Assembly (NCBI GenBank): GCA_047495785.1 | Contig: JBLDXI010000002.1 | Span: 62,001 to 126,000 of the forward strand | Direction of reading: 5' to 3' | From: Lepidodermella squamata | Taxonomy: Eukaryota; Animalia; Gastrotricha | DNA length: 64,000 bases | Shown here: positions 1 to 64,000 of the stretch, piece by piece | How the letters are laid out: the number at the start of each line of letters is the position of its first letter | How positions within the stretch are numbered: the first letter of the stretch is position 1 | The notes under the pieces: model-generated | Told to the model about the DNA's origin: nothing | Database searches by the model: none | Seen by the model: only the letters and a program-made list of their open reading frames with translations | Program-made: the position numbers and the translations under genes

Positions 1-498
1 TTGCAACACACGACCTTGTTTTGGCGTTAGTGAAACAAGTAAAATTCAGGCATACCAATAGATGTTATCGGGGGCGCGGAATACGACCGTGGTAATTGTT
101 TGAATGTCAGGGACGTTGGTACCGGGTAAACCGGGTAAAAACCGGGTAAAAATTGAAAATCGTCCCTTTCGGTTTTCATATTCGGATTGAGCGTAAAAAA
201 CTGCCCCCATCCTATATCTTCTTGTTATATCGAACTTACAAGTTACAAAAATAAGTTATGTGTTGCAATTTTATCCTGCTGCAAATTGGTGTTTTGTGTT
301 GCGCTGTGGTTTTAAGTGAAATTTAAATTGACCGCTAAATTTACTGAAACTAGCCATTTGACAACATCGCGCGAGCTGCAGAATTTCTGGAAATGGACGT
401 TAAAACGAGTTGCCAACTTTTGCTAACTTTGCTCACAAGGGGCCTGTAATTGAGCTTTAGTTTCGTAATTGTTGCCGAAATTCCTTAATGTTTTCAAG

Positions 499-1225
499 CG
501 AGAACTTCGTCAAAGTAAGACCTCTCCGATATCCGGGGCCAAAGTTTATGATTTACTGCGTCCGCCCGTTCACTTCAATGTGTTTCGGCTTCAAGTACAC
601 GAAATTTCCATTCGATACCGCGTCGTGCAGTTTCGAGTTCGAAAGCGAAAATCTCGCCGAAGAACTTGCAATGGATGTCGAATCAGCTGATATAACAGAT
701 GGCTACTTGTCTCTGCGAAGCGACGATATTTGGTCGTTTGTAAGCTACAATGGAACACTGTTTACAGCGACTGGATATCCTCATGTAACTCTTACGCTCA
801 AACTGAAGCGAAAGTATTACTATTATGTTGGAAATGTATTTGTGCCCACGATAACATTGTACATACTTCAAATATCTGGCTTGGTTATGGATCCTCGCCA
901 TCCAGACAGACCGACTTTCTGCGTGACCGTGAATTTAGCCCTGGCAGTGCTCTTGAGTCTGATCTTCTCACTGATACCCAGGACTTCTGAGGAGGTCTAT
1001 CTCATCAATATTGTCACGATTTTTATGGTGGTTTGCGCCCTCATCACCGTGTATACTCTGCTTGCTTGCTGCCTGAGCAAGATGTCTATCGGAAAGCGGG
1101 TGTATTTCGAAAAGGTGAGAGGTGGTGTGACATGTGTTCGTTTAGCTGATTTTCTGACTGCGAGTGTGTCTCTTTTTATCGGTATTGGGGTTCTGGCGTA
1201 TTATCTTCAAAAAATGCTTGAGTAA
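499..1225 (+). CDS. Divergent Cys-loop ligand-gated ion channel subunit, copy L1 (last exon only; 5' exons lie upstream of the window)
   Basis: Acceptor ttttcaag|CGAG at 498. Exon encodes Cys-loop CFGFKYTKFPFDTASC, pre-M1 LKLKRK and four hydrophobic segments M1-M4. Very similar to the three complete paralogs downstream. Confidence 0.9.
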
Positions 1226-1569
1226 ACATAAGTAGTTGAAATTCTGGGCGCACGCCTATTGGTCAATCGATCGTTGCTGTGATTCCCGGATGAAACTTGC
1301 ATGGATCATGGATCGGTCAGCAATAATCGGCTCATGTATTGATGACACTTAGGCCGCCTCATGTGTGTGATGAAATGTGATCCAAGTGCAAAATGTCGAA
1401 AGGCGAATTGCGCAAATGAAATATGAGTATGAGAAGAAGTTGAATCATAAACAAGTTTTTTGTCGATTTTGTCGGTTTTTTGTCGGGTAACAATTTCATC
1501 TGTGTTGGAGATAAAGAAATGCACCCTATATGAAGTCTCCCGCGTCTTGCTGGCTCATTTGGGTTTCTA

Positions 1570-3309
1570 CAGTGCTCCCTCGATAAAAGCACTGGGTCGG
1601 GAGCCAGACCCGGTCTTTAAACAAGGGAAAGCTATAACGAGGGCTGTAATTGAATGCAGGAGCTAAAAATAGACCGTTTCTACGCCTTAAGACAGTTGCC
1701 ATGCCAACGCGCAGAAAGAGACGGACACGGATTACGTGTCATTACAAATTTCGCTCGCTAAAGGCTGTTAAACAATGACACTATGAATCATTAGTTCTTC
1801 GCCAAGTTTTTATTCTTATTTGCCAGGGCGGCTTTGATTTAACTGGTTGGCCTTGTTTTTTTACTCTAATTTTAAGTCCTGCCTGGGGTTAACGAATAAA
1901 AAAAACCTGGAATCTCTTTATTTCAATTTACTTCAAAAATGCCAAGCTCGTCCGATTTCGCAAACAAATTTCATTTGAAATCACAGCTCATTTGACAAAA
2001 TCAATCACCTTGGTCAAGATTGACCAGAATACTTCTGAATCACCAGCAAATTCAGCCAAACATGCTCAAGATAATGCTGTGTTCAATTCATAACTCATGC
2101 TTAATTCGTAGAATTATTTAAAAAACAATCTGAAATTTGAAACAATTAGGATGAAAAATGTATTTCCGACAATTTTTTCGCGGTTAACCTGACTTTTTCT
2201 TTTTTAAATTCATCGAATTAATGGCATTGAGCAATCACGGACCGATTTCACGGCATAAGACGTGTGGTTCCGTCAAGAGGGCGTTTAGATTGAATGGAAT
2301 ACATTTGCATCTTCTCAGGCGTGATCTCATTTTCATTCGACTGGCCTATTAAGATCCGAGCAAGGTAAAAATCGGACAGAAGCTCCCGCCGCCCCTCCTC
2401 GGGATGTTGCGATTTTCAAAGTCAAAATCCAATGATTAAAAGTTGTAAAAAAAACCGTAAAATTGCCAAGGCGTTGAGCAATGAAATCGTAGAGTAGTGG
2501 CAGCCAGTTAGATCAGGCCTATCGACTATCGAAAATCGGCTAATAATCCAATAACTTAGGACAACTGGAACGAATGAAAACGATCTAATTTTATGAGAAT
2601 AAATCCATGTATCGAAATTAAAATAAATCGTAAAACCAGGACGCGATTCTTCATGATTACGCAACACAGCCGGGAACAAAATTGGGGAAACAGTTTCCTT
2701 AAAAAAATCACGAATTAAATCCTAATTTGATCATGCTAATAATGCTTGTAAATTGCAAGAGATTTTCTGGCCGGGAAAAAGCTAAAACTTGAAAAATCAG
2801 GGCAATTCAGATGAGTCTTTTAGTTGATCAGCAATTGGCCTGAGGGAAAATCAGCAAATCAAGGAGAGTTAAGATTGACGGGCATTTTTATAGTTATTGA
2901 AATAAATTGCTGATTTTGTCTGATTAATTGGCGTAATTTCTGATAGAAAAGTTTAACAAAAAAGCAGGAAGACTCGCAGCGCGACTTGAGTGGCAGCTAA
3001 TCCCCACACTCTGTTGCATAATCACAGCCATTTCAAAGCCACAAGAACAGCTTAATGCACTGATGATCTTTCAACTCGTTTGAACTAAACTTGAAATAAC
3101 TGGATCTCCCAAAACTACGACAACGCGCCGCTAGGTTTCCAGGAACGCTTTATTATTTTAATTTTTCACGCTTAATTTTTTTAATCTATCAAAAAATTAT
3201 TATTTGTTTAAATAAAAATTTACAACTAATTTATTTAGCAGGGTCCAAAATTACGGTCTACAAACGAGGGAGTTCTTTTAAGGAGGGTGCCACTAACGAG
3301 GGAGCACTG
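1570..3309. mobile_element. Non-autonomous Tc1/mariner-type DNA transposon (~1.74 kb)
   Basis: TIRs CAGTGCTCCCTCG...CGAGGGAGCACTG flanked by TA. The paralogous intergenic sequence at ~13210-13330 shows the empty site. No transposase ORF seen. Confidence 0.85.
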
Positions 3310-3859
3310 TAATATGTTTCACGTGAATTTCGAACAAACTAACTTTGAGAAGACTCCTTTTCAAGCTATCGGTGCATTGGCGGTTTACCGCGAGGCAAGC
3401 ACCAACTCGGGTCGACCGCTTTCCAATAATACATAGCATTCGTGGAACTTTTAGTGTCATACTCATCTTGGCGAATAATGTGACCGAAATATTTCTGACT
3501 TTTTTTCTGAGGCTGAGATTTCATTAATTTTATGACCCCTAACAATGCGAACCGCCGACCCGAAAATGCGTGCATGCCGTTACACATTTCAAATCTCACC
3601 AGTCGTGTTCAGTGTCATCAAGGCTCGCCAAAACCAGTGGCCCTCAACCCCTGGCACGCGTGCCAATCCTTTGAGTTCGAAAACCACTGGCCAAAACAAA
3701 TAGAGCACATTTGCCTCGAAGAATCGTGGAAAAAGAGGTGAGCTTTCTGATGGTGATCATGGCACTTTGCTTAAAAAAACCTGGTCGAAAAATTGCCCGT
3801 GGCCTGTTCTGCCCATCAACTTTCAGCGCAGACGCAACGACGGCGAATCAATATGGGTT

Positions 3860-4193
3860 GAAAAAATATATAAATCTTTGTCAAATACTGCAGCAAGAAA
3901 CAGTTGATGCAAAAAGTATTATAGAGCGTCTCGCACTGTTTTTAAGCCGGAGTCATGTTAACGATCGATAGAGCTTCGTGCGCGATAGCCCAATTTTATT
4001 ACACAGCGCAGTCATTTTGAATCTGATTTCTTCAAATCTTGCGCGCGCATGCCCAATTTTATTACCCCTAGAAAATATATAAATCGTTGTCAAATACTGC
4101 AGCAAGAAACAGTTTATGCAAAAGGTATTATAGAGCGTCTTGTACTGTTTTTATGCCGGAGTCAAGGTAAACGATCGATAGAACTTCGTGCGC
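3860..4193 (+). repeat. Direct duplication of ~120 bp upstream of L2 (3860-3983 vs 4071-4193)
   Basis: aaatatataaatc.ttgtcaaatactgcagcaagaaacagtt...aacgatcgataga.cttcgtgcgc occurs twice. Confidence 0.85.
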
Positions 4194-4268
4194 AACTGAT
4201 AAGGTTCAGTAGTTCAGTGTATTTTGCTCAGCCGATATTTAATGATTCAAAGCCTCAGTTTTAGCACA

Positions 4269-5737
4269 ATGAAGCTATCATGTCGAATCTTATATTGCCT
4301 ACTAAGTTTCAGGGCTGTCATATCAATGGCTGATAACAATTACAACACCACTTTCAAGATGGAAGAATTGCAGGAGAAATTTTTCGAGTTATGCCCAATA
4401 GCCAGGTCGAGCAACTTGCCATCAGCCAACCATCTCCAAACCGACAACTACTCATTGCCGATTCAAAGCTATTTGGCATCCAGAATATTGCAAATAATTG
4501 AAGTCGATGATTCAGCGACGAGGTAAAACTGATTGAAAATCTGTTCCTTGTTTAATCTCTTACATCATGTTAAAGCATGATGGTTACCATGATGTTTCGC
4601 ATGTCGTGGGAAATCCCATGCGGTCGTGATATAAGAGCTGATATCATTCCTGGCTACAGCAAGCTTCCACCGAAACGGATTGAGCGCTTTCAATTCGAAA
4701 TTCCGGCTACTTCTGTTTGGTGGCCGGATATGCAGCATATCAACGCTATTGGGGAGTCTAGACCACTGAGAAAGTAATGCATCAATTTTGTGCCTCACTC
4801 ACAGTTCACTCATTGCAGGCCAAATTAACCCTGTAAAAATTGCGAATTCTGTGGGCTTGCAACGTTAAAAACATGTTGGACCTCGCGCGATGATCACTTC
4901 AAAGTAGAATAGGAAAATTCTCAGACCAAGAGGGCTCGATTTAACGTCCAGTAATTTAAGGGGCTCACTATGGTGCTGTAGATAATGGCTAAATTTATCA
5001 ATTTTTTCAGCGAGAATTTCGTCAAAGTAAGACCTCTCCGATTTCCCGGCCCTCGGTATATGATTTATTGCGTCCGGCCGTTCACATCAATGTGTTTTGG
5101 CTTCAAGTACACGAAATTTCCTTTCGACACCGCGACGTGCAGTTTCGAGTTCGAAAGTGAAAACGTCGCCGAAGAACTTGTGATTAATATCGAATTGGCT
5201 GACATAACGCCTGGCTACTCTTCTCTGCGAAGCGACGATATTTGGTCGCTTGTAAGCTACAATGGATCACGGTACATAGCGGTTGGATTTCCACATGTAA
5301 CTCTGACACTGAAACTGAAGCGAAAATATTACTATTATGTTGGAAATGTATTTGTGCCAACGATAACATTGTACTTACTGCAAATATCTGGCCTGATTAT
5401 GGAACCTCGCCATCCGGATAGACCGACTTTTTGTGTAACTGTGAATTTAGCCCTGGCAGTGCTCTTGAGTCTGATTTTCTCACTGATACCTAGAACTTCA
5501 GAGGAGGTCTATCTCATCAATATTGTCACGGTATTTATGGTAGTTTGCGCCCTCATCACCGTGTATACTATGCTTACTTGCTGCTTGAGCAAACTGCCTG
5601 CTGGGAAGCGGTTGTATTTCAAAAAAGTGAGCGGCGGCGTCAGATGTGTCCGTTTAGCTGATGTTTTGACTGCGATTGTGTCTCTTTTCATCGGTATTGG
5701 GGTTCTGGCGTATTATCTTCAAAAAATGCTTGAGTAA
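4269..5737 (+). CDS. Divergent Cys-loop ligand-gated ion channel subunit L2; exons 4269-4522, 4576-4773, 5011-5737 (~392 aa)
   Basis: Signal peptide MKLSCRILYCLLSFRAVISMA, WWPD motif, Cys-loop with FPFD, four TMs. GT-AG introns join the exons in frame. Confidence 0.9.
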
Positions 5738-6831
5738 GCAAGAACATGATAGAAATTCCTCCTAAATTTAAACTAGGCTGACATAAGTTGTATTGTCTGG
5801 AAATGCGTTTAATGCATATGAATCTGAAATTAAACCCGGTTTCTATCTAGTTTTTGGACAGCGTGTGGCCAGCACAGACAACCAATCTGTTTAACTTTTT
5901 TAAGAAGTAGTCCATCTGAATTTTCTTTATATTAGACGTTATCTTAAATCTAAAACCAGAAGCTTTTCCGCACTCGCAAGGACATAATCTGATAAAATAA
6001 AATTAGATGCCCAAGTATGAAATACATGCGGAATTTTAAACTACAGTTAAATGTACACGCAAAAGTCAATGAGACTATGCCAGACACTGAATGACTATTT
6101 GTTTGAACTGATGATGAAATGGGGTTCGTTTGAAATTAAAAAAAACTAAATATCACCCGTCGGTTACCAATTTTGAAATGACTATAGTTCCTAAACGGTG
6201 TAAGGTGGCGGTCGCTGATTGTTTTAAATTCCTGTAGCCACGATCGAGAAATAATATTGCCGAAAAAGGCGATCAAAAATTCATCAAACTGATATTACAG
6301 TGCAATGTCTCATTCCAAAATTGTCCTTTTGGCCGTGAAAGGGTTAAAAAATTGACCGACAGTCAAAATGGGCAAAAGCGGGCCCAGAGTTCATTTAGCC
6401 TATTGATAAGGCACTTGCAACCGCAGTGACTTCTGAATATTTAATCGCCCATTCAAATAATTTGCTGCAGCTCAGACCGGCATCCGCCCAGCTCAACAAA
6501 GGTGCGAAATCGATTGTGTGAAATCGAGTCTATCAGCCGACAAACGCCGAACAACGCTTTTCCGGTTGCGATAAAACGTACAAATCGATGTCAACCTTTG
6601 TAGATGTCGGGGAGTTTCGCCATGGAAGCTATTAATAAAGCTTTAATAAGGGCTTTGTTTAAATTTGGTCTCACTCCAATGGAAAGGTTTGGGGGCAAAT
6701 CGCACGGAGAACAACAAATGTCTTCTCAATCCTATGGAAAGCGTATATAGGGGAGCAGATCGATAGTTAGCCTAGAACAAACTGTCCAAAACTACAAAGT
6801 CAAACGCTTGAAACATAATTTTTTCCTACTG

Positions 6832-9129
6832 ATGCATACTTTTTCTGGCCGCTACTTCTTGAGGATTTTCCTTATTCAGTGCTTTGTCGTCGGAAGGACA
6901 TTCGGGCAAAGTAAGAATTTCACAATGTTTTCCGCTGCCTATCGACTTGATTTCCTCATTCAGCCTGCGCTAATGGGGGAACGTTATTGAGCCCTGGCGT
7001 TTGCGGCTGCGTTCCCGGCTGGACTGGAGCAACCTGCGCTGATGGTATAATTTACACTTTCAATTGATTGGGTGAACAGCGTTTTACCTTATCAGCCGTC
7101 TGCTCGCCGCGATGTCAGCCGCGGGGCGGAGCTTGTACTGCTCCCAACGTATGCTCTTGCCTGGCCCGATTCACTGGGCCTGATTGTTCGACCAGTACGT
7201 TCCTGTTTCTCGCATAGCCCGTTTAATTCTCGACTATTTTGTTTTATAGTAATTGGCATTCCCCTGTCGGACCCTGATAGCTATCTGCCCCAATACTCGC
7301 TTCTTAGTGAAACGAGTTATGGTTGGAAGATTTCCTGAACTTGATTATCATTATGACTCGATTTTTCAGCTGACAATTGGCGTCTGAGTTCCAATCTTAA
7401 TATTCCAAATAACACTGGACCTTATAGCCCAGTTTACCTCGCCGGAAATGAATATTGGACTAAAACTGGTTTTTGGAACAATAAGGTAAGTAATTGACTT
7501 TTGAAAGGTAAATACTCATATCAACTGGTTTCAGGCGATGCCGTTCCTTGAATTCTCGGTGAATTTCACCATGGTAACGCTTTATAACTCAGGCTATAAC
7601 TTTGATGCGTACGGCTTTGTGATCACTTCGAATTCGTCAACAGCAACTTATCCAATCGGTTCCACGGGAACATCGAGTGATTTCAACGGTGTTTTCGTTC
7701 GTGTTGCAAAATACAATGCTTATGTTAACTTAATCAGCCCGCCTGTGGCAAATTTTTCAAGTGAGATTTCTTCTATTTCTTCTGATTTCTTATTTATTTG
7801 TCGAAAAGGCCAAGTTGACCCGAAAAAGTCCATTGACGACACTTTGGTGAAGGGAAGACACCACGTGGGCCTGGTCATTAAAAACGGTTCAGTTGTCTCG
7901 ATGGACATATGCAGTTTTACCTCCTGCAGGGTTATTTTCAGCGGAGTGGTACTGCCGAAATTTCTACCCTTCTCGGATGCAAGTCAAACGCCTGTGATCG
8001 GGCTTATTGCCTTTAACAACGGCCTGGCAACTCCTATTCAACTCATCGATCTGAGGTTCTACCTATTGAGTGAGTCTCGCAATCAATAATAGCTCTGCAA
8101 TCTTAAGAGAACTTGCCTTAGGGAAACCGATTTGCAGCCTAAATTGCGCTCTTCATGGGGATTGCGTGGCTAATAATAAATGCAACTGCAAACCGGGCTG
8201 GACTGGGCAGTTTTGCACAAATCGTTAGTTTGTCATCAGAATTTTCTCAGCTGAGAATTTTATTCTTCAGAAATTTGTGGCAACGCAATCTGCTCTTCAA
8301 ATGCTTACTGCACGGCTCCGAACACATGCGCATGCTTCGACAAATGGAAGACAGGCCCTAGTTGCACGCAACGTAAGGAACCTATAAATAGATAGACATA
8401 CAGTGTTTCTCAGAAGTTGTAGAACATTTAAATATTTTAACACATCATACCTACACATCGCAAAAAATTGGCCACATAATTTAACCAACAAAATAATAAA
8501 AACTCAACCAGAGATAACCAGAGATAACCCGGAAAACCCCGATGGTAACTGGTTTGGTAATTTTCGGTATTTCATCCGGTTGGGCCGAATTTCTCGGGAC
8601 TTTTTTAATCCAACCATCAAGTGACATATACTATATACTGTTCTCGTCAATCTATGAGTTTTTCTCATTCTAGAGTTTCTGAATTCTTTTCCGTGTATTT
8701 TCTTTGCTTGGGTACTTATGGGACACGCTGTATCATTAGCGCCGTTCAACTCCGGATTATAGCAGTTTTGCAATTAAAGGTGACAGCATAGAGAATAGAG
8801 AATAGGTAAGTCTATCCTCTATGGTGACAGGTTAAAAGTTAAAAGTAATTTGTTTGGGCCTATTTAGCCACATTTTCACTTGTAACCTTGTCCACCGTGT
8901 TAACCCCTTAAAAACCACTGCTTCTAACTGATGTGAAACCGAGTTATTCAACGGTGGTAAAGATATAGGTATCCAATACCAATATTAACATTCTGTTCTC
9001 TTCATAAGATTCTCTTTATCTTTAGCATTCTGTGACTGCAAAGTGGCGAAGAGATGTGTTGCCATGCCTTGCGACTGCCCGGACGGCTACCAGCGTCGTG
9101 ATTGCAACGCAAAAGATGATTTGTATTGA
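6832..9129 (+). CDS. Secreted EGF + L-type-lectin-like protein E1 (10 exons: signal, EGF, EGF, lectin-like domain, EGF, EGF, Cys-rich tail)
   Basis: Short GT-AG introns join CANGG..CGCVPGWTGATC, CSPRCQPRGGACTAPNVCSC, MPFLEFSVNFT..FDAYGFVIT..FNGVFVR..IQLIDLRFY and FCDCKVAKRC..CDCPDGYQRRDC. No TM segment. Confidence 0.8.
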
Positions 9130-9710
9130 AACTTGTTCAATTTGAATTTGACTAAAGCAACAATATTTAACATTCCGATACATTCGCAATTGCTTCTTGG
9201 GGTAGTTTGGTCTTATTTGTGCTTTGAATCGGCAAGAAACATTATAATCGCATTCTGATTATTGCTTAACAATTTTGTAAGAAAATCTATCGTGTAGTTA
9301 TGCCCTGTACATATGATTTTACATATGATTGTACATAGGATGAGCCGAGAACAGTGCCCGATCTCGAATCGTTTGTTGTCCGAAGCGGGAGTGAGAATCG
9401 ATTAGCTATACCATGCATCGCAAACTTAATAATAAAAACTATCATTAGTTTCACGAAAAGATTAATGCGCAACGCCTTATTTTCGTGGAAATATTCGGAA
9501 AGCGACCTTTTTCTTAGGTTCCCAAACATGCAGTTCTTGGTTCTGGTTTGGTTTGGTTTGGTTGGTTTTGGTGGGTGAAAAGCTTTTCATTTTCGTTTCG
9601 GTTCCGCCTAAAGATGAAATTCTGATTTCAAAATTGAACTCAATCAAAAAGTCCGCCTTATCAACTGTTAATTCCTGCCTTTAATTCGTTCGACTCCACG
9701 CCAGGAAGTC

Positions 9711-10635
9711 ATGAAGCCATATTGGAGAGGCTTCACAACGGCAGTTTTCACAATATCATTGCTGAATAAGCAATTTCATGTTGGAGCCACGCTGGTCGCC
9801 CGCGATAGACGGCAAGTTGAAATACCTTCGCGTCTTGGTAAATTACACGCAGCGGCGATGCCACTGATGCTTGAATACCTGCCACCGAAGGTATGGGCAG
9901 TCTATTTCGCCGGCTTGCCGGATAGCATACGGCGGCAATGGCGACCAGTTCAACAAGGAAGCGGTTCGACATCAAAGAATAGGGGAGGAGAGGACACGTC
10001 CCGTCCTCTGGTTACTGGATAGATTTACCGAGAGACCTGGCTGGATCAGCGCAAAGATTAGAAACAGGCTCTCAGCAGCAAAGTAGCCAGGAAGATAAGA
10101 ATCTTGCTTTAGTTCCCATTTCGTCACCGAATTTGTCGGAAAACCAGCAAACACCGCCACAAGCAGATGGTCCAAGACGAAAACTGTATTTGCCGTAATT
10201 TTTGGTGGCTTATTAGCTGCAGGGCTAATCAGCGGTGCTATAGCCTTGGTCTTTGAATTGACAAAATCAAATAAACCCTCCCTAACAGACATTCCGAAAT
10301 TGACGAAAAATTGGAAGCAAAATGATGACCAAGCTCGAATGAACATTCTTCGAGTTGCGTACAGCAATGTTGAGGGGCGATCGATTGGCAGATTGTCTGA
10401 TGGAAATGACCTGCAAGCGAGAGTTTTGGTAAATGTCCATGGCGAAGAGGAGAAATTTTTTGCTGAGGGAGCGCTTATTGCGCGCAATTTCCTAATGCAG
10501 GGTCCTGTTGTAGTCATTGACACGCTGCCTATGCCGAACAGACGACTTGTTAAAGCTGATACATTTCTTCGATTTTCCGAAAAGAATGACTTCATAACAT
10601 ACGATGGAGGTAATTTACCGATAAATAAATCGTGA
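9711..10635 (+). pseudogene. Family X copy X1, frameshifted
   Basis: Signal + RDRR in one frame (stop at 10022); DLPR..GSQQ..RRKLY in a second frame (~10022-10195); TM and conserved C-domain (NWKQNDDQAR..GALIARNFLMQGPVV..YDGG) in a third. At least two frameshifts, or assembly errors. Confidence 0.7.
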
Positions 10636-11050
10636 TCATGAAAAAACTTGGGTCATCGTTTCATTCCAGGCTCTCATTAACAATGAAAAGTTATTTCGCG
10701 AATTCCAACTGATTGCCAAGCAAGAATCCTATATTCAAGGTTCCATCTCGAAAAACTGGCTGAATTGTATAAAAAAACTGTTTTATAATTTATAATTATG
10801 TTCTATGACGTCTATATAGAAGCATCAACTATAGCAAAACACGTTTCTATAATCGAACCAATTAGTTGTCATTATGCAACGAAGAGCGCGTATTTTCGTT
10901 ATTAATGACACAAATACTTTGCGGTAACAGTTTGGTAAACAAATCATTATTTTGGATGTAGATTTGTTCCTGTATCAAGGAAGAACATGTCCATCAGAGT
11001 ATTTTCGTCTAATATCGAGGTTAACGACTCATAGCCTCTGCTTTTACACA

Positions 11051-12604
11051 ATGAAACAATTGTGTTACCTGATTTATTTCACGGTTCTCATATCATCGGC
11101 CGATAACTACAACACGACTTTCAAGATGGAAGAATTGCAGGAGAAATTTTTCGAGTTATGCCCAATAGCCAGGTCGAACAACCTGCCATCAGCTAATCAT
11201 CTCCAAACCGATAACTATTCATTGCCCATTCAGGGCTACTTGTCATCCAGGATATTACAGATAATTGAAGTCGACGATTCATCGATGAGGTAAATCTGAT
11301 TGAAAATGTTTTCTTTCTGATCAAAGTCAAGTCATTGTAAAAGCATGACGGTAACCATGGCTTTTCGAATGCTGTGGGACATTCCATGCGGTCGTGATAT
11401 CAGAGCTGATCTCATTCCGGGGTACAACAAGCTTCCACCAAAACGGATTGAACGATTTCAATTTGAAATTCCGGCCAACTCCGTTTGGTGGCCGGATATG
11501 CAGCATATCAACGCCATTGGGGAGTCGAGACCACTGAGAAAGTAAGACATTCCGTTCGCTCAATTATTAACGTCTAATTGCTGAGAATGAAAAAATGGCG
11601 ACTTGCAACAGTGTGCGAAGTCGGATCCGGGAGCTGAGGTGTTTTCTAGGACTGAGCCGAAGAAACCAAAGGCTCCCCCCCAGTGGTTTTTTTAAGCATT
11701 CCTATTGTTAGAGTCCCGGAGCTGTACTCCGCACGATTCTTGCATTCGGAAATCTTACAAGTCTTGCAAGATTTCTCTCACACAGATGTCCATTTTGTAT
11801 AAAGGCTCTGAATTGAGCTTTAGTGTTTCAATTTCCATTCTAAATGTTGTGCTTAATATTGTTCTTAATGTTTGCAGCGAAAATTTCGTCAAAGTAAGAC
11901 CTCTCCGATTTCCCGGGCCCAAGTATATGATTTATTGCGTCCGACCGTTCACTTCAATGTGTTTCGGCTTCAAATACACGAAATTTCCATTCGACACCGC
12001 GTCATGCACTTTCGAATTTGAAAGCGAAAACGTCTCCGAAGAACTAGCGATTATTATCGAATTGTCTGACATAACGCCTGGCTATTCTTCTCTGCGAAAC
12101 GACGACATCTGGTCGCTAGTTAGCTACAACGGAACAATGTTCACATCAGTTGGATATCCACATATAACTCTTACGTTGAAACTCAAGCGAAAATACTACT
12201 ATTTTGTAGCGAATGTATTTGTGCCGACGATAACTTTGTACCTGCTACAAATAGCTGGCCTGTTCATGGAACCTCGCCATCCAGATAGACCGACTTTCTG
12301 CGTGACAGTCAATTTGGCTCTAGCTGTGCTCTTGAGTTTAATTTTCTCACTGATTCCTAGAACTTCAGAGGAGGTCTATTTGATCAATATTGTCACGATT
12401 TTTATGGTGGTTTGCGCCCTCATCACTGTGTATACTCTTCTTGCCTGCTGCCTGAGCAAATTGCCTATAGGGAAGCGGTTGTATTTCCAAAAAGTGAGAG
12501 GAGGCGTGAGATGCATTCGATTAGCCGATTTTCTGACTGCGAGTATGTCTCTTTTTATTGGTATTGGGGTTCTGATATATTATCTTCAAAAAATGCTTGA
12601 GTAA
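11051..12604 (+). CDS. Divergent Cys-loop ligand-gated ion channel subunit L3; exons 11051-11289, 11344-11541, 11878-12604
   Basis: Same exon structure and motifs as L2. Confidence 0.9.
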
Positions 12605-12659
12605 AAAGGAGCATTGTTGAAGTTCCCCCTCATAGAATAAATAAAGAAACATGATCTCC

Positions 12660-12880
12660 AAGCGAAATTTTTGGAGAACGTCCATGGCGAATAAGAGGAG
12701 GATTTTGTTTGCTGAGGGAGCGCTGATGGCGCGCAATTTCCTGATGCAAGGTCCTGTTGTAGTCATTGACACGCTGCCTATGCCGAATAGGCGGCTTCTT
12801 AAATCTGATATATTTCTTCGATTTTCCAATTCCTCGGAAACCTATGATTGAGGAAATACACCGATTAAAAAATTGTGATC
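12660..12880 (+). pseudogene. 3' fragment of family X (X2), C-terminal domain remnant
   Basis: FAEGALMARNFLMQGPVVVIDTLPMPNRRL is nearly identical to 10460-10560. It lies ~55 bp after the L3 stop and has no 5' part. Confidence 0.8.
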
Positions 12881-13856
12881 ATTGAGGGCATTAGCTCATA
12901 TATTTTGTGACCAAAAATGACCAACATGAATTTGTTTATTTTACGTCAACCTGAAGGCATGAATATGTGATGTTAAAGAATAGAAAAAACCTCACCCGTG
13001 AGGGTTTAGGGGACGGCTGACGACAGGCGATCGGCTTCAGGGGCCGACAGATCGGCCGCGAACATCCTGCTTATGACCAAAAATTCATAATTTTCGATGC
13101 TATTAAACACTGGTTGCCATTCATTCCGATCTCTGGCAGTTATTTCCGCTAATTCTAGATCCGCAATGTTGTGAATTTCAGTGCTCGCATTAACAGGGTC
13201 GACTTACAAGGTCTCCCGCGTCTAACTGGCTCGTTTGGGCTTTTAATATATTTCACATGAATTTTGAACAACCCAATTTTAAGAAGACTTCTTTTCAAGC
13301 TATCGGTCCATCGGGTTGGCGGTTTACATTTTATATTTTGTGAGAATAAAGTAAATCATTGTTTTAGGTATTATGGATGTTAAAATCGGCCCTCGAATAC
13401 CAAAATGAACACCAATGATTTCGGTCCAGCGTAATGTAAAATCGCCCAGTTTAGGTTCGGTCCAAACGATCAAAGTCGCTCTTGCCTTTGTGCTCTTGTG
13501 ACGAATGCCATCGAAATCCGTCCGGTTTAGAGACATTCCGATTTGGACAACTTTAGTTTGAACAATTTTCAGTGTAAATAAAAGTAACAACGGTAACTAA
13601 ACTCGTTTTTTAATTGAACCAATTACTGATCATTTTTTTTCCTACATGATACGTGTATTTTCATTATTAGTAATCGGCAGAGAAGGCGCGAAGTAACTAT
13701 TATCCATTTATGCACCGGTATCGGCTTGGTAAACAAATCGTTATGACGAACGTATATTTATGTCCTGAATCAGGAAAACTTGGCCATCAGTGTCTTTTCA
13801 TCAACATCGAGTTTATTGGCTATTGGCTCATAATCATACTCACATACTTTTACAAA

Positions 13857-15175
13857 ATGGAACGATTTTTGCTAAGTATGTGGTACCTGCTTTTTTTCCA
13901 GGCTCTCGTATCATCGGCCGATAACTATAACACGACTTTCAAGATGGAGGAATTACAGGAGAAATTCTTCGAGTTGTGTCCTATAGCCAGGTCGAACAAT
14001 CTCCCATCGGCTAACCATCTCCAGACCGACAACTATTCATTGCCTATTCAAAGCTACTTGTCATCCAAGATATTACAGATAATTGAAGTCGATGATTCAT
14101 CGATGAGGTGAATCTTCTGCTTGAAAATCCGTTCCTTGTTTTACTGTTTTACTTTTACTGTAAAAGCATGATGGTTACAATGACTTTCCGAATGACGTGG
14201 GACATTCCATGCGGTCGAGATATCAGGGCTGAGCTCATTCCTGGTTACAGCAAGCTTCCACCGAAACGGATTGAACGATTTCAATTTGAAATTCCGGCCA
14301 ACTCCGTTTGGTGGCCGGATATGCAGCATATCAACGCTATTGGGGAGTCGAGACCACTGAGAAAGTAAGGCAGCATTTCCTCACTCTTTTTGAGAAGCTT
14401 TTAAACGAGCTTCATTCTTCATAAATGCTTTTTCTCAAATTTTTCCAGCGAGAATTTCATCAAAGTGAGACCTCTCCGATATCCGGGACCCAAGTATATG
14501 ATTTACTGCGTCCGATCGTTCACCTCAATGTGTTTCGGCTTCAAGTACACGAAATTTCCATTCGACACAGCGTCGTGCAGTTTCGAGTTCGAAAGCGAAA
14601 ACGTCTCCGAAGAACTAGCGATTACTATCGAATTGTCTGACATTGTGTCCAGCTTCTCCTCTCTGCGAAACGACGACATCTGGTCGCTAGTTAGCTACAA
14701 CGGAACAATGTTCACATCAGTTGGATATCCACATATAACTCTTACGCTAAAACTGAAGCGAAAATACTACTATTTTGTAGCGAATGTATTTGTGCCGACG
14801 ATAACTTTGTACCTACTGCAAATAGCTGGCCTGTTCATGGAACCTCGGCATCCGGATAGACCGACTTTCTGCGTGACTGTGAATCTTGCCTTAGCTGTGC
14901 TCTTGAGTCTGATTTTCTCACTGATTCCTAGAACTTCAGAGGAGGTCTATTTGATTAATATTGTCACAATTTTTATGGTTGTTTGCGCTCTCATCACCGT
15001 GTATACTCTGCTTGCTTGCTGCCTGAGCAAGATGTCTATCGGGAAGCGGTTGTATTTCCAAAAATTCAGAGGTGGTGTGAGATGCATTCGATTAGCTGAT
15101 TTTCTGACTGCGAGTATGTCTCTTTTTATTGGCATTGGAGTTCTGATGTTTTACCTTCAAAAAATGCTTGAGTAA
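13857..15175 (+). CDS. Divergent Cys-loop ligand-gated ion channel subunit L4; exons 13857-14107, 14167-14364, 14449-15175
   Basis: Same exon structure and motifs as L2/L3. Confidence 0.9.
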
Positions 15176-15325
15176 GCAAGAGCGTGGAAAATATTCTCCC
15201 TTAATTATTAATGTGTATTAATGTGAGTATTGAGTATTAAGTATAAATGTGACAATATTGACGGGTTTCGGGAGTAAATTTCGAAATAGGCAATAAAGAA
15301 TGTTTTACAAAATTCCACCTTAAAG

Positions 15326-16543
15326 ATGACATTTCCAAGATCTACGTCATCCCCCAGAATTGATTATCGAACTGCCATGAAGGAGACATGGATTAGCTTT
15401 GCGTCCAGCCTTCTTTCCGTTCTCTTGTTGAACGAGCAGCTGTATGCGAATGCTAGCTATCTACTACGCAATAAGCGGCAACCAGATGGGTTAAGCCCAA
15501 CACGACCTAGAAGCCCTACCCAGAATTCTGTCACCGAGCATTTTCCGCCTGTAGCTCAAATGATCATCAACGGCTCTCCGCCCTCGCCAACTGCCTCGGA
15601 GCTATCTGATGAGGCATTCCTCGATTCTCTTGGGCCGAATCCTGAGATTGAAAGAGGTTATGAAGAATCGCAATCGAAATTTGATGTGCTAATCGATATG
15701 ACTCAAGCCATCCAAGAAGAAAGAGATTATGTGCCAAAGGTGGTTCAAAACACAGCCCCCGAAGCCGAGCCATCACTACCGAGAAGAGATTCAATGAAAA
15801 GACTTCGCCCACTGAACCATGACGGATCGATGGAGAGCTTAGCACCCAGTCCTCTACTGCCACCGGCTAGAGATCACAATAAACCGTCAGTTCCAGCGGA
15901 AACTCAAGAAAAGACGGGATCTCAAGAGAATTTGATTAAAAAAGGGTCGTCTGAAAGCTTAAAATCTGACAGTTCTTCGAGTAAAGGCAGTCATTCTGGT
16001 TCTCAGCAGAATTTGCTGTCTTCCACCGAGCTAGTAGACTTGCCATCTTTGCCAGATTCTCAAAAGAAAAGTTGGAAGGAAACAATTAAGAAAGCATGGC
16101 AGGCTCACAAGTTTTACATTGGCTTATTCATCGGTGCTGTTTTAGGCGCTGCTATAACCGTGGGCATCTATACCCTGGTAAATAAGCCTACTTCCGACTC
16201 AAAAACATCACCGGCAGTCAGCAAGAAGGCGAATAACTGGAAAGATTTCGATAATAAAGCTCGAATCGACATATTGCAGAAGGTAAATAGGGGCGTTGAA
16301 GGTCGGATGATAGGAAAATGGTCCGAGGACGGTTTACTAACAACGATTGCTCGAAATTTCGGCGAAGAGGACAACCTTTTCATAAAAGGAGCGCTGATGG
16401 CCCGCAATTTCATCATGCTAGGCCCTGTTGTCAGCATTAATACATTGCCTCGGCCAAACTCGAGATTCCTAACTTCGGATAAGTATATTCATTATCACAC
16501 GGCATACGGGTTTGATAGCTATGATGGGGGAAGATCGGATTAA
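15326..16543 (+). CDS. Family X copy X3: intronless orphan single-TM protein (probable start MKETW ~15378)
   Basis: Hydrophobic leader, RNKR site, Ser-rich GSQQNL/KGSSESL region, KKSWKE amphipathic stretch, TM FYIGLFIGAVLGAAITVGIYTLV, conserved C-domain. Confidence 0.8.
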   Translation: MTFPRSTSSPRIDYRTAMKETWISFASSLLSVLLLNEQLYANASYLLRNKRQPDGLSPTRPRSPTQNSVTEHFPPVAQMIINGSPPSPTASELSDEAFLDSLGPNPEIERGYEESQSKFDVLIDMTQAIQEERDYVPKVVQNTAPEAEPSLPRRDSMKRLRPLNHDGSMESLAPSPLLPPARDHNKPSVPAETQEKTGSQENLIKKGSSESLKSDSSSSKGSHSGSQQNLLSSTELVDLPSLPDSQKKSWKETIKKAWQAHKFYIGLFIGAVLGAAITVGIYTLVNKPTSDSKTSPAVSKKANNWKDFDNKARIDILQKVNRGVEGRMIGKWSEDGLLTTIARNFGEEDNLFIKGALMARNFIMLGPVVSINTLPRPNSRFLTSDKYIHYHTAYGFDSYDGGRSD

Positions 16544-16829
16544 TAAAAATGTTTTTAAACCGAAACAAAAATCGCATTGTACTTGGAAATACTGACATTT
16601 AACGAATTTGAACTCCAATGTGACAATAAATCCGTGAAATGGGTGGTTTTGGAACGTTCGGTAATCATTTCTCGATTGAAAAGCTCCACCTTAAATATTA
16701 TAATATCAACGAAATTCCAGCCTGCTTGCTCTGGGAACGAAAGCATGAAGAGCTATATCGTTAAACAGCGTATATCAATTGTTCTTTCCTTACTGCTATT
16801 AAATGAACAAATACTAGTTCGAGGCAACT

Positions 16830-18923
16830 TCTTTTTTTTTTTTTTTATTTACATAATCTTTCGGGTGCGTACTCATGGTTATAACGACATCCCTAGTTCG
16901 TTCATATAGCATTTGAAAAGGTCAATATCAACAATTTCCGGAAAGCAGGTTTTCGGTATTCCGTTCCATAGTTGTATAGTGGTAAATGCGTACCGAAAAC
17001 AAACAACTGGGTACTGCGAAGAAATGGACTTAGTGTTGCGGAATGGACGATGGCTTTGAAAATGTCGACTAACACGGCTCCAGTTAGAGGTGTACCGGGT
17101 GTCAGCCAGGACGGACGCCAGTGCCGCCGATGCGGCGCTGAGATTGAATCCCTAGCACACGTTCTGGGCGCCTGCCCCTTTAACTCGCTGCTGATAACGT
17201 CGAGGCACAACAAAATCCGCCAGAAGATTGCTTTGGAACTACGACGCCAAGGATACAACGTCACTGTATAGCCGAAAACGGATCCTCTCGGCGTTTTGAT
17301 ATATTGGCATTTCGAAGAGGAAGCAGACATGGAGCAATCATCGACCCCACAATTAGATTTGAATCATCAGAAGGTCAATTCGGAGATGTCGACATTGAGA
17401 AGCGTTCGATCTACGAGCCGTGTAGCAAGTTCATCTGCGAAGCCTTTGATTTGGACTCGATAGAAGTACACGGCCTTTATATCGGCACACGGGGCTCGCT
17501 AACCAAAGAAGCGATCCAATTACTTCAAGATTACGGAATCAGCAGCAGTACAGCTGTTGATATGGCCCATCAAATCCTTAAGGATAGCATTAGGATCCTG
17601 AATAATCATCTTTACTCAAATAGCCAACCTACTCAAAGACGCTAACTAATCAATCAATCAAGCAATTAATTCATCAATTAATCTCATCAAATTATAAACT
17701 TAATAATTTATAATCCTGTGTCTCAAAGGCAATGTTATAGTTTGTATATAACACAGTATACCAATAAAAGGTTTTCTCTCTCGACTCTCTCGTAGGGCTT
17801 GATGTTCCGCTGCTGGTTTGACGGTTTCGCTAGGCAGATTTGATGGTGGTGTTTTGCTGCCGATGCCCTGGTACCGGTTTTCCTCACAAAGATGCGTCTG
17901 AATTTTGATCTGACTTGCTTCGTTCCGCGACCCGCCACGATTATCTTGTAGAGGTAGGTCATTACTCCTACATACCGTCGTCTACCCAGTGTTTGTAAGC
18001 TCGCTCCGGTGATGTTGCAAAATCTCGTCTGGACGGCATCGAGTTTTTCCAGTGTTGAAGGGGCGGCCGCGAACGAATAGGGGACCATGCCAAACTCGAT
18101 GAATGGCAACACATAGGTTTTGTATGCATTTTCGAGCTGTCGTAGGGACATGAAGGGTCGTAGACGCAGGAGCTGCGTTATCGCCGTGTTTGCTCTTCCG
18201 ATTTTTTGCTTGATGCAGGATTCCATCGACAGCTTCGAGTCTAAGACTAGTCCAAGGAGTGTCGTCGTTTCGATGTTGACTTGATCATCCTCATGGTGCG
18301 TTTCTTCCTCAGCATTAGCTTTCCTGCCTTTTGCGCCACTGTTGAAGCGTGGGTATGAGAATTTCGTATCTACGCGCTTTTTTGGGTCCATCGATACGCG
18401 GTGTGACTGAGCCCATCGTGCTGCACTCGCTTCAGCCATATCGACGTCTCTTAGTGATGCACTGCCAAAATTAAAATCGTCCGCAAAGGTATACGGCTCC
18501 GGTGGCCGGTAACCCAATTCCCTACTGGGGCGCGTGACTGATCGGCTTATGCCACCGTAGAAGACTAGCCATAGAGATGGCCCGAGTGCGCTTCCTTGAC
18601 AGATACCTGCAGCTTCCTCACGCACGCTCGAAGCAGCTCCAGCAACTAGCACTCGAAAGGACCTGTCGCTCAAGTATGACTTGATGAGAGCGTGTACTTT
18701 TCCTTGGATGCCGGCTCGCCAGAGAATGTCTAGTAGCAACAGGCGATCGACCCGATCGAAGGCGCCACTGACATCCGTTTGTCTGAGGATAAAATCCTGC
18801 CGTTGGTTACTTGTGCTGATGATATCGATAATCACGGAGAGTTGCGTATCCGTACATCCACAGCCCACCAAGAATGCAGCTTGCTCAGGTGGAATGGCTC
18901 CATTTGAAATCGCCGAAAATTGC
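16830..18923 (-). mobile_element. 5'-truncated non-LTR retrotransposon (RT of CR1/L2-like type) with poly(A) tail, itself interrupted at ~16990-17785
   Basis: RT motifs DVSGAFDRV, GICQGSALGPSLW, FADD, LLGLVLDSKL. The C-terminus AFTTIQLWNGIPKTCFPEIVDIDLFKCYMNELGMSL* resumes on the other side of the nested insert, followed by AATAAA and poly(A) (poly-T on + at ~16830-16845). Confidence 0.85.
16990..17785 (+). mobile_element. 3' fragment of a restriction-like-endonuclease (RLE; R2/R4/NeSL/HERO-type) non-LTR retrotransposon, degenerate
   Basis: CCHC knuckle CRRCGAEIESLAHVLGAC, RHNKI, IIDPTIRFE..K..Y. Stop at 17269-17271 plus a frameshift; 3' UTR with AATAAA at ~17763. Confidence 0.8.
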
Positions 18924-20268
18924 GAATGCAAGCGAATTTGCGTGAGATAGTCCAACCGTCAACTATACCAGCCGCCGATCCGCCGAGGATTCCTTCTGCA
19001 GCGAAACTCAATACCGAAGGGTCCATAGAAAGCCTAGTGCCTGACAATGTTCAAGAAAGTGACCAAGGCCAAGCTTTACATGGTTCCGAGCAAAGCTTAA
19101 GCCGCCATGGTTCCAAAGATAACCTGACACCACTAGCCTTCAGCAATCTCGCAGATGAATCCAGTCCTTCTGGTTCTCAACAAAATCTGGTTAAAACAGG
19201 ATCTGTTGAGAGCTTATCATCCACTTCAGGTAAAGGAAGCCCTTCTAATTCTCAAAGAGGGTCCGTGGAAAACTTAGCACCCAACAATCCTTCTGGCCAA
19301 GCTAGTCCTACTGGTTCTCAACAAAGTTTGGTCAGAAAAGGATCTGCGGACAGCTTATTATCTACTTCAGGTAAAGGTAGCCCTTCTGGTTCTCAGAGCA
19401 ATTTGGTGGTTCCTGGCATAGACGAGCAGGTAAATTCCCAAGTGTTAACAGATCCTCAGAAGAAAAGCTGGAAGGAAATAATCAGGAATGCCTGGGCAAC
19501 AAGGAAACTGTACATAGGCTTGATCGTCGGAGGCATTTTAGCTTCAGTTGCCATTGGCGTTGGCATCTATTACCTGGCGAAGTACTTGATTTCGCTCAAT
19601 GAAACACCTCCACCAGCAGTGAAGCCGACGAGAAACTGGAAGGATCTTGACAATAAAGCTCGTATAGATGTTTTGCGACAGTCGAACAGGGACGTCGAAG
19701 GTCGAATTGCTGGAAGACGATCCGAAGACAATTTGATAACGAAGATTGCGCGCAATTCTGATAGCGGAGACAACATCGTTATACAAGGAGCACTGACCGC
19801 TCGCAATTTCATGATGCAGGGACCGGTTGTCATCATTAACACACTGCCTATGCCAGATTACACCTTAATTGCAGCAGACAACTTCCTCAATTACGAAAAG
19901 AGTAATGTGATCGATGACTACCATGGAGGCAGCGTGTTTGTGACTAAATAAATGAGATCAAAAGTGTTTGAGCTAATCGGAGAGATATCATGAGATTAAC
20001 TTTGTTAAGTAGCCACAAGCATCTCAAACAATGGGAAGACCAAGATGCAAATTCTGAAATCGGACTTGCTGTTTTTGCTTATTGCCCTTAGGCCTTAGGA
20101 TATGTACCGAAGGTTTAAGATCTAAACTGATAATGCTTTTTTCGGATAGGATAATTCGTAAACAAATAACAAATATAACAATTAGGGAATACCCTATGGC
20201 AAACCATAGAGAAATATAATTTCCTCCCGATCTGGAACCCCTCGATTCGTTTGGCTATTCCCATATAG

Positions 20269-20722
20269 CAGGGCTTCTCAATACCTGACCCTCGGCGACC
20301 CCAAAATTTACATTCTCACCAGGCTGCGACCCCTACCGATTTTTTTTTTATTTTTATGGTTTTTTGGTGTAGCAAAAGATGCCTCAAATTCCGAAATTCT
20401 ACGACAAAATGGTCAAATATTGCACAATTTAGATCCATTTTTCTAAAAATTTCCTGAAACTTCTACATATTTGAAGTTCCAAGCCGCATTTTCGACCGGT
20501 TTTAAGTCAAATATTGCGGGTGGCGAGCGAAGCGAGCTTTAGCTGACGCTATTTGTCAATAATTTTCTGGAAGAGTGACCATAAAATGAATAAAATCTTC
20601 TAATTTTTTAGTTTTATCAAAATGATCAGTCGACCCCCGCGACCCTTGGACCGGTCCGCGACCCCTCAAAAATTGGCCCGCGACCCCCGCGGGGGTCGCG
20701 ACCCACCGTTTGAGAAGCGCTG
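20269..20722. mobile_element. hAT-type MITE
   Basis: TIRs CAGGGCTTCTCAA...TTGAGAAGCGCTG, perfect 8-bp TSD CCATATAG (20261-20268 and 20723-20730), subterminal CGACCC repeats. Confidence 0.9.
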
Positions 20723-21777
20723 CCATATAGGGTATTCCCTTATTCCCTTCCCATCGGAACTAACTAAATCACGCTATGGTATCATAGTTTTAAACGTTCA
20801 CGCAATGCTTAACTAGCTTCTCGTTAGCGACGCGGCATAAGGGACTATTTGGACGGTAACTTTTTTAACGCTCAGCAAACATAGTACTGAGAAGGAAGTC
20901 CTATTTTTGCCGTCTTTTTTACCGTTCAGTAACTTCATCTCGCCATTGTTCCCAATATTTTACCGTTAACGGCATCCAACTGCAGCACTAAGGCAAACAA
21001 CAGTCACATATACTGTAAACTTGTTTTCTTTGTGTTCACGGAGATCAGTTACAGGAAATCAGGACAACAAGACCACACAATATAGGCAGAAATGTTCTAT
21101 GTTTCGAGCAGACCGAAGGCCGAAAATAAGCGAAACTTTATCTGGTATTCCTCTTTTCTTTTCTCAAGCAAGTTTGTTTCTCACCTCAAAACAGACTCAC
21201 AAAACAGCAGTAATACCAGGACGCTATAGCCAGCTAGCCGTGCGGGCCGTGCGAGCCTTTATCTACCGCTTGCTATCACCATCGGCGTAAAGTATGTCGC
21301 GCTCGCCAGGCGATACTCATGCGAAACGCGAAACACGCAAGATTATGATCTCAAGGTCCGATAAGGTTCACGCGGCGACGCCTGAAAGTGAGAACCCGTC
21401 ATGAACGTCGGAAGAGTTGTTGCCCTTTTTGCTTGGAGCCGCAATTGCTGACGGATATGGCGTTGCGTATCCGTTACAACAACTGGGAGCAATAAAAATT
21501 ATTATCATTAACGTTGTTGTCTTTCCATTTCTCACACAAAGTCTCAGTGAGTGAACTGCGGGAAAGCCGGCAGCTGTCATATTATTACACATTTCTGATT
21601 GTGCGAATTCAAACTCGGCCTGTTCGAATGTGACAATAAATCCATGAAATGGGAGGTTTTGAAAGGTTCAATTGGGATTCAGCAAATGTGGAGCAATAAA
21701 CATTGCCTAATTCAAAAGTCCAACTTAAATGCTATACTACTACGAAATCCCCGCTCACTTGCGTTGGGAACGACAGC

Positions 21778-23145
21778 ATGAAGAGCTATATCGTTAAACA
21801 GGGCACATCCATTGTTCTCTCCTTACTGCTATTGAATGAACAAATACTAGTGCGAGGCAAATTCTTGCTACGTGCCAAGCGGCAGCCGGAAAACCTGAGC
21901 CCAACGAGACCGAGAAGCCCTACTCAAAACCCCAACATCGCGCTTTTGCCGCCTGAAACTCAATTGATAATCCACAGCGCTGATGAAACTGCGTCAATGG
22001 GAAAAGAATTTTATGAAGATTTGATTAAGGTTCGGGATGTGTTTGACCGTCAAGATGAATCGTTAACTAAGATTCATACAGCTCTTAAAAATCTCAATAG
22101 AATGGAAGCGAATTTGCCTGAGATTGTCCAAAAACCGCCCACTGTACCAGCTGCCGATCTGCCGAGGATTCCCTCTTCAACGAAAATCAATACCGAAGGG
22201 TCCATAGAAAGCCTAGTGCCTGACAATGCTCAAGTAAGCGAGCAAGGTCAAGCTCCATTTGGTTCCCACCAAAGCTTAAGCAGCCAAGGTTCTAAACAAA
22301 GCCTGACAGCACTAGCCTTCAACAATCCTGCAGATGAATCTAGTCCTCCCGCTAGTCCTTCTGGCTCTCAACAAAATCTGATTAAAACAGGATCTGCGGA
22401 GAGCTTATCATCTACTTCAGGTAAAGGAAGCCATTCGGGATCTCAAAAAGGGTCCGTGGAAAGCTTAGCGCCCAACAATCCTTCTGATCAAGCTAGCCCT
22501 TCTGGTTCTCAACAAAGTTTGGTCAAAAAAGGATCTGCGGAGAGCTTTTCATCTGCTTCCAGCAAAGGTAGCCCTTCAGGTTCTCAACAAAATCTGGTTG
22601 CTACTGGCATAGACGAGCAAGCTAATTCCCCAGATCCAAATGTGCCTCAGAAGAAAAGCTGGAAGGAAATAATCAGGAACGCCTGGGCGACAAGGAAACT
22701 GTACATTGGGTTAATCGTCGTAGGCGTTGTTGTTTCAGCAGTTATCCTTGGCGTTGGCATCCATTATCTGGTAGCGTACTTGAATTCGCGCAATGAAACA
22801 CCTCCACCAGCAGTGAAGCCGACGAAAAACTGGAAGGATCTTGATAATAAAGCTCGTATAGATGTTTTGCGACAGTCGAACAGGGACGTCGAAGGTCGAA
22901 TTATTGGAAGACGATCCGAGGACAATTTGATAACGAAGATTGCGCGAAATTCCGGTAGCGGAGACAACATCGTTATGCAAGGAGCGCTGACCGCTCGCAA
23001 TTTCATGATGCAGGGCCCTGTTGTTATCATTAACACACTGCCCAGGCCGGATTTTAACTTTATTGCTTCAGATAACTTCCTCTTTAACGAAAAAAGTAGT
23101 GAGGTCGATTACTACGATGGGGGAAGCGTGCATATGACTAAATAA
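21778..23145 (+). CDS. Family X copy X5: intact intronless orphan single-TM protein (~455 aa)
   Basis: Open frame from MKSYIVKQG; RAKR site; GSQQ/KGSAESL repeats; TM LYIGLIVVGVVVSAVILGVGIHYLVAYL; conserved C-domain ending YYDGGSVHMTK. Confidence 0.85.
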   Translation: MKSYIVKQGTSIVLSLLLLNEQILVRGKFLLRAKRQPENLSPTRPRSPTQNPNIALLPPETQLIIHSADETASMGKEFYEDLIKVRDVFDRQDESLTKIHTALKNLNRMEANLPEIVQKPPTVPAADLPRIPSSTKINTEGSIESLVPDNAQVSEQGQAPFGSHQSLSSQGSKQSLTALAFNNPADESSPPASPSGSQQNLIKTGSAESLSSTSGKGSHSGSQKGSVESLAPNNPSDQASPSGSQQSLVKKGSAESFSSASSKGSPSGSQQNLVATGIDEQANSPDPNVPQKKSWKEIIRNAWATRKLYIGLIVVGVVVSAVILGVGIHYLVAYLNSRNETPPPAVKPTKNWKDLDNKARIDVLRQSNRDVEGRIIGRRSEDNLITKIARNSGSGDNIVMQGALTARNFMMQGPVVIINTLPRPDFNFIASDNFLFNEKSSEVDYYDGGSVHMTK

Positions 23146-23661
23146 ATGAGATTGAAACTTGTGTGAACTTATTAGACAGAACTTGAGAGATTAAGCATGT
23201 TAATAAATAGCCACAAAATTCTCAAGCCCATCATTGGAACCAACTTAACCGCGATGGGATCATAGTTTCAAACGTTTACGCAATTCTCAACTTGTTTCTG
23301 AAGTTCCACCCCCTAATCTTGTCAGGGAAACAAGACTTGGCCAGGCACTACTCTATACTTTATTGTGAATGAACATTGATCATTGGAATTCAAGGCCTTA
23401 AATATTAGCGATACAAATCTAAGTCGAACACGCGATCACTTCCTGATTAGATATCACATGAGAATCACAATATTGTTCTTAGTCATTGCGTAGATGCCAG
23501 CCGCCACCCGGCACATCGTTACAAATCTCTAGCAATCGCGTACCGGTTACGTCAATGCTGTTATATTGACTAGCTATCATTCTCATTTTGCATGGCTGAT
23601 TGTTTTGATCGAAATTGAGCGACATGGATAGATGGCGCGAGGAAGATCGCAGACAGTTCAG

Positions 23662-23671
23662 GTAGCCAATC
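23662..23671 (+). promoter_or_regulatory. Candidate CCAAT box (GTAGCCAATC) recurring upstream of the EGF-lectin genes
   Basis: Same motif at ~27151, 27594, 30626, 33393, 33827, 37632 and 43362, upstream of the paralog ATGs. Confidence 0.4.
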
Positions 23672-23959
23672 GATACGACACTGAGAATCGCAATGAATTC
23701 TGAATATTTAATTGCAAATTCAAAACATTTGCCGCTGTCTAAGAAAGCTTCGAACACCCTGGGAAGAGGGAAAATAAAGTAGAAAATAAATCGCTATCAT
23801 TCTCTTTTTCACACCTATGGATAAACAATTTGATGCCATGGAGACTGCAGACTGCGTGAAGACCTGATCGATAGCAAATGTGATAATTAAAGAAGGATAA
23901 TTAAATAAAAATCCAGACAATTTCTTGCGTTCTCATCAAAAAGAATTTCAGCAGTCAAA

Positions 23960-25728
23960 ATGAACATTGCATCATTCGTTTTCTTTGTGCTTAGTAGCAT
24001 CGCCGAAGTATTGATGGCGCAGAGTAATATCGAACCCCCTTTCATAATATGATCTAACTATTCAAGTTTACCAGTCACTTGTTCGCCACCATGCCAGCCT
24101 CGAGGCGGCGCATGCACAGCCCAAAATGTTTGCTCGTGTTTAGCTCGTTTCACTGGGCAGGATTGCTCGATCCGTATGGGCTGTGGCCAGTTTTGAAAAC
24201 AAAGAAGACCTTTGAATTTTGCAGCCATTGGCACGCCGCTGTCGGATCCTGCTAGCTATTTGCCGCTATATTCGTTTCTTGGAGTGAACTACGGTATGTG
24301 GATTGCTAAGATGAACTAAGAAATGAATAGGTTTCTTTCAGCCGACAATTGGTGGATTAGCAGTAACAGGAATCTGAATAACTCAGCATCTTGGCCGGTA
24401 AATCTCCTCGGGGTGGAGATGAGTACGTCAACTGGCTTCTGGAGTAAGGCGGTGAGGATTGGAGCAGCATTACATTTCTTTCTAATCTACTAACATCCAA
24501 CAGACCATGCCATTCACCGATTTTTCAATCAACGTCACCATAATGGCCGATTATGCATCGGGCAGTGGCTTCGATGCATATGGTATAGTAGTCACCTCGA
24601 ATTCCGGAACAGTATCCTATCCTATAGGTGCTGTGGCAACTGGGAACAACTTCACGGGTCTACTAATTCGCGCGATGCGATACAACGACAATTTCAACAT
24701 AATAAGCTCGCCCACGAGTATCAGCGCGAACTTCTCAAGTTTGATGACATGCTATCTGTAAGCTGGCTGAATGTGCTTTCTTTGCAGGGGACGTTCAACC
24801 GAGAATAGCGCTGGGCGGAGACACATGGGTCAAAGGTCTGCAACACATTGGCCTGGTTATTCGCAATGGTTCAGTTCTCTGGATGGACATCTGCACTTTC
24901 AGCGCCTGTCGGGCTGTTTTTACTAATCTGGTACTTCCGAGATTTCTACCACTCACGGATCCGAGCGTGCAGAGGCCGGTTATTGGGCTAATTGCCTACA
25001 ATTTCGGCTTCAGGACGCCTATACAGGTCATTGATCTGAGGTTCTACCCGCTAAGTGAGCTCCGAAGCGGAATAGGCTTTGAATTTGAAAAACGAAATAA
25101 TTTGTCACAGATTGGACGATTGATTCTGGGCCAGGTTTTAAGCCAACCTGTAACCCCAGCTGCGCGAATAAAGGCGTTTGCTACGGCACTAATAAATGCA
25201 TCTGCAGACCAGGCTGGACTGGCCAGTTTTGCACAAACCGTTAGTTTTATGAATTTACCTTATTCAATAATTAGTACTTAGTTACGGAAAGGGCTGGACC
25301 TAGATTGAAATCTGGGACCTTGGTACAGGCCTATGGCTATTAACGCCTAATATCTGAACTGTTTTGGCACGGCTAGGTTCAATCGTTTAGGCCTGAACTG
25401 ATTCGCTGTTAGCGTGGGCAGTAAACAAGTGTAACCTTCATTTAAAGAAAAAATCTCTGTTTACAACTAGAAATATGCGGAACCACGCAGAAACCTTGTT
25501 CTCAGTTTGCTTACTGCTCAGCTCCTAACACGTGCACATGTTTCGACAAATGGAAAACGGGCCCTGATTGTTTACAAAGTAAGGAGTTCCCAATATATTA
25601 ATATTTGACTTACAAAGCCCCAATCGCTAGCATTTTGTGACTGCAAAGAGGCGAAGAGATGTGCTGTCTTGCTCTGCGACTGCCCTGATGGTTCCCAGCG
25701 TCGAGACTGTAATGCCAATGATGACTGA
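23960..25728 (+). CDS. Secreted EGF + L-type-lectin-like protein E2 (one N-terminal EGF; 'A type')
   Basis: Multi-exon paralog of E1; signal MNIASFVFFVLSSIAEVLMAQ; ends RRDCNANDD*. Confidence 0.8.
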
Positions 25729-27694
25729 TCTTCAAATCTTCATGCCATCGTCAAAGCTGTCATACTGCAGCTTTATTTGACTGGTTACTGAAGTATGAAA
25801 CTCGCACTCCACATCGGTTTTGCCTGGTCAAGCATTAACAATAGCCCGTGAAACATTAGGTGTCGAACACAAGACCGTTAGGGTGAGAAGCCTGCAGTGA
25901 TATACCGCTTTTCCATACTGGTCTTCATATGCTTCATTTTTAGAACTCGTTCAAGTTTAGTATTAGTCAGCAGTTCAAATTTGTCGAACCTGCGCTTCAC
26001 ATCGGCGTTCTCAACCCACAGGTCTTGGCTTCGATTCCAACCTTTCTCAATTTTTTTCAAAAGCTAAAACTTATTCGCTGAATGACGGATTGACTAATTG
26101 AGGAATTTACGAAGCAACGAACAAACGAATCATCGGCTGAAAGCTAGTTTCTTAGCACTAGCCATCAGTTTTTTCTCTCATTCTTCATTTTATATCTTCT
26201 ATCTATTTTGCTTTTCTTTCATTGAATATTTTCTGAAAAAAGACCGTAAATGCAGCGTTCCATTTAGAGTTTAATTATCATCCGTAATAATTTGAGCATT
26301 GACAATTTCTTTCCCTATTAAAATGGCGCGAAAATACCTAAAGACTACAGATTACAGATATTGACAGAGAAATGCTGGTAACTGCCTTCGAAAATGGCGG
26401 CGAGGATTGTTTTGCGGCGGCAATGATTCGAAGAATTTCTAAAAGAACCATCGTCAAAACTGACATATCGCAGCGAGGTTCGCATTGAAGCTGAGCATCG
26501 AGGAAGTGCTCCGCGCCGTTAGGAAGCTCTGAGAATTACTGAGAATTAGATCAGGGCAATCGAAGAAAACTCCCAGGATGAGGACCTTAGGATTAGACTG
26601 CTGCAAATTTTAAGTGCGGAATTTTCGATCACGACGGTCCTTAGAAAGTTGGAAGTTCATCCGTTACGGTGATACGTATTTTGGATCGAGCCGCATATGA
26701 GCTCTGGTTTTCCGAAATCCGCAATCGTCAAATGCATCAATATCAAGACGAATTCGGCGTTTCGCTTTGGACTCGTCGCGGTCGTGGAATAGCGCCGAAT
26801 TGACAGGACAGATTCACCCGGCAAAAATATGCCGTGGTTGTAGTACTTTTTCCTGTTATAAGAATCAGTCTTTCGATTGCACTATTTAACATAAGCTCCT
26901 TGATCTCGTCTTCAAAAGCTAGTGTCTGGGTGTTTGCGGATGATATTCAACAATGATATTCAGAATTATAGGTTCGATAATTCGAATTTTCGAATTAATT
27001 ACGAGTTGCGTGAATACGGTTGTACGCATGCGTGAACGTTTTTGATTGACCGACGTATTGTGACATGCGTGCATATCTGACTCGCGTGCAAATCGCGTGC
27101 ATTGCTAAGCTTCCAGCTGAAAAGACCGTTGAAAAAAGAAAGAACTGCAGGTAGCCAATCAATTGATAGCTGTGAAACAGCAATATCAAAACTTGGAACC
27201 AAACAAAGCCTAAGTTTAAGAGTTTTTGTTAATCTCCATGCAGAAATACTCTGGAACGTTGTCCTCGAATGTTTTTTATAACATTCGGGCAAGGTTGGAC
27301 ATTATCTCCAGTTCTACGCAGATTTATTTTCAATTCCCATATCCAGCCTGTTCCAATCATGGGGAACCTCCCATAAAAACATTGTGCCGCGGAAATAGGA
27401 ACAAATAATGCGAACAAGAAAAAGCGACTCGGGCGCAAAATTGATTGATTCGCAAGGACTTTTCATACTAAGGTCATATGCGTGGTTGATTGACAGACAG
27501 AGTATGATATGTGTATCACGAGAATAAAATCTGACCACGTGGGCTGCGATGTTTCAGCTGGAAAGACCGATGAACAGAGAAACATGCCGTTGGTAGCCAA
27601 TCAATAGCTAGCTGTGCAACTGAAATGCAGTAGAACTTCATTTTCAAAACTAAGAAACAAGGAAAAGCAAGGTTAATCAGCATTTTATATCAAA

Positions 27695-29442
27695 ATGCAA
27701 AACTTTTCAGGAAGCTTTGCCTCGAGTATCTTCTTAACCCAATGCTGCGTATTATTCCTACTCGCCGGAAAAACATTCGGCCAAAGTGAGCAATTTCATT
27801 GCTACGCTGATTTTGTTTCAATTTCCACATCCAGCCTGCTCTAACGGGGGAACCATCGTGGGAGGTGGATTATGTGTCTGCGTTTCTGGTTGGACTGGGC
27901 AAAACTGTACTGACGGTATGAATTTCAAGGATCAACAACCGATTTTCCCATGATATTTATCAGCTATCTGCTCGCCATCATGTGAACCTCGAGGCGGAGC
28001 CTGCACTGCTCCTAACGTCTGCTCATGTCTGGCCCGTTTCACTGGTTCTGATTGTTCGGCTTGTAAGTTTCTGTGGCTCATCCAGCCTATAAACAGTTTT
28101 CCATTGTAGTAATTGGCACTCCCCTATCGGACCCTGCCAGCTATCTACCAGAGTATTCCGTTCTTCGAACGAGTTATAGTAAGCAGATTCCGTGAAGTTG
28201 AGTATTCTATTAACGGCGTTTTTTTCAGCTGAAAATTGGTGGCTAAAAAGTGACAAGACTTTAAACAACACTGGAATCAGTCCCGTTTACCTCGCTGGGA
28301 TTGAAAGAAATGTTAAAACTGGTTTTTGGAATAGGAGGGTGAGTATTACACTAGAAAGTAACATCGTTCTCATTCCTGTTTTAAGGCAATGCCGTTCACG
28401 GACTTCTCGATTAATTTTACCATGTTAACGATTTACAACTCAGGCAGTGGTTTCGATGGGTATGCCTTTGTGATCACTTCGAATTCGTCTACAGCAACAT
28501 ACCCGATCGGTTCTTATGCTGTCGTCAATGATTTCACAGGTTTAATCGTTCGCGTTTCGAGATACTTCCGTTATGTCTGCATAATCAGCTCGCCTGTAAC
28601 TACCGCAGCTGATTTTGGAGGTAAGATTACCACAATCCTGTCTCACTTTTTCGAATTATTTTTCTGCTTGCTATATGCTATTAGGGTACGTCAACCCCAA
28701 GGCAGATATAAATGACCCGTGGGTGAAGGATAGACACCACGTTGGCCTGGTCATTCGCAATAACGGCTCTGTTCTTTCGATGGACGTATGCATCTTCTCA
28801 TCATGCAAGGCTGTCATCAGCGAATTGGTACTGCCTAAATTTCTACCAATCTTGAATGAGAGTATCCAGAAACCTGTGATTGGGCTTATTGCTTATAACA
28901 ATGACTATTCGACTCCTATTCAACTTATCGATCTAAGGTTCTATTCATTAGGTGGGTATAATTGTGAATTATCAGATAACCTCAAGATAGTTTGCCACAG
29001 GCTCGAGTGTTGATTCCGGATCTGGTTTCAACCGAAGACCGAAGTGCGACCCCAGCTGTGCTCATAAAGGCATTTGCGTGAGTAGGAATAAATGCAGTTG
29101 CAAACCGGGCTGGACCGGGCAGTTTTGCAATTATCGTTGGTTTTCTAGCAGAGGCATTTAAAAAATATTTAAAACTATTTCACCAGAAATTTGCGGTAGC
29201 ACGATTTGCCCTCGGAAAGCTTACTGCACGGCCCCTGATACGTGCACATGTTTCGACAAATGGAAAACAGGTCCTGGTTGTACACAACGTAAGGAGCCGT
29301 TAAGCTGATATTTGCAACATCTGAAATCTTAATCTCAGCTTTTTGTGACTGCATTGTGGCGAAGAGATGCATCTCCAGGCTATGCGACTGCCCGGACGGT
29401 TATCAGCGTCACGATTGCAACGCTACCGATGACGACTTTTGA
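27695..29442 (+). CDS. Secreted EGF + L-type-lectin-like protein E3 (two N-terminal EGFs; 'B type')
   Basis: Multi-exon paralog of E1; MQNFSGSFASSIFLTQCC...; ends DCNATDDDF*. Confidence 0.8.
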
Positions 29443-29886
29443 CGCACGGTGTAATTTGCGAATGCGAATGCAGCTATACTTTTTGCATCAGATACTTACT
29501 TCATACCAATAATTTCCGGAGATAATTTCTGTTACTTTCTGCCAGTCTAATTGTTAGCAGGCAATCAGTTGAACACAGCTGAGCCGATATTTGAGACTTG
29601 GCAAGCAATTTCGACCCTATAGCTCGATCTTCGTAGTCATTTGAGAACTGATTGTTGCACAACAAGGCTTGTGCGTCAGCTGTTTATTTTTTTCAAATGC
29701 TTGTGAAGATAAGAGTTAAGGCCGAAATCGCTTGCCACATGTCGAATGCGCTTTTCCACCTTGTACCTTGAGTCCGAAAAATTGTAGATATTTGGAAGCC
29801 CATCTGCTGATATATAGTAAAATCCAGGGACTTTGAGAGTCGAAACTCGAAACTATGCTATCGCGAAACTTCGGGAACAACCTTTT

Positions 29887-30083
29887 CATATCGTTAGAGT
29901 CGTTGAATTACTCGGATTTAGGCTTGTTTACATCCATTCCCAGGTGGCGGGTGACAAGTAAAAAGTCTTTTGTCTTTGACTCTCCATTCACGTTAAAAAA
30001 GCCGCTTTTGACTTGTCACCCGCCACCTGGGAATGGATGTAAACAAGCCTAAATCCGAGTAATTCAACGACTCAAACGATATG
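29887..30083. repeat. Near-perfect inverted repeat (foldback/MITE-like), arms ~75 bp
   Basis: catatcgttagagtcgttgaattactcggatttaggcttgtttacatccattcccaggtggcgggtgacaagt and its reverse complement, separated by ~50 bp. Confidence 0.9.
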
Positions 30084-30392
30084 GTGGCTGATGGCGTAAG
30101 CTTGAATTAGGTAATGACAAAAAATGAAAAAGGCTATAAAACCAAACCAAACGTCGCGCCGTTGATGTAATACTTGCAAACACAGGAATTGTTCGAATTC
30201 AACTTGACTAGACTAACTTCCAATGTTACCTGTGGCTTTTGTTTTCCGCTCGTTAGAAGGCCAAGGAATGGAAAATGGATATGGTTCAATTGAGATTAAG
30301 CAAGCGAGCAATGAACATTTATTAATTCAAATGTCCACCTTAAATGCTATACATAACATCTTCGGCCTTCCAGCTTGCTTGGGAACGAAATC

Positions 30393-30545
30393 ATGAAGGG
30401 CTATATCGTTGAGCAAAGAACATCCTCAATTCTCTCTTGTTCTCTCCATACTGCTATTAAATGAACAAATACTAGTGCGAGGCAAATTCTTGCTACGTGC
30501 TACGTGGTCGCCGGCAAACCTGAGCCCAACAAGACTGAGAAGACC
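30393..30545 (+). pseudogene. 5' fragment of family X (X6)
   Basis: atgaagggctatatcgtt...aatgaacaaatactagtgcgaggcaaattcttgctacgtgc matches the X5 start. It carries indels and is truncated directly before the E4 upstream region. Confidence 0.8.
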
Positions 30546-30921
30546 GACAATCAGTTTCGAAGACTGAGGGCTTTGATCAAATTTGAGCGACATTGAAAGT
30601 GGGAGGAAGATCGCAGAGGGTTTAGGTAGCCAATCGATACGACACCAGGGATCGCAGTGAATTCTGAATTTTGAACTGCTAATTCAAATCATTCGCTTCA
30701 GGCTAAGAAAGCCTCGCCCTTACTAGTCAGAGCGAAACGAATCATTAATAAAGCTATCGCCGAAACGTTCTCTTTCTCGCACCCATAGGGGAACAATTCG
30801 ATGTCAATCGCATGAATAGCTGATCGATAGGGAACGTGATAAATAAAGGAGGATGCAAAAGCAGACGACTTGTTTTCTTCAGGTCAAAAAAGAATAGCTA
30901 AAGTTCATTCGAACAGTCAAA

Positions 30922-32795
30922 ATGATCATAGCATCATCATTTCTATTCCTAGCGATGAGTAGCATCGCCGAAGTGAAGGCACAGAGTATAGTTCTGAACT
31001 TTTCTTCTTATTACAAGTTTAATTCATCCGTCTATCAGATTCCTGTTCGCCACCATGTCAGCCTCGTGGCGGCGTCTGCACAGCCCAAAATGTGTGCTCG
31101 TGTTTAGCTCGATTCACAGGGAAAGATTGCTCGATAAGTATGAGTTTTTAACAAGTTTAAACGCAGGCGAAAAACACTGCATTTTTCAGCCATTGGAAAG
31201 CCGTTGTCGGACCCTGCCAGCTACGTACCGCAATATTCATTCCTTGGGGTAAACTACAGTAAGCGCATTTCTATGGTGAACTGGAGTTGAAAAACTTTCT
31301 TTCAGCCGACAATTGGTTAATCCGCAGTAACAGGAATCTCAACAACTCCGCAGCTTGGCCGGTATATCTTACTGAAAGGGAGCAGAGTACCTATACTGGC
31401 TTCTGGAGTAAGGCGGTAAGGATATGAACAGCGTTCTAACTCTTTTTGATCTAAGATCCAACAGACTATGCCCTTCACTGATTTTTCGATCAACATTACA
31501 ATAATGACAGACTATTTTACGGGCAATGGCTTTGATGTGTATGGCATAGCGATCACATCGAATTCCGGAACAGTTTCTTATCCTATTGGTTCCACGACAA
31601 CTGGGAACAACTTCACGGGTCTACTCGTTCGCACGATGCGGTACTACGACTCTTTCAACATAATAAGCTCGCCCGTGAGCATCACCGCGAACTTCTCACG
31701 TTTGTCCAAATGTTAACTGTAAGCTATAACTGTAAGTGCTTCCGTATTCAGGCTACGTTCAACCTGGTAACGTTTTGGAAGGAGACGTATGGGTCAAAGG
31801 TCTGCACCACATTGGCCTGGTCATTCGCAACGGTTCAAATCTCTGGATGGACATTTGTTCTTTTAGTGGCTGCCGGGCCGTATTTACTAATCAGGTTCTT
31901 CCAAGATTTCTACCGCTCTCGGATCCGAGCGTGCAGAGACCTGTTATCGGGCTGATTGCTAATAACATGGGCTATAGAACCCCCATTCAGGTCATCGATG
32001 TTAGGTTCTACCCGTTGAGTAAGCGCCAGAGTTTATTTAGCTTTCAAAAAAGCGAGACTTTGTGACAGATTGGAATATTGATGCTGGTCCAGGTTTTAAG
32101 CCGACCTGTAAGCCAAGCTGCGCGAAAGGTGTTTGCTCCGGAACTAACAAATGCATCTGCAGAGCAGGCTGGACAGGCCAGTTCTGCACCAGACGTGAGT
32201 TTGTAGAACCGATTTTGTAGAACCGAAATAGTGTCACTAAGTGTCAAAAGCGAATCCTCAAATTCTCACAAATGCAATTCTTAGAGGCTCGGGTTTTCGG
32301 AAGCTAAAATGGAGGTTAAGGTTAAGGTTCTGATTACTGATTACTATCCCAGGCACAGCTACGGTTGAACTCCTGAAATGATGATCACCAGTATACTAAT
32401 GTTGCAACACAATGGGGCCACGGGTGAGCCCTCGTTCCATCCGCTTGATTTCTTCCTGAAACTTACCCTTGTTTCTGATCGGATTATGAGAATTGGCAAT
32501 GAATTGCACTGTTTGAATAATCCCATTTTTCCAATAATAGAAATATGCGGAACCACGGTTTGTTCCCGGTTCGCTTACTGCTCATCTCTTAATACATGCA
32601 CATGTTTCGACAAATGGAAAACGGGCCCTGATTGTGCTCAAAGTAAGAAGTTTTTAAATAAAGTCCTCTGAATTGCAAAACTGCCAATGTTTAGCATTTT
32701 GCGACTGCAAAGTGGCGAAAAGATGTGTTCATATGGTGTGCGACTGCCCAGATGGTTCCCAGCGTCGAGACTGCAACGTCGAGACTGATGACTAA
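30922..32795 (+). CDS. Secreted EGF + L-type-lectin-like protein E4 (A type)
   Basis: Close paralog of E2, including upstream sequence; ends RRDCNVETDD*. Confidence 0.8.
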
Positions 32796-33921
32796 GAGCA
32801 ATCTTCATGCCATCGTCAAAGCCGTCTATACTACATATTCATTTTGACTGAAAATATCTTAATGGAACTGTATACTTCTCATATTCTGCTGTTATACGGA
32901 ACAGTTTCAAGGAATGCTAAGTGTCCTACCAATGAACTTAACTTTGTAGTTGGTTCATTAGTTTCATCTAATTCTTGATGTAGATGTTACAGTGAGAGTG
33001 TCGAATCGTTGAAATTGCACTTCCCAAGCACGAATTTCCAATGAAAGTGAATTTTCAATACTGAAAATATACTAGCCCCCATGGAAAGTATACTCTCAAT
33101 AAAAATATATGTATTGAGAGTTGAGAGTAAAAAAGAGGATTGCACATCTTTTGCGTGGAGAGTATACTCTCCATGAAATGATCGAGTTATTTTATCGAGT
33201 TTAATGATGAGTGGAAAGCTTTTCTTTAATGTATGTGATATCATGGAAGTACATGGAAGATGGAAGAGCCTCTTTTTTGAAAGTTAACTTTTTTCACGGA
33301 GTGTGGCATGCGTAAATCTAAATCTGAATCCTGATCGCGTGCGTTGCTAAGCCACCAGTTTCAAGACCGCTGAACAAAGAAAGAAACTGCTGGTAGCCAA
33401 TCAATAATTAGCCGTAGAACTAAAATATCGAAAAACCGAAGCGCAGGCATTATTCATCATTATTATGAAACTTTCGGGCGACGTTCTCACCATTTTCCCT
33501 CTCATTTATTCTTAACTTCCACAACCAGCCTGTTCCAATCACGGGGAACCTTCCATAATAACACACTTATATCGCGGGTTGCGCACCATAACATTGTGCC
33601 ATGGAAATGGAAACAAATGATGCGACCAAGAAAAAGCGACTCGGGCGAAATTGATTGATTCGCTAGGACTTTTCATACTACGATCATCATACGTTATACG
33701 TTATACTGAGGCGTGGTTGATTGGCAGACAGAGTGTGATATGCATGTATTTAAATCTGACCACGTGGGCTGCGATGTTCCAGATGGAAAGACAGAGAACA
33801 GAGAAACATGCCGTTGGTAGCCAATCAATAATAGCTAGCGGTGGAACTGAAATGCAGCAGAACTGCATTTTCAAAACTAAAAACCAAGCTGCAGTGAGCG
33901 TTTTGAGCATTTTAAATCACC

Positions 33922-35682
33922 ATGCATAACCTTTCAGGAAGCTTCTTGCCGAAGATTTTCCTAACCCAATGCTGCGTAGCATTCCTAACCGTTGGAAAAG
34001 CATTCGGGCAAGTAAGAAATTCTCGCGATTTCTATGCTAATTTCGTTTTAATTGTCACATCTAGCCTGTGCAAATGGGGGAACTTTCTTAGGAGGGGTAG
34101 CTTGTGGCTGCGTTACTGGTTGGACTGGGCAGAACTGCACTGTCGGTATGAGTCCAGTCTGAATTTCTATGATCAATAACCAATTTTCCCATGATATTTA
34201 TCAGCTATCTGCTCGCCAACATGTCAGCCCCGAGGCGGAGCTTGCACTGCTCCTAATGTCTGTTCATGTCTCGCCCGCTTCACTGGTTCTGATTGTTCGA
34301 TGTGTAAGTTCTTATGTGACTCCAGCAATCAATTTGCGAAACTTTCACATTACAGTAATTGGCACGCCCCTATCGGATCCTGTCATCTATCTTCCAGACT
34401 ATTCGGTTGTCGGAACGAGTAAGCAGTTTTCTTGGATAGGATATGTCTGTAATCGCGGTTTATTTCAGCTGAAAATTGGTGGCAGAAAAGTATAATAGGG
34501 TTTTAAACAACAATGGAGCTTGCTCAGTTTACCTAGCTGGCAATGAAAGTTATGTTTACTCTGGGTTTTGGAACATTAATGTAATTCCTAATACATAGTC
34601 TCATACAAATAGTCTCAGCTGCTTTTAGGCGATGCCGTTCACTGACTTCTCAATCAATTTCACTATGATAACAAGTAATAATGGCTACGATGGGTATGGT
34701 TTCGTGATCACATCCAATTCGTCAACGGCAAACTATAAAATGGATGTTGATAATGCATTGGTGAGTGATTTCACAGGACTATATGTTCGCGTTTGGTATT
34801 ACCAAAGAATGGTCAACATTATAAGCTCTCCTGTGAGCATCACCGCGAATTTCTCAGGTATGAAGATTTAGGGCAATATTACCATCGAGAAGTTCATGAA
34901 ATACTATTTCAGGCGCTGCCAATCCTAAATTTTATGTAAATGGCACTTGGGTAAAGGATAGGCACCACGTTGGCCTGGTCATTCGCAACGGCTCAGTTCT
35001 CTCGATGGACATATGCAGCTTCTACTCCTGCCTAGCTATAATTAGCCAACTGGTCCTGCCGAAATTTCTGCCTATCATGAATATGAGCGCACAAAAGACA
35101 GTGATTGGAGTTGTCGGCTTCAACAACGGCTTCTCAACTCCTATTCAACTCATCGATCTAAGGTTCTACCCACTGAGTGAGTTCAGCAAACAATATCAGC
35201 TCTGAAATGTCGAAGCAATTTTTCATAGATTCAAATGTTGATTATGGGTATGGACCTGGTTTCAAACAGAAGTGCGACCCAAGTTGCGCTAATAAGGGCA
35301 TTTGCGTGAGTAGGAATAAATGCAGTTGTACAGCGGGTTGGACCGCGCAGTTTTGCACTAATCGTTAGTTTATCGGCTGAAATTTCGAAGCTATTCGATA
35401 CTTTTTATTTTTCACAAGAAATTTGCGGTAACACGATTTGCCCTCGGAAGTCTTACTGCACGGCCCCTGATACATGCGCATGTTTCGACTAATGGAAGAC
35501 GGGCCCTGGTTGTGCACAACGTAAGGATCCGTTAATCTGATACTTGTGACAAATATGTAACTAAAATCTCAATCTAAGCTTTTTGTGACTGCGCTGTGGC
35601 GAAGAGATGTGCATCCAGGCTATGCGACTGCCCGGACGGATATCAGCGTCGCGATTGCAACGCTACCGACGACGACATTTGA
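33922..35682 (+). pseudogene. EGF + lectin gene E5 (B type), probable pseudogene
   Basis: +2 nt frameshift at ~34491-34500 relative to E3, and a premature TAA at 35490-35492 where paralogs have AAA (FDKWK). Confidence 0.75.
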
Positions 35683-35964
35683 TGCCTGGTGTAACTTGTC
35701 TTGGGGGAATGTGAATTCGGAAATAATTGCATACCTTATAGATAGTTCATTCCGCCGATAACGTATTAAGGGGAAACTTTATGTTACTTTCTGCTTGTTA
35801 AACTGTTAGCAGCCAATCTATTCTAGCACTCGCAAAGATATATTTCGGGGTGAATATAGTTTTCTCCCTATATCATTCAGCCTTGACAAGTTATTCACTT
35901 CACCAAATATGCATTACTGATATATATATATACTGATAGATACTGTCATCCACTGATTATAATT

Positions 35965-37010
35965 GGGTGTTAATTTCGAAGCTGTATTTATTGATAAAGT
36001 TAACTTTATCCCATAATGTCGACTTTATCGCCCGGAAATAAAGTCGACTCTATGACCAGCATGATTTTCGAACATAAAGTCAACTTTATTTCACTAAAGT
36101 TGGTTTTATCTCGCAAACATAAATGTTCTACGGCAGATAAAGTCGACCGGTCGACTTTATCGCCCTAAAGTCGACTTCAACGGCCGATTTTTGTCCGAAA
36201 TCAAACGTTTTGCCCTCAAAAACACTTGTTAACCTAATTTTACAGTGCGTTTCAAAATTATATGACCAGCACTTCCATGTTTGAGCGCACTAGCACACAA
36301 ACATACCTGTTTTATTGCTACCCCATAAAAATGGCATGATTGCAGTCTCTTAACTTTGTTTAGTGAGGGGCTCATAAGCGTTTTTTCTCCCTCATTAAGA
36401 AACGAATGAAAATAGGCCGCATAGGTAATACGCCATGATTAAATTTGCCTAAATCGAATTTTCGTTTCGAATTGCCGCATGATGCGAAAATAGTCTCGAA
36501 ATTTTACAAAATAATCGCATAAATGTTGGAACCAAATGTGAGCTCCTCTGAATTTTTTGAAGTCGGCGTTGAAGGCAGGCTAAGGAATCAAATGCTTATC
36601 AGGCTTGCGTGATCGCGCTATGAATCGGCAACACAAGTTAATTACATAGCTTCATTTTACCCGCTATCTCTAATTTTACGGAATCATTGTCGGAAACAGC
36701 TCTATTCAAAACAAATTTCAAGAAAATTCTCGCGATTTGCCGTAAATGCAATACGGCGTATTTGTGACCTGTTTAGCGTGATAGCAATAAAAGTTTCGTG
36801 AACATGGTGAATATGCAGCACACAAGAAAAGAATCTCGCCAAACAAGGAAGTACTGGTCATAAAATTCTGAAACGCACTGTATAAGCATCATAGTAAGTC
36901 ACGACTAATGATGAGCAATTTGAAACTGGCGCCTAGTTTTTTTGCCAGATAGAGCCAACTTTATCCGATAAAGTCGACTTGAACTAATGACGGCTTTGAA
37001 AATACCTACC
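35965..37010. mobile_element. Non-autonomous element with imperfect terminal inverted repeats and multiple AAAGTCGACTTT-like palindromic subterminal repeats
   Basis: ataaagtcgac/gtcgactttat motifs cluster at 35995-36180 and 36955-36985. The ends tttcgaagctgt and acggctttgaaa are imperfectly inverted. Confidence 0.55.
36243..36880. mobile_element. Tc1/mariner-type MITE nested in the previous element
   Basis: ~43-bp TIRs CAGTGCGTTTCAAAATTATATGACCAGCACTTCC / GGAAGTACTGGTCATAAAATTCTGAAACGCACTG flanked by TA. Confidence 0.85.
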
Positions 37011-37941
37011 TGTACTGTGACAAGATGGTGACTAATGAGAACAACGCAATAAGCAGCCAAATAATCAATGATCTACGAGATTTCATCGGGATTAAACCAG
37101 ACAAGTAATATCACATGTCTGCAATTAGGCGGCGTGCTATACCGTGTCAAAAGCAGCAAGAAATGTCAAGAATTACGGCGATCAGCTTGTCGTTGTTGGT
37201 CGACTTAGGCTGCGTCGCTTATTAAGCGAAACAGTGGGCCCACAGCGGTTACATCAGTGGATTAGCTTCCACATCGCTTTCAGTTTTTTGCCAGAATGCA
37301 GTTTTTTCTGGGTGTTCCGACGTTGACCCTGAGGTGTCAAAGAAATGAAAACAGCTGCATATATATTCTCAAAGCAAATAGAATTGAAGCCTATTGCGAT
37401 ACCTATATTATTTCGAAGTATAAGTACTTCTGATTAGCAATTTTTCTCGTGGATTTTCTTTAATCAATGTCACCTATTAAGCGTTCTCATCTGAGAGACA
37501 TTCGGGAAACTAGGACGTCCTTTTGGGGTCACTGGTGAATTCGTTTCCATTTCCTCCTTCACGCCGTTTTGCCAGGGTAACCTTTATTGAGTGACAATGA
37601 AAGTGGGATAGGAAGATCGCAGAGGGTTTAGGTAGCCAATCGATAACACACCGAGAACGGCAGTGAAGTCTGAATATTTAATCGCGGAATAAAATCATTT
37701 GCTGGAGTCTGAAGAAAGCTTCACACCCACTGGGAAGCGCAAAACTAACGAAGCATTAAAACTATCACCGAAGCGTTCCGTGTTCTACTTTCTCACACCT
37801 GAGGAAAAAAATTCGATGCTATGGAAGCAGATAAATGAACGGCAGATCGATAGCTCACCTAATTTTTAAAGGAGACACGAGAACATACAATACAAAACAT
37901 TTTCTTCTTTTGAGGTCAAAACAGTTAAATCAGCAGTCAAA

Positions 37942-40900
37942 ATGTTCAGCGCACCATTTCTATTCCTTGCGATAAGTAGCATCGCCAAAGTATTGATGGC
38001 ACAGAGTAAAGCATTGAATCTTCGATCCTACTTTCAGTTAAGATTTCACGTTATTCAGTCACCTGTTCGCCACCGTGTGAGCCTCGAGGCGGCAATTGTA
38101 CAGCCCAAAATGTATGCTCGTGTTTGGCTCGTTTCACAGGGCCAGACTGCTCGATCAGTATGAGTTTGAAACACCTTCATAGACACATAAAACGAATGAA
38201 TTTTACAGCAATCGGAACCCCATTGTCGGATCCTGCTAGCTATTTACCGCAATATTCGTATTTTGGGGTGAACTTCAGTAAGCGCATTCCTAAAGCGTTC
38301 ACTTCACTTGAAAAATGATCTTTCCAGCCGACAATTGGGTTATCCGTAGTAATAGGGCTCTCAACAACTCAGCGGCTTGGCCGGTATATCTCACCCAGAT
38401 GGAGACAGGTACATATACTGGCTTCTGGAGTAAGGCGGTAAGGATTGCAGCAGTGATTGAACTCTTTTTAATCTAACATTCTGCAGATGATGCCGTTCAC
38501 TGACTTTTCAATCAACGTCACAATATTTGCGGACTATCCATCAAGCGATAGGCATGATGGCTATGGTATAGCAATCACCTCAAATTCTGGAACGGCTTCA
38601 TATCCTATTGGTTCCACAACAACTGGGAATAACTTCACGGGTCTACTCGTTCGCGCGATGCGATATTACGATAATTTCAACGTAATAAGCTCGCCGTTGA
38701 GTATCACTGGGAACTTCTCAAGTCTGTACAAGTTTCAGCTGTAAGCTATGACTGTAAGTGTTTCCTTATCTAGCCAACGTTGTACCGAGAGCAACGCTGG
38801 GTGGAGACACGTGGATGCGAGGACTGACCCACGTTGGCCTGGTCATTCGCAATGGCTCAGTTCTCTCGATGGACGTTTGCACTTTCGTCGGCTGTCGGGC
38901 TGTTTTTACCAATGAGGCACTTCCGAGATTTCTACCACTCACGGATATGAGTCTCCTGCGACCTGTTATCGGCGTGATCGCCTATAACTTCGCATATAAG
39001 AATCCGTTTCAGGTCATCGATCTCAGATTCTACGCGTTGAGTAAGCTCCGAAGCTGATTGAGCATTGAAATGTTGATAATTTGTTCGTAGATTCGGCTAC
39101 TGATGCTGCGCCGGGTGCTAAGCCAATTTGTATAGTACTGAATCTTCTTCCCTACTACCTGCTAACCTTTCACGCTATTCAGGTTCGCCACCATGTCAGC
39201 CTAGAGGCGGCAATTGTACATCCCAGAATGTATGCTCATGTTTAGCCCGTTTCACAGGGCAAGACTGCTCGATCGGTATGAGTCCAACTTCATAGACACC
39301 CTGAAAACCTCTGATTTTCACAGTTATTGGCCCGCCCTTGTCGGACCCTGCTAACTTTTTGCCACAATATTCGTACCTTGGGGTGAACCACTGTATGCTC
39401 ATTGCTAAAACAGACTGAGAAATGAAAACGTTCTCTTTCAGCCACTAACTGGTGGTTCCACAGTAACAAGAATGTTAACAACTCAGCGGCCTGGCCGGTA
39501 TATCTTACTGGGGTAGAGAATAATGTGGTAACTGGCTTCTGGAGTAGGACGGTAAGGATTGGAGAAGCGTTTGAATACATTATCATTTGAGACCCTACAG
39601 ACTATGCCGTACACTGATTTTTCAATCAACTTCACACTATTTGCGGATTATGCAACGGGCAGTGGCTTCGATGCGTATGGCATAGCAGTTACCTCGAATT
39701 CCGGATCATCTTCCTTTCCTATTGGCGTGGTGACAACTGGAAATAACTTCACGGGTCTTTTCATCCGCGCGATGAGAGCCTTTGACAATTTCAACATAAT
39801 AAGTTCGCCCGTGAGTATCACAGCGAACCTTTCAAGTTTGTACAGATGACAACTGTTAGCTATGACTGTAAATGTTTTCTTTCCAGAGGACGTTCAACCG
39901 AGAATAGCGCTAGGTGGAGACACATGGGTCCAAGGTCTGACCCATGTTGGCCTGGTCGTTCGCAATGGTTCAGTTCTCTGGATGGACGTATGCACTTTCA
40001 GCGCCTGTCGGGCTGTTTTTTCTAATATGGTACTACCGCGATTTCTACCACTCACCGATCAGAGTTTGCAGGGGCCTGTTATCGGGATAATAGCCTATAA
40101 CCTCGCGCAGTTTAGCAATCCTATTCAGCTCATCGATCTCAGGTTCTACGCGTTGAGTAAGCTCGAAAGCTTATTTAGCTTTAAAAATTTCGACAACATT
40201 TGTCACAGACTCGACTGACAGTGTGAAGCCAACCTGTTCGCCGCCATGTGAACCACGTGGCGGTAATTGTACAGCCATAAATGTGTGCTCCTGTTTAGCC
40301 CGTTTCACAGGGCAAGACTGCTCGATCAGTATGAGTTTAAACAAACTTCAAGCGCACAAGTAAAAGCCCCTTGAATTTATAGCCATCGGCACGCCGCTAT
40401 CGGATCCTGCTAGCTATCTACCGCAATACTCATATCTTGGGGTGAACCACGGTATGCGCATTCCTAAGACGGAATAAGAAATGAAAAAGTTCTCTTTCAG
40501 CCGATAACTGGGTGCTTAACACAAACAGGACGCTCAACAACTCAGCGGCTTGGCCGGTATATCTTCTAGGGTTTGAGGAAAAGACGGGGTCCGGCTTCTG
40601 GAATAAGGCGGTAAGGATTAGAGGAAGTTAGTAATTCCCGATCATTCAAGATCCTACAGATGATGCCGTTCACGGATTTTACAATTAACGTCACAATATT
40701 TGCCGATTATTCATCGGGTGCCTTCGATGGGTATGGCATAGCAGTTACATCGAACTCCGCAATAGCTTCATATCCTATTGGCGGGCTTGCAACTGCGAAC
40801 TTCAACGGTCTACTCGTTCGCGCGATGAGATACCAGGAATTTTTCAACGTAATAAGCTCGCCTGTGAGTGTCATTGCGAACTTCTCAGGTTTGCTCTAAA

Positions 40901-41919
40901 AGATACATACATGTAAGCGGTTTAAACGTGATTCTTCCAGCTAATGTCCAGCCGAGCGCAGCTTTATTCAGAGACAATTGGGTCAAAGGTCTGCATCACG
41001 TTGGCCTTGTCGTTCGCAATGGTTCAGTAATCTCGCTGGACGTTTGCAATTTTGGCGGCTGTCGGGCTGTATTTAGCAATCTGGTACTTCCGAGATTTCT
41101 GCCCCTCATGGATCCGAGCTTGCAGAGGCCAGTTATCGGGGTGATTGCTTATAACAGTGGCTTCAGGAATCCTCTCCAGGTCATCGATCTCAGGTTCTAC
41201 GCGTTGAGTAAGCTCCAAAGCTGATTTAGCTCTGAAATAAATGCGAGATGATTTAACACAGATTGGAATTATGATGTTGGGCCAGGTTTTCAGCCAACTT
41301 GTAACCCAAGCTGCGCAAAAGGCGTTTGCTCCGGCACCAACAAATGCATGTGTAGACCAGGCTGGACAGGACAGTTTTGCGCAAATCGTGAGTTTCATGG
41401 CATTAATTTCGTTCAAAAAGATCCAAAGAAAGAGAACAAATTAATATGGTCCGTATTTTTTGCTCAGCAAATATATTGCGACCAACATCGTTCTAAAAAG
41501 CAGTAATTTGACAGTTGTTGGGGGTAAACCTTAGGCGTTAGGCCTAAGCTGGATTTAAAACGTCCAAGTATAATATTAACTTGGGACGGTGGCAACAGAA
41601 GCTCCCCTTTCATTTCTTGAAATCAGCTTTGTTTCCATTTAGAAATCTGCGGAACCACGGTTTGTTCTCAGTCCGCATACTGTACGGCTCCTAACACGTG
41701 CACTTGCTTCGACAAATGGAAATCGGGTCCTGATTGTTTACAAAGTAAGAAGCTGATAGATAAGTATACGCCTAAGCTAACCATAAAACATCTATCTCTA
41801 TAGCTTTTTGCGACTGCAACGTTGCGAAGAGATGTGCTGTAATGCTGTGCGACTGCCCTGATGGTTACCAGCGTCGAGACTGCAACGCCAAGGATGATAA
41901 CATGTTCACGACATGGTGA
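37942..41919 (+). CDS. Secreted EGF + lectin protein E6 with three tandem EGF-lectin modules
   Basis: One signal exon; three MP(F/Y)TDF..DLRFYAL lectin repeats (~38490-39050, ~39600-40155, ~40660-41210), each preceded by an EGF exon; one C-terminal EGF-EGF-Cys tail. Confidence 0.75.
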
Positions 41920-42409
41920 AAGCCATCACATTTCAATGTCATTTTTTATCTTTGATCTAAAACTAATTGTTCACAAAATGCAGTTTAATAGTTGTATTTT
42001 TGTATGTAGCCTGTAACCTGTAACGTAGTTGAGTAGCGTTTCGAGAGGCTTTGTTTTACATGGTACAAAGCTCGCTATTTTTGAGCATTGTGAGGTCCAT
42101 TTTTACCCCATTTCACGACTACCCACCCCAATATCAAATGGCTAGAAATGCTACCTATCACCTAATTATTTATCATACACGTTACACTAATGGCTGGGTT
42201 AATTGACAGGCAGAGTGTGTTGTGCGTGAATCTAAATTTGACTTAAAACCGTGTGCGTTGCCATGTTTCAACTAAAAACTCCAATGAACAGAGAAAGATG
42301 CCATTGGAAGCCAATCAATACGAAGCTGTGTAACTGAAATACTGTACAACTTTATTCATAAAACTGAGGAACCAAACAAAGGCAAGGCTTAGAAGGATTT
42401 TCAATCACC

Positions 42410-43180
42410 ATGCGCAGCTTTTCTGGAAGATTCTTCTCGACAAATTCTGATAATTGGTGGCTGAAAAGTCATAAATGATGGCTGAAGGATAGACACCACT
42501 TCGGTCTGGTCATTCGCAGCGGCTCAGTTCTCTCTATGGTATTATGCAGTTGGTATTATGCGAGGCAATCGAGTTCTTGTGGAAACTGCCGGTCGTCGAG
42601 GCATCCAGCAGTCTGACGCATGGCACTTGTCTCAGGCCTCCGTTTTGATGTACATTGCAGTGCCAATCGTTGGCCATAAGTCTCAGACTGCACTGCCTGA
42701 TTGTAGGCCAAAGGTTGAGGTCGTAGAATGCTGGTAGCATAGCACGAATGTCAAGGCTGCCCAGGTTAAATTCATACCTTTCATACCGTGTGCCCGGCCA
42801 AGTTGGAGAAGCGTGCAATTGGATAGATCAAGTCAACAGTTGCTAGAGTCGGCCGAACGACCCATGTCCGGTGAGTCAGAGTTTGAATTTGCCATTGGCG
42901 CTATTTGGTCGGTCTGCATCCGCTACGTGCGTCAAGCTGTTACCAAAGTGCGTCAGAGACAAGGAAGATGCGCAGGTCATTGTGAGTGTATTGTATATAA
43001 GCAAGATGAAAAAATTGTGTGAAAAACAACAAGTTATTATCTTTTGGTTTATGAGTTTAATAAAGCCTTTTAGTGGTAACTCTTGGAATTAGCGTCTTTG
43101 CTACCTTTTCACAAATGCTATGTGATTGCCCAGGTGGTTATCAGCGTCGCGATTACAACGCAGCGGATGACGACGTTTGA
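42410..43180 (+). pseudogene. Internally deleted remnant of a B-type EGF-lectin gene
   Basis: Pieces of exon 1, NWWLKS and KDRHHFGLVIRSGSVLSM are juxtaposed at 42410-42550; last-exon remnant LCDCPGGYQRRD..ADDDV* at ~43115-43180. Confidence 0.7.
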
Positions 43181-44064
43181 TCATTGGGAGAAATGACTTC
43201 GACTTATATTAATAAAATATTCCGATTTATTGACCGATGGCAAGGCAGCAATTGATCGGCGCAAGGCAGCGCCGAGCTGGCAATCAGTGCAATTTAATGT
43301 TTTGTTAGTTCAAATACATTCTTCGGTGAACCAATAAATGATGACGACCGGCAAACTGTTAGTAGCCAATCGATTTCACATAGACGAGCAGAAATGTTGA
43401 ACGCAAAAATGTGCGCCTTTTATGCCTTGTACTCAACGCCACCTGAGAACACAGACAACTCTCTACGCTGTAAATTACAGTTGCACGATCAGTGTCGAGT
43501 TTTTAATTAATGATTGGGTTACCTTAGTACTCGACTGTTTAATCGACTAGGAATCTTGAGGCAGTAATAATAAAGGTTTTCAAAAGATATTTTCATCGTT
43601 ATCTGAAAGATAAAGCAGGACGTCCAGAATTTAAAGATATTGATCTTTCTTTAATTCCTTTCGGTCATTTGTTCGTTTCGGATCACCACAGCCTTGTTCA
43701 CTTGCATTTTGCCTGAAACCGAAGTAGGAGCAGTTTTTTAATAGCGTTGGAAAAGGCAGAAAAGCGACGTTTACAGTTGCTAGCTGGAGTAGGAACGATG
43801 CTCAAACGCAAGCATGGCATTGGCACAATTTTTATACCCTATTTAGAATTGATTCAGCAGTAAAACACGTGGTGTTATTGTGTGATTTTGAAGGACATGC
43901 TAAGCGGGAGTGAGATATTTTGCTCAATCGATTAGTCACATGGCATCGGATTTTCCGATGAAACCTGAATGCTAAAATATCTCATCAGTCATAATCAAAT
44001 CAAATAACAAAGTTTGTTCAGCTGAAAATTACTGGAAAGTGTCCAGGCTCGAAGGCTGAAAACT

Positions 44065-46335
44065 ATGGTTTTCGGTACATTGCACTTCGCAATTCTAAGC
44101 ATCCTAGTAGCAGAAGTCGCAACGCAGTGTAAGCTCGAACCCGTGGAACTAGTATTTTTCTATTATTTTTATGGCTTAAAACTGGAATAGCTTGCACGGG
44201 GCAGTGCGCTAATGGGGGAACTTGTCTTGGGACAGGAGTTTGTGGCTGCGTTTCTGGCTGGACGGGAGCTAACTGCACTGAAGGTAACTTTATAATTCCT
44301 AATTTCATATTTTCTCAGAAATTCTAGCAATAATTGAAACTTTAGTACATAAATACTAAAAAACATTTATTGCTGATGATTGATTGTTTTTCTTCAGCTA
44401 TTTGCTCAACACCGTGTCAACCGCGAGGCGGAGCTTGCACCGCCCCAAATGTCTGTACCTGCCTAGCTCGTTTTACAGGTTCGGACTGCTCCACGAGTGA
44501 GTTTCTTGCCAAACTAATTCGATCCTGACCTTGGAATTGTTACCTTTAGTAATTGGCAACCCTTTGTCAGATCCTAACCGCTATCTCCCGCAATATTCGT
44601 ACATCGGAGTGAATTACAGTCAGTTATTTTGGTTTTAAATACGCCCAATCAATTAAGAAGTATTTACAGCTGAAAATTGGTCGCTCGGAAGCAATTTGAA
44701 TTTGAACAATTCCGCATCAGGTTCAGTTTTTCTAAGCAGGAACGTTATCCCTGTCTTCACCGGTTTCTGGAGCAAGCGGGTAGGTTTCCCTTTGTTTCCA
44801 ATAATCAGTACTGTTCGAAACTTCGCTCCATAGACTATGCCGTTCACTGATTTCACAATAAATGTCACCATGTTAGCGGATTATCAGTCTGGAAGTGGCT
44901 TTGATACGTACGGAATAGCCATCCTCTCAAACTCAACAACAATCGCCCAACCAACCAATTCGTCTTTTAAAATTAACAATTTCGCGGGGATTCTGGTTCG
45001 TGTAATGCGATGGAGCAACCAATTCAACGTTGTCTACTCAAACAAGAGCGTTGCGCCTGATTTATCAGGTAGGAATGTTACAAAATTGATGACGTAAAAC
45101 TATGCTCTCGGAAGCTTATATCCAACCTCAGGCCCCGGCCCAGGGTGACACCTGGCTCCAGGGTCGGCACCACATCGGACTAGTCGTCCGCAATGGCTCC
45201 ATTCTCTCACTGGACGTTTGCAGTTTCACGGCTTGCCGAGCGGTTTTTACCAACGTAGCGCTGCCAAAAATCCTGCCGCTAAGTGATATAACGATGCAAC
45301 AGCCTGTAATCGGGCTGATAGCTTACGCCAGCACCGCATATCGTACGCCCATTCAACTTGTCGATCTGAGGTTCTACCCGCTTAGTATGTCGAGGAATTA
45401 TACCTGAGATGTGAAAAACCTCTTGTTTAATTTAGGCTGGAAATTTGATACGGCGCCTGGTTACAACCCAATTTGTGATCCAAGTTGCGCTAATAATGGT
45501 GTTTGCCTAGGAAGCAATAAGTGCAGCTGCAGGCCAGGCTGGACTGGCCAGTTCTGCACGAATCGTGAGTTATTTGATGCCCACGATTTGAGAGCCCAAA
45601 CCCAGTCGTAATAAAGTAGATCTAAATTTGCAACTCGTAGTAGTAGATCCTATCGTAAGAATAAGAGCTTATACGTATGATCCTAGCCTATTCAGACAGC
45701 GGAGTTAGGAATCATCCGTACCAGTTCTATCTAGCAAGGTGAACTCTGTCAGAAGACCAGAAGGGGGATCCCTATGCCAATTTCTTTAATCCTGACCAAA
45801 TCTGCTGTCCTACTTCGCTCTCTGAGCCTATTAGATGGACCATAAGTCAGATATTTTGCCATTCAGCATTGAGCTCTGTATCTACTGATTTTCGTCTGGA
45901 AAATATTTTTTGTTTACCTTTTGCTTCCTTCTCTATAAATCTCCTTCTCAAGTCACATTCGGGTCATTTCTCAATGCCGTTAAGTGAGTTGCAAGATTTC
46001 TCATATGAATTCTATTGAATCGCATTGAAATCAAATGACTGAAGACTGGCATTATTCTTGCAGAAATTTGTGGAACCACGATATGCTCACAAGCAGCTTA
46101 CTGTACGGTCCCCAATACTTGCACGTGCTTTGACAAATGGAAAACTGGCCCTGATTGTTTACAACGTACGGGTGGCTACTTAATTAGCAAATAATTTCAC
46201 AAGTTTAGTGATTTTTCAGCTTTTTGCGATTGTCAAGCAGCAAAAAGATGTGCTGTAATGCTGTGCGACTGCCCAGATTTCTATCAGCGCAGAGACTGCA
46301 ATGCTGCGGATGATGAGATAACGCTATCGAAGTAG
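44065..46335 (+). CDS. Secreted EGF + L-type-lectin-like protein E7
   Basis: Signal MVFGTLHFAILSILVAEVATQ, two EGFs, lectin-like domain, EGF-EGF-Cys tail ending DEITLSK*. Confidence 0.8.
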
Positions 46336-46578
46336 CAAGTCCCACTTTCAAAACTTGCATATCTTCAACAATTTCTGATATGTAAAATCTATCTATCTTT
46401 GTCCCGAGATGAAACTCATTTTATTCGGACTTCAAAATAAATAACTATTAATCATGTTTCTCATGGCAGCGGATAATCAATTCTTAATTTCGAAAAATAA
46501 ACTTAGACGCATTTAACAAGATGAGAAGAGATTATGGGGTTTCTATCTGTGTATTTCCAAGCGTTGCAATTCCTTTCA

Positions 46579-48458
46579 TTATTGGCACTTGCCGCAGGTT
46601 GAAACAATCGTTTGGTTAGTGCCCGGCCACAATTTCGCCTTAGCCAATGCGTTGTTGTAAAGCTCGAAGTTCTTATTGCCGCCAAGTCGGGTCCAGACGC
46701 CAATAGGGTCGTACTCCTCAATGGTAAACGGATCGCCCTGGTTATCGTAGGTATGCGGCTGGATGTTGAAGAAAGTGTAGCGTGGCTCGCCCTCGCCGTT
46801 AGAGTCGAACTTAAAGGCTGGATGGCCAAACTCGCTGGCATCGACTGTTTGCGCCTGGATGCTCTTCAGAAGACCAGCAGCGTTCGATTTCACCTTGTTG
46901 ATGCAGTCAGGGTTGTTGAAGTCCTTCGCACCGGGGCAGGCGCTGGAAAGATGCTGGTGGAGACCCTGGGCACCAGCGACTACGGCGAGGTACAGCAGCT
47001 CAGCTCCATCGTTGACTGGCAGCTCGGCGTCATCGAGCTGGAAGGTGCTCACTGAAACACGAAGAATAACATGAGATAATCAATAATATCGACCGAAATT
47101 ACCATCGCATGGGAAGTATGGATCGTCAAAGCCGCACTGGAAGCGTTGCTCGAAAAATTCTGGAAAAAACACGTCAATAAAAGCAATCAAAGGCGTAAAT
47201 CCTTATACCGATGAGCCATGGCGAGGCACTGCCGGACTTGACAGCTTCAATAAGACGGCTCGCATCGAAAACAACGCCAGTCGTGCGATTTGGGGGGTGG
47301 CCGATAGTCGTGGCGATAGCGCCCTCGACGACATCTTCGTACCCTCCAATGGGGAACTGCCTCGACCAGTAGTCACCACCGATCAGTTGGAAACGGGGTC
47401 TTTCCGCGCCGGACATCTTCGCAGCCTTGTTTTGCTCCATCTTAATAGCGCCAATCAGCCCCTCGAGGGTGGTGTCCTCACAGAAGCAGAGGACAGTCTT
47501 AGCCGTAGCATTTTGCTGGAGGTTCTGGACGATTTTGCCGAACTCATAGCTGGAGCGGGATGTCAGAACCGTTGGCGCCATTTGATCGCTGGCGACGCAG
47601 ATTTTGTTCTCAGCTAGACGAAGACGAAGGTCATCGGCACCCATCTCCCCGTACAAACCTTGGCTGTAGACAAGGTGGACGCAGTCCTGGCCCAGGGTTT
47701 TGATGACATCAGCCAGAGCTGAGGCTTGGTGAATGTCGGACGGGCTGGTTCGCGAGAACATTTTGTAACGACGTCTGTCTGAGAGATCGCCCAACGTAGC
47801 GCCACTGTCGATGAGAGGAATGTCGAAGAGCTCGAGCAGCATGGTCAACGGCAGGCTGACTCGGGAATTGTAGCCTCCTACAACGAAGGTAACAGGTCCG
47901 TACGAGTCGGTGATGTTGTCGATTTGTCCGAGGGTTTCGTCGATTTTGTACCCGGTCCATCCTGAAGCGCGGATGAGGGCGATGTTGGGCAGGGAGCACG
48001 AGTCGAGGATGCTGTAGCCGAGTTGCAGACCGGGTAGAATGTCGGTACGGCGGTTGATGGCATCGATCATGCTTACGAAAAAGTTGGCCTGAAGTACCTG
48101 CTCGACATCGAGCTCACCACAAGCAAACCTTATAAAGAGTTCAATAATTATAAATGTCCGAGCCTTTATCTTTTAAAATTTTGAAATTATTGAAAATTTT
48201 CAAGAGTGAATTTAAGTTTCAATTTCTTTCAAAATTTCAGAATTGTTATTTCTACTTTTGCCATCTCATCAAATCTAAGTATATTGATTTCCAAACTCAC
48301 CGAGGGTCATAAGGAAATCGAAGAGTGGCGTTTGGTCGATGAATCGGGAGGACCAGGCCAATATTGAAGTCGGCGTACTTGCTCCACATGCCAGCTGGTG
48401 CCGAGTGGGCAACGCCAAGCATAGCTAAGGCGACCAACGCAAAAAGGCCACCTGACAT
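46579..48458 (-). CDS. Secreted mGluR-like Venus-flytrap-only protein G1; exons 48458-48301, 48128-47209, 47159-47103, 47051-46579
   Basis: Signal MSGGLFALVALAMLGVAHS; IGLVLPIH, INRRTDILPGLQLGYSILDSC, ATLGDLSDRRRYKMFSRTSPSD, SQGLYGE, GGDYW, FDSNGEG. Stops at VSTCGKCQ*; no TM. Confidence 0.85.
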
Positions 48459-48648
48459 TTCTCTTAAAATTCCCTAAAAAATAAGACGCGCAATCAACCT
48501 TAGATCAGCTTTTTTGGACAAAACTATCGCACGACATCGATTCTCATTTTGAAGCTAACTAATTGGAGGAAGTGCTTTAAAAATAGCTCAATTATCTTAA
48601 AATTGGCAGAAATAATCGGATTATGTTAAGCTTAATTCCAATTTAGGC

Positions 48649-50824
48649 CTAGCAAGTGCCGCAAGTCGACGTGACTTTGGGGATAGTCGCGAAAGCCGCC
48701 GTAGTATTCAAGGCAGAGGCGGATTTCCAAGAGGCTACAACCGTGTACTTGCCCTTGCTGTACCAGTTGAAGTCGTAGCTGTGGGGAAAAAATAGGCATA
48801 AAGCGCCTTAAAATTTGTTAATGGGTAACTTACTTGGCGAAACCGTCGCCATTTTTGTCGAAAATTGGGTTATTGCCATTCTTCGCGCTGACAATCATAG
48901 AGTAGAGCTCGGGAGCTTTTTGGCCAGCGTTGATGCCTGGCAGGCATTCGGTCTTGTTCGTGGCAGAGCAGGAGGTGGCAACGAGCTGATCAACGCCATC
49001 GATAACAGCCTTGACGGTATCAACCATAGTGCCGTAGAACGAACCGACTATCTGAACATCGGTCGCTGACAGGGCAATCTTCGAAACTATGAAACAATCG
49101 TGAAACATCTGAAATAAGCATCTTTGAAGCTTAACCTACCATCGCATTTGGACGATCCTGATCCGGCAAAGGTGCACTTGAACTTGGTTTCGATGTATTC
49201 TAAGATTAAAAACATGAAATAAGGAAAGTTCGAAGGTTCGGGAATACCTTTTGTGTAAGGGTCCATTGTAGCCGTATCCTTGATGATGTCATTGAGCGTC
49301 TTGGGGTCCGGACGGGCTGATGAGCTGAGACTGATCGCGATCGCATTTTCAGCCGCGGCCTCAACACCAGTCAGATCGAAACTGGTTCCCCAGAACTCTG
49401 ACGCCAGGATCTGGTACGAAGCTTTAGCCTTGGTAATGCTTCTCAACAGAGAACGACCGGTGATTTCTTCGCAGAAGCAGACGACTCCCTTAGCTGTCGC
49501 ATTCTTGCCAATGTTAGTGACAATCGTGTCGAATTGGGCAGCGGCGTCGGCTGTTTCGAAGGCTGGGGCTTGTTGGTCGCTGGCAATGCAGACGCCGAGG
49601 CGCTTCAGCTGCTTCCTGAGGTCGCTAGCTCCAAGGGTGCCGTACAGGCCCTCGCTGTAGACGATGTGGACGCAGCCGAAGCCGAGCTTGCTCGCCATAA
49701 CAGCGATTGCGTTGACTTGATTAGTGTCCGATGGGGCTGTGCGAGCGTACATTGGGTAACGGCGGCGGTCGGCGAGGTCAGATGACGTAGCGAAAAAGTC
49801 AATCAGGGGAATATCAACCTGAGCAGAATGAAACAATTTAAAAGGAGTATAACAACACCAGGCAGATGCAACCCTTTTAGGTATCTAAGAAAAATTGCTT
49901 ATGACAGGATCCTTTTACTAAATTAATCTTGCAGAAGGCTGCTCTTCTGAGGTTCCCGCGCCCGTTGGTCATCTTTAAGATGGCTCCAAAATTAAAACGT
50001 GAATCCCTAGGAATGAGACCCTTGGATTGGGTCTGAAGGGGTTAACTATAAGGTGGATTCCCTATCCTATCCTATCCCTTTTGCTAGCTTCAGAAATCCA
50101 CCTTAAAGTTCCCTAATAGAGCTCCCTGGTGATGAGGCTATGTGGGCCGGAGGTGGGCGCTCTGGGGTGACCCATGGACCTAATGGATCCCTAAGATTGC
50201 TCCCAGGGTGATCCCTTGGCTCCCATCGAAATGGTACCTTATCTAATTTGTTGACTCTCTGTTGACTGTTGATCCCTCTTTTCAGAAACCTATTCGAATA
50301 CCTGTTGGAGCATGACGGCAAGTGGAGCAGAGACGCGAGAGTTGTATGCGCCAATGACGGCAAGGGGCGGGGTCATGGTCGCCATGGGGTCGTTGGGCGC
50401 AGACAGGCGCATGACCTTTGACACTGCCCAGGGTGTCGCGACGTCAATAGCGTGAGACGGGAGCTTGCACGAGTCAATGATGTTGTAGCCGAGCTTTAGA
50501 CCACCGAATTTCTTGGCGTCATTCGCGGCTTTGACTGCGGCGCGGAAAGCCGGCACCAAGAGGGCGACTGAGGGTGACAGGGCGCCGCATGCATACCTGG
50601 AAATTGAAATAGTTCACCTAACGTATGGGGAGGATGGTTCAATGTTCAATGTACCTCATGTCATAGGAAACCACCATACTAGCGTTGTTGTCGTGAATCG
50701 GCAGCACCAAACCGATTTGAATGTCACCATCTTCGACCCAGATGCCGCGAACATCACGGCCAGCATCGACAAATGCAGCCGAGAGCGCGGCCAAACAAAC
50801 TGCGATGCGAACAAAACTCGCCAT
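48649..50824 (-). CDS. Secreted mGluR-like flytrap-only protein G2; exons 50824-50655, 50596-50302, 49818-49248, 49199-49140, 49086-48834, 48778-48649
   Basis: Signal MASFVRIAVCLAALSAAFVDA; IGLVLPIH, LGYNIIDSC, GAYNSRVS, ATSSDLADRRRYPMYARTAPSD, SEGLYG, FDKNGDG. Ends VTSTCGTC*. Confidence 0.85.
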
Positions 50825-51357
50825 TTAGCTGTAACACTGAACCCTAAATTCGAAGAAATTGATAAAGAATGAAAAATCAAAATTTAACAGAAGGTAGAAT
50901 TTCTCTCACAGATCGAGGTTATCACATTTATTTGTCAAGTCTTTTGTTTTTCCAGAATCGTGTTTCTTTCAATTTTTTTCGTTTTATTGCCCTTTTTCAA
51001 TAGCATTCTGTCGAATCATGCCTTGGATAGCTCCTGTCTGCTAATTCGCGCTTACAGTAGGTGCAAGCGCCGGCGTTTTATAACTGCCAGATGATAATGT
51101 ATATGGTGCGACAAGCGCGTTGACCGTAGCAATAAAACATTTTATTACACCCCAGCACCACGTTGCAATAAAACTAACTTTTTATTAGTCGCGCATTTTA
51201 AAAATATTATGATTAAAAAAAATAAGCTCAATTTATCGAGAAAATAGGTTGAATGGCATATAAATTTCACGTCTTTCGACCCGTATATCAATCGATTCGT
51301 CTCGCTACGCTCTATCGATTCCTATATGTGAGAAATAATGTTTTTCGGAATCATTTT

Positions 51358-52906
51358 TCAGCCGCATTTGCCAGCCGAACACGTTGAAGTGATTTTTTGC
51401 CTCGTCCCCGGCCATAATCGCGCCCTGTCCCAAACATCGGTGAAAATCTGCGAAAATTGGCCACGTGACCAAAATGCCAATAGCCCGCGGCTGTAGACAA
51501 GGTGGACACAGCCTAATTCGAATTTTTCGACCAAATCAGATATCGCCGACGCTTGGTGGGTATCTGAAGAGACTATTCTAGCGAATAATTGATACTCGCT
51601 ACGGTTCGAAAACTCTTTCAGAGTCGAACTTGTATCGATGAGTGGTAAATCTTGTGATTGAAGATACCGAGCGAAAGACAGCCTGCTTTGGGTTCCGATG
51701 ACGAAATCAATGTTCGGCTTTTTCCAGTTGGTTGAATTTGCCCGGGAAATTGCGATTTCCGGCTGCCGGCATGAGTCGATTATACTGTAGCCTATGCGCA
51801 ATTTAGCGGCGAAGTAATCAGGTCGGCGATTGATGGCGTCAATGATTGAGGTGAAAAAACTCGCCTGGAGAGCTTGTTTAGGGTCCAGTTCGCCGCATGA
51901 TGATTCATCACTTTGAAAGCAAAGTTTTTCTCAATTTTTTTATTTCGAGAAAATCTCGGAAAACCAGCAGAATAAAGTTTTAAAAAAATAAAAAAATTGG
52001 AAAAATTCTTCCTTAATTAATTTTAATGTGACCTACATTTTAGAAGATTTAAGAAAGATTTTACATTTTAAATTTAAAAAAATTTAAATATCTTTTTTTA
52101 AATTTTTGTGAGCGCGAATTAAAAATCTGAAAATTATTATGGCATTTGAAACACCTCTTCCTATTTCATATTTTTGAGTATTAATTTTTTGGGAATATCT
52201 TTTAGCGGAACCAAATTTACAGTGAGCGGAACCAAATTTGCTGTATCGGAGCCAAATATGCTGTAGCGGAACCAAATTTTCTTTTTCCGGAACCAAACTC
52301 AAAATATGCCAAGAGTCATTTTTTGAATATTTCTAAGAAATTTAGGCTAAGCATGAATTCTGAATTGAACACTGCGTCTTATAAAGAATGTTGCGGTGAA
52401 TTCACTGGTGAATTTTTCAGAATTAATGGGACCAATTTTGACATGCAATAAATATCCGAAAAGCGATTTCAGGCCACTAGAAAATTCTAAAATTTGGTTC
52501 CGCTAACAGCAGATTTGGCTCCGCTACAGCATATTTGGTTCCGATACAGCAAATTTGGTTCCGCTCACTGAAAATTTGGTTCCGCTAACAGGAAGACCCT
52601 TAATTTTTTTACTGACAGCAAATCATTACCTATTTATATATTTATTTTCTAATTTTTCTGTAATTTTTCTAATTTTAATAGAATTTTGGAATTAAAAACA
52701 ACATCATGATGAATATTTTACCTGCCATTGTTAGGCTTTGAGTTGTGGAATGGCAGAACGAGGCCGATGTTAAAATCGCCATCATGCGACCCGTAGGATC
52801 CGATAATCTGGTCAGCGGCACTCGCGATCCTGGTTAGATGACAGACGCAGATTATTGTGGCCGTAATAACCCTGGCCACCATCAGTCGTCGACCACTAGT
52901 CACCAT
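51358..52906 (-). CDS. Internally deleted flytrap-only gene G3 (~245 aa); exons 52906-52722 and 51910-51358
   Basis: Signal, GDFNIGLVLPFH, IGYSIIDSC, FARIVSSD, VHLVYSRG, then a direct in-frame jump to the family C-terminus LWPGTRQKITSTCSAGKCG*. Confidence 0.7.
52191..52599. mobile_element. Foldback/MULE-like non-autonomous element in the G3 intron
   Basis: GGG...CCC ends, inverted arrays of the ~20-bp unit AGCGGAACCAAATTT, and an apparent 10-bp TSD TTAATTTTTT on both sides. Confidence 0.75.
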
Positions 52907-53397
52907 TGTAAAACAGCAAATTATGCATTGGTAACGCGAAGAAGACACTCTTTAGTTGTTACATTAATTATCTAAGGTGATGTATTCACCTCGCACGAGA
53001 GCGCAATAAAAATGTAAGAAAAAAATGCAGTCGACATGTAAATTAGCTGATAAAATACTCCGACCGAAGGAAGGGCAGAGATTATGCTTAAATAATTTCT
53101 GCATTAAATGAAAAAAATCCGAATTAAACAGAAAATACCTAAAATTCCTGAGAAATCAATTTTTTCAAGAATATTCTCGTAACCTTGTTTGGTGACCTAT
53201 ATTCCACCGGCAAGCAATGAAATCAGGTCAAATTAATAAAACTAGGCACGCAAAGGTCACATTTTTATTACATTTACTTCTTATGCGTAGGCTTCTTTCT
53301 AGGTCAAATTAAGCTATAATAATTACAAAATGATAAATTTAAAGTTCGCTTTCCATTTATCTGTGAACAATTTTGATCACATCGATACCTTTATCCC

Positions 53398-55641
53398 TCA
53401 CTTCGGCGTGCCATTTTTCTGGCAAGCGCATTGGCTGGTAATCGTCGCATTCTGGCCGTTGATGACCCACTTCTGCACATTTTCCCAGTCCTGAGCCACC
53501 GACGTGGCCTTGAGGCCGTTCGGACGCGTCCACTCGCCGACTTTCTTGTACAAGTACCGGTTCATGTAGAACTGGCCGAAGCCTTTGCGGCGGAAGTTGA
53601 AGAAATCGTAAGCTGGAACGCCGTCGCCGAATTCGTCGAAGCGGAACCGCTGTGTGCCGTTGGTTGGCGTGAAGCTGGTTCGTTTTATGTAGGGATACAA
53701 TTTAGCCGAGTTTGTTGTTACGTAATCGATGCAGGCGGCTTTTGTTCGGTTTTTGCATTCGGCATTGACCATGTCATTCAGGCCGGTTATCGAAGCTTCG
53801 AAGGCGAGCTTGAAGAGATAGGAAATCGATGGGTCGGATGGCAGGTCTTGACCGCGAAGAACCATGGTTTCGGCTTTGGTTGCAAAATTAGAAAATATTT
53901 GAAAAATCACATTTTCGAAATTTTAAAATTTTAAAAATTTTCTTTAATATTTTGAAATATTAAAAGAAATTCCTTGACCATGTTTGCAAATTTAGCGAAT
54001 TTTAAATTTTTTTGAAAATTTTAAAATTAAAAACTTTAAAAATTAAAAGAACAATTATTTTTATATTTATTTGGAAAAATTAGCTTACGGTCACATCTCG
54101 GCTTGTTTCGAATAGCCCTGTCGAAGGTGCAGTGAAATCGGCCTTCGAGGTACTCTCTGAACCATGGATGTTGCGTATTGATAGATTTCAGCTGTTCATT
54201 GAACCATGTCGCATCGCTCAACGAAACCATATTCCCAGCTACGGCTGAATTACCCTCGGAAAATAGCGATACCGAAACCGCAGCTTCGGCTACATTTTCC
54301 AAGCTCGGAAACGTATTCGTGCCCCAATAATCACTAGGAAAAAATTGCAAAAATTAAATTTCAATTTTTAAAAATGATCCAGTATATAAAAAATTTCAAA
54401 AATTCAAATTTATATTCAAATTTAAATTAAAGGTCGAAATTTTATATTCAGCATTTTATTGAAAAATTGAAAAAAAAATTAATTAAATAATTTGACAATT
54501 CAATTTGGAAATAAAGTTTTTGAAATTTTCAATTTTTCAAATTTAATTTTAATTTTATAATTTTGATTTTTATAATTTTTGTGCTTTTGATTTTTATTTA
54601 TAAATTACCTAGCCATAATCATGAATCGCGGTGCATCGGGTAGTGTTGATTTAGCGTATTGTAAACTTGACAGTAAACCCTGAATAGTCGGATCCTCACA
54701 AAAGCACACAACAGCCGAAACATTGGGCGCCTCGTGGATCCGCGAGACAATCACATCAAAATCGCCTAAATTATTATTATTCAACAAATTCGGCGCCTTC
54801 TGATCGGTGGTAATGCAAATTCCACGCTGCTCCATCGACCGCCTAATATCATCAGCCCCACTCTCGCCGTAGATTCCCTTACTGTAGACAAGGTGGACAC
54901 AATTGAAATTCATCTTCTTCGCAAGATCAGCAATCGCCTCGGCTTGGAAACGGTCTGAAGGTGAGGTTCGAAGTAGTAAGGGATATCTGAGCTGATCCGA
55001 CAACTCGCTGGCAGTCGATCCGAAATCAACCAGCGGGGTTCCGAATAGTTCGAGGTAGGTCGCTAAGGGTCCAGTGACCCTGGAGCTGTACGCACCCAGT
55101 GCGAGGGTGATCAAATTGTTGTCTCGCCTGTTTCGTTCCAGTTTAGCCGTGCTCCATACTGTGGCGTAGGCTAGGGCTATATTAGGCAGGTCGCATGAAT
55201 CGATGATGCTGTAGCCGACTTTGTAGCCTGGTAGAATACGTTGGTCCAAATTGACGGCATTGATCATGCGGCGGAAGTACGAAACTCGCAGGGCCTGTTC
55301 AGCATTCAAATCGCCACAGGCATACCTTAAAAAATTCAGAATATTATATTTTAATTAAATTGACTAATTATTAGAATTAAAAATTAAACCTAAATAAATT
55401 TCAATTTTTTTGAAAATTTGAAAATTAATTTAAAAATTAAATTTTTCGATATTTGAAATTGTTGATAAAAATTACTCATTAACCTGAGATCATAAGGCAG
55501 TTCCAGCGTTTCATTTGTGTTATGAATCGGTAAAACGAGTCCAATAATGAAATCGCCCGGTTCAGTATAGGCCTGACCTTTGACCTCGGAAATCACGCCG
55601 AAAATCACGGCAATAATCACAGCGAAACTCAACAATTTCAT
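53398..55641 (-). CDS. Secreted mGluR-like flytrap-only protein G4; exons 55641-55484, 55325-54609, 54333-54089, 53873-53398
   Basis: Signal MKLLSFAVIIAVIFGVISEVKG; GDFIIGLVLPIH, ILPGYKVGYSIIDSC, GAYSSRVT, STASELSDQLRYPLLLRTSPSD, ASDYW, PWFREY, FDEFGDG. Ends ITSQCACQKNGTPK*. Confidence 0.85.
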
Positions 55642-56574
55642 GCTCAATGTTGCGAAACGTATAAAAGGCCAAAAAATTTCTTAACGCAGATGTATGTGAC
55701 TTTTTATCGTTTTATTGCCCCGCTTGACTGCTCACGATGGCGATGATGATTTGTAAAAAAATAATGTAGCACAGGCATGTGATGACGTTCAACAGCGTAT
55801 GGTCATCTTGTTGTCGTGTTTTATTGCTCGCGACAGCGCAGAAAAGTGAGCAGGTGAATATCATTTTCGCTAGGGTGAGAGCACATTTTATGACGCTTCA
55901 CCCCATAGCAACGGTAACAAAGATATGGGTAACCAAGGACGCTCTTTCCGCCTTTGAGTGTTAGTAGGCTGGAGGATGAAAAACGAAAGAAATGTCAAAA
56001 TATTTTGTTCTGGAATTCGACAAATTCAAGCGATAAATTTTTATGGCACTTTTGTCACTTGCGCAAATGTCTTATTTGCGATCATAGTTAATTTCACAGA
56101 ATAAGTGTTGAACCTAATTCAAATTTGAGTTACAATTTTAAATTAGTTGGATAATGATGTAAAACGAAAAATTCAAAGTATTACTCGGAAAATCTCCCAT
56201 ACGATACTAAATTATTAGGAAATATAACGGAAATTCAAAAAATTCAAAAAAAATTACAAAATGTGGAAAATTGAATTTCAAATTTTCAAATTTTTTAAAT
56301 TTTTTTATGGAAATTAATCATAGAGAAAAATTCTTCCTAAATGCTATTTAATAATTAATCATCCTGTTTTCGTTTTCAATGATTTTCACTTACGAAATCA
56401 TAGGATTTTTTTGTTCAGAAGTGAGTGATTAGGATGGGCGCGTGCTTCACCAATTTTTTCACCATCTGCAATCGATTATTTTTGTAAAATTTGATTTAAT
56501 ATCATGTTGGTACCACGGTGGCAAATTTGAACGCATTCTTCATTGAGCTTATTCATCAAATTTTGTCAACGAAA

Positions 56575-58780
56575 ATGGAAAAATACTCACCGAAATTTTT
56601 GTCCTATTCAATGTTTGCATCGATGGTAATCTTGGCGGTTCTGATCATTTTGAAGCTTAATTTTGACACCTCGATGAGCTGCGTTTCTACATTGAAATCC
56701 ACCTCAATGAACGACTCGCTAGCAATGAAGCCTCAATGGACCCGGAAAGCCCTTAAAAATCTTGGCTTACTGGCAAATTACGCCCTACCGAAGCTGCCAT
56801 CCCAATCCTACGCCTTGATTAACCTAATTAGGGAAGAAAATCCTACCGTCACAGCGAATGTTCTTAATGAGCAATCTTTCTGGACTATTGGTTCGAGAGA
56901 TAGGTTCCAGAACAGGCTTCTAGAGCTGCTACAACAAGGCGGAAAACGGAAGTTTCGAATGGCAGCAATTGGTGGGTCGATCACTGCGGCTCATGGCATC
57001 AGAGAAGCTGAAGTCTATCTCTTCCGACTCAAAAATTGGTTGACTGCATGGCTAGGCCGAGTTGGGATTGAAGTCGAAGCTTTCAACGCAGCTGTTGGCG
57101 GGGCGACGTCGAATTACTTCAGTGGCTGCGTGAAAAATCACCTGAATCTCACCGATATCGATCTGCTTTTCATCGATGAAATGGCTAACGATAACTTTGG
57201 CGTCGAACTGCCTTTGGATGATTATTTTGTGAACGATGGGCATCACCTGGAGCAGCTGATACGAGTTATTAGGCGGCAGAATCCGAGATTGGAAATTGTG
57301 CTGATCAGCTTCCCGCCTATGAATACGGTGGTGGCAAAGTCGCCGAATTGTTCTTGGCCCTACAAGGCGGTCTATAAACGCGTGGCTGAACATTACAATC
57401 TGACGGCTATTCAATGGCAGCATCGAGTTTGCGGGTACTACAACGCTACATCTTGGAGCTCGCACATGGATTCGATACTGCGTTAGTTGAGTTATTTCTT
57501 TCAACTTATTGGAATAGGCCTTGAAGCTGGGCGTTTCACTGTTATCCCTATGGCAGCTCAGCTGGAAGCACAACATTCTCATTATAGGTCCAAATCTGAG
57601 TACCTACTGAAATTTAGGATTATAGGTAAGTTCCTGGACCTTTTCCGAGCCCCTAGCCCCTAGCGGTACTTCGATCTCGGAACCTTCCTGGACCTTTACC
57701 CAACTTCGAGTCAACATTGAAAAAGGTCCAGGAAGGTTCTAGGAATGGTAGGGATCAGGTAGTGATACCAGTTCAGTCAATCCGAACAGGCAACCTGATC
57801 AAGGACCAAAGGGTGGACCCCTGTGTCGTTTTCCTTATCCTTACCAGTTCTACTGTCCTACTTCACTTTGTGATTGGGATACTAAGCTCACAAGCCAAAT
57901 GCGGCAATAGCCATATCCTGTTTATTCATTCAGTTAATTTTGATTTTTCTCAGAAACCTATATATCGCGTGCGGACAAGAGACACCCTTCATGGATCATG
58001 CATTCCGAAGTGAGCAACAGCATCGCACTTTACCTGAAACAATCCGTCCAAAGCCTCTTTCATCGACTTTCGGATGGCTCCACTGGTTACATTACTTCTC
58101 TGCGCAATTTGAACGATTTTACCATCGATGAATGGCCGTTTTTGACTGGTAACTCAAAAATTGGATCGGCTGACTGTTTCCTTACTATGGAACGTCCGTT
58201 CGCTAACGACACTCGACTTTTAGATGCTTTGATAGATAAAAGCCCGGATTTTTACACTGGGAAGGTTTTTTTAGCGAATTATCGCCGCAAGCAGGCCAAG
58301 GTGACCTCGGGCGAATATCTGCTTTACTTTTACCTGCCAAAAATGGGTTCTTACGCAACATTTCGCTTTAACAAGGACGATTTCTCGGTGAACAGAGGCA
58401 AATTCCCGTGCTCGAGCGAATTTGGCTATGTGCCAAAAATGGCAATTGGCTATCAAATCGGTCACACCTGTAACAAACAAGGCTTCCCAGTCGCTCTGGA
58501 TGTTAACATCGAATTCATCCTCTCGATTGGTCATTCTAAGAACGTGAAACGGGTTTACCGTGATCCGACTGCCCCGTTGCAATGCTATGCATTGACGCAC
58601 AAAAGCGTTCACTATTTGCTGCCAATGTACCTCGATTTAGCGAAGTCGCAATGCTGGACTAGCGACGTGAAAATTGAAAGTTTGGCAATCAAGCTTCGTT
58701 TAGTTTATCCAAACACGATGTCTGAGATCCACAGTTTAATTTTAACTTACGAATGTTGTTACAAGTTACAACAAATATAA
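56575..58780 (+). CDS. SGNH/GDSL hydrolase-like type II membrane protein; exons 56575-57481 and 57954-58780
   Basis: N-terminal TM; block I AIGGSIT, block II NAAVGGATS, block III IDEMAND; block V DKRHP is restored across the phase-1 intron. Confidence 0.75.
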
Positions 58781-59235
58781 TAGCAAGCGAGGAACTGTAG
58801 TTTTATTCGATTCTCATTCGTACAATAAAATAAGAGCCCGAGAACACCGAGCTTTTATTAGATGTTATACAAGAAGTATGTATGATAATGTACCAATATT
58901 TCAATCACATCTGTGATTCGTACAACGAGCTTTGGAAAATCTAAACGATGCAGATTTATGGCACCCTCGAGCGCTTGAATTTTTGCCTTTTTGACTTTCA
59001 GCAACGATGTGCTTATGGTCAAAATATGAGCCCGGAGAACCTCATGGAATGGGCCAAGTCGGTTAGAAAACATAAAAAATGAACGATTCACCGACAAGTT
59101 TTGAAATTTTTGAAATTTCGACGTTGAAATTTTAGTCTGCTATAGGAACAAATACGTTACTTCCAATAAAATGTCTTCCAAATTGTTAAGAAGTCAATTA
59201 TTTATGAAGTTGACGCAAACACGTTTTCAGGAACT

Positions 59236-61638
59236 TCAGGCCGCGAGATTGGCATTAGATGAAGTACGTGGCTTTTTCGGTGCCAAGAACCCAGGGTAGA
59301 TCCAAAACGCGGATAAAATTGTCGAAACAATGATGATAACGAACGCGAGAGCTTCCTGCTGTTTAATCGTATCTGACTGCACGGTTATCGCTATTAAAAT
59401 TGAAACTGGCAGTAGCGTACCTCCTGCAATAAGTGACAGGCAGCATGGAAGGAACTCGTGACAACTAGCTGGTAATCCTTTTATCTGCCTCAGTCGGAAT
59501 GCATATAACGAAGCGATGGCTATCAGCACGGATTCAACAACTGCCACGGCTCCCAGAAAAGACCATCCAATGGCAGGTGACATTGAACATTTGACGAGCC
59601 AAACTTCAATCACAGCGTCCAATTTGTCGTCGTACGTCGGTTGAGATGCTAGCTCATATGCGCAGATCATGTCATTGCTAACCGACCAGCCTATTAGGAT
59701 TCCAAGGTTTACGGCAGCAATAGAAATTGCTCCTATACTCGTCTGTTTATCAAAGGAATTCCAAATCTGAATCGGGAAAGACAGGGTTAAGTTCGGATAC
59801 ATGGTAAGATTTGTCGACGATCTCTCCCTATGCAAGTCATCCGAGTTCTGAAAAGCGCTCAAAGTATTAAAATGTCCACTTTGAATCTGAAGCGAATGAT
59901 CATGGATCCCTTTTTGGACAAAAAAGTTGATACTGATCAACCGGGTGGCTATCAAGCTCAAGACAATAGAAATTCCGATCCCAAGCAGTAAGAAACACGC
60001 TGAAGCAAGTCTTGCGCTCTCCAACCCTCTATCAAAGGTAAAAGCCCCTGCTGATGTGTTAAGGATCAAACAGCCAACTAGGCCAGTAATTTTGGAGAAT
60101 TTGAAGTAAACCTTTCTCGGCTTATTCAATGAAATTGTTATTATCGAACCCGCTTGAATTATTGTGGTAACGATAATCAGAAACCAGCATACACTGAGAG
60201 AAGTTGTCGAAACGTGTTGCACATGTGTAAGAACAAGGTGTCGATCTCGGGGAGGAGCCCCAAGAGGCCATATAATAGGTCGGAGAAATCGAAATTCGTA
60301 ACTATCGAGCGAAAATTCTGAGAGACCTCTGTCCAGCTTCTGACGGATGTGAATCAAGTCCTTGAGGCCATCAGGCGTCCATTGAGTGACTGTTTGTATG
60401 TCGCCTAATGTTGAGCCTGAGGAACTGAAGGCCGACCTTCCAATCCTCATTCCGATGAACTCGGATGATAGAACAGATTCATTTGCGATTTTAGCGACTA
60501 GTTCGGGGTTGGAGTGGTAATCGCGGAGAGTTAGGTTGTACTCAGACTTGAGACGCAGCTCAGTGTTGTGAAGGGCGAAGAAGGCTGTTGAAAACGTGTC
60601 GTAAACGACGTAAGCAGTGACGAGAGGCGCATCTGCAGTAGCAGGGGTCGCGTTTATTCCCTTGATTATGTAAGCGTCGTAGTCAGCTGCATTGTCTCCG
60701 AAAGAGGTCACTCGACTGTAGTTATCAGGCCTGCTTATGTAGCCAAAGTAATACGTCTGTCTAATCTGGGCTAACAAGTCCTGTTGCGAGCAATCCTGGG
60801 CCATTGTATTGTCGACGCTTATAGCAGTTATCATTGTTATGAAAACGTAACGATGTCCATTCATTCCTTGCTTGTAGGCAAAGCACAGAAATCGTACAAC
60901 ATGGTAGTTGCTAGTTATAGACAAAACGATCACTCTAGCTCCTGAATTCTTAATAACAGCAACATCCTCTGGGGTTACGCTTGCAATAGTTACATTACCG
61001 AAAAACACGTGAAATGCCGCAATTTCAAAGCCATTCGCAACAGCCTGGTCGTGAAGCAATGTTGCCGTTCCATAGTCATTCGCGTTCCCCATAAACGCTA
61101 TGAGCGATATTCTGTTCCAATTCCCGATATCGCGGATAAATTTCAGAATCGTTATCGCTGTTGTTTTATAGGTAGGCATTCGCAGGTAGAGATTTGGAAA
61201 TAAGTAATGATCAGCGAGGAATGGTGCAGTGCATACGGTACTTATCGCGATTTGGTTGATGTAGCCTGCGAAACGGCCAAGAGCTCGACATCCATTGGAT
61301 ATTGCCGGGCCAACGATTATTGGAGATTGGTAACCATTCCGCCCTGATCCGTCGAATTCTCGGCTGAAGAGAACAGTCTCCTTTACTGCATTCATGCCGA
61401 GAAGCTCTTCGCGGTGGACGAATTCGATATGATAATCCGGCAGAATGTCGCTTCGGTTGTTGACGCGATCGACGGCGAGTTGAACTGTTAGAAAAGACGC
61501 AAGACTTCGCTTAGCCTCGATTTCCAATACCGGAGTGAGGAAGAGTATTTTCAAGCGATGCGGCTTCGTTTGCGAGTCTACACATAAAATCATTATAGAT
61601 AGTATGGTAAGTGAGGCAAAATATAGTCTCGTCAGCAT
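59236..61638 (-). CDS. Intronless orphan class C GPCR, GABA-B-receptor-like (flytrap + 7TM, no Cys-rich domain)
   Basis: Signal MLTRLYFASLTILSIMILCVDS; LAVDRVNNRSDILPDYHI, IIVGP, WPLGAPPRD linker; seven hydrophobic segments ending WIYPGF; short tail with no coiled coil. Confidence 0.85.
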   Translation of the reverse strand: MLTRLYFASLTILSIMILCVDSQTKPHRLKILFLTPVLEIEAKRSLASFLTVQLAVDRVNNRSDILPDYHIEFVHREELLGMNAVKETVLFSREFDGSGRNGYQSPIIVGPAISNGCRALGRFAGYINQIAISTVCTAPFLADHYLFPNLYLRMPTYKTTAITILKFIRDIGNWNRISLIAFMGNANDYGTATLLHDQAVANGFEIAAFHVFFGNVTIASVTPEDVAVIKNSGARVIVLSITSNYHVVRFLCFAYKQGMNGHRYVFITMITAISVDNTMAQDCSQQDLLAQIRQTYYFGYISRPDNYSRVTSFGDNAADYDAYIIKGINATPATADAPLVTAYVVYDTFSTAFFALHNTELRLKSEYNLTLRDYHSNPELVAKIANESVLSSEFIGMRIGRSAFSSSGSTLGDIQTVTQWTPDGLKDLIHIRQKLDRGLSEFSLDSYEFRFLRPIIWPLGAPPRDRHLVLTHVQHVSTTSLSVCWFLIIVTTIIQAGSIITISLNKPRKVYFKFSKITGLVGCLILNTSAGAFTFDRGLESARLASACFLLLGIGISIVLSLIATRLISINFFVQKGIHDHSLQIQSGHFNTLSAFQNSDDLHRERSSTNLTMYPNLTLSFPIQIWNSFDKQTSIGAISIAAVNLGILIGWSVSNDMICAYELASQPTYDDKLDAVIEVWLVKCSMSPAIGWSFLGAVAVVESVLIAIASLYAFRLRQIKGLPASCHEFLPCCLSLIAGGTLLPVSILIAITVQSDTIKQQEALAFVIIIVSTILSAFWIYPGFLAPKKPRTSSNANLAA

Positions 61639-63589
61639 TCGGTTTTTATGCTTCTCCGAAAAATGTAGATTAAGATCAAACGGGATTGACAAACTGTTTT
61701 CACAGAGGCACAATGCCAAAGCATGACTTCCTGCATATGGGAAATATAAACTCTCCGGAATAGCATTTGGAGCCAGGGAAGCTAGCTCAGATGCGGGGCA
61801 TTTATCACCACCCACTTAATGCGATCCTAAAAAAAGACGACAGGAAGAATGTAGTAACTCGAAACTTTTTGGAGAGAGCACAACTTGCGACGACTATGAT
61901 CAAATTTAATCTATGGTTTTCACCATCTCATTTATCACTCACTCACTCACCCCACTGCCTGCAGTAGTAGTCCGTTTTGAAATTTCTCTCTGGATCGCTA
62001 GGAAAAAGACATATAATTAGCTCCGAAAATTGGAGTCAGCAATTTGCTTGCAAAAAAATGAGCTAATTTGAGGGACATATAGGAAAAGGAGCCTTCTCAA
62101 AGTCGGATTGTGCGACAGCCAGGTAAAACGTATCAAATCCCTACTGAGCTATAGCTAAATGAAGGATGGGGAGATTACGTAAGTCAGCCTTGCTCCTGTA
62201 CGTAACGTATTCATCAATTATGTGATGAAGAATGCTGATGATCTGCGAAAATCTGCGCCTTGATACTACTAATTGCTAAACGTGGAGAAACAAAATGCAA
62301 CAATAAAACAGTAACAGTAACTTTAAGTAATAGTAGCTTAGCCAGTGAAGATTCTCGGCCAACATCGATTAAGACTACGCCTACTTCATGAAAATTCAGG
62401 CGAGAATCGTGCACGATCGATCAGAAGTACGAATTCATTCGACTTTCAAACTCACCTCGTTTCAAAAGCAATGTCTCGGCCTGCTCAAGTGAAACTGAAA
62501 TCAAACGACCAACGTTTCAGCTTTGAAAGAGAAAGATCCAGGAAATAGAAGCATTGACAAAAAAGGCGAACGTTTTCGATCGGTTCGCAAAATGCGCCGA
62601 ATCCCAAGCGAAAATAAGAAACCCCGAGGTTCTTGGCCAAAAATGGAAAAAGAACTCTACAATTTGATGTTGTGTTCTCAGCGCTGATAGATATCTTCAC
62701 TGCCCTGAAGAGGCTAATGGTACTTTCAAAGCAAGAAGCAACTGGCTCTACAGGTCTACTGGTCTGCAGGTCTACAGGCGATGCTGGAAGTTGTCATGCC
62801 GCGTTTCAACCTCCGTCGAGCAGAGAGTACCCGAATAGGGCCGCGACCCATCGTTTGATAAACGCTGCTGAAGGAGGACTAAAAATAAAACGTATTCATT
62901 TAGCCATCATTAATATTGCACCTTTTATATATTAAATTCCAAATCTTAGAATTGGCCGCATATCTGGTCTAATGTGTTTGAGGATGCCAAGGTTTGCCTG
63001 GTTGGTGCCAAATCAATATCTTGAGCTCATGGAGTTACACTTATATATATCACACGCAAGCTAACATGTGACTTCCGATAAGTAGGAAATATGAACTTGC
63101 ATGCAATAACATGATTCGCATCAGTCACGACCACGCAATCTTTTTTGAGAGAAGTTGCTAAAGTATTTATTTAAGGAGTAAGCGCGGCATTTGACTTTAA
63201 TCATTCATTCTCTTTTTCAGATTGACGTCAATATTCGTTATGTAATTAACTCATAATTCAATTAAATGAGCGTTATAACCAGAATATCGCATTGCAATTT
63301 AATAAAGGTTAGAATTCGGTAACATTATGGGTTTTACTTTGGTCAGATTTGAAGGAAAGCTTAACCCTCCAGGGCCCACGAAATCGCGATTCTATGTGCG
63401 CGTATGCGCGCAAAGGCTTTATTCGTTGATTTGCGTGTTTACACCCCGACTTGGACGCGTAAATCGACCCAAAATCGTCATAAGGCATAAGGGTCCCCCT
63501 TTGGTCCTTGACTAAGTTTACCTTACGGAACGATGGAACTGGTAGGGATGATCCCTGCCATTCCTAGCGGTACTTCGCTCTGGCTTTCA

Positions 63590-63980
63590 CCGATATCGAT
63601 AAATGACCGTTGCTGACTAAGAGGTCAAAAATTGGATCGACTGGCTGTTTTCTTGCCATGGAACGCCCTTTTGCCAACTAAACTCGACTTTTAGATGCTT
63701 TAACAGAAAAATCCCCCGATGACTGAGATTCGTAGTTTAATTTGAGCTTACGAAAGTTGTCATTTGTTATACCGTATTACCGCGCTTTGAGTGTCATGCC
63801 ACTATGAAGTGAAACATGGTTTTTTACCCCTTATCGATTACCTCGATTATAGTGGCACCTAATGTTTTGCATTGAAATTTAATCTGGCATGTCACTATAA
63901 ACGGGGCATAGTGACATGTCACTGTAAAACGAGCTCTAGTGGCATGACACTCAAAGCGCGGTAATACGGTAACAAATAAA
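63590..63980 (+). pseudogene. Degraded fragment of SGNH gene exon 2
   Basis: tcaaaaattggatcg..atggaacg.cc.tt.gc.aac..actcgacttttagatgcttt matches ~58155-58250; gagatt..agtttaattt..cttacgaa matches ~58722-58755. Contains stops and a deletion. Confidence 0.7.
63772..63969. mobile_element. Tc1/mariner (pogo-like) MITE
   Basis: ~33-bp perfect TIRs CCGTATTACCGCGCTTTGAGTGTCATGCCACTA and TA TSD, inserted in the SGNH pseudogene fragment. Confidence 0.9.
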
Positions 63981-64000
63981 ATTTTGCAATCATTTCAACA

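What the first reader, a model, noticed from the sequence alone, without database searches (positions are those of the whole stretch)
46579..55641. Tandem family of secreted, flytrap-only mGluR homologs: candidate soluble amino-acid-binding proteins
Seen: four divergent genes each have a signal peptide and an mGluR-type Venus-flytrap domain. All stop within a few residues of the first cysteines of what would be the Cys-rich domain (STCGKCQ*, STCGTC*, STCSAGKCG*, SQCACQKNGTPK*). No Cys-rich or 7TM exon lies downstream: G1 abuts a convergent gene and G2 ends ~190 bp before the G1 ATG. AATAAA follows G1, G3 and G4. Known: mGluR/CaSR-type receptors signal through CRD + 7TM, and AChBP is the precedent for a soluble ectodomain-only ligand-binding protein. 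Inference: the shared endpoint in highly diverged paralogs suggests an old, selected soluble family acting as amino-acid carrier, buffer, decoy or perireceptor protein.
Basis: partly seen in the sequence, partly recalled or inferred. Interest (0 to 1): 0.88.

Follow-up and report, generated by a model that had tools for sequence, protein, structure and literature searches.

The report
Secreted stand-alone flytrap binding proteins
An unidentified invertebrate carries a tandem cluster of genes that encode only the ligand-binding "Venus flytrap" half of a glutamate-receptor-like protein. The genes have a secretion signal and no membrane or signalling part, and they are kept intact in a distant relative, so they are probably soluble amino-acid-binding proteins, a form not described so far in the literature I could search.

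Summary

- **Gene models:** G1 (535 aa), G2 (492 aa) and G4 (531 aa) are intact GT-AG multi-exon genes. Each has a signal peptide and a complete ANF_receptor flytrap whose best solved-structure matches are mGluR7 and mGluR1. Each stops 2-9 residues after the first cysteine of what is the Cys-rich domain in mGluRs.
- **G3:** at 245 aa it is an in-frame, internally deleted relic.
- **No downstream signalling exons:** the 64-kb window holds no Cys-rich-domain or kinase coding. The only 7TM coding belongs to a separate neighbouring gene with its own flytrap.
- **Orthologues:** metagenome contigs of a distant relative carry 1:1 orthologues in the same order with the same endpoints. Synonymous sites are saturated (pS 0.80-0.87) while pN is about 0.33, so the genes are under constraint.
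- **Ligand site:** the alpha-amino-acid clamp (S165, T188, D208, Y236, D318) is kept. The glutamate side-chain residues R78 and K409 are not.
- **New point:** the nearest kin are flytraps fused to Eph-like kinases, not GPCRs.

The scan noted similar membrane-less flytrap arrays elsewhere in this genome; those notes are unchecked. Expression, secretion and the ligand remain untested.

The parts
46579..48458 (-). G1: 4-exon gene (48458-48301, 48128-47209, 47159-47103, 47051-46579), 535 aa. Signal peptide plus a complete flytrap, ending STCGKCQ*.
   Evidence: Gene model. Pfam ANF_receptor 7e-31. mGluR7/mGluR1 flytrap E about 1e-29. 12 mature Cys and no TM or GPI-like tail.
48649..50824 (-). G2: 6-exon gene (50824-50655, 50596-50302, 49818-49248, 49199-49140, 49086-48834, 48778-48649), 492 aa, ending STCGTC*. 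The stop lies 190 bp upstream of the G1 ATG.
   Evidence: Pfam ANF_receptor on exons 2 and 3. Orthologue end STCAGC* in L003.
51358..52906 (-). G3: 2-exon open frame (52906-52722, 51910-51358), 245 aa. It is an internally deleted flytrap relic: a signal peptide, the N-terminal part of lobe 1, then directly the last ~25 residues, ending STCSAGKCG*.
   Evidence: Pfam match only to ANF_receptor profile positions 24-129. Odd number of mature Cys. No counterpart between the G4-like and G2-like genes in L001.
53398..55641 (-). G4: 4-exon gene (55641-55484, 55325-54609, 54333-54089, 53873-53398), 531 aa, ending SQCACQKNGTPK*.
   Evidence: Pfam ANF_receptor 1e-36. Orthologue in L001/L002 ends SQCLCEQQGSTKN*.
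46420..46425 (-). AATAAA, 154 nt after the G1 stop.
53264..53269 (-). AATAAA, 129 nt after the G4 stop.
51181..51186 (-). AATAAA, 172 nt after the G3 stop.
45450..46335 (+). 3' exons of a convergent plus-strand gene (EGF-like Cys-rich exons, stop near 46335, AATAAA at 46436). This gene occupies the DNA downstream of G1.
   Evidence: three-frame translation.

Best explanation
G1, G2 and G4 are real, selectively maintained genes for secreted, N-glycosylated, stand-alone Venus-flytrap proteins of about 55 kDa. Each is essentially the natural equivalent of the truncated mGluR1 ligand-binding construct used for crystallography. That construct comprises two lobes closing on a small ligand and ends where the Cys-rich domain would begin.

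**Ligand (inferred).** The ligand is an alpha-amino acid or a close derivative, held by the conserved backbone clamp (equivalents of mGluR1 S165, T188, D208, Y236, D318). The side-chain pocket differs between paralogues: the K409 position is G, F or S, and R78 is absent. So each paralogue probably has its own specificity, and glutamate is unlikely.

**Function (inferred).** With no Cys-rich domain, 7TM, TM or kinase, the proteins cannot signal alone. They would act extracellularly as binders, for example as a buffer, carrier or perireceptor protein. Alternatively they could act through flytrap-flytrap association with membrane receptors of the same clade.

**Shown versus inferred.**
- Shown: gene structure, domain content, absence of downstream receptor exons, orthology, synteny and constraint.
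- Inferred: secretion, ligand class and physiological role.
For: - **Gene structure:** intact GT-AG models with shared intron positions.
- **Domain content:** ANF_receptor is the only Pfam domain. The best PDB sequence matches are mGluR flytraps.
- **No membrane anchor:** the only strongly hydrophobic segment is N-terminal, the C-termini are hydrophilic, and there are 4-6 NxS/T sites per intact paralogue.
- **No downstream receptor exons:** no NCD3G/7tm_3 or kinase coding downstream. A convergent gene lies below G1.
- **Orthologues:** the relative's contigs L001/L002/L003 carry G4-like, G2-like and G1-like genes in the same order. Stops fall at the same place, and only about 100 bp separates the G4-like stop from the next ATG.
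- **Orthology support:** 1:1 orthology has 98-100% support.
- **Constraint:** pN is 0.32-0.35 against pS 0.80-0.87 in the three longest ortholog comparisons.
- **Polymorphism:** the G4-like CDS has 2 synonymous and 0 nonsynonymous differences between two independent assemblies.
- **Cysteines:** exactly 12 are conserved in every intact member.
- **Ligand residues:** clamp residues are conserved while R78 and K409 are not. [quoted passage not shown]
Against: - There are no transcript, protein or binding data.
- The signal peptide is judged only by hydropathy and the -3/-1 rule.
- I could not fold the spliced proteins, because no reference exists for them, so lobe closure and the fate of the two terminal cysteines are untested.
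- The relative's G1-like copy has an in-frame TAG at the G1 intron-2 site.
- G2 has E instead of D318 and lacks an AATAAA.
- The family is known from only two species.
- The C-terminal exon alone finds no solved structure.
Confidence: 0.65

Rival explanations
1. Soluble partner or decoy subunits. The flytrap-only proteins act mainly by pairing, flytrap to flytrap, with the membrane flytrap-kinase receptors of the same clade or with class C-like receptors. They would then be ligand-presenting co-receptors or dominant-negative decoys rather than free binders.
For: - The G family and the flytrap-kinases form one clade with 100/100 support.
- The relative has at least three such kinases, and this genome is noted to have one (s1-374233, unchecked).
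- The helix corresponding to the mGluR1 dimer-interface helix C (LLxLFDIP) is nearly identical in G1 and largely kept in G4 (the interface assignment is from my own knowledge of mGluR1 structures).
- There is a precedent: GABAB1e, an ectodomain-only isoform (PMC8577127).
Against: - No interaction data exist.
- The equivalent of the mGluR inter-subunit Cys140 is absent.
- G2's helix C is less hydrophobic.
- No kinase gene lies next to the cluster.
Confidence: 0.2
2. Gene-model artefact. The flytrap exons are the 5' part of longer receptor genes whose TM, kinase or 7TM exons lie far away or are joined by trans-splicing or read-through.
For: - Tight same-strand spacing, with AG dinucleotides just upstream of the ATGs, hints at polycistronic transcription.
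- Another note in this genome describes a stop splitting a flytrap from a 7TM (s1-368566, unchecked).
Against: - All seven ends, four here and three in the relative, carry a stop at the same place.
- The next gene starts 100-190 bp later with its own signal peptide.
- The window holds no Cys-rich-domain or kinase coding, and its only 7TM coding is in W859, a separate gene upstream with its own flytrap.
- The DNA below G1 belongs to a convergent gene.
Confidence: 0.05
3. Decaying remnants of a former receptor array, that is, pseudogenes without function.
For: - G3 is clearly a deleted relic.
- The relative's G1-like copy carries an in-frame TAG.
Against: - G1, G2 and G4 keep 4-6 exons open.
- They keep all 12 cysteines and the ligand clamp.
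- This holds across a divergence at which synonymous sites are random.
Confidence: 0.05
4. Real secreted flytraps, but the ligand is not an amino acid. It could be an ion such as Ca2+, a peptide, or another small metabolite.
For: - Side-chain pocket residues are unlike those of any characterised receptor.
- A bulky Tyr or Phe replaces mGluR1 G319.
- Class C and VKR flytraps include ion-responsive members (my own knowledge of CaSR and SmVKR2).
Against: Five of five backbone-clamp residues are kept in G1 and G4, and four of five in G2. This clamp is the signature used in the field for amino-acid recognition (PMC3703292, PMC6307864).
Confidence: 0.1

Closest known systems
Metabotropic glutamate receptor ligand-binding domain (e.g. 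the mGluR1 flytrap construct of PDB 1EWK; mGluR7, 2E4Z)
   Same: - It gives the best sequence matches among solved structures (E about 1e-29).
- It shares the two-lobe ANF_receptor fold signature.
- It shares the cysteines equivalent to C67-C109, C289-C291, C378-C394 and C432-C439.
- It shares the alpha-amino-acid clamp.
- The G proteins end where the 490-residue crystallised construct ends.
   Different: - The G proteins are encoded as complete genes with their own stop, with no Cys-rich domain and no 7TM.
- R78 and K409 are not conserved.
- There is no Cys140 equivalent.
- There is an extra clade-specific Cys (in CVHLVYS).
- In trees the family lies outside all sampled 7TM-linked flytraps.
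Class IV mGluRs (the DmXR type)
   Same: The backbone-binding residues are kept while R78 and K409 are replaced. [quoted passage not shown]
   Different: Class IV proteins are full receptors with a Cys-rich domain and 7TM. The G family has neither.
Venus kinase receptors (VKR) and the flytrap-kinases of the relative (P0152, P0174, the P0022 gene)
   Same: The flytraps of P0152, P0174 and P0022 are the G family's nearest kin (clade 100/100). They share the CVHLVYS and CFCE motifs and the C-terminal Cys pair.
   Different: - The G genes have no TM or kinase.
- The relatives' kinases resemble Eph receptors. Canonical VKR kinases are insulin-receptor-like (PMC3703292), so these are not canonical VKRs either.
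Acetylcholine-binding protein (AChBP)
   Same: The concept is the same: a secreted, stand-alone homologue of a receptor's ligand-binding ectodomain, encoded by its own gene.
   Different: The fold is unrelated (Cys-loop pentamer). AChBP secretion and decoy function are experimentally shown, whereas nothing is shown here.
Ectodomain-only products of class C genes (GABAB1e isoform) and the GPI-anchored EhVFT of Entamoeba
   Same: These are flytraps without a 7TM part (PMC8577127; PMC12965686).
   Different: - GABAB1e is a splice isoform of a receptor gene, not a separate conserved gene family.
- EhVFT is GPI-anchored and related to the bacterial binding proteins. The G proteins have hydrophilic C-termini and an mGluR-type sequence.

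Membership tests
ANF_receptor / type I periplasmic-binding-protein-like flytrap (Pfam PF01094) | Significant match to the family profile across both lobes. | tested here: met
   G1 7e-31, G2 6e-26, G4 1e-36, all above the 25.4-bit cutoff. G3 matches only profile positions 24-129.
Class C GPCR (mGluR/CaSR type) | Nine-cysteine Cys-rich domain (NCD3G) after the flytrap. | tested here: not met
   The proteins stop after the first two cysteines. No NCD3G was found by Pfam or tblastn.
Class C GPCR (mGluR/CaSR type) | Seven-transmembrane domain (7tm_3). | tested here: not met
   No hydrophobic segment lies beyond the signal peptide. tblastn with 49 full-length receptors gives no 7TM match downstream of the G genes. 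The only marginal match (E 0.8) is inside the separate neighbouring gene W859.
Glutamate-specific mGluR binding site | Alpha-amino-acid clamp: S165, T188, D208, Y236, D318 (mGluR1 numbering). | tested here: met
   HMMER alignment to 1EWK and MAFFT. All five are kept in G1 and G4. G2 has D318E.
Glutamate-specific mGluR binding site | Distal-carboxylate residues R78 and K409 (and Y74). | tested here: not met
   The R78 column is a gap, Y74 is Q in G1, and K409 is G (G1), F (G2) or S (G4).
Venus kinase receptor | Single TM plus an intracellular tyrosine kinase after the flytrap. | tested here: not met
   No TM. No kinase coding in the window.
Soluble ectodomain-only binding protein (AChBP-like concept) | Own gene, signal peptide, no membrane anchor. 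| tested here: met
   by sequence only.
Soluble ectodomain-only binding protein (AChBP-like concept) | Demonstrated secretion and ligand binding. | not testable with these tools
   This needs expression, secretome and binding assays.

The most novel reading that the evidence does not exclude
The flytrap-only proteins and the Eph-like flytrap-kinase receptors of the same clade form one extracellular amino-acid signalling system. Secreted flytraps of different specificities would capture ligands and pair with the receptor's flytrap, switching kinase dimers on or off. That would be a soluble-subunit logic not known for any flytrap receptor.
Probability: 0.15. Interest if true: 0.8.

Novelty: new variant of a known kind. 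Interest (0 to 1): 0.6.

Why it matters
Flytrap modules are known in three settings. They occur as bacterial periplasmic binding proteins and as the heads of animal receptors (class C GPCRs, natriuretic-peptide receptors, iGluR N-terminal domains, VKRs). Soluble animal forms are known only as engineered constructs or splice by-products.

A conserved, tandemly duplicated gene family that encodes only a secreted mGluR-type flytrap would show that animals also use this module as a free extracellular binder. It would add a second example of the AChBP principle.

The proteins would also be practical tools. They would be small, naturally soluble and naturally stable class C-type domains with diverse pockets, useful for structural work and biosensor design. 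The link to Eph-like flytrap-kinases suggests an unexplored amino-acid sensing system in this lineage.

Tried and rejected
- **Close annotated relatives:** the word-based search found only two metagenomic ORFs. The exhaustive search found nothing closer than about 38% identity apart from these. Its long top hits are fused fish receptor arrays.
- **JGI metagenome scan:** the scan with a family alignment returned nothing.
- **Neighbouring 800-aa receptor:** the homologue search returned nothing.
- **Organism identification failed.** I tried Rfam, the Atlas, a sample-name literature search and the scan's own notes.
- **Short flytrap hits in the database:** these turned out to be exon fragments of ordinary receptors that continue into the Cys-rich domain, not flytrap-only kin.
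- **Last exon alone:** it finds no solved structure.
- **dN/dS estimators:** standard estimators fail because dS is saturated, so I give raw pN and pS instead.
- **Structure prediction:** not run on the G proteins, because the spliced sequences have no reference and I did not type them.
- **Literature:** searches for natural flytrap-only or secreted class C proteins found only GABAB1e and EhVFT.
Full report
**What is there.** The minus strand between 46579 and 55641 carries four head-to-tail genes.

I built gene models from the sequence. All introns are GT-AG.

Two intron positions are shared:
- Phase 2, after the '...YD.R' motif that follows the signal peptide. G1, G2 and G4 share it, and G3 has a phase-2 intron at the corresponding place.
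- Phase 1, after the 'C-D' of the second lobe-1 cysteine pair. G1, G2 and G4 share it, as does the relative's G4-like gene.

The four products are:

| Gene | Length | Terminus | State |
|---|---|---|---|
| G1 | 535 aa | STCGKCQ* | intact |
| G2 | 492 aa | STCGTC* | intact |
| G3 | 245 aa | STCSAGKCG* | internally deleted |
| G4 | 531 aa | SQCACQKNGTPK* | intact |

- The exons hit only Pfam ANF_receptor.
- Among solved structures, the large G1 exon matches mGluR7 and mGluR1 flytraps best (E about 1e-29). CaSR matches more weakly, at about 1e-22.
- In each protein the only strongly hydrophobic 19-mer is the N-terminal one. The C-terminal 19 residues are hydrophilic, so there is neither a TM helix nor a GPI-type tail.
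- G1, G2 and G4 have four to six NxS/T sites each; the relic G3 has three.

**G3 differs.** Its open frame runs from 'CVHLVYSRG' in mid-domain straight into the last ~25 residues ('...RARLWPGTRQKITSTCSAGKCG').
- It therefore lacks lobe 2 and most of the C-terminal third.
- It has an odd number of mature cysteines.
- Its first intron holds a 437-bp foldback element.
- The relative has no gene in the corresponding position.
- I read G3 as a relic.

**Is anything downstream?** I searched the window by tblastn with 49 full-length class C receptors.
- The search finds only the flytrap exons and the flytrap of a separate gene at 59.2-61.6 kb.
- No Cys-rich-domain match appears anywhere.
- The only 7TM-region match is marginal (E 0.8, 59416-59697) and lies inside that separate gene.
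- tblastn with flytrap-kinases and an Eph receptor finds no kinase coding.
- G2's stop is 190 bp from G1's ATG.
- Below G1 lies the 3' end of a convergent plus-strand gene with EGF-like exons. Its stop is near 46335 and its AATAAA is at 46436. G1's own AATAAA is at 46425-46420.
- AATAAA also follows G3 and G4. G2 has none before the G1 ATG.

**Where the proteins end.**
- MAFFT with six full-length mGluRs, and BLAST against two mGluR-like exon fragments, give the same placement.
- 'STC-GKC' falls on the 'C-S/G-x-P-C' that opens the mGluR Cys-rich domain.
- The 1EWK mGluR1 construct is 490 residues long. From my own knowledge it spans residues 33-522 and ends at practically the same place. The G proteins are thus natural equivalents of a construct known to be soluble and ligand-binding.

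**Relatives and selection.**
- The databases hold no annotated close relative.
  - The exhaustive search gave two metagenomic ORFs at 47-52% identity.
  - After those came receptors at no more than about 38% identity.
  - The long top hits are gene-prediction fusions of fish receptor arrays.
- The two ORFs lie on eukaryotic contigs from ENA metagenomes.
- **L001/L002:** a G4-like gene ends '...SQCLCEQQGSTKN*'. About 100 bp later the signal peptide of a G2-like gene begins.
- **L003:** a G2-like gene ends '...STCAGC*'. About 700 bp later a G1-like gene begins, and its frame ends '...ESTCDCQSEEQ...' followed by an acidic tail and a stop.
- The gene order G4, G2, G1 is the same as in the window.
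- A maximum-likelihood tree pairs each window gene with its counterpart at 98-100% support. The three paralogues therefore predate the species split.
- The G1, G4 and N-terminal G2 ortholog comparisons have pN 0.32-0.35 against pS 0.80-0.87. Synonymous sites are fully randomised while two thirds of nonsynonymous sites are unchanged. The short C-terminal G2 fragment is less constrained (pN 0.44, pS 0.74).
- Standard estimators fail for that reason.
- Two independent assemblies of the relative differ by two synonymous and no nonsynonymous changes in the G4-like CDS. This is a tiny sample but points the same way.
- Paralogues within the window are 38-40% identical.
- **Caveat:** the relative's G1-like copy has an in-frame TAG ('CTC GTA TAG TTT') exactly at the site of G1's second intron. 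That copy may be dead, or the contig may be wrong.

**How to weigh the shared endpoint.** The common endpoint is most simply inherited from one ancestor. It is not independent evidence of selection. The evidence for selection is that three multi-exon frames, all twelve cysteines and the ligand site have stayed intact over this divergence.

**Ligand site.**
- I indexed the HMMER alignment to 1EWK (chain index plus 32 gives the mGluR1 residue) and the MAFFT alignment.
- The residues that hold the alpha-amino and alpha-carboxyl groups are present in G1, G4 and the relative's G4-like gene: S165, T188, D208, Y236 and D318. G2 has E at 318.
- E292 and the C289-x-C291 pair ('CFCE') are also kept.
- The residues that hold glutamate's distal carboxylate are not kept. 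R78 falls in a one-residue gap, Y74 is Q in G1, and K409 is G, F or S in G1, G2 and G4.
- The eight-residue motif and the primacy of Ser165 are summarised in PMC3703292.
- The pocket positions differ between paralogues, which fits different specificities.

**Cysteines.** Each intact member has exactly twelve mature cysteines in conserved columns.
- Eight correspond to the four intradomain disulfides of mGluR1.
- The other four are:
  - a clade-specific Cys in 'CVHLVYS';
  - the lobe-2 Cys that in mGluR/CaSR bonds to the Cys-rich domain (my own knowledge of those structures);
  - the two terminal cysteines.
- An even count, conserved also in the kinase-linked kin, suggests that the short C-terminal stub is stapled to lobe 2 rather than being a ragged remnant. 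This is inference. I could not fold the spliced proteins.

**Unexpected kin.** The best single-domain hit after the orthologues, P0033/P0152, is not a GPCR.
- It is a flytrap, a TM helix and a tyrosine-kinase domain in one 890-aa ORF from the same relative.
- Two more such genes exist there (P0174, and the P0022 gene).
- Their kinases resemble Eph receptors at 31-37% identity. Canonical VKR kinases are insulin-receptor-like (PMC3703292).
- In both trees, the G family and these kinase-linked flytraps form one clade with 100/100 support, apart from every 7TM-linked flytrap sampled.
- The flytrap-only genes are one group in 76% of bootstrap trees.
- The family is therefore an mGluR-like module in structure. 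Its immediate history is shared with receptor kinases, which are also obvious candidate partners.

**Verdict.**
- Most likely these are secreted, stand-alone, amino-acid-type binding proteins (confidence 0.65).
- Whether they act as free binders or as soluble partners or decoys of the clade's receptor kinases is open.
- I found no description of such a gene family in the searchable literature. The nearest are the GABAB1e splice isoform and the GPI-anchored Entamoeba EhVFT.
- The scan's own unchecked notes report other membrane-less flytrap arrays in this genome.
- I rate it a new variant of a known kind, interest 0.6.

Noticed in passing
window 59239-61638 (-): An intronless 800-aa ORF on the same strand, just upstream of the cluster. 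It has a signal peptide, a flytrap most like GABA-B1 (PDB E 2.5e-8) and seven hydrophobic segments by eye. It has no Cys-rich domain, no Pfam 7tm_3 hit and no homologue in the word-based search. It looks like an orphan GABA-B-like receptor.
   Followed up: partly
window ~24000-46335 (+): A large tandem family of small genes. Each has two exons beginning 'MPFTDF.IN.T' and ending '...DLRFY.LS', followed by EGF-like Cys-rich exons. The core exons have no Pfam match.
   Followed up: no
window 52177-52613: A foldback (MITE-like) element inside G3's first intron. It has 121-nt inverted arms, 84% complementary, each built of ~20-nt CGGAACCAAATTT subrepeats.
   Followed up: partly
L004 4278-6950; L005 1129-3824; P0174: The related organism has at least three receptors that join a flytrap of this clade to a TM helix and an Eph-like tyrosine kinase. 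The architecture resembles VKRs, but the kinase type differs.
   Followed up: partly
L003 2325-2332: The G1-like orthologue reads CTC GTA TAG TTT exactly where G1 has its second intron. This looks like a six-base intron remnant that leaves an in-frame stop. The next intron of G1 is absent there too.
   Followed up: partly
window 48459-48648; L001 ~11644-11745: The same-strand spacers between family members are very short, 190 bp and about 100 bp. An AG lies a few bases upstream of the next ATG, and G2 has no AATAAA. This may indicate polycistronic transcription with trans-splicing.
   Followed up: no
window 488-15175 (+/-): Several exons with weak, sub-threshold Pfam matches to both halves of Cys-loop channels (E 1e-3 to 4e-5). 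This is a very divergent channel family.
   Followed up: no
window 17735-18955 (-): An ORF with a reverse-transcriptase domain (RVT_1, E 2e-10), indicating a retroelement copy.
   Followed up: no
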